A stretch of DNA of 64,000 nt from Candidatus Margulisiibacteriota bacterium (GTDB lineage: Bacteria > Margulisbacteria > WOR-1 > O2-12-FULL-45-9 > XYB2-FULL-48-7). Under the pieces are notes generated by a model, which saw nothing but the letters and a program-made list of their open reading frames with translations, had not been told where the DNA came from and searched no databases. Location of the stretch: the NCBI GenBank assembly GCA_041658645.1, contig JBAZZV010000002.1, forward strand, positions 107,907 to 171,906, given 5' to 3'. Made by a program: the position numbers and the translations under genes. Below are positions 1 to 64,000 of the stretch, one piece after another; within the stretch, counting starts at the first letter, position 1, and each line of letters starts with the position of its first letter.

Positions 1-211
1 CGGCCACGCTGATGATGCTCGGGATATTGAGGTAGCTCTGGCCGGGAGCGGCCGGGCCGATGCAGTAGGACTCATCGGCGATCTTAACGTGGAGGGCGTC
101 CTTGTCCGCTTCGGAATAGACCGCGACGGCGGTGATCCCCAGCTCTTTGGCGGCCCGGATTATCCGGACGGCGATCTCCCCGCGGTTGGCGATCAGTATC
201 TTCTTGAACAT
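1..211 (-). CDS. Biotin carboxylase-like (acetyl-CoA/pyruvate carboxylase ATP-grasp subunit) N-terminal fragment; gene continues beyond window start
   Basis: Reverse-strand translation from ATG at 211 reads [54 protein letters not shown], the classic biotin carboxylase N-terminus. Confidence 0.55.
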
Positions 212-263
212 GGGAGGAGATTTTATCATGTTAACTCCAAAGCCGCAAGGCCGGGGCCAGCGC

Positions 264-1508
264 TCACCTGAAGAAAGTGAAGTAAAGCATCAAGAAAGAA
301 ATGACGGTAAAACAAATTATCGTCAACCAGGAAATAGCGTTGAAGATCGGCCCATTAGCGTCGGCGCCCATCAGTTTTTTATCATTGATCAGTTTCAAAA
401 TAACATAAAAAAGGATCGGCAAGATCAAAGTGTTCAAAGCTTGGGAAGCGGTCAAAACAAAAATGATCGGGAAGTTGGGGATAAAGACCAATAAGGTGCT
501 GACCAAAAGACAAAACCCGATGATCGAATAGAACAAAGGAGCTTCCCGGAAGGTTGCGTTAACCTTCCGTTCGGTGCCTAGCACCTCGGTCAAGGCATAA
601 GCCGTACCCATCGAGATCACGCAAACCCCCAGCAAAGAAGCGTTCAACAACCCCCAGGCAAAAAGGTGCTTGGCAAAGTCGCCCAACAAGGGACCGAGCG
701 CCAACGCCGCATCGACCGCGCTATTGACCGGGGTCCCCTTCACGTGCAAGGTGGCCGCCGCTGAAACAATAATGAAGAAGGCCACTACCCCGCACCACAG
801 CGAGCCGAAAAAAATATCCAAGCGGGCGCTTTTTATATATTTTTTACCCACGCCCTTATCGACAAAATAGGATTGAACAAAAAATTGCCCCCAAACAGTG
901 AGGGTCGTGCCGATCGAGGCCGTGGCCAGGAAAAGAAAATCACGATTAAGCGGCAAGGTGGGGACAAAAACGCCGTGCAGCATCGCCGGTATATCCGGCC
1001 GGGCGACAAAACCGTTAACAATATAACAAAAGAACAAGATACAAGAGGTCATAAAAATGTTTTGCACAAAGTTAAAACTTCCCTTAAGAATAATGTACCA
1101 GATCAAACCGATAAAGATCGGCACAAAGATCAAGCGGGGAATGCTGTAAATATCGGCCACGGAAGCGATCCCGGCCACGTCAGCCAGAATGTTGGAGAAA
1201 TTAGCCACAAAGACCAGGCCGATGATGATCAAAGAAAAACGCAAGCCTAACCTTTCCCGGATCAGATCGGCTAGCCCTTTCCCCGTAACCACCCCCAATC
1301 TCATCCCCATTTCCTGGGTGACATAAAGCATAAAGATCACCAGGATGAGGATCCAAAGCATCTGGTAGCCGAAGTGAGCACCGGCGATCGAATAGGTCGC
1401 CACCCCGCCGGCGTCGTTGTCTGCCGTGCCGGTGATGATCCCCGGACCGACCACCGACAGGAAGATCAGCCAGCGGAGCTTCCAGTAATTCCAGTTCTTA
1501 AACTTCAT
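264..1508 (-). CDS. mntH: NRAMP-family divalent metal (Mn2+/Fe2+) transporter
   Basis: 414 aa polytopic membrane protein; [15 protein letters not shown] resembles the NRAMP DPGN signature region; about 11 TM segments. Confidence 0.75.
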
Positions 1509-2803
1509 CCGAGCGTCTGCCTCTTGCGCCGCGAGATCGGCGGCAGGATCAGGTCCATGACGTCATCAACGGTCACGATGCCGAGGATCTTTCTTTCCGC
1601 GTCAACGACCGGCACGGCCAGCAGGTTATATTTGGACATGAAGTCGGCCACTTCGCGCTGGTTCATCTCGGCTGAAATGGCAAAGGGCTCTCGGATCATG
1701 ATCTCGGTGATCGGCTTGTAGGGCGGTGAAATGATCAGCCGGCGCAGAGAGAGGGCCCCGACCAGCCTCATCCCCTCGTCGACCACGTAAAGATAGTAGA
1801 TGGTCTCGGCATCCGGGGCAAGTTCGCGCAGTTTGGCGATCACCTGCTCGACGGTCAGGCCATGGTCAAGGGTAATGAACTCGGTCGTCATCAGGCCGCC
1901 GGCCGTCTCATCGCGATGTTTGAGGAGTTTGCGGATCTCGCCTGCTTTCCTGACCCGCATCAGGCGGAGCAGTTCTTCGGCTTTCTCCGCCGGCAGGTCG
2001 CCGATGATATCGGCCGCTTCATCGACCGGCATTTTTTCCAGGACGCCGAGGGCTTTTTTGGTATCAAGGGTGGCGATCAGGACCGCTCCCAGCATCGGCT
2101 CCAGCTCGTGGAGCGCTTCGGCCGCCGTCTTTTCGGTCAGAGCGGAGAAGATCTCGGTCCGCTTGTCGGTCTGGACCTGGGAAATGATCTGGGCAACGTC
2201 CGCCGGGTGGAGATCGGTGATCGTCTTGGTCGGCACGGCGATCTTGCCGCCGGAGAGGTTTTCGACATGGTCCCAGCCGATCAGCTGTTCCGGAACGTTT
2301 TTCTTTAATAGGCCGTAAAACCAACTGACGATCCCCAGTAAACCGAGCCGCCGCAGCATCCCGCTCAGGCCGACATCGGCCGCGATCAAACGGATATCTT
2401 CGTTGACCTTGGCCAGCTTCAAGTCGTTAACCCGGATGACCCGGGCGCCGTCGAGGTCGACGATCTGCTGGTCGATGACGTCGCGGAGGAGAAGTACCTC
2501 ACCTTCACGGAGTGAAGTTAACGGGACGCGCTCCTTGGTCGTGCGGGTGGAGCAGAACTGTTTGCCGATCAGGTCGATCTCGCCGATCAGCAAGACCTTC
2601 TCGCCACTCTGTTCGCCGGCCAGGGCGATCAGCAAAGCTGTGACCCGGGGGAAAGACTCGCCCAAGGTGATGATAATATCTTTGACCCGTCCGACGCTCT
2701 CCTGGACGCGGTCAACGACCGGGTCGCCGATCAATTCGGAAACGAACATTTCTGAGAAGAGGACCATGATCGTTATTGTAACCCGATATTGGCTATCTGG
2801 CAA
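1505..2803 (-). CDS. mgtE: Magnesium transporter MgtE (N-domain, tandem CBS, C-terminal TM domain)
   Basis: 432 aa; MgtE-like architecture with CBS pair and C-terminal membrane domain; 4 nt overlap with upstream ATPase and downstream mntH. Confidence 0.8.
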   Translation of the reverse strand: MPDSQYRVTITIMVLFSEMFVSELIGDPVVDRVQESVGRVKDIIITLGESFPRVTALLIALAGEQSGEKVLLIGEIDLIGKQFCSTRTTKERVPLTSLREGEVLLLRDVIDQQIVDLDGARVIRVNDLKLAKVNEDIRLIAADVGLSGMLRRLGLLGIVSWFYGLLKKNVPEQLIGWDHVENLSGGKIAVPTKTITDLHPADVAQIISQVQTDKRTEIFSALTEKTAAEALHELEPMLGAVLIATLDTKKALGVLEKMPVDEAADIIGDLPAEKAEELLRLMRVRKAGEIRKLLKHRDETAGGLMTTEFITLDHGLTVEQVIAKLRELAPDAETIYYLYVVDEGMRLVGALSLRRLIISPPYKPITEIMIREPFAISAEMNQREVADFMSKYNLLAVPVVDAERKILGIVTVDDVMDLILPPISRRKRQTLG

Positions 2804-2820
2804 CCAAAATGAATGGTGGT

Positions 2821-5367
2821 CTAGCGGCGCGCGGGAAAGCTCTTCCCCACAAGTTTTAGACCTTCGAACCAGGCTAAACTGGCCGCCCCGCCAAACAAGG
2901 CAACCAACAGATCGTTCACATGCAGGACCTCAAAGTGAAAAAGGTCCCGCAGAACAGGGGTATAGAGGACGATCGCCAGCGCCGCCAGGGTCCCCCCCAT
3001 TACCCACCAGAGAGCGGTATTCCTATGCCGGACGATCGTGACGATGTTCTGCGTCCAGGAGAGGTTGGTCAGGATCAGCATCAGGTTGGCAAAGACCATT
3101 GTGGCAAAGGTCAGGCTCCGCGCCTCCGCTTCGCTCTTACCAAGATAAAGGGCCAGCAGGAAGATCACCATCACGACCGCCAGTACGCTCAAACCCTGTA
3201 ATAAGCTGATCAATAATGAAGCGCGGTCGAATAACCGGTCGTTCAGCGGGCGCGGCGGCCGCCGCATGGTCCCGCCCTCCTCCGGTTCGGCCTCAAAAAC
3301 GGTCGAACAGGCCGGATCAATGACCAGTTCGAGGAAAGCGATGTGGGCCGGCAGGAGGACGATCGGCAGGTGGAAAAGTATCGGGAAAAGGGAGAGCCCG
3401 GCGATCGGCACGTGGACAGCAAAGATATAGGCGACCGCTTTTTTCAGATTGTCATAGATCCGCCGCCCCATCCTGACCGCGGCCACGATCGAGAAAAAAT
3501 CATCATTGAGCAGGACGAGATCGGCCGACTCCCTGGCGACATCGGTCCCCCGCGCCCCCATGGCCACGCCGATCTGGGCCGATTTCAGGGCCGGGGCGTC
3601 GTTGACCCCGTCACCGGTCATCGCCACCACTTCATTATTCGCCTTCAAGGCGTTGATGATATTTAATTTCTGTTCCGGCACGACCCGGGCAAAGACATTG
3701 ACGGAATTGATGCGCGCCTGCAGTTCCAGCCGGTCCATCGCCATCAATTCCGGTCCGGTGATCACTTCATCAGAGTTTTTCAGTCCGATCTGCCGGGCGA
3801 TATATTTGGCGGTACCGGGATAGTCACCCGTGATCATGATCACCCGCAGGCCGGCCTCGTAACATTCCTTGACCGCCGGCGGCACCGTCTTCCTGATCGG
3901 GTCGGTAAAACCGATCAGGCCGATGAATTTAAAAGGAAAATCATGTTGCTGGGCCGGCAATTCCGTCCGTTCGAAAGCTCCCTCGGCCACCCCCAGCAAG
4001 CGCAGTCCTTTATCTGCCAATTCGGCAATGGTCCTGGCCAACGACTCTTTCTCCGCCGCGCTTAAATGGCAGAGGTCGGCGATCGCTTCCGGCGCTCCTT
4101 TGGCGGCGATGACATAATGCTGTTTGTCCGGCGACGCCCAAACATGCGACAGCGCCAACAGCTCCTTGGAGAGCGGGTATTCCCTGACCAGTTGCCAGGT
4201 CTGGTTAAGATGTTCGGTCCCGGTCAGCCAGTTCTCCGCGCAAGCCTTGATCTCTTTTTCGATCGGGTCAAAAGGGTCGCGCTGGCTGGCCAGGAGAGAG
4301 TATTCCATCAGGTTGTGAAATTGGTCCGGCAGTCGTTGCCCGGCGGCCGCCGAAAACAACTCGTTCCCGACGTAGAGCGTCCCCAGGGTCATCGTGTTCT
4401 GGGTCAAGGTCCCCGTCTTGTCGACGCAGAGGACGGTCGCCGCCCCCAGGGTCTCGATCGCCGGCATGCGGCGGGTCAGGACTTGATGTTTGGAAAGGCG
4501 CCACGCCCCCAGGGTCAGAAAGATCAGCAGGACGACGGAAAACTCTTCCGGCAGCATCGCCATGCTCAAGGTCAGACCGGCCAGGAAGCCATTGATCCAG
4601 CTCCCCCGGGTCAAGCCATAGACCACAATGACCAGGGCGCACAGGACCAGGCCGGCCAGGGCAAAAGACTTGATGATCTGGCCGGTCTCTTTTTGGAGCA
4701 GGGTTGATTCTTCCTGGATAGATTCGAGCGCCCGGCCGATCTTGCCGATCTCGGTCCCGGCGCTGGTGGAAAAAACCTGGCCGACCCCCCGCCCCTGCAC
4801 GACCATCGTCCCGGAATAAACAAAGGGGAGGCCCTCCCCGCCCGGTTGCTGCGAGCTGCTCCGGCCATCCCACTCGCTCTTGCCGACCGCCAGCGATTCA
4901 CCGGTCAGCAACGATTCGTCGAGCATCAAGTTACTATTAAATAGCAGCCGGGCATCGGCCGGAACGCGGTCCCCTTCGCGCAGCATGATAATGTCGCCGA
5001 CCACGACCTCGCGGCCCGGGATCCGGAGCTGTTCCCCATTGCGGATGACCAGCGCTCGGGGTGACGAAAGGTTACGCAACGCCTCCAGAGCCCGTTCAGT
5101 TTTTCTCTCCTGGTAAAAAGTTATCCCGATGACGACCACCACGAAGGAGAGGAGCATCAGGGCGTCCTTTAATTCGCCGAGGACGACATAGATCAAGCCG
5201 CTGCCGAGCAGCAGCAAGAGCATCGGTTCGCGGACGACATGCCAAAGGAGTTGCAGCGGATTGCGGCGTTTCTGCGAAGGGAGCTCGTTGTAGCCGTTTT
5301 TCTTCAGCCGGGCGTCAACTTCCGCCTTGGTCAGCCCGGTCAGAGCGTTCACTTCAGTTTCGTTCAT
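2821..5367 (-). CDS. P-type cation-transporting ATPase (type II, Ca2+/Mg2+-like)
   Basis: 848 aa; DKTGTLT phosphorylation motif, TGES, MTGDGVNDAPALK hinge motif. Confidence 0.85.
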   Translation of the reverse strand: MNETEVNALTGLTKAEVDARLKKNGYNELPSQKRRNPLQLLWHVVREPMLLLLLGSGLIYVVLGELKDALMLLSFVVVVIGITFYQERKTERALEALRNLSSPRALVIRNGEQLRIPGREVVVGDIIMLREGDRVPADARLLFNSNLMLDESLLTGESLAVGKSEWDGRSSSQQPGGEGLPFVYSGTMVVQGRGVGQVFSTSAGTEIGKIGRALESIQEESTLLQKETGQIIKSFALAGLVLCALVIVVYGLTRGSWINGFLAGLTLSMAMLPEEFSVVLLIFLTLGAWRLSKHQVLTRRMPAIETLGAATVLCVDKTGTLTQNTMTLGTLYVGNELFSAAAGQRLPDQFHNLMEYSLLASQRDPFDPIEKEIKACAENWLTGTEHLNQTWQLVREYPLSKELLALSHVWASPDKQHYVIAAKGAPEAIADLCHLSAAEKESLARTIAELADKGLRLLGVAEGAFERTELPAQQHDFPFKFIGLIGFTDPIRKTVPPAVKECYEAGLRVIMITGDYPGTAKYIARQIGLKNSDEVITGPELMAMDRLELQARINSVNVFARVVPEQKLNIINALKANNEVVAMTGDGVNDAPALKSAQIGVAMGARGTDVARESADLVLLNDDFFSIVAAVRMGRRIYDNLKKAVAYIFAVHVPIAGLSLFPILFHLPIVLLPAHIAFLELVIDPACSTVFEAEPEEGGTMRRPPRPLNDRLFDRASLLISLLQGLSVLAVVMVIFLLALYLGKSEAEARSLTFATMVFANLMLILTNLSWTQNIVTIVRHRNTALWWVMGGTLAALAIVLYTPVLRDLFHFEVLHVNDLLVALFGGAASLAWFEGLKLVGKSFPARR

Positions 5368-6476
5368 TCCGCCCCCACGCCAATGAACATCTTCCCCGGC
5401 AATTGCCGGACGATCTTCTTGAGCTCGAGCATCATCAAGATACTGGCCGCCTGCGGCGAGGAGACACCGACCTCAACGGCGATCGCGTCAATATGCTTCG
5501 GCTCATGAGATATAACCGCAAAGATCTTCTCTTCTTCCGGGCTTAAATTTTCCGGCTTGGATATTGTTGTTTGGGTTTTGGTATTTGTTTTGAGGTTGGA
5601 TGTTTGAAGTTGGAGGTTTAACTCATCCAAAACGTCCTCAACCGTTTCCACAAGTTTTGCCCCTTGCTTGATCAGCCAGTGCGGCCCTCTGGACCCCTCA
5701 AGGCCGACGTTCCCGGGGACGGCAAAGACTTCCCGTCCCTGCTCCAGCGCTTCCTTGGCCGTGATCATCGCCCCGCTCTTGTAATCACCTTCGACCACGA
5801 TGACCCCGAGCGAGAGGCCGGAGATGATCCGGTTCCGTCGGGGAAAATTACTCCGATCGCCCCGCTCACCCAACGGGAATTCCGAGACCAGGGCGCCGGA
5901 CATTTCTATCTGTTCAGCCAGGGACTTATTGTCCGCCGGAAAAACGACGTCAACCCCGGTCCCGAAAACAGCAATCGTCCTCCCGCCCGCCGCCACGACC
6001 GCTTGATGAGCGGCGGCATCGATCCCCTGGGCTAAACCGGAGACGACGACGATCCCGAGCGCCGCTAGTTCACTCGCCAGTTTCCTGGCCGTGGCCAGGC
6101 CGTAACGGGAGGCTCGCCTTGTCCCGACAATGGCAATAGATCTTTCGCTTGGTTGTAACATCTCGCCGCGATAATAAATGACTGGCGGCGGATCGTAGAT
6201 ATGCTTGAGGAGTTCAGGATAATCGTCGTCAGCCAGGGTCAGCACTTTAACTTGCGCCGCCTCGACTTTAGCCAATTCCGCGTCAAGATCGACTTTGTCC
6301 CGGTTAGCCAGAAAAGAACTGATCGCTCTGGGCCGGAGCCCCTCGATCCCGCTAAAGTCGGTCGCCTGCCAAACCTGCTCGATCGAGCCAAAATGTTTCC
6401 AGAGCCGCTTGATCGTCACCGGCCCAAGTTCGGGGATATTATTGAGGCCTAACCAGTATTTGAGTTCTCTAAGCAA
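5364..6476 (-). CDS. dprA: DNA processing protein DprA (contains in-frame heptamer-repeat insertion in C-terminal linker)
   Basis: Rossmann-like GIDAAAHQAVVAAGGRTIAVFGTG core typical of DprA/Smf; C-terminal winged-helix region. Confidence 0.8.
   Translation of the reverse strand: MLRELKYWLGLNNIPELGPVTIKRLWKHFGSIEQVWQATDFSGIEGLRPRAISSFLANRDKVDLDAELAKVEAAQVKVLTLADDDYPELLKHIYDPPPVIYYRGEMLQPSERSIAIVGTRRASRYGLATARKLASELAALGIVVVSGLAQGIDAAAHQAVVAAGGRTIAVFGTGVDVVFPADNKSLAEQIEMSGALVSEFPLGERGDRSNFPRRNRIISGLSLGVIVVEGDYKSGAMITAKEALEQGREVFAVPGNVGLEGSRGPHWLIKQGAKLVETVEDVLDELNLQLQTSNLKTNTKTQTTISKPENLSPEEEKIFAVISHEPKHIDAIAVEVGVSSPQAASILMMLELKKIVRQLPGKMFIGVGAE
5558..5620. repeat. G/T-rich heptanucleotide tandem array (STRR-like), in frame inside dprA
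   Basis: About 9 units with 7 nt periodicity (gttgttt gggtttt ggtattt gttttga ggttgga tgtttga agttgga ggttt); encodes LQLQTSNLKTNTKTQTTISKP. Confidence 0.5.
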
Positions 6477-7034
6477 TTAGTTCTCTTGCAAGGCCGATTT
6501 AAAGAGGTTTTCCTGGTCCGTTTCCGAAGCCGGCAGGGCCGGCAGGTCGGTCAGGGTCTGCAGGCCAAAATGACGGAGAAAATCTTCCGAGGTCGCGTAC
6601 AGGTAGGGCCGTCCCACCGCCTCGCTCCGCCCCGCTTCTTTGACCAGTTTTTTGGCGATCAACGATTCGAGGATGTAACCGGAATCGACCCCGCGCAGCC
6701 GCTCCACTTCCACCCGCGTGACCGGCTGTTTGTAAGAAATGATCGCCAATGTTTCGAGCGCCTGGTGGGAAAGACGGGTCTCTTCCCGCGGATGGAGGAT
6801 CAGGTTGACGAACTCGGCATTGTCCGGATTGGTCCCCATCAGATAACCGCCGGCGACTTTGACGATCTGGATCCCTTTGGCCGAGTAGTCGGCGATCAGC
6901 TCTTCCAGCATTCCGGCCAGGAACTCGCGCGGCGCGGCCATGACCTCTTCCAACTGCGCCAGCGAGAGCGGCTCGCGGGCAACGAATAATAAAGACTCAA
7001 TTACCTGTTTCGCTTGGTTCGGTTCCACTTGCAC
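6477..7034 (-). CDS. scpB: Segregation and condensation protein B
   Basis: 185 aa; ScpB-like winged-helix tandem; immediately downstream of scpA. Confidence 0.8.
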   Translation of the reverse strand: MQVEPNQAKQVIESLLFVAREPLSLAQLEEVMAAPREFLAGMLEELIADYSAKGIQIVKVAGGYLMGTNPDNAEFVNLILHPREETRLSHQALETLAIISYKQPVTRVEVERLRGVDSGYILESLIAKKLVKEAGRSEAVGRPYLYATSEDFLRHFGLQTLTDLPALPASETDQENLFKSALQEN

Positions 7035-7779
7035 TAACCTCCATAACTGTTTCTACGTCCAGTCGGGCAAAAACCAAAATGGTGCCGAAGCGCCTGTCCT
7101 GCGTGATCCGGATAAAGCGCTGTTTGGCCAGTTCCAGGATCCCCAGGAAGGTGACAACTACTTCCAACCTGGTCTGGCGGATGAAGAGTTCAATAAAGGG
7201 CAAGCCGTCCGCTCTGTCCGCCACCAGCCGTTTGATCTCGGCGATCCGCTCCTCGAGCGAGACCTCCTCGGCCACGATCTCGACGATCTTTTCGCGCTGG
7301 GCCGCCTCGCGGTAGACTTTTTGGAAAGCGACCACCAGGTCGCGCAGGGAAATATCGACCAGATCGATCTCACGGTCGACCGGCTCACCCTCATGCCGGC
7401 TGTAAATGCGGGCAAAAACGTCTTTCCGTTCCTTGAGGCCCAGGGCGACCTGCTTGAAGAGCTGGTACTCCTGAATATGGGCGAGCAGCGAGTCCTCCAG
7501 GACGGCCGTTTCTTCCGCCTCCGCGGTCAGTTCTTCGCGCGCCGGCAAGAGCCCCCGCGTCTTTTGCTCGATCAGGTAAGCGGCCAGGTAAAGAAAATCA
7601 CCGGCCGTGACCAGGCTCGGCGCCTGTTGGCGCCAGTAATCGATATAGGCCGCGGTGATCTGGGCCAGCGAGACGCGGAAAATATCAACTTGCCCGTCGT
7701 CGATCGCCTTGAGGAGGAGATCGAACGGGCCTTCGAAAACCTCGGTCTTGACCCGGTAGCTGACCTCGGCCGTGATCAT
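6997..7779 (-). CDS. scpA: Segregation and condensation protein A
   Basis: 260 aa; FEGPFDLLLKAI N-terminal motif typical of ScpA kleisin. Confidence 0.8.
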   Translation of the reverse strand: MITAEVSYRVKTEVFEGPFDLLLKAIDDGQVDIFRVSLAQITAAYIDYWRQQAPSLVTAGDFLYLAAYLIEQKTRGLLPAREELTAEAEETAVLEDSLLAHIQEYQLFKQVALGLKERKDVFARIYSRHEGEPVDREIDLVDISLRDLVVAFQKVYREAAQREKIVEIVAEEVSLEERIAEIKRLVADRADGLPFIELFIRQTRLEVVVTFLGILELAKQRFIRITQDRRFGTILVFARLDVETVMEVSASGTEPSETGN

Positions 7780-8756
7780 AAACCGATCGCCTCCTTGGCT
7801 TCGCGCAGGGTGGCGGCGGCAACCGCTCTCGCCTTCTCTCCACCGGCAAGCAAAACCTTAGCCAGCAAGTCCGGTTGTTGTTCAAAAGCTTTACGGCGCT
7901 CATGGAGCGGCGCCAGATAATCGACCAGCAACTGGGCTAATTCTTTCTTGCAGTCGACACAGCCCCGTTTGGCTGAACGGCACTCCACGGCCACCTGGTC
8001 GGCGCGCTCTTTGGCGAAAACCTGATAATAAGCATAAACCGGGCAGACCTCGGGATGGCCCAGGTCGTCACGCTTGATCCTGGCCGGGTCGGTCACCATG
8101 ATGCCGATCTTTTTCCTGATCGTCTCCGGCAGGTCGGAGATGGCGATCGTGTTCCGGTAAGACTTGCTCATCTTGCGGCCGTCCAGACCGGGGAGGACGG
8201 GAAAAGCGGTCAGGGCCCCTTGCGGTTCGGGAAAGACTTCCTTGTAAAGATAATTGAAACGGCGGGCGATCTCCCGGGTCAGCTCGAGATGCGGGAGCTG
8301 GTCTTCGCCGACCGGGACCAGATCGGCCTTATATATTAAGATGTCGGCCGCCTGCAGGACCGGATAACCGAGAAAACCGTAGGTGCCGAGGTCTTTCTCC
8401 TTCAGCTCGTCGATCTTGCTCTTGTAGGTCGGCACCCGCTCCAGCCAGGGAAGCGGCGTGATCATCGAGAAGAGGAGATGGAGTTCAGCATGTTCCGGTA
8501 TGTCCGATTGCTTGAAAATGACACACTGTTCCGGGTCCAGACCGGCCGAGAGGAGGTCGATCGCCACCTGCTTGATATCTTCGCGCAAATTGGCCGTTTC
8601 AGCGTAAGCGGTCGTCAGGGCATGAAGGTCGGCAATAAAAAAATAACAATTGTATTTGGCCTGAAGCTTGACCCAGTTCTCAACGGCGCCGATCAGGTTG
8701 CCGAGATGCAACCTACCCGTCGGTTGGATACCCGATAGAACTCTTTTTTTGCTCAT
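7776..8756 (-). CDS. trpS: Tryptophan--tRNA ligase
   Basis: 326 aa; class I aaRS HIGH-like (TGRLHLGN) and KMSKS motifs. Confidence 0.9.
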   Translation of the reverse strand: MSKKRVLSGIQPTGRLHLGNLIGAVENWVKLQAKYNCYFFIADLHALTTAYAETANLREDIKQVAIDLLSAGLDPEQCVIFKQSDIPEHAELHLLFSMITPLPWLERVPTYKSKIDELKEKDLGTYGFLGYPVLQAADILIYKADLVPVGEDQLPHLELTREIARRFNYLYKEVFPEPQGALTAFPVLPGLDGRKMSKSYRNTIAISDLPETIRKKIGIMVTDPARIKRDDLGHPEVCPVYAYYQVFAKERADQVAVECRSAKRGCVDCKKELAQLLVDYLAPLHERRKAFEQQPDLLAKVLLAGGEKARAVAAATLREAKEAIGL

Positions 8757-10365
8757 TGCTTTCCGAAGGTATTATAGCATTGTCGGGTTTGACGTTCAAA
8801 TAGCGGAGCGCGTAGCTGACCACCGACTTGAAGAGCGGCCCGGCAGCGCTTTCTCCCCAGATCGTCGTTTGCGGATCATCGAGGATGACCAGGGCGATCA
8901 GGTTCGGATCGGTCAGCGGCGCGACGCCGATGAACGAGGCGATAAAATGGCCTTTCAGATAACCGCGCCCGCCGGGGGCCGCTTTTTGCGCCGTCCCGGT
9001 CTTGCCGCCGGCCTTGAAATCGGCCAGCTGGGCCCGCCGGCCGGAACCGTTCATAACGACGCAGAACATCAACTTCAGCATCTCCTTGGCCGTCGCTTCC
9101 GAAACCGGCCTCCCCCGCTCTTCCCGGGAAAAGACCTTGATAAATTGGCCGTCATTGCTGGCGATCCGCTTGATAACAAATGGTTTGACTACCCGGCCGT
9201 GGTTAGCAAAAGCAGCTACGGCGGAAAGAAGCTGCAAGGGAGTGACGGCAATGCTCTGGCCAAAGGAGATCATCGCCACGTCGGGCTTGTACCAGTTATC
9301 CCAGCGGCGGACGATCCCGCGCGACTCGCCGTCCAGGCCAAAATCTGTCACCCGGCCGAAGCCGAACTGCTTGAGCCGGTTATAGAACTTTTCCGGCCCC
9401 ATTTTTATGCCGATCTGGGCCGCGCCGGTGTTGATCGATTGCTCGAGCATCATGGCCAGCGACATGTCCGGGCCGGTCCATTTGATCTGGTGTGAATTTT
9501 CTATCACTTTGCCGCCGATCTCCAGCCGGTTGAGCGCCTTGAGCCTGGATGCAGGGGAGATCACCCGCTCTTCCAGCCCAGCGGCCGCCGTGATCAGCTT
9601 GAAGGTCGAACCCGGCTCATATGGATCGAGGAAGCGCGGATGCCAGAGCCGGCGATCGGCTTTCTTATATTCGTTCGGGTCAAAATCCGGTTTGGAAGCG
9701 AGGGCCAGGATCTCGCCGCTTTTGACGTCCATGACAATGAGCATTCCGGACTGCGCCCGCATCAACCGGACCTGTTCGGTTAGATCGCGTTCGGCCGCGT
9801 ACTGGAGATTCTCATCGATCGTCAGGGTCACGTTCATCCCGTCTTCGCCGGGGTCGATCGTGCGCAGGGCGCCGTAGAGCTCGCGCCCTTCCGGATCACC
9901 TTCCGTCACGACCCGGCCTTCTTTCCCTTTGAGGTATTTGTCCCAGGCCAGCTCGACCCCGGACAAACCCTGGTTCTCCGAACCGACAAAACCGATCAGC
10001 TGGGCCGCCAGCCGGTTCTTCGGATAGATCCGTTTCTTTTCTTTGACAACAATGTAGTCGTCCGGCGCGCTAGCCTTGACCTTTTCGGCTTCAGCCAAGG
10101 GGAGACGCCGGGCGATCCAGGCAAAGCCGTGTTTCTGTTTGAAAATGGAAAAGGTATCGATCGAGGTCGCCAGGATCTGCCCGCGGCTGTCCAGGATATC
10201 TCCCCGATTGGCCGCCAGGTTGATGATCCTGGTCCGCTGTTCCTGTGATCTTTCGAGGAAGAAACGGTGCTGGATGATCTGCAGCCAGACCAGCCGTAAC
10301 AAGATCACGCCGAGGATCACCAGGAAGAGGCCGAAGAGGAGCCGGAAGCGCTTGCCCTCTTTCAT
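8713..10365 (-). CDS. Penicillin-binding protein, peptidoglycan D,D-transpeptidase (FtsI/PBP3-like)
   Basis: 550 aa; N-terminal TM anchor, STFK active-site motif, KTGT motif. Confidence 0.8.
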   Translation of the reverse strand: MKEGKRFRLLFGLFLVILGVILLRLVWLQIIQHRFFLERSQEQRTRIINLAANRGDILDSRGQILATSIDTFSIFKQKHGFAWIARRLPLAEAEKVKASAPDDYIVVKEKKRIYPKNRLAAQLIGFVGSENQGLSGVELAWDKYLKGKEGRVVTEGDPEGRELYGALRTIDPGEDGMNVTLTIDENLQYAAERDLTEQVRLMRAQSGMLIVMDVKSGEILALASKPDFDPNEYKKADRRLWHPRFLDPYEPGSTFKLITAAAGLEERVISPASRLKALNRLEIGGKVIENSHQIKWTGPDMSLAMMLEQSINTGAAQIGIKMGPEKFYNRLKQFGFGRVTDFGLDGESRGIVRRWDNWYKPDVAMISFGQSIAVTPLQLLSAVAAFANHGRVVKPFVIKRIASNDGQFIKVFSREERGRPVSEATAKEMLKLMFCVVMNGSGRRAQLADFKAGGKTGTAQKAAPGGRGYLKGHFIASFIGVAPLTDPNLIALVILDDPQTTIWGESAAGPLFKSVVSYALRYLNVKPDNAIIPSESNEQKKSSIGYPTDG

Positions 10366-10366
10366 C

Positions 10367-11305
10367 TTAGCTCCCGCACAGTTCCAGGAGCATTATTTCA
10401 AAAAGCATCGCCTGGTGTTCGCCGCTCTTCAGCTTGAGGTTGGTGGCCAGCAACTTAGACATGATCCCCTTTAACTCTTCCAGATTAAAACGGCCCAAAT
10501 TCTCGAGGCAGCGCTTGACGAAAAACGGACTGGCCGCGATCCCCTGGCCCGGCGCCCCGCCCGCCGGCTGGGCCTTAAGCTGGAGCATGATCCGGTACTG
10601 CCAGGCCAGCAAGCCGAGCAGTTGGAAGAGGTCTTCGCGATTGCGGAGCAGGAGTTGGAAGATATCCAGCGCCCGCCGGGCATTTTTCGCCCGCAGCGCG
10701 TCGAGCAGGGCAAAAGCATTGACCTCACCAGGCGAGGCGAGCTTTTCAACATCGTCCTCATTGATCTCCGTCCGCTCGCCAACGTAGGTCACGATCTTTT
10801 CGATCTCGTTATCCAGAGACCGGAGGCTGGAACCGGAGATTTCTTGTAATATCCGCGCCGCCCCGTCCGACATCACCTTGCCGCGCCCTTGCGTCCGCTC
10901 CTTGAGCCAAGCGATCAGCTCCCGCCCCTGCCAAGGGGCAAAAGAGCGGAACTCGCGGCACTCGGCATGTTCAGCCAGCCATTTAAAAAGTTTCGTCCGC
11001 TTATCGCTCTCCGGCCGGCGGAAAACGACCGTCACTCCAAGCGGGAGCCCCTGCAGGGCGGCGATGTATTGAGCCTGCTGTTCGGCCGGGACCTTGAAAC
11101 GGTCGATGATGACCAGGCGGTCGCCGCCCAGCAAGGTCTGGGTGCAAAGGGCGGCCGAAAAATTTTCGAGGGATAAATTGGCGCCATCCAGATGCTCGAG
11201 GTTGAAATCCGGCATGGTAACCTGTTTTTTCAGCAGAGCGACCTGCTCATCGATGAGCCAGTCCTCTTCGCCGTAGAAACAGTAGATCGCCACCTGCTTT
11301 TTCAT
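10367..11305 (-). CDS. holA: DNA polymerase III delta subunit
   Basis: 312 aa; size, position and N-terminal clamp-loader delta-like region; weaker than other calls. Confidence 0.65.
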   Translation of the reverse strand: MKKQVAIYCFYGEEDWLIDEQVALLKKQVTMPDFNLEHLDGANLSLENFSAALCTQTLLGGDRLVIIDRFKVPAEQQAQYIAALQGLPLGVTVVFRRPESDKRTKLFKWLAEHAECREFRSFAPWQGRELIAWLKERTQGRGKVMSDGAARILQEISGSSLRSLDNEIEKIVTYVGERTEINEDDVEKLASPGEVNAFALLDALRAKNARRALDIFQLLLRNREDLFQLLGLLAWQYRIMLQLKAQPAGGAPGQGIAASPFFVKRCLENLGRFNLEELKGIMSKLLATNLKLKSGEHQAMLFEIMLLELCGS

Positions 11306-11458
11306 GTTATAGGTTAACTGAACTCTCCCAGCTTGAATTTAATTTAAATTATATAGCAATTTGAATGGATTGTCATTTATCCCTAAAGGCAAGGATTTTG
11401 CTCCCATAGTTTTAATGCTAAAGTTGAAATTCAAGCGAGTTTGTATCGATAATAAATC

Positions 11459-12505
11459 ATGGTGACGTCCGCGATAAATAACAATATCTCCCTTTCCATC
11501 GGACCCTTGCCTGTTGCTCGCTTTTCTGCAGCAACAAAGAAAAAATTAGACACCGCTTTTTGGAATATGCGGTTGGAACAAGTACGCTCTTTTTTAAAAG
11601 AGGGAGGCTGGTCCGCTCTCTGTGAAAGACCACCTATTCTACTTGGTGAAGCGATCTCACGCATGAAAAAATCACCAACTGTTGGCAGAGTGGATCAAAT
11701 TGCAGACAGTAATGTTCTTGAAGCAATTCAGGAGGAACGGCATCAGATTTTGCGTTTGGGAAGGGAAATCAGTGTTTTTCGTTTTTTTGGAACTCAAACA
11801 TGGTTGCTGGTTGAGGGGGATGATGAAGGGGTTGATTTACCTGGACAGGGAGAATACAGTGATGTCGAAATACATAGCCATCCTTTTTCAGGCTATTGCT
11901 TGCCATCCATAGAAGATCTGACCAGTTGCGCCAACCTTTTTTTGCAGGGTCTGGGAATTAGCAGAAACTATATTCTTTCGCATGAAGGGATCGTTCAATA
12001 TGATATTAAAAATGCTATTCCTCATTTTGTTTGGCACTCTCCTTTTATTTTTTTCAATGACTGTTTGTTTGGGACAGATGATCCGCCACCCGAGCAAAAT
12101 GACTTCCGCTTGAAAACTTATCTCCAACACGGGATATCGATCCAGAGAATTGACTGGGACAGTTTTTGCCTGGAAGATTTAACCGACCAGAAAGAGGCGC
12201 ATTCTATTACAACGCTGCTTGCATCTTCCGGCCCGGCGGAGCGAGTAGCCGGAGTTAATCTTGTTGATGTTGTAAGCAATTATAATCATTATGGCGATTT
12301 TCAATTAGCGGTCAATATTTTGCTTGAATTCTCTTCTGACCCATCACATTTAGTGCAGCTAATAGCCTTGAGCAAAGTTAGCGATGCAGTCTATGCCATT
12401 GGAAGCAAAAGTGATATGGGACGCGTTATCAGTGCTTTTAAAGATTCCGAATTCGAAATTGTTAGAAAAAAAATAAAAGTATTAAAGTTAGAGTTGGGCC
12501 TTTAA
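11459..12505 (+). CDS. Hypothetical protein with JAMM/MPN-like HSHP(x8)SxxD motif; low-GC accessory gene
   Basis: 348 aa; VEIHSHPFSGYCLPSIEDL resembles JAB/RadC metal site with one extra spacer residue; AT-rich codon usage differs from neighbours. Confidence 0.4.
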   Translation: MVTSAINNNISLSIGPLPVARFSAATKKKLDTAFWNMRLEQVRSFLKEGGWSALCERPPILLGEAISRMKKSPTVGRVDQIADSNVLEAIQEERHQILRLGREISVFRFFGTQTWLLVEGDDEGVDLPGQGEYSDVEIHSHPFSGYCLPSIEDLTSCANLFLQGLGISRNYILSHEGIVQYDIKNAIPHFVWHSPFIFFNDCLFGTDDPPPEQNDFRLKTYLQHGISIQRIDWDSFCLEDLTDQKEAHSITTLLASSGPAERVAGVNLVDVVSNYNHYGDFQLAVNILLEFSSDPSHLVQLIALSKVSDAVYAIGSKSDMGRVISAFKDSEFEIVRKKIKVLKLELGL

Positions 12506-12566
12506 AACAAGAATGAACTCCTCAACACTGAAGACACCCAACCAAAAAAAGCCGACGGCCAGAATC

Positions 12567-12644
12567 TCCCGATGGACATTATAAATATAATAATAATGAA
12601 ATCATCGGGATCCCGGCATTCCATATTATATATTGTCGTCGGGA
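12567..12644. repeat. Double-hairpin repeat element, copy A, embedded in a T-loop of a tRNA-Thr-like remnant
   Basis: TCCCGATG...CATCGGGA and TCCCGGC...GTCGGGA inverted repeats with AT-rich loops; flanked by tcgccagTTC and GATtctggccgtcggcttttttt, matching the tRNA-Thr T-arm and acceptor 3' end. Confidence 0.6.
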
Positions 12645-12672
12645 GAACTGGCGATCAGTTGCCCCAATAAAA

Positions 12673-12745
12673 AGCCGACGGCCAGGATCGAACTGGCGAC
12701 CTGCTGTTTACGAAACAGCTGCTCTACCAACTGAGCTACGTCGGC
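12673..12745 (-). tRNA. tRNA-Thr (anticodon CGT)
   Basis: Cloverleaf read by eye: GCCGACG acceptor, GCTC/GAGC D-stem, anticodon loop TTCGTAA, T-loop TTCGATC. Confidence 0.85.
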
Positions 12746-12768
12746 CCAAACTGAGTCCCGATGCAAAA

Positions 12769-12841
12769 AGCCGGCGGAGGGGATCGAACCCACGACCTGT
12801 GGTTTACAAAACCACTGCTCTACCAACTGAGCTACACCGGC
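12769..12841 (-). tRNA. tRNA-Thr (anticodon TGT)
   Basis: Cloverleaf read by eye: GCCGGTG acceptor, anticodon loop TTTGTAA, T-loop TTCGATC. Confidence 0.85.
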
Positions 12842-12844
12842 GAC

Positions 12845-14344
12845 CTACCAACGGCTCATCAGTAAACGGGCGTTATCGTTGCCGGGCAAAACCTGGCGGG
12901 TATCAACATCGACCAGCCAGTCAAAGGTCTCGAGCGCGCCGCCGCTCTGTTCACAAACATATTTGACGACAGACTTTTCACCCTTTTTACGGATCTGCCA
13001 ACCTTTGGCCACGACCGGCGTGCCGAGCGATTTGGTCAGAGCGACGACCGACTTGATGGCCGATTCGAGGCGGGTCCCCTTGCTGGTCTTCTGGCCCAGG
13101 ACAATCTTCAGCGAATCATCCGCGACCAGGGCCGAGACTGCTGTCCGGCCTTGTCCCCTGGCAACCGGCCCCGTGACGGCTGGCTTGACGGCCGTCCCCG
13201 CTATTCTCTCTCGCCCGAGGAAAGAGTGCAGAGCAACGCTCTCCGGATCGTTCTTCAGCCCTTCTTTCCAGGCGTCACGCGCTTCTTCCCTGAGACCAAG
13301 GGAGCGCAAACTTTCACCCAGCCTGACATAGGCCTGGGTCAGGTCCGGCCGCAGATCGACCGCCTGGCGGTAATTGGCCACCGCATCGTGGTAGCGGCGG
13401 AAGCGGAATGAATAGTTCCCCTGATCATAAAATTTCTGGGCAATGTCGTTAGCCGTTTTCCGGCTCTCCATATCCCGGTCATCGAGGCGGAGTGATTCTC
13501 CCAGCGCCTCGCCGGCAGCCGACAGGTTATTCTGGGCCAGGTAGGTCTTGGCCAGCCAGAGATGAGCTTTAGCCTGGCGGGCATCGACGTTAACCACGTT
13601 CTTGAAGTGTTTGACGGCGGCCGCGTAATTCTGGCCGTTGTAGGCCTGGCAGCCGAGCCGGAAAAGATCTTCGGTCGGCTCTTTGACGTTGGCCGAGGAG
13701 ACCCAGCCTTCCTTACCGTCGTCAAAGACGACCTTATACCACAGCATCTTGGAGAGCGCGGTCAGGACCTGTCCCTGGTAAAGGACCCGTCGTGAGTCGC
13801 TGGAGACCGCCGAGCAGGTGGCAACCACGGTCAGCGGCCAGCCAGCATTGTCAAAAGCTTCTCCCTGGGAAACATTACTTGCCTTTGATGCGGTCGCTGA
13901 CGGCCGTTCCACGAAAAACTCGACCGTCCGCTGGATGGCACCGCGTTCACCAGCGATCTGATAGCGCACCACGTGGACACCCGCGCCAACCCTGGCCGGC
14001 AGCTTATAGGCACTGCTCCAAGCGACGCCATCCTTGCTGGAAAGCTCGATCCGCTCCGAGCTAAAATCAAAGAGCGCCTTGACCGATTTGACCTGGTTGG
14101 CCGTCCTGACGCCGAGCGAAATGACCCGTTCTTCCCTAACCGTCTTGGGATAGACCAGCGCTTCGACCCAAACCAGCGAGAGCCCCTCACCCGGCTGGGT
14201 CGGACCCGCCTTGAGGCTCATGTTCTCCCGGTCAATTACCGCATCGGCCGCCCAGACCCTGCCTGCCGGCAGGCAGGCGAATCCGGCCAGCAACATGATA
14301 ACCGCCGGCAAAACTAAGCTTCTTTTCATTTTTTTCCTCCTCAT
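12845..14344 (-). CDS. Secreted TPR-repeat protein
   Basis: 499 aa; signal peptide; several TPR-like AxxYxxA/LG repeats in the C-terminal half. Confidence 0.5.
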   Translation of the reverse strand: MRRKKMKRSLVLPAVIMLLAGFACLPAGRVWAADAVIDRENMSLKAGPTQPGEGLSLVWVEALVYPKTVREERVISLGVRTANQVKSVKALFDFSSERIELSSKDGVAWSSAYKLPARVGAGVHVVRYQIAGERGAIQRTVEFFVERPSATASKASNVSQGEAFDNAGWPLTVVATCSAVSSDSRRVLYQGQVLTALSKMLWYKVVFDDGKEGWVSSANVKEPTEDLFRLGCQAYNGQNYAAAVKHFKNVVNVDARQAKAHLWLAKTYLAQNNLSAAGEALGESLRLDDRDMESRKTANDIAQKFYDQGNYSFRFRRYHDAVANYRQAVDLRPDLTQAYVRLGESLRSLGLREEARDAWKEGLKNDPESVALHSFLGRERIAGTAVKPAVTGPVARGQGRTAVSALVADDSLKIVLGQKTSKGTRLESAIKSVVALTKSLGTPVVAKGWQIRKKGEKSVVKYVCEQSGGALETFDWLVDVDTRQVLPGNDNARLLMSRW

Positions 14345-14985
14345 CAGTATGTCAGCAGCAGGTTGTCAAGCGCCACCTCGACCTCGCCCTGCGGTTTATC
14401 CGTTAATAAGGTCAACTGGATCTTGAGCAAGCCGCCCGAACCGTCCTTATGGTCGGGGTTCCAGACCCCATCCCCATGGCCGGGATTGTCCAGCCGAAAG
14501 GCCGAGAACGGAATGGAGATCCTGGTCCAACCCGGACCGAGGATTGGTACCTCGGCGACCCACTTATCATCACTCGTCGCCAGCCAATCGCGCGCCGGGT
14601 CCTGTTCCAGCACCAGGTTGCCGTTATCGTCATCAAAGAGCTCGATCTTGATCCTCCCGGCGTGGCCGTTACCGTAAGCGTCCATCTGCAGCCGGGTGAA
14701 CGGCGTCCCGTCAGCAAAGATATCGGTGCCAATGCCGCCGGCAAACCAGTTGGTCGCCCGCCCTTTCAGCTGGAGCGAGTAGTCGCCGCATGATTCGGCA
14801 ATGACGTCCCGGACCGTTCCTTCGAGCGAAGGGTTTTTGTCAACCAGTAATTTGACCTCGCCGAACTTATACCACTTGTCCGGTTTACCGGACTCGAAAT
14901 TGTCGATCAAATAAAAAGAGAACTCGGCCCGAGCCACCACCAGCAAGCCCAGACAGAATAAAGAGACTAAGAGAATTCGCTTCAT
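14344..14985 (-). CDS. Secreted hypothetical protein
   Basis: 213 aa with N-terminal signal peptide; no recognisable motif. Confidence 0.4.
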   Translation of the reverse strand: MKRILLVSLFCLGLLVVARAEFSFYLIDNFESGKPDKWYKFGEVKLLVDKNPSLEGTVRDVIAESCGDYSLQLKGRATNWFAGGIGTDIFADGTPFTRLQMDAYGNGHAGRIKIELFDDDNGNLVLEQDPARDWLATSDDKWVAEVPILGPGWTRISIPFSAFRLDNPGHGDGVWNPDHKDGSGGLLKIQLTLLTDKPQGEVEVALDNLLLTY

Positions 14986-15521
14986 TTTGTTTTGCGCGAA
15001 ACTCTGCCTGGTTTTCGGACTACCCCCTTTATGATTTTTCCGCCTGAGGCGGAATTTTTAGGCGCGGCCGGCTTGGCCCGCCCCTTCGCCTTGACCAACG
15101 GGACAGAAGCTTTCAAGACCAGCTCCTCTTTTTGCGCCCGGAGCTTTTCACATTCTTTGCTTAAGACCAGATTGCTTTTTTCCAGGACATCGCGGGTCTG
15201 TTTCAGGTCGTTCAGGCAGCCGTTGACCCCCTGGACTTGGCCGGAGAGTTCGGTATTCTGCAGTGAGAGCTGCTGGTTATCGATCTTGAGCTGGTCGACG
15301 ATGAAAGCCAGCTTCTCGAGCTTCTCTTCCTGGCCCCGGTCGGCCAAGACAGGGGCCGGGCCAATGACCGAAGACAAACCTCGGCTCCGCCGGCGCCAGG
15401 CCAGCGACATCGCGGCCGCCAGGCAAGCGACCAGGCCGACCGCCAGGAAAAACGGGTTAAGGTGTACGGCTGGCGCGGCGTTGGTCGTGCCGGCTAAAAC
15501 CTGGGTCAAGCTTGGGTTCAT
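14982..15521 (-). CDS. Membrane-anchored coiled-coil protein (start trimmed to MNPSLTQ; longer ORF is tRNA-Phe antisense)
   Basis: TM helix followed by a long coiled-coil (QLKIDNQQLSLQNTELSGQ...) and a basic tail. Confidence 0.4.
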   Translation of the reverse strand: MNPSLTQVLAGTTNAAPAVHLNPFFLAVGLVACLAAAMSLAWRRRSRGLSSVIGPAPVLADRGQEEKLEKLAFIVDQLKIDNQQLSLQNTELSGQVQGVNGCLNDLKQTRDVLEKSNLVLSKECEKLRAQKEELVLKASVPLVKAKGRAKPAAPKNSASGGKIIKGVVRKPGRVSRKTK

Positions 15522-15574
15522 CTTTTTCTCCTTCCCTCTGATCTCCAGTATAAGGTAAGCCAGCTGGCAAAAAA

Positions 15575-15647
15575 TGGCGCAGGCCGGAATTGAACCGGCG
15601 ACGCCTGCCTTTTCAGGGCAGCGCTCTACCAACTGAGCTACCGCGCC
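15575..15647 (-). tRNA. tRNA-Phe (anticodon GAA)
   Basis: GGCGCGG acceptor, anticodon loop CTGAAAA, T-loop TTCAATT. Confidence 0.85.
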
Positions 15648-15653
15648 ATTTTT

Positions 15654-15726
15654 TGACCCGCGTGCGACTCGAACGCACCACCACTTGCTTAAAAGGCAAG
15701 TGCTCTACCTGATGAGCTAGCGGGTC
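15654..15726 (-). tRNA. tRNA-Lys (anticodon TTT)
   Basis: GACCCGC acceptor, anticodon loop CTTTTAA, T-loop TTCGAGT. Confidence 0.85.
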
Positions 15727-15767
15727 GCGCTGACTTTATTATAACATAAACGGGCCCGGCCGGATTT

Positions 15768-15852
15768 TCCCGACGGACATTATTAATTTAAAATAATGGA
15801 AACGTCGGGATCCCGCCGCTCCGCTATATTAAATATAATAGTGAGGGCGGGA
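15768..15852. repeat. Double-hairpin repeat element, copy B; left boundary of AT-rich island
   Basis: TCCCGACG..CGTCGGGA | TCCCGCCG..GGCGGGA; flanked by tRNA-Asp-like fragments (cgtgacaggc anticodon segment; aaatccggccgggcccg T-loop/acceptor-like). Confidence 0.6.
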
Positions 15853-16025
15853 GAACACTCAGCATCTATCGTGACAGGCGACTCAAACCCCTCTTGAAAT
15901 AAGTGTATCACGAAGGATAACCCTGTTTCAAGGTGGTTTGAAATGGCTTTAAAGCAGTTTGATTGTGTTTGTTAAAAGATTGTTTGAAGGATATTAAGAA
16001 ATTAATAATTATGCTTGAATAGGGC

Positions 16026-16793
16026 CTAACGGCCCATCTCTCTTTCGAAGCAAGCATCGCAGGGCGAGTCTTGTTTTTCCGCTTTGTCTTCTTTCATAAT
16101 GGCATACTTTGTGCCACATCTAGGGCATTCCAAGACAGTTGCCTTCTGATGACAAAAATAACAATCAGCCTCATCTACCTTACTATCCAGATTAACTAAA
16201 ATTGTTTCATTCAAACAATATGGGCATTCAAGCTCTGTATAGGATGAGCCTTCTTTCCCATAGGGCGTATCGTCCCCCATTCTCGACTTAGCTTTTTTGT
16301 CTCTTTCCTCATAAGAAAACACTAACTCTTCGATTTTCTTCCAGTCCGCATCGCTAACCTGGTCTTCTATTTCCACGCCCAGTTTCTCGCTTGAAAACAC
16401 ACAGATATAATTCAACGCCTTCCCCAATATCCACTCGGCATCTTCCTTGCTTAGATGCACCTCATAATGTTGTATGTTATTTCTTTCGATTCTCAGGAAT
16501 TTCAATTGATCTGCTTTGTCGTCATCTGTTAAATCGCATTCCCTCAAACGATTAAGTAGCTCTTTATAATCTACTGTGTGCGAGCCCGTGTGCACCGGTT
16601 TCTTATCCGTATAAATTAATTCCGGACTTATTCTACGAAGAGATTCCTTAAGGAGGAGCTCGACCCCCTGATAAACACTAAGGATGGCTTGCTTATAGTC
16701 AGATTCCGCGAAATGCTTAACGCCATGATTAATTGAGTCAACGCCATTCTCAAACAAATTAAGTTTTAACATACTTAGCAACCTATCAGACAA
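16026..16793 (-). CDS. Hypothetical protein with two C-terminal Zn-ribbons (CPYC..CYFC, CPRC..CDAC) and a possible HEPN-like Rx4H (RNNIQH)
   Basis: 255 aa; four CxxC pairs; AT-rich island gene. Confidence 0.4.
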   Translation of the reverse strand: MSDRLLSMLKLNLFENGVDSINHGVKHFAESDYKQAILSVYQGVELLLKESLRRISPELIYTDKKPVHTGSHTVDYKELLNRLRECDLTDDDKADQLKFLRIERNNIQHYEVHLSKEDAEWILGKALNYICVFSSEKLGVEIEDQVSDADWKKIEELVFSYEERDKKAKSRMGDDTPYGKEGSSYTELECPYCLNETILVNLDSKVDEADCYFCHQKATVLECPRCGTKYAIMKEDKAEKQDSPCDACFEREMGR

Positions 16794-16821
16794 TATTTTT
16801 GAGCGCTAAACCATACCTATT

Positions 16822-17037
16822 TTAATAAATCCTTTTTGCACCTTTTTTACCTGTATATGGATTAACATTCCCCTTTGTTGGCCAATTATCAATCTTAGTT
16901 CTATTTGGGAATGTCTTATAATGAGGAGCAATATAAGTCCCGCTCTTTTTAATATGCCCGCTAACACGGACACTTTTTGCAAATGAAGTAAAAGCCAAAA
17001 GAGAACAAATCAAAGCCATTAATACAAGCTTTTTCAT
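16822..17037 (-). CDS. Small secreted protein
   Basis: 71 aa; signal peptide followed by a basic Gly/Lys-rich mature peptide (NPYTGKKG). Confidence 0.35.
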   Translation of the reverse strand: MKKLVLMALICSLLAFTSFAKSVRVSGHIKKSGTYIAPHYKTFPNRTKIDNWPTKGNVNPYTGKKGAKRIY

Positions 17038-17051
17038 TCTATGTCTTCCTC

Positions 17052-17357
17052 CTATTTATTCGGGGCTATGGGCTTTATTATAAACAGAGATACAAAGAAT
17101 ATGACCACTGATATGAAATCAATAATAACCCATAACTCTTTATCTAAATATATTGGAAATATAGGATTAAACAATATAGCGAGAAGAGCAAACATCCAAA
17201 CAAAAACCCTCTTTTGTTGTTCATAAGATAAATAAGTATTATAAGCCGATGCTCCACAAATAAACCACCTTAAAAGGATATAATATCCGTATGGCATGCC
17301 TACCGGGACTGCAACTAATAACATAATTATAGCTAATATTGGCACTAAATAGTTCAT
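17052..17357 (-). CDS. Small integral membrane protein
   Basis: 101 aa, 3 predicted TM helices. Confidence 0.35.
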   Translation of the reverse strand: MNYLVPILAIIMLLVAVPVGMPYGYYILLRWFICGASAYNTYLSYEQQKRVFVWMFALLAILFNPIFPIYLDKELWVIIDFISVVIFFVSLFIIKPIAPNK

Positions 17358-17372
17358 TGGTCCCCTCCTTAC

Positions 17373-18218
17373 CTACTTGTTCCCCTCATTGCGAGACCCG
17401 CTATTGTTGGAAACCTTATTTAAAAGATAAATAAATATTCCAGACATAGCTATTCCACCCCACAAAGCTATGTCTTGTCTGTAAGAATGATAGTTCTCAT
17501 CGCTATAATAACCCCAATCATTAGGAAGAAAGAATAGCACTCGCTCAAGTCCAAACATAAACAATATAGTTAAGCCAATCCCGCATCCAACGATCAAAGC
17601 ATACTCGTTTAGATATTTGATTCCAAATAAAGGAATGCTAACCAGATCCCTCCCAACTAATTTATAAAATATATAAAGAATTGTCGACAAAAACAAATAA
17701 GCAACGAGAAGGACTAAATAGGTTCCAAGACATAACGACCCAAATAAGGTCTCTTTCCATAACATTAATGTAATAATAGGAATAGCAAGCAATACGAGTA
17801 TGGCAACCACTTCAAGTCTTTCTGATGCATTTTTGCCCATAATATATTTATCCATGAACCAAAAACACCAAAGAACGACGAAGAAGATAATATAACTAAT
17901 AGATACGGCCAATAAACCAATCGAAATAGCTAAGTCAGGGATTACGAAGACAAGGACAAGAAATACAACTGAGAGCGTAGTTCCCAATAATTTAAATAAC
18001 GGTATTTTCCAGTTTTCCACCCTTCCGCCCCAGGGCCACTGCCACAGCAACATATTAAAATATGGGAGGAAAGAGATTGCAGCAAGATTCTTATAAAAGC
18101 TCCCTTCAGTATAAGCCGCGACAACGCTACCCCCAAGCCCACCAACAAAAAATACAATTACTACAACCGATCGAATCAGTTCTTCAATATGGGAGATTAA
18201 GCTATTTTTGCTATTCAC
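17373..18218 (-). CDS. Integral membrane protein
   Basis: 281 aa, 7-8 TM helices, low GC. Confidence 0.4.
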   Translation of the reverse strand: MNSKNSLISHIEELIRSVVVIVFFVGGLGGSVVAAYTEGSFYKNLAAISFLPYFNMLLWQWPWGGRVENWKIPLFKLLGTTLSVVFLVLVFVIPDLAISIGLLAVSISYIIFFVVLWCFWFMDKYIMGKNASERLEVVAILVLLAIPIITLMLWKETLFGSLCLGTYLVLLVAYLFLSTILYIFYKLVGRDLVSIPLFGIKYLNEYALIVGCGIGLTILFMFGLERVLFFLPNDWGYYSDENYHSYRQDIALWGGIAMSGIFIYLLNKVSNNSGSRNEGNK

Positions 18219-18363
18219 TTATGGTTCCCCCTTCATGCACAAAAATGGCCCTATGCTACATAAATTATATGCCACTCTTGATAGGATTATACTATTCTAG
18301 TAATTCATACGCTACCTACCGATCTCGATAGGCATACTATGCGGATGGGCCATTCAAAATAAA

Positions 18364-18378
18364 TTGTTAGAAAACAGA
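18364..18378. promoter_or_regulatory. 15 nt motif TTGTTAGAAAACAGA, copy 1 (second copy 19691-19705)
   Basis: Exact 15-mer repeated in two intergenic regions of the island. Confidence 0.3.
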
Positions 18379-18487
18379 AATAAAAGAAGAAATGCCTTGA
18401 ATTTTCATTGCTCCATATCTATAATTCCAACATACTTGTTTTTGAAGAATTGGGAAAATGAATATTTATACAAAGGGAGTCTGAGAA

Positions 18488-18751
18488 ATGTTTTACAGTC
18501 TACACATATCATTTGGCGATGGGCATAAAGGGACATCAATAATCCTGCCCGATAAAGAAGTAGAGAGGATAAATGAACTCAGGCGAATTGCTAAAGAGAT
18601 CGAAATCCTCAGCGAAACGGGCTGGAAACATACTGAACCAATCGAACAAATACATATAAACGAGAATCAAACTCGTTGGGAAGTCATTCCAATAAGCCCC
18701 AATGAACTATCAATACTTAAAAAGAAAGTCGGAATAATCCTGAGTTCCTAG
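18488..18751 (+). CDS. Hypothetical small protein
   Basis: 87 aa ORF; only plus-strand ORF in the island. Confidence 0.3.
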   Translation: MFYSLHISFGDGHKGTSIILPDKEVERINELRRIAKEIEILSETGWKHTEPIEQIHINENQTRWEVIPISPNELSILKKKVGIILSS

Positions 18752-18769
18752 CATTCCCCCGATTGAGTG

Positions 18770-19489
18770 CTACCAAGTTGTATTATATAGGGATATTTTT
18801 ATAGTGTTATCTTCAAGTTGATTAAATGATGATATGCCATATTTAATTTTCAATTTTTTATTCTGATCGTCCGCGTCTGCGTATGCATCATAAGTCCAAT
18901 AAAACCAATTGGCAATATAAACTAATGCCCAAGTTCCGCTCGAATTATTAGTGCTGGTGCCGTAATAATTATAGGATTTTGCAGTCATCCCACTGTATGA
19001 AGCAATAGCAATAACCCAAGATCCTATTGCTTTCGGCCAATTCCCATTGACAACTTGACCACCCCCAATAATCAGAAAAGAAAGTAGCGCGGATATCCCC
19101 GGGTCTTTCTTTTCTGAGCTATATAAACTTAAATTTGACAACATTCTGTCGGAACTGCCCGAATAATATTGATTAGTTGATGGGGAATAGTTCTCATCAT
19201 CAACCATTATTGTCGTTAGCTCTCCGGATTTAATTACGACTAGCTTTTCATATTTGGTCTTCAGTGATTTTGTTTCAACAGCCCTAATTGAATGGGACCC
19301 AGCAACAACTTCTTCGAGAAAAAGAGGGGTTTCTCCTGACTTTTCTTCATCTACAAACACGTAGCATGCTGGCCCCTTAGATAACACCTTTAATTGCCCA
19401 TATTGCATATCCAGTGCTAAAGCTGCGCCTGAAAAGATTATATTTAAAGCTAATATTATAAGGACAAAAAGACAAATTGTTTTTTTCAT
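18770..19489 (-). CDS. Secreted/membrane hypothetical protein (start set at MKKTICLF signal peptide)
   Basis: Signal peptide, beta-rich N-domain, two C-terminal TM segments. Confidence 0.4.
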   Translation of the reverse strand: MKKTICLFVLIILALNIIFSGAALALDMQYGQLKVLSKGPACYVFVDEEKSGETPLFLEEVVAGSHSIRAVETKSLKTKYEKLVVIKSGELTTIMVDDENYSPSTNQYYSGSSDRMLSNLSLYSSEKKDPGISALLSFLIIGGGQVVNGNWPKAIGSWVIAIASYSGMTAKSYNYYGTSTNNSSGTWALVYIANWFYWTYDAYADADDQNKKLKIKYGISSFNQLEDNTIKISLYNTTW

Positions 19490-19690
19490 ATTGGCACCTC
19501 CTAATAAATACCACCAACTCACTCAACTACATCCTGATTATACTTCAATAGAAAGCCTGGTCAAGTTTATTATTTATCCTCTTTCTCCCCATCCTTTGCC
19601 ACGCATTTTTGCCCTTACGTTTTCCCTGTCTCTGTTTAAACCAACAAGCTTTCCCCAGCAAACAACTATTCTAAATTAATTGTTAGAAGA

Positions 19691-19705
19691 TTGTTAGAAA
19701 ACAGA
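19691..19705. promoter_or_regulatory. 15 nt motif TTGTTAGAAAACAGA, copy 2, preceded by a partial repeat
   Basis: Identical to 18364-18378. Confidence 0.3.
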
Positions 19706-20208
19706 CAAGTGAGAGAATCAACGAAAAGACACAAGCCGTTAATTTTCCCTTGTTAATACGTTTAACACTCGATCCTTCGGGCATTAGTCAGAAGTGTGGC
19801 TTATCGCTGCAGAGGTCCTTGACAACTAAATATAGAGGTCAACTATTTTATCGAAATCTTTTTTGGAGAGGGATTTTTGCATATTTATTTTAACCTTTCG
19901 TTTCCCGCTCTCAAATATTAATGGAAAAACAAAAGGACAATTTTTGCTAACCATACGATACTCTATGTATAAATCAAAAAGGAATTTGATTATCTCTGCA
20001 ATATTGAACACAAACATTATGGTTTGCCATTCAGGGCAACCACCCATCCCCGGCATAATCCCCGCCCTGCCGTGAACGGCAACTATTCTTACTTTCTTTT
20101 TAGAAACAGGTTTTTCTTGAATGGCCTTCTTGTCAATGCTTTTTATTATTTTTTGACATCGAAGGGGTTATCCCCGGGAATAGTAAGTTTAATAACCTTC
20201 TTTTTCAT

Positions 20209-20412
20209 TTAAATGTTTTTATCACGAAAGGAATAGAAGAGAATACCCAAAATAATTGTAAATGGTAAAAATACAATAAATAAAAACATAAGGAGTTTTA
20301 TTAATAGGCCCTCTAACGAATAAACGTTTGAATTCCATAGTCCAAATAAAATAAAAAAGAATGAAGATGAAATACCTAATATCCACAATATAACCGTTTG
20401 CTTTTTATTCAT
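20209..20412 (-). CDS. Small membrane protein
   Basis: 67 aa, two TM helices. Confidence 0.3.
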   Translation of the reverse strand: MNKKQTVILWILGISSSFFFILFGLWNSNVYSLEGLLIKLLMFLFIVFLPFTIILGILFYSFRDKNI

Positions 20413-20547
20413 ATTATGCCATCCCTATTTCAAAAGTTCTTCAATCCGAACCCTAAGTACTTTAGCGATAATCTGAATGGTTGACAAATTGAATTATACA
20501 CCCAAACAATAGTAATGCATAATAAAAGAAACTGGCCCAAAGGGATT

Positions 20548-20632
20548 TCCCCGACGGACATTAATATATAAATAATAGAAACGTCGGGATCCCGCCGTTC
20601 CACTATATCAAAATATATTAATGAGGGCGGGA
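20548..20632. repeat. Double-hairpin repeat element, copy C; right boundary of island, inserted in the T-loop of a partial tRNA-Asp duplicate
   Basis: Flanks ctgtcCcgcaggagaccgagggGTTC | element | AATccctttgggcc match tRNA-Asp from anticodon loop to acceptor 3' strand. Confidence 0.65.
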
Positions 20633-20735
20633 GAACCCCTCGGTCTCCTGCGGGACAGAACATACGAGAAGAAACTAAACTTGTTCTCCGTAGCCACGAG
20701 TCCCGACGAATAGTCGGGACGAGGGCGAAGGAGAA

Positions 20736-20811
20736 CGGGCCCGAAGGGATTTGAACCCTCGGTCTCCTGCGTGACAGGCAGGCGCGTTAAACCAGACTAC
20801 GCTACGGGCCC
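20736..20811 (-). tRNA. tRNA-Asp (anticodon GTC)
   Basis: GGGCCCG acceptor, anticodon loop CTGTCAC, T-loop TTCAAAT. Confidence 0.85.
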
Positions 20812-20939
20812 GCGCGAACCTCAACTTATAACCGATAACCGATAACTAATAACTTAGAAACTGTCACTTTATCAATTATCATTCAAAAAATTATTATACC
20901 AGCTAAAGGGGATGTTGGAAAGGTGTATTATGTAACTTT

Positions 20940-21284
20940 TTAAATTGAATTGATCAGCCCCAGGAGCATCTTCGAGATCTCTTCAAACACGGCATACAAT
21001 TCCTTTTGTTGCAGTTCGTTGATCACTTTATCATCAGATAACAAGTCGATGATCGCGACTACCTCGTAGGTTGACCCGCGCGCGATAGTAAAGAAGTTTT
21101 TCTTATCGGCGCTTGACGATTTGCCGGTTCCTTCGGCTATATTGAGAACTATGCTTAGCGCTGCCCTTTTAAGCTGATCAAAAAGGGCTTTATCGACGTG
21201 GTGGCTGTTGGCCAAAAGAGCGAATAGAAGCTTCCGTGCTTCCTTGGCCTTCTGATAAACCTTCAGTTTTTCAAAATCAAACAT
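20940..21284 (-). CDS. Four-helix-bundle protein (23S rRNA intervening-sequence / TIGR02436-like family)
   Basis: 114 aa; VLNIAEGTGKSS...FFTIARGSTYE motifs characteristic of the IVS-encoded four-helix bundle family. Confidence 0.65.
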   Translation of the reverse strand: MFDFEKLKVYQKAKEARKLLFALLANSHHVDKALFDQLKRAALSIVLNIAEGTGKSSSADKKNFFTIARGSTYEVVAIIDLLSDDKVINELQQKELYAVFEEISKMLLGLINSI

Positions 21285-21377
21285 AATAAATAGTACTTAG
21301 TGTGAGTGTGCGTCTTGAGTCTTGAGCGTCGTCCGCTAACTACTAACTACTCACACTCACTCTCAAGACTTAATAAA

Positions 21378-21463
21378 CGGAGGGGGAGAGATTCGAACTC
21401 TCGCTACCTTACGGTACTAACGGTTTAGCAAACCGTCCCCTTGAACCACTTGGGTACCCCTCC
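21378..21463 (-). tRNA. tRNA-Ser (anticodon GCT)
   Basis: Long variable arm; GGAGGGG acceptor; anticodon loop TTGCTAA. Confidence 0.85.
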
Positions 21464-21524
21464 ATGCTCGCTATCGCTCGAAATCCTAAATCCTAAATTC
21501 TAAATCCGAAATATAAGGTCGAAA

Positions 21525-21611
21525 CGGAGGGAGGAGGATTTGAACCTCCGATACCCTTGCGGGCATACTAGTTTTCAAGACTAGCGCCATCAGCCGCTCG
21601 GCCATCCCTCC
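21525..21611 (-). tRNA. tRNA-Ser (anticodon TGA)
   Basis: Long variable arm; GGAGGGA acceptor; anticodon loop CTTGAAA. Confidence 0.85.
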
Positions 21612-21716
21612 TCGCTCAACGAACGCTCACATTAACAATTTAGTTTATTTTTTGCAAGCTTCACTTATTATAAGTTGTGTTAGCTTGCTTTTCAAGCCCG
21701 CCTTAGGAATAATCGC

Positions 21717-21746
21717 TTGACTGCCGCGCAAGGACGCAGGTATAAT
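21717..21746 (+). promoter_or_regulatory. Sigma70-like promoter upstream of the LexA-methyltransferase gene (TTGACT-N18-TATAAT)
   Basis: Near-consensus -35 and -10 hexamers about 50 nt upstream of the start. Confidence 0.45.
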
Positions 21747-21797
21747 TAGGTCAATCGAAAATGAATCGAAAGTCAAGCGAAGGTAAGTGAAGGTCAA

Positions 21798-23252
21798 ATG
21801 ATCACCAAGAGGCAAAAACAGACCCTGGACTTTATAAAAAACCATCAACTTAGGAGAGGGTATGCCCCTTCCCTTGAGGAGATCAAGGATCATCTTAAAC
21901 TTTCTTCCGTATCAACGGCACATCATCATGTTAAAGCATTGGAAGCGCTTGGATTGCTAAAAAAAAAGGAAAACCAGCCACGCGCAATTAGTCTTTATGA
22001 TAATGAACAGTTAATTAGTATGCCTTTGCTTGGAACCATTGCCGCCGGTGAACCCATTGAAGCTATTCAGGAAAAAGAAATAATTGCCATTCCCAAATCA
22101 AAATTAACTCAAAATGGTGAGTTTTACGCGCTACGTGTTTCTGGCAATAGCATGACAGATGAAAACATTAATGATGGCGATATCATTATAGTAAAAAGCC
22201 AGTCAACGGCCAATAATGGGGAAAAAGTTGTTGCCTTAATAGACAATCAAGCAGTAACCCTAAAAAAGCTGTACAAAGAAAACAAAAACATTCGACTTCA
22301 ACCAGCTAACTCAACTATGCCCCCAATGATATTCTCCCCACAAAGGGTAAATATTCAAGGAGTCGTTGTTGAGATCGTTAAGTCCGATAAACATTCGTCG
22401 CCAGGCATGAGATATTCACCTGAAAACAATTTAGCTGCTCCCCAACATCAAAGTATTAACAATTTCCTGAACAGAGTACTTCAAGGCGATTGCCTTGAAG
22501 TAATGAAAACCATGCCTCCGAAATCAATAAATATGGTTCTGTGTGATCTCCCTTATGGAAACACCCAAAACAAATGGGACAGCATTATCCCCCTTGATAA
22601 ACTATGGACTGAATATGAAAGAATAATTAAAGATAATGGTGTTATAGTTCTTACCTCACAAGGGTTGTTTACCGCCCAATTAATCCTATCCAATCCAAGG
22701 TTATTTAAGTATAAGATTATTTGGGTAAAATCTAAGCCAACTAATTTCCTTAATGCAAAGAAACAACCGCTTCGGAGGCACGAGGATATATGCATATTTT
22801 ACAAAAACCAACCCGATTATAATCCGCAAATGACTCCCGGAGAGCCTTATAACAAGGGGTTCAGGAAAAATCAGCTGACAGGCTGTTATGGGGATTTTAA
22901 GCCTGTTAAAGTTAAAAGTGATGGCCAGCGGTATCCCACAGATGTTGTTTATTTCAAAACGGCAGAGAGTGAAGGCGTTGTTCACCATCCTACTCAAAAA
23001 CCAGTCGAGCTAGGCAGATACCTAATTAAAACATTTACAAAACCAGGAGACATTATCCTCGACAATACTTGCGGCAGTGGGAGTTTTCTTGTTTCAGCCG
23101 TTCTTGAGGATCGATTGTTTATTGGTATCGAAAAAAATGAGGAAGTATTTTTGCACAAAAAGCATCATATTGACTATATTGAAATCTGCAACAAAAGAAT
23201 TAAAGAAGCAAAAAGGAAGGCCGCTGTCGAAAACAGCAGATTGTTCGCCTAA
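21798..23252 (+). CDS. Fusion protein: full-length LexA repressor (wHTH + S24 peptidase) fused to beta-class N6-adenine/N4-cytosine DNA methyltransferase
   Basis: N-terminus has the LexA cleavage site AAGEP, catalytic SGNSM and TLKKL; C-terminus has GDCLEVMKTMPPKSINMVLCDLPYG (CcrM-like DPPY region), HPTQKP and DNTCGSGS (FxGxG). Confidence 0.75.
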   Translation: MITKRQKQTLDFIKNHQLRRGYAPSLEEIKDHLKLSSVSTAHHHVKALEALGLLKKKENQPRAISLYDNEQLISMPLLGTIAAGEPIEAIQEKEIIAIPKSKLTQNGEFYALRVSGNSMTDENINDGDIIIVKSQSTANNGEKVVALIDNQAVTLKKLYKENKNIRLQPANSTMPPMIFSPQRVNIQGVVVEIVKSDKHSSPGMRYSPENNLAAPQHQSINNFLNRVLQGDCLEVMKTMPPKSINMVLCDLPYGNTQNKWDSIIPLDKLWTEYERIIKDNGVIVLTSQGLFTAQLILSNPRLFKYKIIWVKSKPTNFLNAKKQPLRRHEDICIFYKNQPDYNPQMTPGEPYNKGFRKNQLTGCYGDFKPVKVKSDGQRYPTDVVYFKTAESEGVVHHPTQKPVELGRYLIKTFTKPGDIILDNTCGSGSFLVSAVLEDRLFIGIEKNEEVFLHKKHHIDYIEICNKRIKEAKRKAAVENSRLFA

Positions 23253-24172
23253 ATACCCGTGTAAGGTTCTTTTTTCAGTATTTGGGCAGCCCTTTCTAAT
23301 TCTTTGTCTGTTATTAAACCTTCCTCTTTAAACCATTCTAAAAGATGAAAATATTGATTTGAGCTTAAAATCGGCTTAATTTCATTAGTTATATTTGCTT
23401 TTTTCTTAATATATTCCAAGTGTTTATTGTTCAATATGCCTCGACCAATCAAGTCGTAGGTAATACGTATCGCATCAACTGAAGTGAGATTCAAATCCCC
23501 TTTTCGAGCTATATCAGCATTGACATCAGATTGGTCTATTTTGAGCAACTCATCTAAGCTTTGTAAGCCATTCAAATTTTTATTATAAAATTCAATATCA
23601 TGCTTTTGATAAGTAAACCACGTCTTGCCTTGTTCGGTTAATGAGCCTCTAGGTAAATACACGCCTTCTCGTTTAACCCTTTCTTTCGAAACCCAACCAC
23701 ATATATATAATATCCATTTTTGTCTTTTTGTCCCAGGTAGTTTTCTTGTTTTTTTACTAGGGGTTTTAAGGTGTGTCATTAAGTATATATCTACATCTAA
23801 TCGATCATCGTTCATTTGCCTTGGCCAAAAATTATGTTTTGCTTCTCTTGGAATATCATCGTTGCTTAAATATTCCTCTTTAAATGGCAGCGTGCCGCCT
23901 CTGCATTTAACATCAACCTTGATTCCGGTTGGAAGCAGAAAATCATAACCTAAAGAAGGCCGATTGCTTGGATTAATTTCAGGCATTCCTAAATATTTCC
24001 GTACAACTATTTCCGCCAAAGCACCAAACCCCTGCTGTTCTTCACTCCCTCTTTCTGCTCCGGTTGTATTCGGATTAGCGGAAACGAACTGAAATGCCTT
24101 TTGGCGCAAATCAAACCCAGCAGAATCAATCAGTTTGATGGGGATTGGTTTTGGTTTGCTGTATTGATACAT
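23249..24172 (-). CDS. Putative restriction endonuclease-like PD-(D/E)xK nuclease, convergent with and overlapping the methyltransferase gene by 4 nt
   Basis: 307 aa; SLGYDFLLPTGIKVDVKC fits D-x(n)-D-x-K; low GC; no other similarity visible by eye. Confidence 0.35.
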   Translation of the reverse strand: MYQYSKPKPIPIKLIDSAGFDLRQKAFQFVSANPNTTGAERGSEEQQGFGALAEIVVRKYLGMPEINPSNRPSLGYDFLLPTGIKVDVKCRGGTLPFKEEYLSNDDIPREAKHNFWPRQMNDDRLDVDIYLMTHLKTPSKKTRKLPGTKRQKWILYICGWVSKERVKREGVYLPRGSLTEQGKTWFTYQKHDIEFYNKNLNGLQSLDELLKIDQSDVNADIARKGDLNLTSVDAIRITYDLIGRGILNNKHLEYIKKKANITNEIKPILSSNQYFHLLEWFKEEGLITDKELERAAQILKKEPYTGI

Positions 24173-24205
24173 ATCGCCCGCCTTTGAAGGGAAACTTAAT
24201 CCGCG

Positions 24206-25858
24206 CTATTCTTCCCCGCCCGAGATCAGCTTTTCGATCTGTTTTTTCGCAAAAGGGGCCTTAGAGATTATCTCAGCCGCTTCCGCCCGGGTCAAGTTGA
24301 GTTTCGGGCCGAACGATTGCCCGGACAAGTACTCGAATAGTCCGGCCGTTTTGGTCGCGGCTACGGCCGGCGAGGCCCAATGGTCGACAGGCATGTCCGG
24401 GAACGGCCGCGCCGCCAGCTTCGGTTTCTGATAAAGCCCCGCCCAACGGGCCAAAATCATCGCCCCTTCCGCCCGGGTAACGCGATTCTGCGGCCGGAAG
24501 GCCTTATCGGGATAACCGTTGATATATTTTCTCTCCACGGCAAAGCTGATGTAGGGGGCTTCAAAACTTTGCAGCGGCACGTCCTTGAACCTGACCCGGA
24601 CGTCAGTGCCGACGGTAAAGCCTTTTGCCTTGACCAGCAGGACCGCCAGCTCGCCCCGGGTCAGCTCCTGGGTCGGCCGGAAAGTGTTGTCGCCATAACC
24701 GCCCATGATCCCCAGGGTCGACAGATACTCAATCGGTTTTTTAGCCCAATAGCCATCAGGCACGTCGCTAAAGGACTTCAACTTCGGTTTGGCAACGATC
24801 TCCGGCTGGGGGATGGTCGAGCGCCGGTTCTTCTTCTCGGCAGCGGCCTTCTCCCGCAGTTTTTCCCGGTCGGTCCCGCGGTAGCCTAGCGAGAAGAAAT
24901 GCGTGGCGTTCTCTGACAGCTCGCCGAACTGGTGATAGGCGTAGTCAAAAGTAAAACCGCCAAAAGCGAAACCGACGCCGGCCGTCAGGTTATTATCGAC
25001 GCCGACGCCGCTCTCGGTCGCCCGCGGTTTCTGGTCAAGGCCAAGGCGGAGGGCTAGCGTCTCGATCGGCCAGAATTCGGAACCGAGATGAAAAACCCCG
25101 GGCCGGCCGACCGCCTGGCTCTTTTCATAATCACACATCAGATCTAGATTGCTCCAGAGGGCGTAATGCCCGCCGGCCCGCGTGATCAAGGGGATCCCTT
25201 CGATCACCCCGTTTTTCTGCCAGGTAAACTTCCCGCCAAAAGTGGCCGGCAGGAAATTTTGCAGAGTTAAACCAAGGCTTAATTTTGAATTAGTTTCCCA
25301 GAGGACCCCGAGATCGGCGTCCATCCCGCTCCCGTTCGCGTTCTGCATCGCCGAGCCGCCGCCGGAAAAACCTTGCGAGAGGAGCTTCAAGGTCGCTCCC
25401 AGAGAGACATTCTGCCCTGCCCCATTGCGCAGGAAGCGGCTTAACTTGGACCCATATGAAAAGAGGACCAGGCTGGAACCATAATCGGTTGAATCATATT
25501 GCTGCGCTTCCAGGCTCGGCCCGGAGCCAACCAGGCGCGTCAACGGAATGGCCGTCACCGCCGCGTTAATGTAGCCGACCCCGAACTTGCCGAGCGGTGA
25601 TTCGTTGGCCGCGCCGATCAGGACGTAATTGATGTCGCCCAGCAGCGCCCCGCTCATGCTGGTCAAGTTGAGGTTCTTGTTGCGGGCCAGCCCGGCTGGA
25701 TTGGTAAAAATAGCATTGGCGTCATCGGCCAAGCCAACATAAGCGCGCCCCAGGCCAAGCGGCCGGGCGCCGACACCGATCTCGCTCAAGTCAAGCGCGG
25801 CCATGGCTGTCGAACCGCATAAAACGACGGCTAACAGCGGGAAAAAAAGCTGTTTCAT
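24206..25858 (-). CDS. Outer-membrane beta-barrel-like protein with three C-terminal S-layer homology (SLH) domains
   Basis: Signal peptide; beta-rich N-domain (GFTFDYAYH); three SLH repeats (FSDVPDGYWA.., FKDVPLQSFEAPYI.., FPDMPVDHWASPAV..). Confidence 0.55.
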   Translation of the reverse strand: MKQLFFPLLAVVLCGSTAMAALDLSEIGVGARPLGLGRAYVGLADDANAIFTNPAGLARNKNLNLTSMSGALLGDINYVLIGAANESPLGKFGVGYINAAVTAIPLTRLVGSGPSLEAQQYDSTDYGSSLVLFSYGSKLSRFLRNGAGQNVSLGATLKLLSQGFSGGGSAMQNANGSGMDADLGVLWETNSKLSLGLTLQNFLPATFGGKFTWQKNGVIEGIPLITRAGGHYALWSNLDLMCDYEKSQAVGRPGVFHLGSEFWPIETLALRLGLDQKPRATESGVGVDNNLTAGVGFAFGGFTFDYAYHQFGELSENATHFFSLGYRGTDREKLREKAAAEKKNRRSTIPQPEIVAKPKLKSFSDVPDGYWAKKPIEYLSTLGIMGGYGDNTFRPTQELTRGELAVLLVKAKGFTVGTDVRVRFKDVPLQSFEAPYISFAVERKYINGYPDKAFRPQNRVTRAEGAMILARWAGLYQKPKLAARPFPDMPVDHWASPAVAATKTAGLFEYLSGQSFGPKLNLTRAEAAEIISKAPFAKKQIEKLISGGEE

Positions 25859-25928
25859 GCTTGCGTTTATTATCGCCGATAACATCAAACCTGTCAACTT
25901 CGATTAATTATGATAAAATGAAATAATA

Positions 25929-27710
25929 ATGCTTAACCGGATCAGGAACTTTTCCATCATCGCCCACATCGATCACGGTAAGTCGACGCTGGCCGACCGC
26001 CTGCTCGACTTCACCCACACGATCGCCAAACGCGATATGCGCGCCCAGGTCCTCGACACGATGGACCTGGAACGGGAACGCGGTATCACCATCAAGGCGC
26101 AGGCGATCAGGATGGAATACCAAAACTATATTCTTAACCTGATCGATACGCCGGGCCACGTTGATTTTTCTTACGAAGTCTCGCGCTCCCTGGCCGCCTG
26201 CGAAGGAGCCCTCCTCCTGGTCGACGCCACCCAGGGGATCGAGGCGCAGACCCTCGCCAACTACCACCTCGCCTTGAACAATAAACTGACCATCATCCCG
26301 ATCATCAACAAGATCGACCTCCCCGGCGCCGAGGTGGAAATGGCCCGGAACGAGCTGATCAACACCCTCGGCTTCAAGTCCGAGGATATCTTGCTCGCTT
26401 CGGCCAAGGAGGGGCGCGGCATCGGCGAGATCATTGACGCGGTGATCAAACGGGTCCCCGCTCCGCTGGGCGATCCCGACGCGCCGCTGCAAGCTTTGAT
26501 CTTTGATTCCCATTACGACCCCTACCGCGGCGTGATCATCTATATCCGGATCGTCAACGGCACGTTAAATAAGGGGGACAAGATCCTGTTAATGGGGACC
26601 GGCAAGGATTTTGAGGCCCTGGAGATCGGCACCCTCCGGCTCGACCTGATCCCGCGCGACACTCTCTCCGCCGGCGAGGTCGGCTATCTGATCGGCAATA
26701 TCAAAACCATCTCTGACGCGCACGTCGGCGACACCGTGACCAATATCAAGCGGCAGGCCACCACTGCCCTCCCCGGCTATAAGAAGATCAAGCCGATGGT
26801 CTTCTGCGGTTTTTATCCGATCAACGGCGAAGATTATAAGCTCCTCAAGGAATCGATCGAAAAGCTGCAGCTTAACGACGCCGCCCTTTTTTATGAACCG
26901 GAAACCTCGGCGGCACTCGGCTTTGGTTTCCGCTGCGGTTTTCTCGGCCTCCTCCATCTGGAAATAACCCAGCAGCGGCTGACCAGGGAATTTAATATTG
27001 GGCTGATCGCCACCACCCCGAACGTCGTCTATAAAGTAAATTTGCATAACAAAAAGACCCTGTTCATTGACAACCCGACCAAGCTTCCCGATGTGTCGGC
27101 GATCGAATCGATCGAGGAACCGTATTTGAAAGTGAGCATCTTCACCCCGGCCGAGTACGTCGGCTCGGTCATGACCCTGGCCACGGAAAAACGGGGGACC
27201 TTCATCAACCTGGAATATCTCGACCCGACCCGGGCCGTGGCCACTTATGAAATACCGCTGGCCGAAGTGATCATCGAGTTCCACGATCTGCTTAAATCGG
27301 TGACCAAAGGTTACGCCTCGATGGATTACGAGCAGATCGGTTTCCGGCCTTCTGACCTCGTCAAACTCGATATCCTGATCAACGGGGAGCTGGTCGACGC
27401 TCTCTCCTTCATCGTCCACCGCGACCGCGCCTACTACTACGGCAAGAAGCTGACCGAGCGGTTGGTCGAGGAGATCCCCCAGCATCAGTTCTCTGTCCCG
27501 ATCCAGGCGGCGATCGGCGGCAAAGTGATCGCCCGCGAGACGATCCGCGCCCGGCGCAAGGATGTGCTGGCCAAATGCTACGGCGGCGACATCACCCGCA
27601 AGCGGAAGCTCCTGGAAAAACAGAAAGAGGGGAAAAAGAAGATGAAGCTGATCGGCCGGGTCGAGATCCCCCAGGAAGCATTCCTCGCCGTCCTGCGCAT
27701 CGGGCAATGA
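25929..27710 (+). CDS. lepA: Elongation factor 4
   Basis: 593 aa; N-terminus [20 protein letters not shown] (G1 motif); LepA C-terminal domain. Confidence 0.9.
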
Positions 27711-29038
27711 CCGCCTCGCTCTACGTCCACATCCCCTTTTGCAAACAAAAGTGCAACTACTGTGATTTCGTTTCTTATGCCGGGAAGGAAAATTTCATTG
27801 ACGAGTATGTTGAGACGATGATCCGAGAATTCGAGTCCCGGTGTTCTGTGCTCTATGTTCCGTGTTCTACTGTCTTCTTCGGCGGCGGGACCCCGACCCT
27901 GCTCGAACCAAAGCATTTCGATAAAATATTATCCACATTCATTAGTCATTCGTCATTAGTCATTAGTCATTCAGAGATCTCCATCGAAGCTAATCCAGGA
28001 ACTGCCGGCAAAGCCAAGCTAAAAGCCCTTAGACAACTCGGTATCAACCGTCTCTCGATCGGCGTCCAGTCGTTCAACGACCGGCAGCTAAAGACCCTGG
28101 GGCGGATCCATGACTCCGCCACAGCTAAACGTTTTTATCAGGACGCGCGTGACGCCGGCTTCGACAATATTAATCTCGATCTGATCTTCGCCCTGCCCGG
28201 GCAGACCTTAGCTGAATGGAAACGCGATCTGGCCACGGCGATCGCGCTAAAACCAGAACATCTTTCAACTTATAATTTACAAATTGAAGAGGGAACACCT
28301 TTCTGGGAAAGGTTCAAAGAGCCCTCACCCGCTGCCGCAAACCGACGCACCCTCTCCCAGAGGGAGAGGGTAATGAGCCAAGCAGACTTGCAAAACACCT
28401 TCTCCCCCCCTCACCCGCTTACGCAAAGTGTCCCCCCTCTCCCAGAGGGAGAGGGTACTTCGCCTTTAATTCCCGTTTGCGCAACACCTTCTCCCTTTGG
28501 GAGAAGGTGCGCCTCCTTGGCGCATTGGATGAGGGGAGAGAAGGTGCATAGTTCTGGTAGAGCGGATGAGGGCCTCAGTCTCCCTTCCGAAGATGAAGAG
28601 CTGGCAATGTATGAATATGCCATCGAAGAACTGGCCGCTCACGGCTACAAACATTATGAGATCTCTAATTTTGCTAAACCGGGTTATGAATGTCAGCACA
28701 ATTTGGTTTACTGGCGGAACGAGAATTATCTCGGCATTGGCGCCGGCGCGCACTCCCATGTAAACGGCCAGCGCTGGTCTAATCCAAACTGTATCGAAAA
28801 ATACCTGGAAACCGCGACGTTTAGTCGCAGGTTTCCAGGTTCGACTGCCGACCAACGCGAAACGATCTTCCTCGGCCTCCGCCTCCTGGACGGTTTGTCA
28901 ATTAAGAAATTTAAAGGCTTTGAGGCTCAAGTCGCTGAACTGATAAAAGACGGCTTGTTAACCGAGGAAAAGGGGAATTATAAACTAACCCGGCAAGGTC
29001 TATATCTGGGCAATCTGGTCTTCGAGAAGTTCGTATAA
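27707..29038 (+). CDS. hemW: Radical SAM heme chaperone HemW (HemN-like), carrying an approximately 84 aa in-frame insertion
   Basis: [10 protein letters not shown] (CxxxCxxC); GGGTPT; C-terminal HemN domain; start ATG overlaps lepA stop (ATGA). Confidence 0.8.
27936..27974. repeat. Heptanucleotide tandem repeat CATT(A/C)GT, about 5.5 copies, inside the hemW coding region
   Basis: cattcattagtcattcgtcattagtcattagtcattcag; encodes [13 protein letters not shown]. Confidence 0.5.
28321..28573. mobile_element. MITE-like hairpin repeat element (TIR GCCCTCACC/GGTGAGGGC-like), copy 1, inserted in frame within hemW
   Basis: Contains two CCCTCTCCC-AGA-GGGAGAGGG perfect hairpins plus CACCTTCTCCC-TTT-GGGAGAAGGTG; ends gccctcaccc ... 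tggtagagcggatgagggc; homologous to the 49391-49521 copy. Confidence 0.55.
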
Positions 29039-29041
29039 GCC

Positions 29042-29524
29042 TTAGGCCTTCAAATATCCCAAGAAATTGAAGAATCCTTTTCCTGGTATAACAAAATCCG
29101 CTCCCACCCCCATCATCTCTTTGTTCTTCTTACCGCTGGCTGAATTGGCTGCAATATAACCCTTATATTTCAAATCTCTTAATTCCTTTACTAATTCCGG
29201 GCCCGAGGTGTTGAACATCTGCCCATCCATAACAACCAATTCCGGATTGTGTTCAGCAACGAGTTTAAGTCCCTGCTCTCTTATTGGGAGACCCGGATCA
29301 ACCGCTACAACTTTAACATTGTAATCTCTCAGCAGCTGTTGCGCACTTTTCAAATAATTGGGGTCATCATCAACCAGAAGGATCGTCTTGATGACTTGTG
29401 GCCTGCCCGGTTTAACAAATTCCGCCTTTAGCTGCACGCCGACTGCCGGCGAATGACCTGCCGCCATAAAACATCGGTAATCAAATAGTTTTCTGTAAGA
29501 AGACACGGGAAATTTAACGTCCAC
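29042..29524 (-). CDS. Response-regulator receiver-domain protein (stand-alone, CheY-like)
   Basis: LLVDDD acidic pocket, VVMDGQM phospho-acceptor region, conserved Lys near the C-terminus. Confidence 0.45.
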   Translation of the reverse strand: MDVKFPVSSYRKLFDYRCFMAAGHSPAVGVQLKAEFVKPGRPQVIKTILLVDDDPNYLKSAQQLLRDYNVKVVAVDPGLPIREQGLKLVAEHNPELVVMDGQMFNTSGPELVKELRDLKYKGYIAANSASGKKNKEMMGVGADFVIPGKGFFNFLGYLKA

Positions 29525-29590
29525 TTCATCAGCCTCCTGCTAATGAGATTATCATCATTTTCAATCTGGAATTTCATCAAATCCGCCCTC

Positions 29591-29646
29591 TTGACACTTA
29601 TACAATAAACTTGTTATAATTAGCACTCCAAAGGAGAGAGTGCTAA
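29591..29646 (+). promoter_or_regulatory. Sigma70 promoter (TTGACA-N18-TATAAT) followed by a perfect CIRCE operator, TTAGCACTC-N9-GAGTGCTAA
   Basis: CIRCE at 29620-29646 overlaps the hrcA RBS and start; textbook HrcA operator. Confidence 0.85.
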
Positions 29647-30395
29647 TGCCGGCTAAGTTAGAATTAGATGACCGTAAAAAACGTATTTTAGAGGCGATCG
29701 TCCGGGATTATCTGCACACAGCCGAACCGGTCGGCTCGCGCACTATCTGGCGCGCTTACATGCCCGATCTTTCCCCCGCCACCATCCGCAACGAAATGGC
29801 CGACCTGGAAGCGCTCGGGATGATCGTCCAGCCGCACACTTCGGCCGGGCGGGTCCCGACCGACCTCGGCTATCGCTTTTATGTCGATCACATGATGAAA
29901 TCTCGCCAGTTGACGGTCAAGGAAGAAGAGGTCATTCACGAAGGGTTGAAAGAGATCCACGATGACCTGGAAGATACCATGCACCAGACCCTCAAGGTAC
30001 TCTCCCACCTGCTCGACTATGCCTCGGTCATCGCCACCCTGCAGGACAAGCAGCGGGTCTATGCCGGTGGTTTCGCCCATATGCTCAAGCAACCGGAGTA
30101 TTCCGACGTCAAACTCTCCCGGCGCATTTTTGAAACACTGGAAGAAGAGGACCTGATGGCCAACATGGTCAAGGAATACACGACCGAAAAAGGGATCACC
30201 ATCAAGATCGGCGCGGAGAATACTTTTAAGGAAGTTAAGGACTGCAGCGTGGTCATGGCCTCGTATAAAGTCAACAAAGTGACCGGCGGGCTCGGCGTCA
30301 TCGGACCGACCCGGATGAGCTACGCCCGGACCGCCACTATTTTGGAAAGCATCTCCCGACGCCTGGAAGTTTTATTGGAGGGACATAATGACTGA
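29646..30395 (+). CDS. hrcA: Heat-inducible transcription repressor HrcA
   Basis: N-terminal wHTH (RKKRILEAIVRDYLHTAEPVGSR); operon context with CIRCE. Confidence 0.85.
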   Translation: MPAKLELDDRKKRILEAIVRDYLHTAEPVGSRTIWRAYMPDLSPATIRNEMADLEALGMIVQPHTSAGRVPTDLGYRFYVDHMMKSRQLTVKEEEVIHEGLKEIHDDLEDTMHQTLKVLSHLLDYASVIATLQDKQRVYAGGFAHMLKQPEYSDVKLSRRIFETLEEEDLMANMVKEYTTEKGITIKIGAENTFKEVKDCSVVMASYKVNKVTGGLGVIGPTRMSYARTATILESISRRLEVLLEGHND

Positions 30396-30882
30396 AGAGT
30401 TGGAAGAAATTAAGCCGGAACTGCCGCCAGAAAAAAGCGAGCTCGAGCTGATGAAGGAGCAGGTAGCCGAGGGGAAGAATAGGATGCTCCGGGCAATGGC
30501 CGATCTTGATAACTTCAAGAAGCGCTCTTTGCTCGAGCGGGAACAGTTCGTTCAGTTCGCCAACGAAACGCTGATCAGCGACACCCTCCCCGTCCTCGAC
30601 GGCTTTAGCCGGGCGCTCGACGCGGCCGCCAAGATGAAGGCCGGGGAAGAGCTGACCAAAGGGCTTGCCCTGATCAAACGCCAGCTCGAGGACGTCTTAA
30701 CCAAACACGGGGTCAAAGTGATCGAAGCGGTCGGCAAAGTTTACGACCCAAATTTACACGAAGCAATTTTACAGAAAGAGCACCACGGCCCGGAGAATGT
30801 TATCATTGAAGAGATGCAAAAAGGTTACACCTTGCACGGGCGGGTTATCCGGCCGTCTATGGTGATCGTCAGCAAGAAATGA
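30388..30882 (+). CDS. grpE: Nucleotide exchange factor GrpE
   Basis: 164 aa; coiled-coil N-terminus; RAMADLDNFKKR...GYTLHGRVIRPSMV. Confidence 0.85.
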   Translation: MTEELEEIKPELPPEKSELELMKEQVAEGKNRMLRAMADLDNFKKRSLLEREQFVQFANETLISDTLPVLDGFSRALDAAAKMKAGEELTKGLALIKRQLEDVLTKHGVKVIEAVGKVYDPNLHEAILQKEHHGPENVIIEEMQKGYTLHGRVIRPSMVIVSKK

Positions 30883-30986
30883 CAAATGTCCAATGTCGCG
30901 TTGAATGTCAAATGTCCAATGACAAATGTCAAATGAAGGTGTCGCCTGCGGCGACATTATTCTAATCGGAAATCAACAACAAGCTT

Positions 30987-31298
30987 ATGTTAAATGAAGA
31001 ATCAAAAATAAAAATAGATTCATTGACAATAAAAGAATTGGGGGAAAACCTTGCGTTCAGCTATTACGGGGCAATGGATTCAGAGAAGTCGAGATATGCT
31101 CAACATGTTCTTGAGATGAAAAAACGAGAAGAAAACGATGACAGAATCTTGGCTTTGATAGGTTCAATAGGCAATTTAGCTAATTCAAACGAGAAAACAG
31201 CTAAATCTCAAGGTCAACTTACGTTTTGGCAGGTTGTTTTGGCGGGAGCACTCACACTAGCCACATTTGGGTTGATTTATGTTACGTGGATTAAATAA
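30987..31298 (+). CDS. Small hypothetical protein with a C-terminal TM helix (cassette cargo)
   Basis: 103 aa, AT-rich. Confidence 0.35.
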   Translation: MLNEESKIKIDSLTIKELGENLAFSYYGAMDSEKSRYAQHVLEMKKREENDDRILALIGSIGNLANSNEKTAKSQGQLTFWQVVLAGALTLATFGLIYVTWIK

Positions 31299-31654
31299 TG
31301 CAAATTCAGGATAGAGCACTGGAATTTGCGGTCAGGATAATAAAGTTTGCTGATAAGTTACCGAAATCGGCAGCGGGGGCGGTTTTGGTTAAGCAATTGA
31401 TCCGTTCCGGGACATCGATTGGGGCGAATATGGAAGAAGCGGATGGCGCTTCGTCGAAAGCCGATTTTATTAATAAAGTAACGATTGCTAGGAAAGAAGC
31501 AAGGGAAACGCATTATTGGCTACAGCTAATTAAGAAGGCGGAATTGATACATAAAGATAATATTGTTGAATTGGATAGTTTAATTAATGAGGCGGAAGAA
31601 TTGAAGCGTGTTCTTAGCGCAATCATTAACAAAGCAAGAGAAAAGAAACAATGA
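31298..31654 (+). CDS. Four-helix-bundle protein (23S rRNA IVS-encoded protein family)
   Basis: 118 aa; GTSIGANMEEADGASSKADFINKVTIARKEARETHYWLQL matches the family signature. Confidence 0.7.
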   Translation: MQIQDRALEFAVRIIKFADKLPKSAAGAVLVKQLIRSGTSIGANMEEADGASSKADFINKVTIARKEARETHYWLQLIKKAELIHKDNIVELDSLINEAEELKRVLSAIINKAREKKQ

Positions 31655-31789
31655 CAAATGACCAATTAAAAATGACAAATGAAGGTATGCCTTCGGCATA
31701 TCATTTTAATAACGTCGCGCAGCGACACATCAATTTGACATTTGTCATTGGACATTTGACATTAATAAAGGATAAGGGGGAGTAAAGAA

Positions 31790-33676
31790 ATGGCACAGGA
31801 AAAGATCATTGGGATAGATCTGGGGACAACTAACAGTTGCGTGGCGGTAATGATGGGGGGAGAAGCGACCGTCATCCCGAACTCGGAGGGAGGCCGGACC
31901 ACCCCATCGATCGTCGCTTTCCTCAAGGACGGGGCCCGGGTCGTCGGCCAAGTGGCAAAAAGACAGTCGATCACTAATCCGGAGCATACTATCTCCTCAA
32001 TCAAAAGATTTATGGGGCGGCGGTTCGACGAGGTCGGCGGCGAGCTAAAGTATGTCCCCTATCGGGTGGTTAAAGGGAGCAAAGACGAAGTTAAGATCAA
32101 GATTGACGAGAAAGATCACACCCCGCCGGAGATCTCGGCCATGATCCTGCAAAAGATGAAACAGTCGGCCGAGGATTTTCTCGGCGAGCAGGTCAAGAAA
32201 GCGGTCATCACCGTCCCGGCATATTTTAACGACAGCCAGCGCCAGGCGACCAAGGACGCCGGCACCATCGCCGGCCTCGAGGTCGTCCGGATCATTAACG
32301 AACCGACCGCCGCTTCCCTGGCTTACGGCATTGAAAAAAAGAAAGAGGAAAAGGTCGCGGTGTTCGATCTTGGCGGCGGAACTTTTGACGTCTCGGTCCT
32401 TGATATCATGGAAGGCTCGATCGAAGTCCTGGCGACCAACGGCGACACCCATCTCGGCGGCGATGATTTTGACCAGCACATCATGAAGTGGCTGCTCGAC
32501 GAGTTCAAGAAAGACCAGGGGATCGACCTGGGTAAAGACCGGCTGGCAATGCAGCGGCTCAAGGAATCGGCCGAAAAAGCCAAATGCGAGCTCTCCACCG
32601 CCGTGGAAACCGAGATCAACCTCCCCTTCCTGACCGCTGATGCTTCCGGCCCCAAGCACCTGGTCATCAAGCTGACCCGGTCCAAGCTGGAACAGCTGGT
32701 CGGCGACCTGATCGAGCGGTCGATCGCTCCGTGCAAACAAGCGCTCGCCGACGCTGGCCTCAAGGCCAACCAGATCAACGAGGTCATCCTGGTCGGCGGC
32801 ATGACCAGAATGCCTAAAGTTCAGGAAACGGTTAAAGCCTTCTTCGGCAAAGAACCGCACAAAGGGGTCAATCCGGATGAAGTGGTCGCGCTCGGCGCGG
32901 CCATCCAGGGCGGGATCATGTCCGGCGAGACTTCGAAGGAAATGGTCCTGCTTGATGTCACCCCCTTGACCCTCGGGATCGAGACCCTGGGGAGCGTCAT
33001 GACCCCATTGGTCGAGCGGAATACCACCATCCCTTATGAAAAAAGCCAGGTCTTTTCGACCGCGGCTGACGGGCAAACCTCGGTCGAAGTCCATATTCTC
33101 CAAGGGGAACGGCCGATGGCCGCAGATAACCGGACGCTCGGCCGCTTCCATCTCGACGGGATCCCGCCGGCGCCGCGCGGCATCCCCCAAGTCGAAGTAA
33201 CCTTTGATATTGACGCCAACGGGATCCTCAATGTCCGGGCCAAGGATAAAGGGACCGGCAAAGAGCAGAAGATCACCATCACCGCCTCATCCGGCCTGTC
33301 CAAGGACGAGATCGAGAAGATGAAGAAGACCGCCGAGGCGCACGAAGCCGAGGATAAGAAAAAACGGGAAGAAGTCGACACCCGCAACCAGGCCGATGCC
33401 ATGGCCTACTCCGCGGAAAAGACCTTAAAAGAGGCCGGTGACAAGGTCGACGCACCGACCAAAGAGAAGGTCGAGAAGGCGATCGCCGAAACCCGCCAGA
33501 CGCTGGCTGGAACTGACGCCGAAGCGATCAAGAAGTCCCTCGAGAACCTCCAGAAAGAGGTCTACGAGATGTCGGCCAAGATTTATAAAGAAGCCGAACC
33601 GGCCCCCGGCCCGAAAGACGAAACACGAACCACGAACGATGACGAAAAAACGATCGACGCTGAAACGGCGCCATGA
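31790..33676 (+). CDS. dnaK: Molecular chaperone DnaK
   Basis: [24 protein letters not shown], and more. Confidence 0.95.
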
Positions 33677-34734
33677 AGCGTGACCCCTACGAAATACTCG
33701 GTGTAGGCAAAACAGCCTCGCAAGAGGAGATCAAACGGGCTTACCGCAACCTGGCCCGCAAATACCATCCCGACGTCAATAAGGAAGCGGGCTCGGCCGA
33801 CAAGTTCAAAGAGATCAACGGCGCCTATCAGCTCCTCTCCGACCCGCAGAAACGGTCGCAGTATGATTACTACGGCCAGGCCGGACCGGCCGGGGCCGGC
33901 GGCGGCGGTTTCGAAGGTTTTGATTTTGGCGGAGCGGCAGGGTTTGGCGAGTTCGGCGACCTCTTTGACATGTTCTTCGGCGGCCAGCGGGGCGGCCAGC
34001 GCTCCGGCCCACAGCGCGGCGAAGATCTCCGTTACGATCTCAAGATCACCCTCGAACAGGCGGCCACCGGTTTCGACAAAGACCTCGATGTTCTCCACTA
34101 TACCGCCTGCTCGGCCTGCAAAGGGAGCGGCGCTAAACCGGGAACGGCGCCGGTCAAATGCACCGCCTGTAACGGGGCCGGCCAGGTCAGAAAGAACCAG
34201 CGAACATTCCTCGGCAACTTTACCCAGATCGTCCCCTGCCCGGCCTGCCGCGGAACCGGCCAGACGATCAAATCACCCTGTCCAACCTGCGGCGGATCAG
34301 GCCGCGAAAAGAAAAAACATGTCGTTAGGTTAAAGGTCCCCGCCGGGATCGATTCCGGTTACCGCCTGCGCGTCGCCGGCGCCGGCAACGCCGGTGACAC
34401 TGGCGGGCCACCCGGTGACCTCTACGCCTTTATCACGGTTGAACAGCATCCGCTGTTCAACCGCGACGGCGCCAACCTCTACCATCGCCAGGCGATCACC
34501 TTCCGCCAGGCGATCCTGGGCGACGAGATCGTTGTCCCGACCCTCTCCGGCAAGACGGTACTCAAGGTCCCGGCCGGGACCCAACCGAACTCCACTTTCA
34601 AGCTCAAGGAAAAAGGGGTCCCCCATCTCGGCCGGAACAGCCGCGGCGACCTCTACGTCCAGATCGAGGTCGTCATCCCGGCCAAGATCACCAGGCAACA
34701 GGAAGAGCTGTTGAGAAACTTCGATCATGCCTAG
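33673..34734 (+). CDS. dnaJ: Molecular chaperone DnaJ
   Basis: J-domain with HPD, G/F-rich region, four CxxCxGxG zinc-finger repeats. Confidence 0.9.
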
Positions 34735-35425
34735 GGTCTTTGTTTCACCGGAACACTTTCCCGACATCATTGGCTCCGATGTCCATTACCTGCGCGACGT
34801 CCTTCGCCTGAAACCGAATGACGAGCTCGAATTGCTGGATGGCTCCGGCCTGGTCCACGCGGCCAGGATCGAAACCCTCACCCCGGACAGGGTCACCTGC
34901 CAGGTGATCAGTTCGCACCCGGCCGAGAGCGAACCGCAAACCCTGATAACTCTCGCCCAAGCTTTGCCCAAAGCCTCTAAGATGGATTTTATCGTCGAGA
35001 AATGCACCGAGTTGGGGGTTAGCCGGATCATCCCGATGCTGACCTCGCGGACGATCGCCCAGGGAGTTAAGCTGGAGCGCTGGCGCAAGCTGGCTAAAGA
35101 AGCGGCCGAACAGTCCGGCCGCGCCGTTATCCCGGAAATATCTGACTCGACGAAGTTTGCCGAGGTACTTAAGCTGAAAGATCAATTTGATCTCGCCTTG
35201 ATCCCGTGGGAGAGCGAAAAAGAAAATAGCTTAAAATCAGTTCTTACCGTCCATCGTCCATCGTCTATCGTCTTTCTGATCGGGCCCGAGGGTGGTTTTA
35301 CGAAGGAAGAAGTCGAGTCTGCCAGGCAAGCAGGTTTTATCTCGGTCAGTTTGGGTAAACGGATCATGAGGACAGAAACCGCCGGACTAGCCACGATCGC
35401 CAATATTCTCTACGAATTAGGCTGA
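34727..35425 (+). CDS. rsmE: 16S rRNA (uracil1498-N3)-methyltransferase
   Basis: 232 aa; RsmE-like PUA plus SPOUT fold motifs. Confidence 0.75.
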   Translation: MPRVFVSPEHFPDIIGSDVHYLRDVLRLKPNDELELLDGSGLVHAARIETLTPDRVTCQVISSHPAESEPQTLITLAQALPKASKMDFIVEKCTELGVSRIIPMLTSRTIAQGVKLERWRKLAKEAAEQSGRAVIPEISDSTKFAEVLKLKDQFDLALIPWESEKENSLKSVLTVHRPSSIVFLIGPEGGFTKEEVESARQAGFISVSLGKRIMRTETAGLATIANILYELG

Positions 35426-35427
35426 TA

Positions 35428-35449
35428 AAAGAGAGGGACCCTCCCTTTA
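35428..35449. terminator. GC-rich near-palindrome AAAGAGAGGGACCCTCCCTTT flanked by A and T runs; likely bidirectional terminator
   Basis: Lies between convergent rsmE and the 35489-36265 gene; identical copy at 38626-38646. Confidence 0.4.
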
Positions 35450-35488
35450 AAGTATCCAAGTTATCTTTAAAGTTCGGGCCCCTGCTCT

Positions 35489-36265
35489 TTATAGAACGAT
35501 CGGCTGGCAAACTGAGAGACTGATACCCTTGGAAGTGACGGTGTTCGAGCGGACAACATTGTATCCGATCTCAAATCCGGTCTTCCCTAACCCGAGGCCG
35601 AGGTCAGCATTGATGCCAAAATAGACATCGCCGCCGAGCTTGCCGCTGGTCTGGCCGTTGCCATAAGCAACGTAGTTCAGCCCACCAGTGAGATAGCTGT
35701 CGAGACCACCCATCCACTCCGCCGGCAAACTAATGATGCCGCCGCCGTAGACTGGGACAGCCTTTAAGCCTCCTCCACCCATGACATAACCTGTACCAAC
35801 CTTGAACTTCACGGCATTGGCCGACAGGCCAACCATGGGCCCAAGACCGATAAAGTCATCCAACACCAGGTTGCCCATCGCCCCGATGGAACCGGAGAGC
35901 GATCCCTTTCCAGTGCTGATATACAGACCGGAGAGAGAAGTGTTGAGCCCCATTCCGAACAATCCAGCGGAAGCGGCCGGCTTAACGACGACCGAGGCTG
36001 GCGGAACAGGAGCGACTGGCGGTGGCGCGACTTCCAGCGAAGCTTTCAGCTTATTCCAGCGGGCCAGAGTCGCGGCTTTGTCAGCTTTCAAAATAGACAG
36101 CTTAACTGTCTGTTTAGCATTCCGAGCCTTGACTATCTTCACGTCGATCACCTTCAGGTAATCCCTGACCGCTTGTTTTTCCTCATCTATCGTCCGGCCA
36201 AAAGCAACGCTGGCCACTGAAGCCATGAAAGCCATGACCACAAAAAATATAATTACTTTCTTCAT
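35489..36265 (-). CDS. Secreted Gly-rich protein, paralog 1 (probable outer-membrane/beta-rich C-domain)
   Basis: Signal peptide; Pro-rich linker; C-domain nearly identical to the 38686-39429 product. Confidence 0.5.
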   Translation of the reverse strand: MKKVIIFFVVMAFMASVASVAFGRTIDEEKQAVRDYLKVIDVKIVKARNAKQTVKLSILKADKAATLARWNKLKASLEVAPPPVAPVPPASVVVKPAASAGLFGMGLNTSLSGLYISTGKGSLSGSIGAMGNLVLDDFIGLGPMVGLSANAVKFKVGTGYVMGGGGLKAVPVYGGGIISLPAEWMGGLDSYLTGGLNYVAYGNGQTSGKLGGDVYFGINADLGLGLGKTGFEIGYNVVRSNTVTSKGISLSVCQPIVL

Positions 36266-36328
36266 TATTTTTCACCTCCCTTTTGTTCAGGATTAAGGAT
36301 CGGGTCCCCGTTCTTACCGTCCCTCAGC

Positions 36329-37468
36329 CTATGGCTGAGTCACGGGATTGGCGTCTAGTGTAACCGCGGTCTGTGATAGCGCTCTACCGTTCAGTGTCGC
36401 GCCGGTCTGCAGCTCAATCAGCGTTTGGCACAATATATTTCCCTTGAAATTAGACGTCGTTCCAAGTGTCGCTTTGCCGGCAACCTGCCAAAAGATGTTC
36501 TTGGCCTGTGCGCCACCCGAGAGAGTAATAATGGCACCGTTGGCCACGGTGAGATTTTGTGCTATCTGGAAGATCCAGACATCGTTGGCGCCGCCAGAGA
36601 GAGTAACACCAGCAGCAGATATTAGTACCCCTGTCCCCCATTTATAGAGACCGGGAGCAAGTGTCATCGAAGTAATATCTCCGGCGCCCAGTTCAGTCTG
36701 ATCAGGCAATGCCCGTCCAGCTGCGTCGGTGTACGCGAGCTCCATGTCACTTACAGCCGTAGTCATTTTAGCTGGAGTTGGGGGAGTATAGTCGGCCGCA
36801 TAAACCTTATATCCGGGCGATAGAGATGATGTCGAAAATGTATTCGTGCTATCCATTGCTAATCCAAATCCAGTGATGTAACTTGCAGCGGCTGGACTAA
36901 CTCCAATATCTCCAACAATCGTAGTCGTCCCAGTCGTTGAGATCCCTGACTTTGATAAAATCACAAAACTGCCGGCTGTTCCAAGGTTTACCAGCTCTGG
37001 ACCGGTCGCTGTAGTTGCCCCTGTTGTAAAGGTCCATGTCTTAGCGACAGCCAATGCATTGCCTGCCAGATCCTTGGCACCCGTGGTGATCGTCGCTTCA
37101 TATGTGGTATTGACTGCGAGATCACTTGTTGGGTTCAAGATCGCAACGGTGCCCGCATACGTCACAGCGCAGGGAACAGTCGTTGTCCCATCCGTTAAGG
37201 TAAAGGTTGCGGTGGTGATCGTTGCCGGGTCCATCGCCTCACTGAAGGTGGCGGTGATGTTCCGGTTGATGGGCACACCGGTGGCAAGATCAGCCGGGTT
37301 TGTGGAACTCACGGTGGGCGCGGTAGTGTCCGGCAATGTTGTTGTGGTAGTTGACGTGGTGGCGGTCGCATCCGGCGGAACGAGAACGTCACACCCGCTC
37401 ATCACGATCCCCAGACCAAACGCAAAAACCAGAAGCAGGATCCCGAAGCCCATCTTAACTCTCTTCAT
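36329..37468 (-). CDS. Secreted protein with bacterial Ig-like domain and DUF3494 ice-binding-like beta-helix domain
   Basis: SbsA-type Ig-like segment (TTAPTVSSTNPADLATGVPIN...); LGTAGSFVILSKSGISTTG and NIFWQVAGKATLGT typical of DUF3494. Confidence 0.55.
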   Translation of the reverse strand: MKRVKMGFGILLLVFAFGLGIVMSGCDVLVPPDATATTSTTTTTLPDTTAPTVSSTNPADLATGVPINRNITATFSEAMDPATITTATFTLTDGTTTVPCAVTYAGTVAILNPTSDLAVNTTYEATITTGAKDLAGNALAVAKTWTFTTGATTATGPELVNLGTAGSFVILSKSGISTTGTTTIVGDIGVSPAAASYITGFGLAMDSTNTFSTSSLSPGYKVYAADYTPPTPAKMTTAVSDMELAYTDAAGRALPDQTELGAGDITSMTLAPGLYKWGTGVLISAAGVTLSGGANDVWIFQIAQNLTVANGAIITLSGGAQAKNIFWQVAGKATLGTTSNFKGNILCQTLIELQTGATLNGRALSQTAVTLDANPVTQP

Positions 37469-37575
37469 TTTTCCCCCTACAATGAGATTTACCGAAATTA
37501 TGGCATTCCATTATTTCTTGTCAAGCAGAAATTTTAGTGCGCCATCCACCGGATCGGCGGGATGCCTTTTGTCGT

Positions 37576-38040
37576 TCAATGCTTGCGGCCGCGGCCCTCA
37601 TTGCTCCGGCCCTGTTTTTGCGGCTGTCCGCCCTGCTTTTTCGACTGCCCGTAATTATTTTTCCACTGCTTGTAATTAATAGGGCTCTCATTCTTATAGA
37701 CCGCGCGGTAATTCTTTGGTACTTTGAACAAATACCCGGGAACATAGCTGCGTTGCACAATGCCCCACGGCCCCCGGTACTGGCTTGACCGATACCAGCG
37801 ATCGCCTCGCGGGGACCACCAGTAGCCGTTATAGAAGAAGACATCAAAACTGATCCCCGGCACAAAATAGATGCCGTACTGCGGCATCATGACCACAGCC
37901 GGAGGCTCCGACACGACGATGGGAGGGGGACCTATATTAATGTTAACATTGACCTCCGCCTGAGCCGTCCCCGCGAACCCGCCAACCACGAGCGCAAAAA
38001 TCAAAACAGATCCAAATAAACCATAAAGACATTTCTTCAT
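37576..38040 (-). CDS. Small secreted protein (start at MKKCLYGLF; AGGAGG RBS)
   Basis: Signal peptide; Tyr/Trp-rich mature region. Confidence 0.4.
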   Translation of the reverse strand: MKKCLYGLFGSVLIFALVVGGFAGTAQAEVNVNINIGPPPIVVSEPPAVVMMPQYGIYFVPGISFDVFFYNGYWWSPRGDRWYRSSQYRGPWGIVQRSYVPGYLFKVPKNYRAVYKNESPINYKQWKNNYGQSKKQGGQPQKQGRSNEGRGRKH

Positions 38041-38053
38041 GTTCATTTCCTCC

Positions 38054-38470
38054 TTAGAAATAATATCCCACCTGGAACTGCAGTCTGCCGGATTTAACCA
38101 CATCTATCCCAACTTCCAGGAACAAAGGTGTAACCTCAAAAAGCCGATCAAAAATAAGGGAAATATAAGGGCCGGCGGTGGAATGATCTCCCAGATAACC
38201 GACCAGGCCGCCGCTCATGGACATCGGGGATCCGCCCCTGATATTGGTCAGAAACCATTTTCCGCCGATAAAGAGAATACCCGGCGTATTGGACGTATTG
38301 GCTTCAAAACCATATCTTAACGTGGCACCGTTCGTGAGGCCGCTTTCCGCCATTAACCCCAACGCCAAACCGTCCCTTATCCCGCCAATAACGGCCGGTT
38401 GGAACGCCAGGCAACTCGATCCCAAAAGAAGCACCATAAACGCGACCAGGGAAATTGTCGTTTTTTTCAT
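38054..38470 (-). CDS. Small secreted beta-rich protein
   Basis: Signal peptide; C-terminal QFQVGYYF aromatic terminus reminiscent of OM beta-barrel signals. Confidence 0.4.
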   Translation of the reverse strand: MKKTTISLVAFMVLLLGSSCLAFQPAVIGGIRDGLALGLMAESGLTNGATLRYGFEANTSNTPGILFIGGKWFLTNIRGGSPMSMSGGLVGYLGDHSTAGPYISLIFDRLFEVTPLFLEVGIDVVKSGRLQFQVGYYF

Positions 38471-38685
38471 ATTCCCTCCTTGCAAAATATTAACGGGCGA
38501 AGATCAACGTTTGACTACAGTGAATTATATTTCACATCCCCTAGTTTTACTATATTAAGCATGCGCTTTATCCCTTGTATGTCAAGCCTTATTCTGTTTT
38601 TCGGTAAAATAATATAGCAGAAAAAAAGAGAGGGACCCTCCCTTTAAAGTATCCAAGTTATCTTTAAAGTTCGGGCCCCTGCTCT

Positions 38686-39429
38686 TTATAGAACGATCGG
38701 CTGGGAAACTGTTAGACTGATACCCTTGGAAGTGACGGTGTTCGAGCGGACAACACTGTATCCGATCTCAAATCCGGTCTTCCCGAGACCAAGGCCGAGG
38801 TCAGCCCTGATGCCATATTTGGCATCTCCACCGATCTTGCCGCTGGTCTGGCCGTTGCCATAGACAACGTAGTTCAATCCACCTGTCAGATAGCTATCAA
38901 GACCACCCATCCACTCCGCCGGCAAACTAATGATGCCGCCGCCGTAGACTGGGACAGCCTTTAAGCCTCCTCCACCCATGACATAACCTGTACCAACCTT
39001 GAACTTCACGGCATTGGCCGACAGGCCAACCATGGGCCCAAGACCGATAAAGTCATCCAACACCAGGTTGCCCATCGCCCCGATGGAACCGGAGAGCGAT
39101 CCCTTTCCAGTGCTGATATACAGACCGGAGAGAGAAGTGTTGAGCCCCATTCCGAACAATCCAGCGGAAGCGGCCGGCTTAACGACGACCGGGGCTGGCG
39201 GAACAGGAGCGACTGGCGGTGGCGGCGGTGCGATAGGAGCCGGCATGGCTTTGGCCGGAGAAGCCTTTTTCACGGCCTTCTTGACCACCTTCTTAACCAC
39301 TTTCTTCTTAACCACTTTCTTCTTGGCAACGACCTTCTTTTTAACAACGGCCGCAGCATCTGAAGAGTAGACTCCCGCAACACCGACAAAGAACGCCAAC
39401 AAAACAAATAAACCTACTAATCTTTTCAT
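38686..39429 (-). CDS. Secreted Gly-rich protein, paralog 2, with N-terminal KKKVV lysine-rich repeats
   Basis: C-domain and 3' flank about 95-100% identical at the DNA level to 35427-36020. Confidence 0.5.
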   Translation of the reverse strand: MKRLVGLFVLLAFFVGVAGVYSSDAAAVVKKKVVAKKKVVKKKVVKKVVKKAVKKASPAKAMPAPIAPPPPPVAPVPPAPVVVKPAASAGLFGMGLNTSLSGLYISTGKGSLSGSIGAMGNLVLDDFIGLGPMVGLSANAVKFKVGTGYVMGGGGLKAVPVYGGGIISLPAEWMGGLDSYLTGGLNYVVYGNGQTSGKIGGDAKYGIRADLGLGLGKTGFEIGYSVVRSNTVTSKGISLTVSQPIVL

Positions 39430-39497
39430 TGTAATTTTTCACCTCCTTATACTTAGAATTATAACAGTCGAGCCTTTTCTGTCAAGGATTGTTGCAA

Positions 39498-40319
39498 TTA
39501 ATTACCAAAGGTCAGGCGATACCCCAGCAGGACCGTCATCCCCTTATAGCTCGGGGAAAAACCGGTCTGGACGATCGCATAACCCAATTCGCCATAAACC
39601 GTCCCGCCAAAACCTTCGCTCTCCACTCCATAGTACACCTCACCGCCGACAGTCCCCTGCTTCATCCCGCTGGTCAGGGCGACATAATTAAGGCCGCAAC
39701 CGAGGTAATTCTCAACACCGGTAAACCAGCCGGGGGGGAAACTAAAGATCAGGTCAAGGTTGACCGGGACGAAGCGCCGGCCATCGACGCGGCCCTGGGC
39801 CAGCCCGGTCGCCAGCCGGAAATTGACCGTCGCTGGGCCGAAAACGATCCGCAAAGGGACCCTGACCTCACCCAGGACGCTGGTCAGCCCGGCAAAAAAA
39901 CCATAAGTCACGCCGACCTCATGGCGGAAACGGGAGCGCGGCTTGACCTCGGCCTCGGGCGAAGAGTGGACCTGTTCTTCCGGGCCGGCTTCGAGGCTGG
40001 CTAGCGCGTCGGTCGCCGCCCGGCGGGTGATCGGTTTCTGCAAGCTTTTTTTCTGGGGAGCGATCTTGGCCTTAAGTTTGGCCAGTTTGGCCTGGAGCAG
40101 ATCTATCTTATCCAGGATATCGGCCTTCAGTTGTTTTTTCTTGGCCTTGGCCAGGCGCGCTTTCAAGACCGAGATCTGTTTTTGCAGTTGTTTTATTCCA
40201 GCCTGGGCTTTAGTGAACGACGCTTTGACGGCCGGCTTGGCGACAGGTTTTTTCTGGGCCAGGCCCGGGCCGGCCAGCAATAACAGGAGAATAAGACCGA
40301 CGCATAATTGTCCGCGCAT
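39498..40319 (-). CDS. Secreted protein, paralog 3, with N-terminal coiled-coil and a related Gly-rich C-domain
   Basis: Signal peptide; LKARLAKAKKKQLKADILDKIDLLQAKLAKLKAK coiled-coil; C-domain pattern shared with paralogs 1 and 2. Confidence 0.45.
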   Translation of the reverse strand: MRGQLCVGLILLLLLAGPGLAQKKPVAKPAVKASFTKAQAGIKQLQKQISVLKARLAKAKKKQLKADILDKIDLLQAKLAKLKAKIAPQKKSLQKPITRRAATDALASLEAGPEEQVHSSPEAEVKPRSRFRHEVGVTYGFFAGLTSVLGEVRVPLRIVFGPATVNFRLATGLAQGRVDGRRFVPVNLDLIFSFPPGWFTGVENYLGCGLNYVALTSGMKQGTVGGEVYYGVESEGFGGTVYGELGYAIVQTGFSPSYKGMTVLLGYRLTFGN

Positions 40320-40406
40320 TTCTTCTCTTTAATTCTACCCTTTGCCGGCAGGTTGTCAAGCCGGTATCGCAATGCTATAATCGACGACCAATAGGGGGTA
40401 ATCGTC

Positions 40407-41102
40407 ATGAAAAAAATATTGGTGTTCGGGCTATTCTGCGCTCTGGCGGCCTCAACCGCTTCGGGCGCCCTGCTCCGAGCGGATAAAGTGCTGGTGGTCA
40501 CCGGGACCGGCCAGGTCCAGACCACGCCCGACACGGCCATAGTGCGGCTCGGGGTTGAGGTCAGCCGCAAGCTCGCCCAGGAAGCGCAAAGCGACAATGC
40601 CGCCGTCATGCAAAAAATCGCCGCGGCTATCGCCAAACTCGGGATCCCGGCCGAGAAGGTCCAAACCTCCGGCTACAATATTTGGGCGGAAACGAAGTAC
40701 GAACAGAACCAGCCCCCGAGGACCGTCGGTTATCGCTGCGCCAACCAGGTCAATGTCGTGATCGAGGACCTGGCCAAGATCTCCCGGGTGATCGACTTCG
40801 GGATTAACGCCGGCGCGAACAATGTCCAGGGAATATCTTTCTTCCGGAAAGACGACGCGGCCGCCAAACGGCTGGCGCTGGAAGGAGCGGTCAAAGACGC
40901 CGCGGCTAAAGCGCTGGCGATCGCCCAGGCCGCCAATCTCAAGCTTCGAGGGATCAAGAGCATAATTGAAAGCGGCGCGGCCGTTCTGCCGCCCAGCAAC
41001 CAGGTGGTCCGGGCGATGAGCGTGGCCGGCGAGAACACGCCGGTCTCCCCCGGCCTGGTGGAAGTGCGCGGCAATGTCAGCGTCACCTACGATGTCGACT
41101 AA
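40407..41102 (+). CDS. SIMPL/DUF541-family periplasmic protein
   Basis: Signal peptide; sequence pattern typical of the 26 kDa periplasmic immunogenic protein family. Confidence 0.6.
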   Translation: MKKILVFGLFCALAASTASGALLRADKVLVVTGTGQVQTTPDTAIVRLGVEVSRKLAQEAQSDNAAVMQKIAAAIAKLGIPAEKVQTSGYNIWAETKYEQNQPPRTVGYRCANQVNVVIEDLAKISRVIDFGINAGANNVQGISFFRKDDAAAKRLALEGAVKDAAAKALAIAQAANLKLRGIKSIIESGAAVLPPSNQVVRAMSVAGENTPVSPGLVEVRGNVSVTYDVD

Positions 41103-41143
41103 TAAGCAGGAATATACCCGTGGTCAGGCCGGTCGCGCTCTGG

Positions 41144-41524
41144 TCACGGCCGAAATTTCTCTTTTTCTTCTTCTTTCAGGCGGCTGACGACTTTTTCCCG
41201 CTTTTCCGCCATCCGGTCGAGCTTGTAAACGAAAAACAGGACCTCGGCAACCAGCGTGTACATTTCCGGTGGTATTTCCACGTCCAGCTCCAGTTTGGAC
41301 AGGAGCTTGGCCAGTTCCGGGTCTTCGTATAACGGGATCTTGTTCTCATCGGCTATCCGCAAGATCTCATCAGCGACCGGGCCGCGGCCGGAAGCGATCA
41401 CCAGCGGCGCCTTGTCCCGGTCAACATCGTATCTGATGGCGATCGCCGCCTTCCTGGCCGGCGCCGCCTTGTCTTTGTCGTCGGCCAATTCTTCACCCGG
41501 TCCGGGTATTCGCTGTTCTGCCAT
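41144..41524 (-). CDS. FlhB C-terminal domain-like protein (YlqH/EscU family fragment)
   Basis: 126 aa; KAPLVIASGRGPVADEILRIADENKIPLYEDPELAKLL matches the FlhB C-terminal domain. Confidence 0.6.
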   Translation of the reverse strand: MAEQRIPGPGEELADDKDKAAPARKAAIAIRYDVDRDKAPLVIASGRGPVADEILRIADENKIPLYEDPELAKLLSKLELDVEIPPEMYTLVAEVLFFVYKLDRMAEKREKVVSRLKEEEKEKFRP

Positions 41525-41527
41525 TAT

Positions 41528-42811
41528 TTATGCCTCAAGATCGATCTTTCTCATGACCTCATCAAGGTTGGCCAGTATCGGGATGAGGTACGGGCGGATC
41601 TTGCAGAGCGCCGGGTCGACCTTGACCTGATACCCCGTGATCAGAAAATTCTTATCGGCCAGCTTCTGCTGGAACTCGCCGTACTGCTTGGCGATCAGGC
41701 TCCGCCCCTCATCACCGTACTCCTTCTCATTAAAGACGAAGACCACATAGACCTTGTTGTCTTTAACGATCATGGTGATAACCATCTTACCCAACTGCGT
41801 GGTTTCCATGGCAATGACCACCTGCGTGTTGCGGGGATCGACCTGGGCCTCTTTCCCCTCACCCTGGCGTTTGACGACGATCTCGAAGGTCGTATGGGGC
41901 GTGGTCATGGCGTTGGGGATCTGCTGATAATGGTAATTGACCTCCTGGCGCCCTTTTTGGGACAGGATCGCCTGGGCGATAAGATTTTGCTGGAGGCTGT
42001 CCAGTTTCCCCGACACTTCCGCCATGGCGCTGGCCAAAGCCTGGGCTTCCGGAGAACCCTTGGCCGGCGCTTTTTCCTTTAAACCCTGGAGGAGCGCTTT
42101 GAGGGCGCGAACATCGTTCAAGGCGCCGATCTGCTTGAAGAGCTCCCCTTTACCGGAAAATTTATTGGAGACGTTTTGAAAAGATTCGTCGACCTGGGCG
42201 AGCAGCGCGGTCAATTGGGCCAGCAGGGACGGATCCATCAACGCCTTCCCAGCCCCCAGGGCCGACGACAGGTTGCCCAGCGCCGACTGCAGGGAAGAGA
42301 GCTGCGCCGCCAGCGCCGGGTTTTCCGACATCACCCCGCCGAGCATTTTGGCCGCGGCCGGGGAGTCGATCCCTTTCATCAGCAGGACGATGGCCGCTTC
42401 CTGCATCGTCTGTGATTTATCGCTCCCCTGGAGCATGGTCATGATCTTGACGAAATTCGAGCGGGATATTTCCAGCCCGTTGCGGACCATGAGAGAAGCC
42501 AGCTGCGTATTGGCGTCGCTTGGCTCGAGTTGTAAACTAAGAAGATGGGAACGGAGGTCTTCAACCGTTAAGGCGCGGGCAATGGTCGCGGCCGGCTTAC
42601 CAGCCACGGTGGCCTGGGCTCCGGCCTGGGCTTGCTGGGTCGGGGCGGCCTTGGACGCCGCGGAGGCCGGGGAGCTCTGGGCGGGGACATTTCTGGCCGA
42701 GCCGGTGGTTTCCGCCTGGGAAGAACTGGTCACGGAGGTCGGCTTGCTAGTCGGCCAAATGATAGGTTTTCCGGGGTGGATTCCACCCCCTTCCGCTTGA
42801 AACTCACCCAT
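41528..42811 (-). CDS. Hypothetical protein (possibly FliK-like partner of the FlhB-C-like protein)
   Basis: 427 aa; Ala/Gln-rich; translationally coupled to the downstream FlhB-like gene. Confidence 0.3.
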   Translation of the reverse strand: MGEFQAEGGGIHPGKPIIWPTSKPTSVTSSSQAETTGSARNVPAQSSPASAASKAAPTQQAQAGAQATVAGKPAATIARALTVEDLRSHLLSLQLEPSDANTQLASLMVRNGLEISRSNFVKIMTMLQGSDKSQTMQEAAIVLLMKGIDSPAAAKMLGGVMSENPALAAQLSSLQSALGNLSSALGAGKALMDPSLLAQLTALLAQVDESFQNVSNKFSGKGELFKQIGALNDVRALKALLQGLKEKAPAKGSPEAQALASAMAEVSGKLDSLQQNLIAQAILSQKGRQEVNYHYQQIPNAMTTPHTTFEIVVKRQGEGKEAQVDPRNTQVVIAMETTQLGKMVITMIVKDNKVYVVFVFNEKEYGDEGRSLIAKQYGEFQQKLADKNFLITGYQVKVDPALCKIRPYLIPILANLDEVMRKIDLEA

Positions 42812-42823
42812 AATAAAGTGCCG

Positions 42824-43543
42824 TTACTTTTTGGCCGGTTGGCCTTCAACCTTGGCTGGCGGAGCGCCTGGCGCCGATTTTTCCTTGACCTTCTCGTCCG
42901 CCACTGCCGCCGCCCCCTCGGTCGCCGCCGCGGCCACTTCGGCCGGCGTCGGGATCGGGGCCGCCACCACCTCTTCCTTGGTCGGCGGCGAACAATTGGC
43001 GATCATTTCGGTCGGGGTGGTAAGGACCTTGACCTTGGCCGTGATCGCCAGGTCGCTGACGTGGAGGGAATCGTTAATGTTCAAGGCCGAAACGTCGATC
43101 AGGAACTTATCAGGGATGTTACCCGGCAGACATTCCACTTCCACCTCGCGCAAACCGTGGACCAGGACACCGCCGGTCTCTTTGACGCCGAGCGGGATGC
43201 CGGTCAGCTCGATCCGGACCCGGGTCCGGATCGCCTCATCCATAACGATGTGGCGGAAATCAACATGGAGTATCTCGTCGGTCAACGGGTTCATCTGCAC
43301 TTCTTGGGTCAGGACGGAGATATCTTTGACCTTGCCGCCGGCGACCTTAAGGGTGACGATCGCGTTCCGCCCCGCCACGGACCTTAAAATTTGCTTGATA
43401 AAACTCTTGCCGTCAATGGCCAGCGCCAGTGCTTTGATCTTTTTACCATAGACGACCGCCGGGACCAGTCCCTGGCGGCGCAACCCTTTAAGTTTTTTCC
43501 CTATCTCTTCCCTTGGTTTGGCCTCAAGTATGATCTTTTCCAT
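42824..43543 (-). CDS. rplY: 50S ribosomal protein L25 / general stress protein Ctc
   Basis: 239 aa; L25 N-domain plus Ctc C-terminal extension. Confidence 0.85.
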   Translation of the reverse strand: MEKIILEAKPREEIGKKLKGLRRQGLVPAVVYGKKIKALALAIDGKSFIKQILRSVAGRNAIVTLKVAGGKVKDISVLTQEVQMNPLTDEILHVDFRHIVMDEAIRTRVRIELTGIPLGVKETGGVLVHGLREVEVECLPGNIPDKFLIDVSALNINDSLHVSDLAITAKVKVLTTPTEMIANCSPPTKEEVVAAPIPTPAEVAAAATEGAAAVADEKVKEKSAPGAPPAKVEGQPAKK

Positions 43544-43563
43544 AGTTCCTTATTTTACCAAAT

Positions 43564-45300
43564 CTATTGCCCCGTGTCAAAAGCTTCCTGGGTCGCCAGG
43601 CGGTTGTCCCGGTACCAGGTCAGGATGTCGCGGGCAACATAGGCGGCCGAGCGGTCGCCATGCTGGCCGTGTTCCACGAAAGAGGTAATGACGATCCGCG
43701 GCTTATCGGACGGCGCGTAACAGACGAACCAGGCGTGAGGCAAGCCCGGATTCTCGGCGGTGCCGGTCTTGCCGGCAGCCGGCAGGCCTTTGATCTTGGC
43801 CGCGATACCGGTCGCTCGCTCCACAACATCGCACAGCGCTTTTCTCAAGTAATTGATGATGATCTCATGGACCGGCGCGGCCGCCACCTGGACCTGTTTT
43901 CCCTCATAGAGCACTTCCCCGTGGCGGTCCTTGATCCGGCTGACGACATATGGCTTCATCCTTTTCCCGGTGGCGATCGTCCCGTAGACACAGGCCAGTT
44001 GAAGGGGGGTCAACTGCAAGAACCCCTGCCCGATGCCGTAGTTGATGGAGTCCCCTTCATACCACGGCTCTTTCCAAACCGCCCGCTTCCAAGCGGTATC
44101 CGGGACCAACCCTTTTTTCTCCTGCGGCAGGTCGATCCCGGTCCTCTCTCCCAGTCCGTATTGCCGGGCGTAGCTGGCCAGACGGTCGGGGCCGAGTCTC
44201 CGCCCCAGCTCATAAAAAACGACGTCGCACGACTGGGTCAAACCTTCCAGCACCGTGATCCGGCCGTGGCCACCCTCTTTCCAACATCTGGCTATCCGGC
44301 CGTTCAGGTTGTAATAACCGGGGCAATAGAGTGTCTCGGTCGTCTTGGCCAGTTGCTCCTTAAGCGCGGCCGAAAGGGTCACGACTTTAAAAGTCGACCC
44401 GGGAGGATAAATGCCGAGCGCCCGGTTCATGAAAGGGTGGCGCGGGTCGAGCAAGGCGGCCGCCCGGTGAGGATTTTTTTGGCCGATAAAGATGTTCGGA
44501 TCGTAATTAGGGTGGCTGACCAGCGCCAGGACCTCACCGCTCCAGGGGTCGAGCACCACCACCGCCCCCGGTTGGCTCCCCAGCGCTTTTTCGGCCGCCT
44601 CTTGCAGTTCGACGTCGATCGTTAATTTCACGTCGGCGCCGGGGACCGCTGCGGAAAATCCGAGCAGGCGGGTCGGCGTGCCGGCCACGTCAACCTCGAT
44701 CTTCTTGCCGCCGTCGATACCCCGGATCAGGCTATCATATTGTTTTTCCACTCCGTCCTTGCCGACCCAGTCGCCCAGCCGGTAGCCCTGCTCCTTCAAG
44801 CGTGAGAGGTCGTCCGGTTCGATCTCACCAACATAACCGAGCAGGTGCGAAGCGGTATTGTCGTGGGGATAGAAGCGGACCGGACGGACGCTGACCACGA
44901 CCCCTTCCAGCTTGTCCTTTTGCTCTTCGATCCTGACCGCGATCTCCGGCGCGAGATTATCCTTGATGATGATCGGCTTATCCGACGATGGTTTGAACTC
45001 CAGTTTTTCTCCGAGGATCGCCCCTAGCCGGGCTAGGACAACTGCTTTCTTTTTCCCCGCGCCGGCCGTCAGCAGCTGCGGCATGACCTGGACGGAAAAG
45101 ACCGGCCGGTTCTCGACCAATACCCTGTCATTCCGGTCATAGATAACGCCCCGCGCCGCCGGAGCGGGAACGGTGCGGGCGGCATTTTCGTCGGCTACCC
45201 GCCGGTACTTGTCCCCCTCGATCACCTGTAACTGCAGCAAGCGGAGGGCGAGCAGGACAAAGACCAGGCCGCAAAAAATTAGCAGGAGCCGCTTACTCAT
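43564..45300 (-). CDS. mrdA: Penicillin-binding protein 2 (elongasome transpeptidase)
   Basis: 578 aa; STFK, KTGT; immediately downstream of mreD. Confidence 0.85.
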   Translation of the reverse strand: MSKRLLLIFCGLVFVLLALRLLQLQVIEGDKYRRVADENAARTVPAPAARGVIYDRNDRVLVENRPVFSVQVMPQLLTAGAGKKKAVVLARLGAILGEKLEFKPSSDKPIIIKDNLAPEIAVRIEEQKDKLEGVVVSVRPVRFYPHDNTASHLLGYVGEIEPDDLSRLKEQGYRLGDWVGKDGVEKQYDSLIRGIDGGKKIEVDVAGTPTRLLGFSAAVPGADVKLTIDVELQEAAEKALGSQPGAVVVLDPWSGEVLALVSHPNYDPNIFIGQKNPHRAAALLDPRHPFMNRALGIYPPGSTFKVVTLSAALKEQLAKTTETLYCPGYYNLNGRIARCWKEGGHGRITVLEGLTQSCDVVFYELGRRLGPDRLASYARQYGLGERTGIDLPQEKKGLVPDTAWKRAVWKEPWYEGDSINYGIGQGFLQLTPLQLACVYGTIATGKRMKPYVVSRIKDRHGEVLYEGKQVQVAAAPVHEIIINYLRKALCDVVERATGIAAKIKGLPAAGKTGTAENPGLPHAWFVCYAPSDKPRIVITSFVEHGQHGDRSAAYVARDILTWYRDNRLATQEAFDTGQ

Positions 45301-45766
45301 CGAGCGTCACCCTGACCAGCGGATACAGCAGCGGCACCAGGATCAGGTTATAGACCGTTTCCGCCACCAGGCGGAAAATAAAATACCAGAGCGAGAACTC
45401 CCGGTGGAAAATGAAATGCAGGGTCAACCCTTCCGCCAGCACGCTCAAGGGAGTAAAGAGCGCCACCAGGCCGGCGATCAGGGTGTATTCATCGCCCATG
45501 AACCGCTCCCGGAAAGTGTTGGCCGCAGCCCCCGTGATCGTCTTGATGATCGTGTTCAGGTAAAAGGGGCAGGCCAGAATGTCCTGAAGGAAACCGGCCA
45601 GGGCGGAGAGTAAAGTGGCCGGCGTCCTCTCCAGCAGTACCGCGTAAAACACCACTGTGACCAAGACCAGGTCGGGGACCACGCCAAGAAAGTTGAAACG
45701 GGGCAGGATGACCGTTTGCAGGAGAAGGACCGCGCTGAGGTATAAGCCGATCTTAAAAGCGCGCAT
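45293..45766 (-). CDS. mreD: Rod shape-determining protein MreD
   Basis: 157 aa polytopic membrane protein in the mreBCD position. Confidence 0.6.
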   Translation of the reverse strand: MRAFKIGLYLSAVLLLQTVILPRFNFLGVVPDLVLVTVVFYAVLLERTPATLLSALAGFLQDILACPFYLNTIIKTITGAAANTFRERFMGDEYTLIAGLVALFTPLSVLAEGLTLHFIFHREFSLWYFIFRLVAETVYNLILVPLLYPLVRVTLDE

Positions 45767-45767
45767 T

Positions 45768-46580
45768 TTATTGGACCAGGAAGACCTCTTCCAACCGGGA
45801 AAAATTGACCGCCGGCTTTATTTTTATCTCGTAGAAAAGATCGGCTTCCGCCTTGGTGGCCGCGCTGACCGTGCCGATCGGTATCCCGGGCGGGAAAAGG
45901 CTCGAGATCGCCGCGGTCACGATCTGGTCCCCAACCCCGACGTCAGCCCCGCTGCTGACATAGCGGAGAAAGAGAGTGTCGGGTGAGTAACCTTCAACTA
46001 TGCCAAAATCGCGGCTCCGTTGATCGGCACCGGCGACCGAGCTCTGCGCGTCGGTCAGCAACAAGACGCGGGCGCTGCTCGGCGCCACTTCCACTACCCG
46101 GCCGACCAAACCTTCGCGGACCACGACCGGACAATCGGGTTTAACGCCGCTCCCCGCCCCTTTATCTATCTCGATCGACGATAACCAGGGTGAGCCGCTC
46201 CGGGCAATGACCCGGGCCGCCACCAACCGCCCGCCATAGCGTGGACCGCCCCGGAAATCAAGCGCTTGCCGCAGCCGTTCGTTCTCTTTGGCCAATTCCA
46301 CGAGCGTGGCCGCTTTGGCCGCCAGCGCGTTGTTCTCGCTCTTGAGGGCGGCATTCTCGCTCGCCTGGCTCCCCAGGCTAAAAACAAAACCGGGCGCCCC
46401 CGTGACTCCGCGCCAGACTACCGTCGTGGCCAGCTGGAACGGGGTAATGACGGTCGTCAGGAGAGAACGCAATCCGGCGAGGTTAAGCCAGGAAAAATAA
46501 GAGACAGCCAGGGCCAGCAAGACCACCGTGATCGCCAGGGAATAAGAGTTCTTTCTTTTAAATGGCCGGTAGCTCGTCAC
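45768..46580 (-). CDS. mreC: Rod shape-determining protein MreC
   Basis: 270 aa; TM anchor, coiled-coil, beta-rich domains. Confidence 0.8.
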
Positions 46581-47620
46581 TGGCTGCTTTTAGGCATGAT
46601 CAGGACTTTCTTGAGGGTATCGATCTCTTCCAAGATCTTCCCCGTCCCGTAGGCGACGCACGAGACCGGATCGTCCACAACGTAGACCGACATGTCGGTT
46701 TCTTGGGCGAGATACTTGTCGAGCCCGCGGAGGAGGGAACCGCCGCCCGCCATGACAATACCGCGGTCCATGATATCGGCCGCCAGTTCCGGCGGCGTTT
46801 TCTCCAGCGTCATCCGGACAGCGTCGACGACCGTCGCCACCGGTTCGGCCAGCGCGTCGCGGATCTCCGACGAGGTCAGGGTCAGGGTCTTGGGGAGGCC
46901 GGTCACCAGGTCGCGGCCGCGCACTTCGATCGTCTTCTCTTCCGGCAGAGGATAGGCGGAGCCGATATCGATCTTGATCTGCTCGGCGGTCCGCTCCCCG
47001 ATCAATAGATTATAATTCTTGCGGCAATGGGAGACGATCGCCTCGTCCATTTCGTCGCCGGCCACCCGGATCGACTTGGAGACAACGATCCCGCCCAGGG
47101 CCAGGACAGCCACTTCGGTCGTCCCGCCGCCGATGTCAACGATCATGCTCCCCTGCGCTTCGGAAACCGGCAGGTTGGCTCCGATCGCCGCCGCCATCGG
47201 CTCTTCTACCAGGTAAGCTTCGCGGGCGCCGGCATGCATGGCCGCGTCAAGCACCGCTCGCTTCTCCACGCCGGTAATGCCGGACGGAACGCCGACCACG
47301 ATCCGCGGCCGGACAAAAGCCGAACGGTTGTGGCTCTTGTTGATGAAATGACGAAGCATCATCTCGGTTATCTCAAAGTCGGCAATCACACCGTCGCGCA
47401 TCGGGCGAACGGCCACGATGTTGGCCGGAGTGCGGCCCAGCATGCTTTTGGCCTCATTACCAAAGGCGAGCGCCCGGTTATTATCTTTATTGATCGCCAC
47501 GACCGACGGTTCGCAGAGAATGATCCCCTCACCCCGGGCAAAGACCAGCGTGGTCGCGGTCCCGAGGTCGATCCCCAGGTCGCGGGAAAATTGGCCGAAA
47601 ATATAGTCGTAAAGAGACAT
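46577..47620 (-). CDS. mreB: Rod shape-determining protein MreB
   Basis: 347 aa actin-like ATPase. Confidence 0.9.
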
Positions 47621-47631
47621 TGTTTATCCTC

Positions 47632-48228
47632 CTATTCGTAAATTAAGTGGGAACTGAAACCTTTGGCCGCCAGCTTGCCGCGCAGTTCCTCGGCGATCGC
47701 TTTCGTCCGGTAAGCGCCGACCTGGACCCGCCAGCCGCTCCCCGCTTTTCTGATAAAGACATCGAAGCCGCTGGTACTCAATTTGTCAGCCAGTTGTTTC
47801 GCGGCCTCTTTATCGGCAAATAGACCAGCCTGGACCTTGTAATAACCTTTGCCAACCGTAACCGCCTTTGCCGCCGCTGCCGCCTGTTTCCGGCAAAGGA
47901 CCTTTTTTTTCGGCGTTTGCTTGACGGCTTTTTTCGCTTCCGTGGACAACGCCGCCTGCAACCTTTGCAACGCCCGGATCGATTCGGGCGGCTCCGGGAT
48001 CGGCGCTGCGATCTTGGCCTCCGGCGTTTTCTTGACCGGGGAGAGGATCCGCGATCCCAACTGGAAGCTGACAAAGAAACTGGCCGCGACGATCAAGACC
48101 AGCACCAAGAAAACAAAAAGGTTCTTTAACCCGCCGCTTACCGGCCGCTCCTCGGGCAACGGATCGTCATCCGGCCGGGGAGGCGGGAAACCGCCCGGAG
48201 GATTGATGTTAAGAAATTCTTCGGCCAT
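47632..48228 (-). CDS. SPOR-domain membrane protein
   Basis: TM helix; Pro/Lys-rich linker; C-terminal SPOR-like fold motif (GYYKVQAGLFADKEAA...RVQVGAY). Confidence 0.55.
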   Translation of the reverse strand: MAEEFLNINPPGGFPPPRPDDDPLPEERPVSGGLKNLFVFLVLVLIVAASFFVSFQLGSRILSPVKKTPEAKIAAPIPEPPESIRALQRLQAALSTEAKKAVKQTPKKKVLCRKQAAAAAKAVTVGKGYYKVQAGLFADKEAAKQLADKLSTSGFDVFIRKAGSGWRVQVGAYRTKAIAEELRGKLAAKGFSSHLIYE

Positions 48229-48250
48229 CGCATTTGTATTCTACTATATA

Positions 48251-49402
48251 CTAAGCCCGAGGGTCAAGGAGTTTCAGCGCGTCGGCCGCTAAAAAGAGAG
48301 AACCGGCGATAACCCGCGCCTCGCCGGCTGTTTGTTTTAAAGCCGTCTTAAGCGGCAGCGGCTCGGTCCCACCCAGCTGGGTGGCGGCTTGCCGGTGGGA
48401 TGACCGGGTGATAATTATTTTTTTAGCCAGGGGGGCGATCAGCCGCAGCATCTCCGCCGCGTCCTTGTCCCCCTGCGCCCCGATGATAAAGGTGAATTTT
48501 GTGTCGGGATACTCCGCCTTCAGGGTCGCGACCAGCGTCGCCATCCCGGCCGGATTATGGGCGCCGTCCACGATGGTCAGCGGCCGGCGGGCAACGACCT
48601 GGAAACGGGCCGGCCAGTTGGTCCGGGCCAAGCCCCGCAAGATCGCCTCCTTGTCGGCCTTTATCCCGGCCAGCCGGACAGCCGCCAAGGCGCAGGCGGC
48701 ATTAATTTTCTGGTGTTCGCCGATCAGGCCACTGCTCAATCCAGCTCCCTGGCTGTTGACCTGGATCAGCACGCTCCCATTTTTCTCCGCCTGGTACTGC
48801 AGGACCTTCAAGGCCGCCGGTTTTTGTTCGCCGGTGATCACCGGCACTCGCGGCTTGATGATCCCCCCCTTTTCAATGGCGATCTTGGCCAGCGTATTAC
48901 CCAGCACCGCCTTATGTTCGAGATCAATATTGGTGATCACCGAAACCAGCGGCGTCAGGACATTGGTCGCATCAAGACGCCCCCCCAGGCCGACTTCTAC
49001 CACCGCGTAATCGATCTTCTTCTCCGCGAAATACCAAAAAGCAACCGCCGTCAGGACCTCAAAGACGGTCGGCTGTTCTGGCCAGGAACGGCTTAGCGCC
49101 TCGACCTTGGCTAAACCCCGCTTAAAGTCCGAGCGTGAAATATCACGACCATTGATTTTAATTCTTTCCCTAAAATCGAAAAGATGAGGAGAAGTATACA
49201 GCCCGACTTTATAGCCGGACTCTTTCAGGATCGAGGCGATCATCACGCAAGTCGAACCTTTGCCGTTCGTCCCGGCAACGTGGAGCGACTGGAACCGGAG
49301 CTGCGGGTTACCGAGCTCTTTCAGGAGCCGCTCGATCCGCTCTAACCCCAGGTTGATACCGAATTTATCCAGGGAAAGAAGATATTTATTCCCCTCACCC
49401 AT
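48251..49402 (-). CDS. folC: Folylpolyglutamate synthase / dihydrofolate synthase
   Basis: HVAGTNGKGST P-loop; Mur-ligase fold; start set at the ATG giving MGEGNKYL (an upstream in-frame GTG is also possible). Confidence 0.8.
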   Translation of the reverse strand: MGEGNKYLLSLDKFGINLGLERIERLLKELGNPQLRFQSLHVAGTNGKGSTCVMIASILKESGYKVGLYTSPHLFDFRERIKINGRDISRSDFKRGLAKVEALSRSWPEQPTVFEVLTAVAFWYFAEKKIDYAVVEVGLGGRLDATNVLTPLVSVITNIDLEHKAVLGNTLAKIAIEKGGIIKPRVPVITGEQKPAALKVLQYQAEKNGSVLIQVNSQGAGLSSGLIGEHQKINAACALAAVRLAGIKADKEAILRGLARTNWPARFQVVARRPLTIVDGAHNPAGMATLVATLKAEYPDTKFTFIIGAQGDKDAAEMLRLIAPLAKKIIITRSSHRQAATQLGGTEPLPLKTALKQTAGEARVIAGSLFLAADALKLLDPRA

Positions 49403-49521
49403 CTGCGCAAACACTCACACCCTCTCCCAAAGGGAGAGGGTGACTCGCACTTTTTTCCAGGCATTTTCCCCCTCTCCCTCAGGGAGAGGGGTCTTCGTTT
49501 TGGTAGAGCGGAGGTGAGGGC
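49391..49521. mobile_element. MITE-like hairpin repeat element, copy 2, intergenic; left TIR overlaps the folC start codon
   Basis: cccctcaccc...CACCCTCTCCC-AAA-GGGAGAGGGTG...CCCCCTCTCCC-TCA-GGGAGAGGGG...tggtagagcggaggtgagggc; TIRs CCCTCACC/GGTGAGGG. Confidence 0.55.
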
Positions 49522-49538
49522 TGTTAAATTTCATTCCA

Positions 49539-50159
49539 TTAAAAGAACTTCATCATCATCAGGTTATAGATCAGGTCAACAATGGACCAGAGCAAAGTCT
49601 GGGTCAGTGGGAAAGTCAGGATAAAGAACAGAATGATCATGCCATACGGCTCCAGCCGCTCGATCGCCGCCGCCTGCTCATAAGGGAGGAACATGGCGGC
49701 TAGCTTGGAGCCGTCTAAAGGCGGGATCGGGATCAGGTTAAAGATAGCCAGAACAATGTTGATATGTACGCCATAATTCAAGACTTCCTTTAGCAGATAA
49801 ACCAAGGAACTACCGTTATCCGGCATTACTTTCAGGACCGTCGCCAGGATCCAGGCAAGGAACAAATTGGTCAAGATGCCGGCTGCGCTAACCCAAATCA
49901 TCCCCCTGCGATAATTACTAAAATTGTATGGATTGATCGGTACCGGTTTGGCCCAACCGAATATAATCGGCGAACCTATCACCACCAGAATGATCGGCAA
50001 GATCGTCCCGAACGGATCAATATGTGGTATAGGATTCAAAGTCAATCGGCCACCCAACCGAGCGGTCGGGTCCCCCATCAGTTCGGCCGCTTTGCCATGC
50101 GCGATCTCATGCAGGATGATAGAATAAAGCAAGATCAAAGCAATTAATAAGAATCCCAT
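49539..50159 (-). CDS. Site-2 protease family (peptidase M50) membrane metalloprotease
   Basis: HEIAH motif within a TM helix; polytopic membrane protein. Confidence 0.55.
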   Translation of the reverse strand: MGFLLIALILLYSIILHEIAHGKAAELMGDPTARLGGRLTLNPIPHIDPFGTILPIILVVIGSPIIFGWAKPVPINPYNFSNYRRGMIWVSAAGILTNLFLAWILATVLKVMPDNGSSLVYLLKEVLNYGVHINIVLAIFNLIPIPPLDGSKLAAMFLPYEQAAAIERLEPYGMIILFFILTFPLTQTLLWSIVDLIYNLMMMKFF

Positions 50160-50160
50160 T

Positions 50161-51042
50161 TTATGCCCTCGGGTGCGCCTTTAAGTACATTTTCTTCAAC
50201 CGCTCGCGCGAGACGGAAGTATAGATCTGCGTCGTCGCAATATCAGCGTGCCCCAGCATTTCCTGGACCGAGCGGAGGTCCGCCCCTTTCTCCAACAGAT
50301 GGGTGGCAAAAGAATGGCGGAGGGTGTGGGGAGAAGTCTTCGACTTGACCCCGCTCCGTTTGACATATTTTTTCAGGACCAACCACAACCCCTGCCGGCT
50401 CAACCGCTCGCCGTTCTTGTCAAGGAAGAGGGCAACTTTATCTTTGATCGGGAACTGCGGCCGCCCGGCTTCCAGATAATGTTTGAGGGCGTCGAGCGCT
50501 ATCTGGCCGATCGGCACCACCCGCTCCTTCGACCCTTTGCCAAAACAGCGGACAAAAGAGACCTCCAGATTGATGTCGTCCAGGTTCAGGCCGATGATCT
50601 CCGAAGCGCGCATCCCGCTGGCGTACAGCAATTCCAAAAGGGCCGCGTCACGCAAGGCCCAAGGATCGTTGCCGCGCGGGGAAGAAACTAGCCGGGCCGC
50701 TTCGTTGATCGTCAAGGCCTTAGGAAGGCGTTTGGCTTTCTTTGGTAAATGAAAATCACCGGTCGGGTCGGTTGCCACCTTCCCCTCGCCAATCAAATAA
50801 TGGAAAAAAGATTTGAGACAGGCCATTTTCCGCTCCAGCGAGGCGGCGGAAAAACCGTGGTTGCTTAAGTAATCGATATATTTTTTAATGACCTCGCGGT
50901 CGATCTCCAACAATTCTTTCGGCCGGGTAAAACGGACAAAGTGATCAAGGTCGCGGTAGTACGCCTTGATCGTGTTGACGGCGTACCCGCGCTCGATCTG
51001 GATATAAGAGATAAAATCTTTAACGGTCGCTCTCACTCCCAT
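50161..51042 (-). CDS. Tyrosine recombinase XerC/XerD-like
   Basis: R..HxxR..Y catalytic pattern (HTLRHSFATHLL ... IYT); N-terminal SAM-like domain. Confidence 0.8.
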   Translation of the reverse strand: MGVRATVKDFISYIQIERGYAVNTIKAYYRDLDHFVRFTRPKELLEIDREVIKKYIDYLSNHGFSAASLERKMACLKSFFHYLIGEGKVATDPTGDFHLPKKAKRLPKALTINEAARLVSSPRGNDPWALRDAALLELLYASGMRASEIIGLNLDDINLEVSFVRCFGKGSKERVVPIGQIALDALKHYLEAGRPQFPIKDKVALFLDKNGERLSRQGLWLVLKKYVKRSGVKSKTSPHTLRHSFATHLLEKGADLRSVQEMLGHADIATTQIYTSVSRERLKKMYLKAHPRA

Positions 51043-51572
51043 TCCCCCCGCTGCCAGAGTCCGGCCAGCTGAATCCCGATCAGTGTCTTGCTATCTTTGA
51101 TCGTCCCGGACCGGGCCAATTCCAGGCAGGCGGCCATATCGACCAACTCGACCTCGATCCGCTCGTCTTCATCGGGCCTTTGGGCCGCCCGGGTCAACCC
51201 GCTGGCCATGAAAAAGGCTATTTTCTCGTCAGAATAACCGGGCGAAGAATAACCTTCCCACAATTTTTGGATATGCGCCGCAAGGTAACCTGTCTCTTCC
51301 GTCAGCTCGCGCCGGGCGGCTTCTTCCCCGCTCTCCCCTTTGGCCGGCACGCCGGCCGGCAGTTCGAGCAAAGTTTCGCCGGTAGCGTAACGGAACTGGC
51401 TAACCAAGACCAGCTCATCTTCAGCGGTAATAGCCATGATCGCCACCGCCCCCGGATGATGGACCACTTCGCGCGTCGCTTCAACGCCGTCAGACAACTT
51501 GACCCGGTCAGACTCGACTTTTATCAAGCGTCCGGAAAAAACGACCTCGCCGCTTATTTTCTTTTCTTCCAT
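51033..51572 (-). CDS. NUDIX hydrolase
   Basis: Nudix box GESGEEAARRELTEETG. Confidence 0.7.
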   Translation of the reverse strand: MEEKKISGEVVFSGRLIKVESDRVKLSDGVEATREVVHHPGAVAIMAITAEDELVLVSQFRYATGETLLELPAGVPAKGESGEEAARRELTEETGYLAAHIQKLWEGYSSPGYSDEKIAFFMASGLTRAAQRPDEDERIEVELVDMAACLELARSGTIKDSKTLIGIQLAGLWQRGEWE

Positions 51573-52678
51573 TCTGCCGCTCCTGTAATGATCTTCAAGA
51601 CCATCTCCGTCCCCCGGACAAGGTCAGAAATTTTGATCTGTTCGCGCGTCGTATGCACGTTATGGGCACCGACCCCGAGGATCACGGTCGGCAAGCCGCG
51701 CTCGTTAAAGACATTGGCATCCGACCCGCCGCCAGTCGGCTTGATGATCGGCAGAACACCGGCCGCGCGCATCCCCGCCAGGACAACGCGCATCACTTGG
51801 CTCGAAGGGCTAAGCTCGAAAGAACGGTATATCCGCTCTACTTTCAGCTTGAGCCGCGCCCGGTACTTGCGGGCCGCTTTGAAAAGTAACCGCTCCATAT
51901 GCTCGACCTGGCGCTGCAGTTTGCGCCGGCTATGACTGCGCGCTTCGCCGCGCAGTTCCACTTCATCCGGGATGATATTGGTCGCCTTACCACCCTTTAT
52001 CACGCCAATATTAGCGGTCGTTTCCGGGTCGATCCGGCCGAGCTTCATCCCGGCGATCGCCTCGCTGGCCACCTTGATGGCATTGACCCCGTCTTCCGGG
52101 TGGATCCCGGCGTGGGCCGCCCGGCCGATGATCGTCGCCGTCAAGTTATATTGCGTCGGCGCTTGATTGACGACCTTCTCGACCACCCCGCCGTCGAGTG
52201 TCAGGCCAAAGTCAGCCTGCAGCGCCTTATCCGGCAGGACCTTCGCCCCCAGCAAGCCGATCTCCTCTGCGACGGTAAAAATCACGACCAGTGGCGGATG
52301 TTTAAGCTTCCGCTCTTTTAAGACGCGGAGGATCTCGACGATCGCGACTACTCCGGCCTTATTATCCGCGCCCAGGATCGTGCCGCCATCCGGGCGGATA
52401 ACACCGTGCCGCTCGACCGGCTTGATCTTTTTTCCCGGAGAGACCGTGTCCAGATGGGCATTGATCATCACGCGGGGACTTTTCACTCCCTGACCCGGGA
52501 CAAAGGCGATCAGATTGCCGATCTCGCCCCCGGTTAAATGGCCACTCTGCCGGGTACGGATCCCGAGCGCCCTAAGTTCACGCTGGACCCATTTGGCCGC
52601 TCCGGCTTCACGCAAAGACAAACTGTCGATGCGGACCAGCTGTTTGAAACTATTAACCAGTCGGCGTTTATTGATCAT
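51554..52678 (-). CDS. M20-family metallopeptidase / deacylase (ArgE/DapE-like)
   Basis: 374 aa with M20 metal-binding His/Asp/Glu pattern. Confidence 0.6.
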   Translation of the reverse strand: MINKRRLVNSFKQLVRIDSLSLREAGAAKWVQRELRALGIRTRQSGHLTGGEIGNLIAFVPGQGVKSPRVMINAHLDTVSPGKKIKPVERHGVIRPDGGTILGADNKAGVVAIVEILRVLKERKLKHPPLVVIFTVAEEIGLLGAKVLPDKALQADFGLTLDGGVVEKVVNQAPTQYNLTATIIGRAAHAGIHPEDGVNAIKVASEAIAGMKLGRIDPETTANIGVIKGGKATNIIPDEVELRGEARSHSRRKLQRQVEHMERLLFKAARKYRARLKLKVERIYRSFELSPSSQVMRVVLAGMRAAGVLPIIKPTGGGSDANVFNERGLPTVILGVGAHNVHTTREQIKISDLVRGTEMVLKIITGAAEWKKRK

Positions 52679-53643
52679 TTAAAATGCTCGTACCCTTTGG
52701 CGTTAGCTGGAGTGATCCCGGCGCTTTTTGGGGCGATCGCTCCAACCACCGTCACCTTGGTGCCGGTCCGGCGCCGCACCAGTTCCATCAACTTGATCGC
52801 CTTGTTCTTTGGCGCGGTCAAGACCAGCTCGTACTCTTCCCCGCCGTTCAGCGCCTGGTCCGGGGTCGCTCCGGCGGCCCGCGGCACCAGCTCTGTCCAA
52901 ATCTTAGCACCTGTCCGGCTCTGCCGGCAAATCTCCCGGACCGAACGCATCAGCCCGTCGCTCGAGTCGATCATGGCGGTAGCTAAACGGGAGCGGGCAA
53001 TAGTTTGCGCTTCAGTAACGCGTAACGCGTAACACGCCGTGCCTGCCGGCAGGCAGATAACGCGATATTTTTGAGCGGCTGGGCCGCCGAACTCGCCGGT
53101 CACCAGGACCAGATCACCCGGCTTCGCCCCACCGCGGGTCATTAGTTGCCGTTGTTCAACTTCTCCCAGCAAAGTAACACTAATGATAAGTTCTTTAGGG
53201 GAAGAGATGGTATCGCCGCCGATTATATCTATCTGGTATTTTCTGGCCAGCTGTTTGAGCCCGCTGTAGAGGAGCTCGATATTTTCCGCCTGGAAGTTTT
53301 TACTCGCCCCGATCGTCACCAAAGCGTAAGTTGGCACCCCGCCCATCGCCGCAATGTCGGAAATATTGGCCGCCAGCACTTTTTCACCCAAAGCTTTATA
53401 AGAAATACCCTTGGTCTTAAAATGAACATTCTCCACAAACGTGTCAGTGGTAATTAACAATAACTTTTGTAGTTTTTGTTTTGTGATTTTGGATTTGTTT
53501 TGATGTTTGAAGTTGGATGTTTGAAGTTTGATCGCTGCGGCATCATCCCCGATCCCAATCAGCACGTTCTTCGAGGCTGGTTTGCCGATCTGCTTGGCCA
53601 GCAGTTCGATCAGACCGAATTCTCCGAGTTGCGCTAGCTTCAC
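52675..53643 (-). CDS. thiL: Thiamine-monophosphate kinase (contains in-frame heptamer-array insertion)
   Basis: GEFGLIELL...IGIGDDAA N-terminus; AIR synthase-related fold. Confidence 0.8.
   Translation of the reverse strand: MKLAQLGEFGLIELLAKQIGKPASKNVLIGIGDDAAAIKLQTSNFKHQNKSKITKQKLQKLLLITTDTFVENVHFKTKGISYKALGEKVLAANISDIAAMGGVPTYALVTIGASKNFQAENIELLYSGLKQLARKYQIDIIGGDTISSPKELIISVTLLGEVEQRQLMTRGGAKPGDLVLVTGEFGGPAAQKYRVICLPAGTACYALRVTEAQTIARSRLATAMIDSSDGLMRSVREICRQSRTGAKIWTELVPRAAGATPDQALNGGEEYELVLTAPKNKAIKLMELVRRRTGTKVTVVGAIAPKSAGITPANAKGYEHFK
53466..53530. repeat. G/T-rich heptanucleotide tandem array (STRR-like), in frame inside thiL
   Basis: gatgttt gaagttg gatgttt gaagttt units shared with the dprA array; encodes KLQTSNFKHQNKSKITKQ, inserted between conserved ThiL blocks. 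Confidence 0.5.
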
Positions 53644-53717
53644 AATTTGTAAATTATATCACGAAAATACGACTTTTTTAGCGCATTTTTTGACCTAATT
53701 ATTACGATAATACATAT

Positions 53718-54137
53718 ATGAAGAGAACATCAAAAAGGGCTGTCGACTATGCGTTCATTATAGCGTCATTTTTGTTGATTTTATGCTTTATTCCTTTGGG
53801 TTACCTGCTCACACCGCGGGGGGTCCCGCGCGGCTATAAGGTCATGCACGGAGGGACGATCCTCGCCTCGGCCTATAATTCCCTACCCGGCCAGACCGAC
53901 AGCTCCCCCTGGATCACCGCCTCCGGGACCCGCTGTCGCGAAGGGGTCATCGCTTCCAACCACTTCCCGATCGGGACCAAGATCATGATCGAAGGATATA
54001 AGGGAAAAGTCTTTGTGGTTGAGGACCGGATGAACAGGAGATACAAGAAGAAGATCGATATCTGGTTCAGAGACTACGATGACGCGATCAAGTTCGGCGT
54101 GCGCAAGGTCAAATATTACGTTTTAGCTTCAGTTTAA
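53718..54137 (+). CDS. 3D-domain (MltA-like) secreted protein
   Basis: TM/signal; 3D-domain-like acidic residues in GKVFVVEDRMN...DIWF. Confidence 0.5.
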   Translation: MKRTSKRAVDYAFIIASFLLILCFIPLGYLLTPRGVPRGYKVMHGGTILASAYNSLPGQTDSSPWITASGTRCREGVIASNHFPIGTKIMIEGYKGKVFVVEDRMNRRYKKKIDIWFRDYDDAIKFGVRKVKYYVLASV

Positions 54138-54155
54138 TACTTAATAGGTTTGAAT

Positions 54156-54521
54156 TTATTTCTCGTAGCTTTTCAATTGATTGATCAGTTTCCCGTCGCA
54201 AGATTCGACAATAAACAGGTCACCTCTATCGTCCCGCCAAAATATGCCGATCTCGTACGATTTATTCCTGGGCAATGAGTTCCGCACCGATTTCATGGCC
54301 GCTTCCAGGCTCAGGTTTGAGGCCGATAAAGCTGTTTGTAATTGCTCACAATATCCGGGATCAAACAACTCATTAACATTGGTGTGGATTGTAGCTATCC
54401 CGGACCGGCCAACCCCAATGGGCTTTGTTTTAAAGCGCAACATGACCTGGACCGCAATATCAACCCGCGGCAAATTGATTTTGTCCCTGTATAGATTATA
54501 GACCCTCGTCCCGCTTATCAT
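54156..54521 (-). CDS. Hypothetical protein
   Basis: 121 aa ORF, low GC. Confidence 0.3.
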   Translation of the reverse strand: MISGTRVYNLYRDKINLPRVDIAVQVMLRFKTKPIGVGRSGIATIHTNVNELFDPGYCEQLQTALSASNLSLEAAMKSVRNSLPRNKSYEIGIFWRDDRGDLFIVESCDGKLINQLKSYEK

Positions 54522-54613
54522 AAGTCCTCCTCATCTCTTGGCTAATATGTTTCGAACATATTTCCTGGATATTTCAGTCGAACTTACCTGATCTTTGAAA
54601 TTCTGGGCTGGTT

Positions 54614-55510
54614 TTGACGATATATTATGTAGAGAAACCTATGAGAGTCCCAAGTGTTGAATACAATCGAACCAGACAAATAATGCTTAGCGCAGGCCTC
54701 TCCAAAAGCATACCTTTCGAAGTAAGTATTTCGCGGAATGCCCCCATTCCTATTCAGCAGGCGGAAAGGATCATTGCAGCTGTGACCCAACGGCTGTCAC
54801 GCTCTCCATTTAATTCATTTATCGGCGCAAAACCAATTAACATCAAATTTGTTACCAGCGAAGAAATGGATAAGCTTGGCTATACTGATCTTTTCCGTCG
54901 CGGGGCCAACAATAATTACTCCGCCCCCGAACTTGCCAATAAAATGTCGCCGAGCGGAGCCTACGATCCCCTGAAAGATACAGTTTTTGTTAACTGCAGA
55001 TCGCTTGACCGGCCGAAAAAGTACCTGGAAGTTTTAACTCATGAATTTCTGCATGCTTACAGCACTGAAATAACTGAGATCGAGCCGGGGATCATTTCTT
55101 TAAGAAGTGGGTTAAGAACCAGCATCATTGACAAAGCAAACAAACGGGAATTAAGAAAAAGCGGAGAATATTTAAATGAGGGCCTTACGGAATATCTGCG
55201 TATCCTGGCCGGCGACGGGCCGACCTTCGGTGTCTACGTTCCGTTGGTTGAGGCGATCGGGATCGTGGCCCAACAGGTGGGGATCGATCTTTTAATGAAA
55301 GCATATTTCAAGGAAGGGCCAACACTATTAGAAAGAGCTTTTGACGGCATTCACGGTGCTAAAGCCTATTTGGAATTATCTTCACTGGCACATACGGTCG
55401 GGACCAGGAATAGCATTAGAGCCGAAGCTCGGAATGGCGAAGACCTAGCGGGTTTCGTTAGATACGGATTTGAATACTACATCATGAAAGAATGGAATAC
55501 GCAAAGATAA
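54614..55510 (+). CDS. Hypothetical protein with HExxH (HEFLH) zinc-metalloprotease-like motif
   Basis: 298 aa; VLTHEFLHAY. Confidence 0.35.
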   Translation: MTIYYVEKPMRVPSVEYNRTRQIMLSAGLSKSIPFEVSISRNAPIPIQQAERIIAAVTQRLSRSPFNSFIGAKPINIKFVTSEEMDKLGYTDLFRRGANNNYSAPELANKMSPSGAYDPLKDTVFVNCRSLDRPKKYLEVLTHEFLHAYSTEITEIEPGIISLRSGLRTSIIDKANKRELRKSGEYLNEGLTEYLRILAGDGPTFGVYVPLVEAIGIVAQQVGIDLLMKAYFKEGPTLLERAFDGIHGAKAYLELSSLAHTVGTRNSIRAEARNGEDLAGFVRYGFEYYIMKEWNTQR

Positions 55511-55690
55511 TTTACACAAAGATCGAACCCCGGCATCTTCAATCGCCAAACTTTCTGGGGAGAGGAGGCGGCGGGTCGGGATGGATGTCTAGCATCAGAT
55601 TATAAATTAGCGAGCTGGTGGAGACTCGGCTAGAATGTATTTTCGAGAAGAAATTCAAACTATTGAAAAGCAAAAACACAGGCTCAACAT

Positions 55691-57289
55691 CTACAAGGGC
55701 CTCATAACAAGCCCCCGCGCGCTATCTCGCTCCGATTCAAATACATCGATCATTTTATTAAAAAGACCATTAATATCCCGCTCTAATCTTCGTGTCTCCC
55801 AAAAACCTAATTTTGAGCATAGTGATTTTTTAGTTGTCGAATAATTATTTTTCTTACTGAATGTTTCGGTCGCCTGATCAAGATCAAGCTTTTCCGTTGG
55901 CACGGCCTTCAACCGATCGATCACTCCCAAGTAAAAAGCGAGAAAATGTTTTTCCAGCAGCCTACTTTCTGCCTGTGAATAAACAAAGGGAAGCCGTTCG
56001 CGGCGTTCCATCATCAGGGCTACCAGCAAGAGCAGTCGCGGGTCTCGCTTGAAACGAAGGTAATCAACCGGGGCCATCGATTTGGAAAATTGGCTTCCAG
56101 GGTCGTAAATAATGTGCGAGCCGATCGAATTGGTTCTAATTTCAACGTTATCGGGATATTCCGCCAAATAAGCTTGCGCCCTTTCAGCTTCTGCTTGTGC
56201 CTCCGCCAGATCCATTTTCCAATCCAGGTTCATGAGACTGAATGAAATAGTTGTTGCTGTGCCCTTGAATAATTCCAGAATATATTTCAATCTTTCTTCC
56301 TGTTTCATTGCCTGCCGCTTGTTTTTATATTTACCGATCCCTACCAGATGGTCGGAAGTAAAGCGTTCAATCCCCAGGCCGATAGTATTGCCGAACCTGG
56401 CGAATCTTTTCCAGGCCTCCGGATGCCTTTTTAACGAAGCGTCAAGTGAATCGACCCGTGACAGAAAGTAGTAACCATGAGGCATATAAGATAGGACCGA
56501 CACAATTGCGGAAGCCCGGTCTGGATTCGCCGTAAAATTGGCTGAAGCAATTCCGATCCCCTTTACTCCTTTTTCTTTCAACTCACGAAGTTCTTGCCCG
56601 ACCAGTTCTGGCGAACGATAATCTATACTTTTAGGGTCATTGCCGCAGTAGAAACAACTTCCCCAGCAGCCGCTTTCCCATTTGACCTGGGCGGTTTCAA
56701 ATCCACCGACATTATAATCCCGGGTAAAATCAAGATCGTCCAATTTCTTTACCGGCAGTGGACTTAAAATATAGGCATTCTTCGTGCACAACATTCCAAA
56801 ACCAAGCCTGTCACCAGAGTCTCGATAGGACATATCGCTAAGTGCTCTTGCAGCTAGTTCGAAATTAAAACCATTGCCTGCATAAGCTTCTATAAATGCT
56901 TCGCCTTCGTTGCTGACCAGTATTAGTTCAGGCCCGCTATCGGACAAACGTGAGAAATAAGGCCCGAATTGTTCTGCATAATAATCAGCATGATATTTAA
57001 TATCCGTCCCGCCGATAACCGTGATCGGTCTTGGCTTTAACGATTTTATTAATTGCTGAGCATCGCTGATCGCATCCTTAGAAGAACCGATAAAGGAGAG
57101 GCCAAGTATTTCCGGCCTAAATTCAGCGATTTCGCGACGTGGATCCAACCCATTTTGAAATATTTTCGTCTGATTGCCATTTTTCTTGCAGATGTTAGCC
57201 ATGGGGACAAGATGAACCGGGTCGCAAAAGCGACTGCCACCATTTGGTTCCTTATAGGGGTTCATATCAACGAAAGCGACTCGTGTCAT
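55691..57289 (-). CDS. B12-binding-domain radical SAM protein
   Basis: CWGSCFYC (CxxxCxxC); N-terminal B12-binding-like Rossmann segment; low GC. Confidence 0.6.
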   Translation of the reverse strand: MTRVAFVDMNPYKEPNGGSRFCDPVHLVPMANICKKNGNQTKIFQNGLDPRREIAEFRPEILGLSFIGSSKDAISDAQQLIKSLKPRPITVIGGTDIKYHADYYAEQFGPYFSRLSDSGPELILVSNEGEAFIEAYAGNGFNFELAARALSDMSYRDSGDRLGFGMLCTKNAYILSPLPVKKLDDLDFTRDYNVGGFETAQVKWESGCWGSCFYCGNDPKSIDYRSPELVGQELRELKEKGVKGIGIASANFTANPDRASAIVSVLSYMPHGYYFLSRVDSLDASLKRHPEAWKRFARFGNTIGLGIERFTSDHLVGIGKYKNKRQAMKQEERLKYILELFKGTATTISFSLMNLDWKMDLAEAQAEAERAQAYLAEYPDNVEIRTNSIGSHIIYDPGSQFSKSMAPVDYLRFKRDPRLLLLVALMMERRERLPFVYSQAESRLLEKHFLAFYLGVIDRLKAVPTEKLDLDQATETFSKKNNYSTTKKSLCSKLGFWETRRLERDINGLFNKMIDVFESERDSARGLVMRPL

Positions 57290-57354
57290 GAATTATTATC
57301 CGAGGATCAGAGGAAATATTTCAGTTTTTCTTCAAGGCTTCCGAGGAGACTTTC

Positions 57355-57639
57355 ATGGCCCGCCGCATCCCGTTTGACAATTCAGCTCAAAACCTGTTAA
57401 ACTTTTCATTAAAGGACGGTGATTCCATTATGACGCCCGCAAAAGCAATGACTGAAGTGTTTGTTGCCGCCTTCAAGGCATTACCTCATTCCGAACAGGA
57501 GTCCTTTTTATCTAAATTAATTAAAGATAAACATTTTAGGGATGATCTCATTGATCTGGCAATTGCTGAAACCAGGAAGCATGAAAAAACCAGGCCTTTT
57601 CACAAGGTCATCGCAGAAATACACGCTGCAAGAAACTAG
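57355..57639 (+). CDS. Putative antitoxin of a type II toxin-antitoxin pair
   Basis: 94 aa; stop/start overlap (ATGA) with the downstream RelE-like gene. Confidence 0.45.
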   Translation: MARRIPFDNSAQNLLNFSLKDGDSIMTPAKAMTEVFVAAFKALPHSEQESFLSKLIKDKHFRDDLIDLAIAETRKHEKTRPFHKVIAEIHAARN

Positions 57640-57896
57640 TGTTTAAGTACCACCTCGAAATAACATCCGGCGCTGAAAAAGAACTCAAAAAATACCCCTC
57701 CAAACTTCAGGACCGGATCATTAAGAAAATATTAAACCTGGAAGAAAACCCTCGGCCTTATGGGTTTAAGAAATTGTTCGGCTCAAATAATTTTCGCGTA
57801 AGAATGGGCGATTACAGGATCATTTATGCTATTGATGACGCAAGAAGAACAGCAAAGATCATTGACCTAGGGCATCGGAAAGATATTTATCGCTGA
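57639..57896 (+). CDS. RelE/ParE-family toxin
   Basis: 85 aa; KKILNLEENPRPYGFKKL...FRVRMGDYRIIYAIDD..AKIIDLGHRKDIY typical RelE/StbE. Confidence 0.7.
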   Translation: MFKYHLEITSGAEKELKKYPSKLQDRIIKKILNLEENPRPYGFKKLFGSNNFRVRMGDYRIIYAIDDARRTAKIIDLGHRKDIYR

Positions 57897-59194
57897 AACC
57901 AGGCTTTACTTCCCCCTAAGGCTTCCGAGGAAATCTTCATCGCGCAGAACTCACCGCACATGGAGCACGTGTCCTGCCCTGTGTTCCGTGCTCCGTGTTC
58001 CATTTTCCGTGCTCTTTTCTCATGGATCTTCTTGGCTTTCACCGGATCGATCGCTAACTGGATCTGTTTTCCCCAATTCAAACTTTTCCGCGCCTTGGAC
58101 ATCGCCCTATCCCACTCGATCGCTCCGGGTATCCCATTGGCTATATCGGCGCAGTGAGCGGCGATCCGGGAAGCGATCACCCCTTCTTTGACATCGGCCG
58201 GTTCCGGTAAACCGAGATGTTCGGTCGGAGTAACGTAACAAAGGAAATGAGCGCCGGAGACCGCCGCCAACGTCCCGCCAATCGCGGCGGTAATATGGTC
58301 ATAACCGGGGGCGACATCGGTCGGCAGAGGACCGAGAACGTAGAAGGGCGCGCCAGAGCAATATTTCTTTTGCATTTTCATCTGGGCGACGATCTGGTTA
58401 TAAGGAACATGTCCCGGCCCTTCGATGATCACCTGCACTCCGGCCCGCCAGGCCAGTTTAGTCAGTTGGCCGAGGATCTTGAGCTCTTTGATCTGGGCGG
58501 CATCACCGGCGTCAACGACCGAACCCGGACGCATCCCGTCACCCAGAGAAAGAGTGACATCGTACTGCGCGGCGATCTCGAGCAGGCGGTCATAGTGTTC
58601 ATAAAACGGGTTTTCCTGGTCATTGTCAATTATCCACTTCATCAGCAACGCCCCGCCCCGGGAAACAACTTCCATCAAACGAGGATGTTTCTTCAACTCG
58701 GCAACCGAAGCCCGGGTCACCCCACAATGGACCGTCATAAAATCGACCCCTTCTTTGGCCTGGGCCTCCACGACCGAGAACATCCCATCGACGGTCATTT
58801 TCTTTTCGACCACCGCCTGGTAGATCGGCACCGTGCCGACCGGGACCGGACAAGCCGCCATGATCGCCTTTCTCGTCGCGTTGATATTCCCGCCGGTCGA
58901 CAGGTCCATGATCGCGTCGGTCTTGGCCGCCAGGGCCGCTTTGAGCTTTTTGAGCTCTGTCTTTAAATGAGGATAATCGGCGGAGGTCCCGATATTGGCG
59001 TTAACCTTGGTCCGCAAACCTTGGCCGATCCCGGTCGGGCGGCAATTTTTGTGCCGTGGATTATAGGGAATAGAGAGTGTCCCTTGGGCTAAACCTTTGA
59101 GGATCTCCGCGGGGGAACAGCTTTCATCTTTAGCGACCGCTTTCATCTGCGGCGTGACCACCCCCTTCAGCGCGGCCTGGCGTTGGGTAGCCAT
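57887..59194 (-). CDS. thiC: Phosphomethylpyrimidine synthase
   Basis: 435 aa ThiC; C-terminal CSMCGEFCA cluster motif. Confidence 0.9.
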   Translation of the reverse strand: MATQRQAALKGVVTPQMKAVAKDESCSPAEILKGLAQGTLSIPYNPRHKNCRPTGIGQGLRTKVNANIGTSADYPHLKTELKKLKAALAAKTDAIMDLSTGGNINATRKAIMAACPVPVGTVPIYQAVVEKKMTVDGMFSVVEAQAKEGVDFMTVHCGVTRASVAELKKHPRLMEVVSRGGALLMKWIIDNDQENPFYEHYDRLLEIAAQYDVTLSLGDGMRPGSVVDAGDAAQIKELKILGQLTKLAWRAGVQVIIEGPGHVPYNQIVAQMKMQKKYCSGAPFYVLGPLPTDVAPGYDHITAAIGGTLAAVSGAHFLCYVTPTEHLGLPEPADVKEGVIASRIAAHCADIANGIPGAIEWDRAMSKARKSLNWGKQIQLAIDPVKAKKIHEKRARKMEHGARNTGQDTCSMCGEFCAMKISSEALGGSKAWFQR

Positions 59195-59715
59195 TATTTC
59201 CTGAATTCGACCGGTTCTTCCGGAGGTCTCGCCTCTCGGGCCAATTTCATCGCTAGGACCACGGCTTCGGCAGCAGTGTTCGCCCGCCGGACCTCTTTGT
59301 CCATTTGGCCGTTATGGTGGATGAACTGCCAGGTGTTGAGCCCAACGACCGGTATCTTGTAACCAAGGGCAAAAGCGATCTCTGAAAGTGTCCCGTAAAA
59401 GCCTCCGACAGCTATCACCACGTGGCCCGTTTTAATGACCAGTTTATTCCTCGCATAACCGATCCCAGTGATGATCGGGTAATCTATGTAAGGATTGGCG
59501 TCTTCCCGGCGGCTGCCGGGTAAAATACCGATAGTCGTGCCGCCAGCCGACTTGGCCCCTTTGGCGGCCGACTCCATAACACCTTTTAATCCGCCGCAAA
59601 CGAGCACCGCGCCGGCCCTGGCAATTTCGGCCCCCACCTCTTCGGCCAGTTTGGCGATCTCCGGGGACGCGTGGCTTTCGCCCACAACCGAGATAAAGAT
59701 CTTCTTGTTGTTCAT
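59194..59715 (-). CDS. TIGR00725/LOG-family Rossmann protein (start trimmed to MNNKKIF)
   Basis: GGxGxMEAxxxGA-like nucleotide-binding pattern (VCGGLKGVMESAAKGAKSAGGTTIGILP); the longer ORF extension lacks an RBS. Confidence 0.6.
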   Translation of the reverse strand: MNNKKIFISVVGESHASPEIAKLAEEVGAEIARAGAVLVCGGLKGVMESAAKGAKSAGGTTIGILPGSRREDANPYIDYPIITGIGYARNKLVIKTGHVVIAVGGFYGTLSEIAFALGYKIPVVGLNTWQFIHHNGQMDKEVRRANTAAEAVVLAMKLAREARPPEEPVEFRK

Positions 59716-59739
59716 TCCCTGTTCCTCGGGAAAGATTAT

Positions 59740-59758
59740 AACATATTCCCGATATGTT
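59740..59758. promoter_or_regulatory. Palindrome AACATAT-N5-ATATGTT in a 58 nt divergent intergenic region
   Basis: Perfect 7 bp inverted repeat overlapping the candidate -10 of the LOG-like/thiC transcription unit. Confidence 0.3.
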
Positions 59759-59773
59759 AAGATATCAGCTAAT

Positions 59774-60709
59774 ATGGAAAATTTGTCCGAGCTGGCCCTG
59801 CCGGAGCTCACCGCCGCGACCGGGCTTAAGCCGGCGGCGGCCAAGAAACTTTTCCGCTCTTTCCACCAAGGCTTCGCCGCTACTTCGCCGCTGGCCGTTG
59901 ACCGGGAAGAAAAGTCCGGCGGCGTGATTAAAACCCGCTTCCGCCTGACGGACGGAGCGCGCATCGAATCGGTCTTCATGGACTGGGGAAAAGATAAAAA
60001 GTTTGTCTGCGTCTCCGCCCAGGCCGGCTGTCCGATCGGCTGTCGTTTTTGCGCGACCGGCCAGATGGGCTTCAAGCGAAATCTAACGGTTGGCGAGATC
60101 ATCACCCAGGTCTACTACTTTGCCAAAACCGAGAAAGTAACCAACCTGGTCTTTATGGGGATGGGTGAACCGTTCCTCAATTATGACCGGGTGATGAATG
60201 CGGTCAAGCTGTTAAACAGCGAGCTCGGCCAAAATATCGCCGCCCGCAAGATGGTCGTTTCAACCATCGGGATCGTCCCCGGGATCAGGCAGTTCGCGGC
60301 CGAACTGCAAACTTTAAAATTAGCCTGGTCGCTCGCCGCCCCAAATGACCAGCTGCGCCACGAACTGATCCCCTATCCCGGCTTGCCGTCAATTGACGAA
60401 ACAATTGCCGCGATCAAAGATTATCAAAAAATCACCAAGCAGAGAATAACGATCGAATATGTCCTGCTCAAAGGGATAAATGACGGCGCAAACGACCTGA
60501 ATGAACTATATCGAATTTCGCAAACGCTCGACAGCCACATCAACCTGATCCAGTATAATCCTTCGCCGGGGCTACCCTTGGCGGCCGGGGACGTCGAGCT
60601 CGCCCGCGCCCGCCTGAAGGGTCTGCGGGCCAACGTCACTATCCGCCGGAGCCTGGGCAGGGAAATATCAGCCGCCTGTGGCCAGCTTGCCACTGTTATG
60701 ATAAAATAA
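59774..60709 (+). CDS. rlmN: 23S rRNA/tRNA A2503 C2 methyltransferase RlmN/Cfr-family radical SAM
   Basis: [27 protein letters not shown] terminal Cys. Confidence 0.8.
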
Positions 60710-60714
60710 ACCAT

Positions 60715-62010
60715 ATGAGCCAGACGATCTCTCAAAAAATCCTCGCCAAGCACGCCGGCAAGAAAACCGTTCAACCCGGCGAATTGATCAATTGCAAAGT
60801 CGACCTGGTCCTCGGCAACGACATTACCGCCCCGACGGCGATCAAGGAATTCGAAAAGATCGGCGTCAGCAAAGTATTCGACAAAAAAAAGATCTATCTG
60901 GTCCCGGACCATTTCACTCCGGCGAAAGATATCAAATCAGCCGAGCAGGTCAAGATGATGCGCAAGTTCGCCCACAAATACGGCATCGTCAATTTCTTTG
61001 AGATCGGCTGTATGGGGATCGAGCATGCCCTTCTCCCCGAAATGGGCGCGATCAGACCCGGCGACCTGATCATCGGCGCCGATTCCCACACCTGCACTTA
61101 TGGCGCGTTAGGAGCCTTCTCGACCGGCGTCGGCTCAACCGATATGGCGGCCGCCATGGCTACCGGCGAGGTCTGGTTCAAAGTGCCGGAGCAATTAAAG
61201 TTTATCTATCGCGGCAAATTGAACAAGTGGGTCGAAGCCAAAGACCTGATCCTCTACACTATCGGCCAGATCGGGGTCGACGGCGCGCGCTATATGTCGA
61301 TGGAGTTCACCGGCCCGGTCATTAAAGCTCTCTCGGTTGAGGGCCGCCTGACTATGGCTAACATGGCGATCGAAGCCGGCGGGAAAAATGGTATATTTGA
61401 GGTTGATGGAAAAACAATAGAATATCTAAAAAGTCATGGAGGTCTAAAGATCTCCGCTACATCAAAAAAAGTAGCGGCGACCTTTAGGTCGCCATACAAA
61501 TCCGACCCGGACGCTGAATACAAACAAGTTTATGAGTGGGACATTTCCAAGATCGAACCGCAAGTCTCCTTCCCTCATCTACCGTCAAACACCAAGCCAG
61601 TCAGCAAATGCGGCCACGTTAAGATCGACCAGTCAGTCATCGGCTCCTGCACCAACGGCCGGATCGAAGATATGCGGGTCGCGGCTAAAGTCCTCAAAGG
61701 GAAAAAAGTCCACCCCAATGTCCGCCTGATCATCCTCCCAGCCACGCAAAAGATCGAGCTCCAGATGATCAAGGAAGGCTTGACGGAACTATTCATCAAA
61801 GCCGGCGCCGCGGTCTCGACCCCGACCTGTGGCCCCTGCCTCGGCGGGCATATGGGCATTCTGGCTGAAGGCGAAAGATCGATCGCGACTACTAATAGAA
61901 ATTTTGTCGGGCGAATGGGCCATCCGAAATCAGAAGTTTATCTTTCTAACGTGGCGGTGGCGGCGGCCAGCGCGGTCTTAGGCTTTATCGGCAGTCCCGA
62001 AAACCTCTAA
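60715..62010 (+). CDS. Aconitase-family large subunit (3-isopropylmalate/homoaconitate dehydratase LeuC-like)
   Basis: 431 aa; GSCTNGR, CGPCLG cluster ligands. Confidence 0.75.
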
Positions 62011-62778
62011 TTGCTTCACGAGGTTGATCTCCGGATTTTTCATCCGCTGAAAGGCATACGCGATCTGTTTGTCCAATCCGCTAATGAATTTATCGTAAGC
62101 TATTCGATCTGAACTGCCGGCAAATCCCGCAATATTATCGATCAGGTAATTGGTTAATCCGATGACCATTTCCCTCTGGTATAAATAGGAAAAAGCATCC
62201 CGCCCCTCCTGGCTGATCGGCAAACCTTTGGCTATAGCCAATTGCCCGACCTTGACCCGGCCGATAAGTTGGGCCAGCGGCCAGTGCAGAAGCTGTCCAG
62301 GCAGAGGTTGTCCCAATTCGGCCAAAGGATGCAAAAAGATAGTCGTCTGAAATTTGGTTTTGAGATACTCCGGCGCGCTGGCGAGAAAAGTTTTAATTTC
62401 CTCCGAAGCACAGCCAGCCATGGAAAGCTCGAAACCGGCGGCCCAGCCCTCTTTTGCCAAGAACGGCAGGAAAACCAACGACGAACAATAACGATTAAAA
62501 TCCTGCTCGAACTTTTCGCCCGCCACGGAAAAAGGGGCGCAGACCGCTTCGGGGACCAGTGAGTTATAGGTCAGCACGGCCGAATTATGGTATCTCATTA
62601 ATAAGTGGATGTCGTTCATATCCGGCCGGCAGGCGAAGTCGTCCTGTGTTTTAATCGCCTTTGGGTCGCGAATAACCTGTGAAAGCGTTACCGGTTGACC
62701 CTGCGGATGCAATTGATAAGGCCCGATCCTGGGACCCAGGCTACCGGCCCGTATTGGTTTTAATAGCGCGTCTGCCAC
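61978..62778 (-). CDS. Hypothetical protein, paralog of the 62864-63769 product
   Basis: Shared blocks [13 protein letters not shown] / SLPARLGNLHLYP and PFSVAGEKF / PFKVAGDEY. Confidence 0.35.
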
Positions 62779-62863
62779 ACAGTTTCATCGGCCGCAGACA
62801 AGAAGAATTTCAATTGAATATTAAATATGCAGATTATCGAGGTCGTTGATGATATCCCGGCAG

Positions 62864-63769
62864 CTAATTACTCCCGCCGGTTTGCCTGCCCGCCATGAGC
62901 ACCGGGAAGATGATTTGTTGATTCTTCCACAAAGATTCTTTCACTTCATTCATGGTCAGTTGCAAAAACATTATTTCCGCCCCTTTTATTTGACCCGTCG
63001 CACCTTCGATTAAATGATTAGTAAAGTTAAGACGTTGCAGCTGGTCTTTAAAAGGCTCCGTTTCGCAAATTGAGGGGTCTCTTTCCATCAGATTCAACAT
63101 TAGTTTTTGGGTCATATCGACTTGATACATCCACGCCGCGCAATTTCTGGCCACTTGGCCGAAATGAGCCGTGGTGAAACCGAGCTCCTCGACCTGCCGA
63201 TTGATCTTCAGCCGTCCCAGCAACCAACTTAAATCCCAGTAAAGCTCATCTCCAGGAATGGGAAGATCCGGGGAATCAAAACAATTGAGGAGAATAGTGT
63301 GGTTAGGGTCACGGATCTCCGCTTGGCTGGCAAAATCATTTATTTGGCTTTGATCGCAATTCAGCATTAAAGGCTCAAAGCCCGGCAACCGGAATTCCTG
63401 TCCCTCCCCGGTTATAATGATTGACCTAAGAAAAACGACTGCCGCCGCAAATTTTTTCAAGTCGTCTAAATACTCGTCTCCCGCCACTTTAAAAGGCGCG
63501 GTTACGGTCGCCGGCAGCGCCACGCCTTCAACGATGACCCCGACAGCGCGTTGAACGATCAGGGCTTGAATTCCTTCCATCGGCGGCCGAACATCGATCG
63601 CTTCGCGGAGAACTTTCGGCCGACCGGGAGCCACTTGAGCCAACTCGACTCGGCCGTTCTGCGCCGGATACAAATGGAGATTGCCTAAACGAGCGGGCAG
63701 ACTGCCGGCCGAACAAGGCCTGAAAAATACTTTAACATCAGAACTCAAATTGATACCCCCAACGATCAA
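62864..63769 (-). CDS. Hypothetical protein, paralog of the 61978-62778 product
   Basis: See above. Confidence 0.35.
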   Translation of the reverse strand: MIVGGINLSSDVKVFFRPCSAGSLPARLGNLHLYPAQNGRVELAQVAPGRPKVLREAIDVRPPMEGIQALIVQRAVGVIVEGVALPATVTAPFKVAGDEYLDDLKKFAAAVVFLRSIIITGEGQEFRLPGFEPLMLNCDQSQINDFASQAEIRDPNHTILLNCFDSPDLPIPGDELYWDLSWLLGRLKINRQVEELGFTTAHFGQVARNCAAWMYQVDMTQKLMLNLMERDPSICETEPFKDQLQRLNFTNHLIEGATGQIKGAEIMFLQLTMNEVKESLWKNQQIIFPVLMAGRQTGGSN

Positions 63770-63841
63770 AGTACGGAAGAACCTATTTAGTTGTCGGGGG
63801 ATAAGCCGGAGAATTTCAGCCTTTTAGGCGGATTTAAGAAG

Positions 63842-64000
63842 TTAGCTCGGGTCGAAGCCTGAATCGACCAGGGCATCGGTCAAATCAAGATTTAGTTCCC
63901 AGCAATTCTGATAACGGCGGGCGGGATCGCGGTCTATCATCTTACCGATGATCGGTCGTAGTTTTTCCGGCAGTTTGGCCAGATCGGGAATCATCGTGCC
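63842..64000 (-). CDS. C-terminal fragment of a Hanks-type Ser/Thr protein kinase (gene begins beyond window end)
   Basis: Reverse translation IPDLAKLPEKLRPIIGKMIDRDPARRYQNCWELNLDL resembles kinase subdomain XI. Confidence 0.4.
   Translation of the reverse strand, partial: GTMIPDLAKLPEKLRPIIGKMIDRDPARRYQNCWELNLDLTDALVDSGFDPS

Follow-up and report, generated by a model that had tools for sequence, protein, structure and literature searches.

The 17-residue insert in thiL and its twin in dprA are probably solo copies of a repeat module of the kind found in the terminal inverted-repeat arms of PF05635/TIGR02436 cassettes, as judged from sequence. PF05635, a four-helix-bundle family also called S23p, is the protein family of the 23S-rRNA intervening sequences (IVS). 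The module comprises four tandem AAACWTC-type heptamers followed by an A/C-rich tail, and in related Margulisbacteria it forms the arms of small selfish cassettes of about 0.5-0.9 kb. The conclusion that the thiL insert is not ancestral ThiL sequence and belongs to a dispersed family of DNA repeats is supported by sequence comparison. Coordinates refer to the window, i.e. the whole 64-kb stretch of DNA that was analysed.

The thiL gene (thiamine-monophosphate kinase; 52675-53643, minus strand) is an intact ORF of 322 aa and the host of two inserts. Its product contains the Pfam domains AIRS (E=1e-23) and AIRS_C, is 100% identical to a protein of a Ca. Margulisiibacteriota MAG and recurs, identical, in three independent assembly sources (NCBI, ENA and Logan). 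Site 1 holds a 63-nt in-frame element (53467-53529), A/C-rich and non-palindromic, made of four heptamers and an A/C-rich tail and adding 17 residues. The preliminary description had placed it accurately, at 53466-53530, and its estimate of about 16-18 extra residues agreed with the 17 obtained by alignment with relatives and with 1VQV. The spacing from IGDDAA to TTDTFVENVHF is 28 residues here versus 11 in 23 of 120 relatives and in the solved Aquifex enzyme, and in the alignment to 1VQV the insert is a clean 17-residue gap. It sits between the strands bearing the GDD and TTD motifs and leaves the ThiL ORF unbroken. In the AlphaFold model of ThiL (mean pLDDT 86.9) the insert (residues 40-59) is coil with pLDDT of ~50-59, the rest of the model being confident; the loop that it occupies is thus predicted to be disordered.

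The four units of the site 1 array (53502-53529, minus strand) were delimited from the sequence, by TRF and by the cassette-arm profile, which matches from model position 2. On the minus strand they read AAACTTC (53529-53523), AAACATC (53522-53516), CAACTTC (53515-53509) and AAACATC (53508-53502). TRF reported a period of 7 (4.9 copies) and a period of 14 (2.2 copies, 94% matches). The tail, AAAACAAATCCAAAATCACAAAACAAAAACTACAA (53467-53501, minus strand), resembles a second, degenerate array, of AAATCCA type. TRF found AAATCCA in 4.4 and 3.6 copies at the equivalent place in two other loci (L015 and L017), and L014 and L015, two distant relatives, have the core of the tail, AACAAATCCAAAAT, in their ThiL inserts as well. 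Rfam gave no family at the thiL element, the gathering-threshold matches in the window being seven tRNAs only.

No inverted copy of the thiL array was present within the 64-kb window and no PF05635 gene was found near thiL or dprA; each site is therefore read as a solo arm and not as a cassette. With no inverted partner nearby, a solo arm would be incapable of forming the RNase III-type stem of complete cassettes. No target-site duplication was seen at the thiL junctions on comparison with the empty site of locus L012 (AAA ACC CGA ACG AAG), which also lacks an AAACWTC seed.

The second insert of thiL (site 2; 53009-53064, minus strand) consists of CGCGTTA, a 21-nt element, and then CGTGTTA, CGCGTTA, CGCGTTA and CTGAAGC. 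It is modelled as coil (residues 191-208, pLDDT 66-76), and in all relatives compared at the DNA level the orthologous site holds a heptamer array built on another unit. The 21-nt element is a palindrome, TCTGCCTGCCGGCAGGCACGG (53037-53057, minus strand), equal in length to three units or seven codons and encoding CLPAGTA. It is placed exactly on a heptamer-unit boundary, and the orthologous array of L012 is without it. Three copies of the palindrome core, CCTGCCGGCAGG, occur in the window versus 0.28 expected.

The second copy of the site 1 module lies in dprA (5364-6476, minus strand), an intact ORF of 370 aa with the Pfam domains DNA_processg_A (residues 71-277) and DprA_WH (residues 307-362). 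The element (5559-5619, minus strand) falls in the interdomain linker and has the same anatomy of four units plus tail. On the minus strand the units are AAACCTC (5619-5613), CAACTTC (5612-5606), AAACATC (5605-5599) and CAACCTC (5598-5592), and the tail, AAAACAAATACCAAAACCCAAACAACAATATCC, opens with AAAACAAATACCAAAACCC. Apart from the thiL and dprA inserts, no tract of the window is strongly G+T-rich and AT-rich. A blastn comparison within the window matched the two inserts at 22 of 23 nt (E about 1e-5), and the score of their full-length alignment, 50, exceeded those of all 1,000 composition-preserving shuffles (maximum 45). The similarity of the two tails taken alone was not significant (p about 0.06) and was dropped as independent evidence. 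The tails are translated in different frames (NKSKI versus KTNTKT), so that the likeness is at the level of DNA. The heptamers that had been noticed in both genes are thus indeed common to them; the argument drawn from a shared peptide is weak and secondary, the evidence being DNA identity across frames. The array of dprA is inherited in relatives 83% identical, as checked in DNA, and a 65%-identical DprA has the same peptide pattern.

In the window, a strict detector found six period-7 arrays versus 0.03 expected, and none at periods of 8-16. In 147 kb of Margulisbacteria DNA there were 26 such arrays, with a copy-number mode of 4.4-4.9; their density was 17.6 per 100 kb versus 1.6 at the ThiL loci of other phyla, a difference of ~10-fold. 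Of 65 arrays, 42 are contained in ORFs of 150 aa or more, with hosts that include ThiL, DprA, ThiC, RsmE, a HemN-like protein, DnaK and CarA. [quoted passage not shown] A telomere-like or G-quadruplex basis for the preference for four units was rejected, since none of the units is G-rich or a permuted form of a known telomere repeat. Arrays were also found between tRNA genes. The HIP1 sequence GCGATCGC is enriched in the window (10 versus 2.4); since this enrichment is modest and the MAG is a Margulisiibacteriota, a cyanobacterial origin via HIP1 was rejected.

The 23-mer AACTTCAAACATCCAACYTCAAA was found, identical, at 25 metagenome loci, in more than ten unrelated genes and in all three frames. 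Its hosts include ThyX, LpxC, MutL, CarA, TruB, a GltD-like protein, MnmA, MetRS, a PIF1 helicase, ThiL, lipoprotein signal peptides and four-helix genes, and it also occurs in intergenic DNA. Within genes it is located in linkers, loops or N-termini. The named hosts are Margulisiibacteriota, with copies in several MAGs; the left edge of the module is sharp across the metagenome loci, and about 20 of the 25 loci are solos. The 23-mer had no match in IMG/VR contigs, and a viral origin was rejected on this ground.

Cassettes with heptamer-array inverted repeats were found at L023, L037, L039, L040 and L049 and, in the window, at 30878-31763. Four AAACWTC cassettes were retrieved via the 23-mer itself, so the frequency of cassettes among its copies is biased; L049 is a locus that was not chosen through the 23-mer. 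All ten places of P0305 represented one carA/carB locus, and a single extra unbiased cassette was gained. The arms of L023 are 42 nt long, 81% complementary and placed around the gene; those of L039 and L040 are comparable. An arm-only HMM, trained on the six arms of the L023, L037 and L039 cassettes, matched, in the 64-kb window, dprA at 5576-5618 (E=2e-6) and thiL at 53486-53528 (E=2.5e-5), the next best match having E=2. Both matches span model positions 2-44, and arms and inserts align in register, with four units followed by AAAA(C/T)AA.

No AAACWTC-family cassette was present in the 64-kb window; its sole cassette, an example of the parent type located between grpE and dnaK (30878-31763, plus strand), has AATGACA-family arms. 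It is composed, in order, of an array with a hairpin, a 103-aa ORF (30987-31298), the PF05635/TIGR02436 gene (31298-31654), an internal direct array (31650-31682), hairpins and an inverted array. The gene encodes a four-helix protein (Pfam PF05635, E=2e-24; also TIGR02436) and has GrpE upstream. The inverted arms (30904-30945 and 31722-31763) are 42 nt long and 93% complementary, and the termini are predicted to pair in a long stem (z=-7.4). No target-site duplication was seen at the junctions of this cassette, and no recognisable transposase was found. Both in this cassette and in that of L049 the arms are AATGACA arrays that end in AATGAAGG. This family also has in-frame solos, in carA (L049, 1072-1104), at ThiL site 1 in relatives and, judging by the peptides (MTNDKCQMTNEG), in many DprA linkers.

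Fourteen plasmid loci with four-helix genes, from Cyanobacteriota, Spirochaetota, Bacteroidota and Chloroflexota, were also analysed. Period-7 arrays were located within 150 bp on both sides of the gene in 12 of the 14 (0.6% of random windows), and 8-12 had inverted orientation with matching tails. Clean two-sided period-7 arrays were missing, by TRF, from two loci: L070, where CAGTGAT-like units make up an inverted repeat of 30 nt, and L068, whose repeats are of a different kind. The proteins of pairs sharing the same unit are 65-85% identical versus a mean of 46%, and the nucleotide similarity of L062 and L063 stops exactly at the outer array edges. The arrangement of array, four-helix gene and inverted array is thus a discrete unit, found in unrelated contexts in at least five phyla. 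Of the period-7 TRF rows in the plasmid loci, 43 of 74 lie away from the four-helix gene.

The arrays turn over. Between the ThiL proteins P0117 and P0104, site 1 differs by exactly +3 units, in frame; L043 shows a register shift of one unit, and L040 holds an expanded array of at least 170 nt. P0085 and P0052, which are 91% identical, have an empty and a filled site, respectively, and the unit of P0052 (TTCCCGG) resembles the local sequence of P0085 (TTCCCAG); for this pair, growth in place is a better account than import. The presence or absence of an insert at the ThiL site required 46 Fitch changes over 118 tips versus 55.6 after shuffling, on a single-gene NJ tree that is not robust; occupancy therefore appears highly labile, with almost no phylogenetic signal. 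On this quick tree, simple old inheritance was rejected as a sufficient cause of the ThiL insert. The filling of the site in many lineages could reflect old inheritance with turnover and not repeated insertion. The alignment of ThiL orthologues showed that the closest relative (78% identical) is without the insert, and the relatives that bear one are also heptamer-periodic; no close relative had an identical insertion devoid of periodicity. That the insert arose by expansion or insertion rather than by inheritance, as first proposed, holds insofar as it is a non-ancestral, dispersed repeat; 'rather than inherited' was too strong, given the dprA array of the 83%-identical relatives and a homologous two-part insert in a 55%-identical ThiL (P0017).

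Descent between cassette arms and solo copies could have run from arms to solos or from solos to arms. Whatever process mobilises the cassettes, or copies them, would have left one arm at a permissive site; alternatively, the module may have been copied through template switching or gene conversion. On the A/C-rich strand the heptamer array has no stop codons and would be read as a harmless hydrophilic loop. The insert would survive because 7 and 3 are coprime, the same 7-residue repeat being encoded in every frame. In our view the insert is DNA of a neutral or selfish kind, tolerated and translated, and no adaptation of ThiL.

It is rather unlikely that the module is a free-standing array, spread by an STRR-type process, with the four-helix genes captured between arrays or landing beside them and the insert never cassette-borne. 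Most copies are solo (about 20 of the 25 23-mer loci), the 43 rows away from the plasmid genes and the arrays between tRNA genes point in the same direction, and the heptamer elements of Geobacter (PMC2700814) and of Xanthomonas and Nostoc (PMC4692102) were reported without any cassette. Capture would not, however, leave the arrays of 8-12 of the 14 loci inverted and with tails that match, nor would it yield similarity ending exactly at the outer array edges in unrelated contexts, or co-variation of unit with protein clade. Derivation from cassette arms, the favoured reading, also has to be set against purely local slipped-strand expansion in the thiL loop, the likeness to dprA being convergence on A/C-rich, stop-free units. 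The identical 23-mer, the alternating T/A pattern, the four units and the similar tail at 25 loci, in unrelated genes and several MAGs, make this account improbable, as do the significant matches to the cassette-arm HMM and the empty site of L012 without an AAACWTC seed. Slippage would nevertheless agree with the gain of three units from P0117 to P0104, the register shift of L043, the long array of L040 and the match of the P0052 unit to the empty-site sequence of its 91%-identical relative. The simple local repeat expansion envisaged in the preliminary description was not borne out, the anatomy being that of a cassette terminal arm, with four units plus tail and a fixed outer boundary.

A functional, selected segment, i.e. 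an adaptive flexible ThiL loop or DprA linker rich in K, Q, N, S and T, is very unlikely: the insert is missing in the closest ThiL relative and in 23 of 120 homologues, occupancy has almost no phylogenetic signal, three frames are used among hosts, nucleotide periodicity is unneeded for peptide function, and the segment is predicted to be disordered. What speaks for selection is that DprA needs an interdomain linker, where about 120 Margulisbacteria DprAs carry such sequence, and that the length of ThiL site 2 is constant, at 30 residues. Gain or loss of one 7-nt unit shifts the frame, as would suit a contingency (phase-variation) locus switching thiL or dprA, and repeats confuse assemblers, as would suit a mis-assembly; we give these two accounts hardly any credence. 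The units number only four and are imperfect, and the hosts are housekeeping genes; alleles with a frameshift were not seen, all ORFs are intact, and the changes observed keep the frame (+3 units or compensated shifts). An artefact is contradicted by the identical protein in the three independent assembly sources and by comparable inserts in orthologues from many samples.

More tentatively, and with more doubt than confidence, the scattered bacterial heptamer arrays of ~4-5 units could largely be terminal repeats or solo remnants of one class of PF05635/TIGR02436 cassettes, of which the 23S IVS would be a special case landed in rRNA. Such a reading would cover the STRRs of cyanobacteria and the repeats of Xanthomonas, Geobacter and Beggiatoaceae, along with the arrays of the present study. 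A PF05635 protein has been reported to be a homopentamer in Xanthomonas. Such a pentamer would recognise its cognate array with one subunit per heptamer, which would account for the preferred array size and for the co-variation of unit and protein clade. If so, arms would have colonised the loops and linkers of essential proteins in Margulisbacteria, and translated selfish DNA would make up a measurable share of the proteome. The flanking of 12 of the 14 plasmid genes, the co-variation of unit and protein, the similarity stopping at array edges and the in-frame solo arms suggest that heptamer arrays and S23p-bearing IVS may be two views of one element class. To our knowledge, the origin of heptamer arrays has not been known since 1990, and S23p-bearing IVS have for decades been selfish elements of unknown origin. 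Taken by themselves, thiL and dprA give a modest result, junk-like DNA that is translated at permissive sites. Such ThiL and DprA segments should not be annotated as lineage-specific functional motifs, and they offer a natural system in which to study the tolerance of proteins for disordered loops encoded by repeats, and possibly the recruitment of such loops.

Heptanucleotide sequences of the STRR type were reportedly described in cyanobacteria by Mazel et al. in 1990. Arrays of GGGNATC heptamers occur in Xanthomonas and Nostoc, where they are under-represented in ORFs and where Rehm et al. ascribed the four units to G-quadruplexes (PMC4692102). Four-heptamer elements lie inside and between genes of Geobacter metallireducens (PMC2700814), and TAACTGA repeats are found in Beggiatoaceae, cyanobacteria and Bacteroidetes (PMC4679880). 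Like these, the arrays studied here are tandem 7-nt units, with about four preferred and many families per genome, dispersed and patchy across phyla; the earlier reports expressly offered no mechanism for them. Unlike the Xanthomonas and Nostoc arrays, they are common in housekeeping genes, in frame, translated and at orthologous loops or linkers, and their units are A/C-rich, so that the G-quadruplex account cannot apply. A link of heptamer arrays to PF05635 cassettes is absent from PMC4692102, PMC2700814 and PMC4679880.

The Coxiella 23S IVS with an S23p ORF opens with 3+1 tandem heptamers, variable in number among strains, and has an RNase III site at the first repeat (PMC4990558). The cassettes resemble the 23S IVS of Coxiella, Leptospira and Brucella (PMC4990558) in being small, with inverted repeats pairing into a stem, a four-helix ORF and a tolerated site. 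In contrast to these IVS, the cassette of the window lies between protein genes and not in rRNA, and the thiL and dprA features are single gene-less arms within coding sequence, translated and not excised.

As with MITEs and solo transposon repeats, the thiL and dprA modules would be non-autonomous remnants, present at many sites, that match the terminal repeat of a larger element; they differ in that there is a single arm and not a pair, that target-site duplications are lacking, that the parent element has no transposase and that the terminal repeat is itself a tandem array. The small dispersed repeats (SDR) of Nostoc described by Elhai et al. in 2008 are said to be 21-27-nt hairpins, often within tandem heptamer arrays. 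Look-alikes by description are the 21-nt palindrome of thiL site 2, a 24-nt segment in the array of P0052 and the 2 x 15-nt hairpins of L044; unlike the Nostoc SDR, these are in frame inside genes, in a sister phylum of Cyanobacteria. Rickettsia palindromic elements (RPE) are palindromic selfish repeats of 100-150 bp that are inserted in frame in conserved genes and translated at permissive surface sites. We know of no RPE that serves as the arm of a gene cassette or shows heptamer periodicity. The thiL element, in contrast, is 63 nt long, non-palindromic and heptamer-periodic, matches a cassette arm and belongs to a different phylum; what it has in common with the RPE, in behaviour and not in membership, is that it is inserted in frame and translated, in a conserved protein and at a surface site that permits it.

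The thiL gene (52675-53643, minus strand; Pfam domains AIRS and AIRS_C) carries at 53467-53529 (site 1) an in-frame insert that reads, on the coding strand, as four heptamers (AAACTTC AAACATC CAACTTC AAACATC, 53529-53502) directly followed by an A/C-rich tail, AAAACAAATCCAAAATCACAAAACAAAAACTACAA (53501-53467). TRF gave 4.9 copies at period 7 and 2.2 copies, with 94% matches, at period 14. The IGDDAA and TTDTFVENVHF blocks of the encoded protein are 28 residues apart, against a minimal state of 11 in relatives (23 of 120 homologues), and a clean gap of 17 residues separated it from the solved Aquifex ThiL (1VQV) in the alignment. In the AlphaFold model, which was confident overall (pLDDT 86.9), residues 40-59 formed a coil (pLDDT about 50-59) flanked by strands 36-39 and 60-71; the second array position of ThiL, site 2, was modelled as coil too.

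A twin element (AAACCTC CAACTTC AAACATC CAACCTC plus AAAACAAATACCAAAACCC...) lies at 5559-5619, minus strand, in the linker between the DNA_processg_A and winged-helix domains of dprA (5364-6476, minus strand). Within the window, the two inserts had 22 of 23 nt in common (E about 1e-5), and their full-length alignment, covering the four units and the tail, scored above all 1,000 composition-preserving shuffles; no other strongly G+T-rich, AT-rich tracts were found in the window. The match between the thiL insert and the dprA array that was noticed in the preliminary description was thereby confirmed by sequence, TRF and alignments. The dprA array was inherited in relatives of 83% identity. Relative to the tail, the unit series in the related locus L043 was displaced by one unit; in L044 (dprA of P0122) a 30-nt double hairpin had been gained in frame at the left array edge (about 1990-2020). 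These hairpins (TCCGCC-GGAG-GCGGA and TCCGCC-TTTG-GCGGA) encode SAGGGSAFGG and are absent from the window and L043. The DprA linkers of about 120 homologues were filled with peptides that read like translations of arrays, with several unit families represented.

The 23-mer common to thiL and dprA was matched exactly at 25 places in metagenome contigs; viral contigs gave no match. Its hosts included ThyX, LpxC, MutL, CarA, TruB, a GltD-like oxidoreductase, MnmA, MetRS, a PIF1-like helicase, ThiL and lipoprotein signal peptides, with FabD as a further host identified by eye only; the named hosts belonged to Margulisiibacteriota MAGs. Copies within genes occurred in all three frames and always in interdomain linkers, loops or N-termini; some copies were intergenic. 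The left boundary was sharp, and the right side ranged from a bare array to an array with a AAAACAAAT(G/C)(G/C)CAAAT-type tail.

In five cases among the 25 loci (four distinct loci), the array adjoined a PF05635 (23S_rRNA_IVP) gene, hereafter the four-helix gene, and each such gene was bracketed by inverted repeats composed of array and tail. The arms of L023 were 42 nt long and 81% complementary, with the sequence AACTTCAAACTTCAAACATCCAACTTCAAAATAAATCCCAAC; those of L039, L040 and L037 were similar. All arms held four units and then AAAA(C/T)AA, and the thiL and dprA inserts aligned with them in register. When a profile was built from six arms only, its significant matches in the window were exactly two: dprA (E=2e-6) and thiL (E=2.5e-5). 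Each spanned model positions 2-44; the next match had E=2. On L040, a 1.3-kb contig, arms of the AAACYTC family (571-760 and 1174-1233) around the four-helix gene were expanded in microsatellite-like fashion to 27 units by TRF; arms can therefore grow well beyond four units.

A complete cassette of the AATGACA family was located independently of the 23-mer at 30878-31763, between grpE and dnaK. It comprised AATGACA arrays ending AATGAAGG, small hairpins, a 103-aa ORF (30987-31298; hydrophobic C-terminus, no Pfam or NCBIfam match) and a PF05635/TIGR02436 gene; its 42-nt arms were 93% complementary, and a long stem was predicted to form by pairing of its termini (z=-7.4). The cassette is low in GC, the grpE stop codon (TGA) falls within the first heptamer, and the GC hairpins after each array are GTCGCC-TGC-GGCGAC and ATGCC-TTCG-GCAT. 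In a second unbiased case, L049 (1683-2903), AATGACA-family arms placed between carA and carB surrounded both a ThsB/TIR-domain gene and a four-helix gene; since the arms bracket the former besides the latter, they can enclose cargo. The ThsB/TIR-domain gene belongs to a Thoeris-like defence effector family. The carA linker of L049 held a solo array of the same family, that is, one without inverted partner and gene. AATGACA-family solos also filled ThiL site 1 in the homologues P0104 and P0117 and, judged from peptides, occurred in many DprA linkers (MTNDKCQMTNEG).

ThiL relatives of only 52-58% identity carried (CAAATTC)x4 or (CAAATTA)x4 at site 1, followed by the same AACAAATCCAAAAT block; P0017 (55% identical) had a clearly homologous two-part insert, and the closest relative, P0002 (78% identical), had none at this site. 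P0104 and P0117 were exactly three units apart (21 nt, in frame). In the 91%-identical pair P0085/P0052, an empty site (TTCCCGG) stood against TTCCCAG TTCCTAG, a 24-nt non-heptamer segment and TTCCCAG TTCCCTA. On a quick single-gene NJ tree of 118 tips, the site 1 state required at least 46 changes against a mean of 55.6 after shuffling, an indicative result by which occupancy would carry almost no phylogenetic signal.

In all lineages for which DNA was examined, site 2, after 'PAAxKY', held an array with a unit that differed each time; its length is near-constant at 30 residues, and the frame is preserved. The CGCGTTA-type array of the window (53009-53064, minus strand) reads CGCGTTA, TCTGCCTGCCGGCAGGCACGG, CGTGTTA CGCGTTA CGCGTTA. 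A 21-nt palindromic mini-element (core TGCCTGCCGGCAGGCA; 53037-53057, minus strand) sits in frame exactly at a unit boundary, is missing from the orthologous array of L012 and resembles the SDR elements of Nostoc. The core also occurs at 14262-14273 and at L014 10860-10871. It is translated as CLPAGR or ACRQAG, and the same peptide breaks arrays in the ThiL/DprA homologues P0010, P0035, P0051, P0068, P0100, P0101 and P0130. In L017 (1041-1336), a 295-nt gap follows thiL, and the called M20 peptidase gene downstream falls about 80 residues short of its length in the other loci; the gene may be disrupted, or its start may be miscalled close to a repeat.

The window contained 6 strict arrays of period 7 against 0.03 expected, and none of periods 8-16. 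The density of period-7 arrays was 17.6 per 100 kb in 147 kb of Margulisbacteria DNA and 1.6 in the ThiL loci of other phyla, while other short-period repeats (5-12 nt) were equally frequent in the two sets. Copy number clustered at 4.3-4.9 units, and about two thirds of the arrays fell within long ORFs. Since 7 shares no factor with 3, every reading frame of an array yields the same 7-residue repeat, which explains peptides such as QIPNSKF and KLQTSNF. Besides thiL (two sites) and dprA, arrays were found in frame in a HemN-like radical SAM gene (TCATTAG, 27939-27971), the DnaK C-terminal tail (CGAAACA, 33612-33636), rsmE (CGTCCAT, 35248-35272) and thiC (GGAACAC, 57981-58011). CGTCCAT is also the ThiL site 2 unit of L015, in another gene of another genome. 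The spacers adjoining and separating three tRNA genes (20736-20811, 21378-21463 and 21525-21611; region 20736-21611) are filled by arrays of ATAACCG, GTCTTGA, CTAACTA and AAATCCT. Low-GC islands (0.34-0.44 against about 0.57 elsewhere) lie at 16000-24000 and 53650-57880; the latter lies between thiL and thiC, a pair that is much more tightly spaced in relatives (L012, L014-L016). The window contains 10 copies of HIP1, the cyanobacterial octamer GCGATCGC, where 2.4 would be expected; this enrichment is modest, and the phylum is a sister of Cyanobacteria.

A tblastn search of PLSDB with the four-helix protein of the window returned 31 plasmids, 16 of them from Nostoc. Fourteen loci were fetched (Cyanobacteriota, Spirochaetota, Bacteroidota and Chloroflexota); in 12 the gene was flanked on both sides by a period-7 array no more than 150 bp away, compared with 0.6% of random windows of the same loci, and in 8 the right-hand unit was the reverse complement of the left-hand one. 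Units varied from cassette to cassette, and proteins of same-unit cassettes were 65-85% identical against a mean of 46%. Between Nostoc L062 and Aulosira L063, whose contexts are unrelated, nucleotide similarity began and stopped precisely at the array edges. Within operons, the genes form small insertions that separate neighbouring genes (cas2|cas1, helicase|methylase, RND adaptor|permease). The cassettes of L059 and L060 (Nostoc and Anabaena plasmids) and L068 (Pseudanabaena) occupy CRISPR adaptation operons, where they separate cas2 from cas1 or immediately precede cas1; those of L064, L065 and L071 lie between a helicase-related gene and the next gene (a DNA methylase in L071), and their host operons may be restriction-type.

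We conclude that the thiL insert is a solo arm module belonging to the AAACWTC family of cassettes and that its translation product is a disordered hydrophilic loop. The earlier proposal of repeat insertion or expansion was thus right in part, the object being more specific. On this reading, the insert is tolerated because its A/C-rich strand is stop-free and frame-independent, and it evolves by whole-unit slippage, with repeated loss and regain. Its family membership, anatomy, location and dynamics in relatives are demonstrated, as are the cassette architecture and its generality. We infer a route of solo deposition, the derivation of solos from cassettes and not the reverse, and the neutrality of solos; a pentameric four-helix protein may read about five heptamers.

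The main rival takes array modules as primary, with cassettes merely sitting between arrays. Pure local expansion of heptamers is less likely; the dispersed 23-mer family with its boundaries argues strongly against an independent local origin at each site. Selection for the peptide is likewise less likely. The tails are read in different frames (NKSKI in thiL, KTNTKT in dprA), so the two inserts are related as DNA and not as peptides. Phase variation is also a less likely account, as is an artefact; the window ThiL is identical to a Candidatus Margulisiibacteriota MAG protein found in NCBI, ENA and Logan assemblies. The solo arm module in thiL is itself of moderate interest; the unifying hypothesis to which it leads would, if true, be more interesting.

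The thiL insert is related to known kinds of element, heptamer arrays and IVS-type elements. Heptamer repeats have been reported from Xanthomonas and Nostoc (PMC4692102), Geobacter (PMC2700814) and Beggiatoaceae (PMC4679880), with no mechanism and no mention of the four-helix protein family; a literature search by family identifiers, of incomplete coverage, returned nothing on repeats. The 23S rRNA intervening sequence (IVS) of Coxiella, which contains an S23p ORF, starts with three heptamers and a degenerate fourth; heptamer number varies among strains, an RNase III site lies at the first repeat, and the origin of IVSs was called unknown (PMC4990558). The Coxiella IVS thus provides one independent literature example in which heptamers accompany an S23p (four-helix) ORF.
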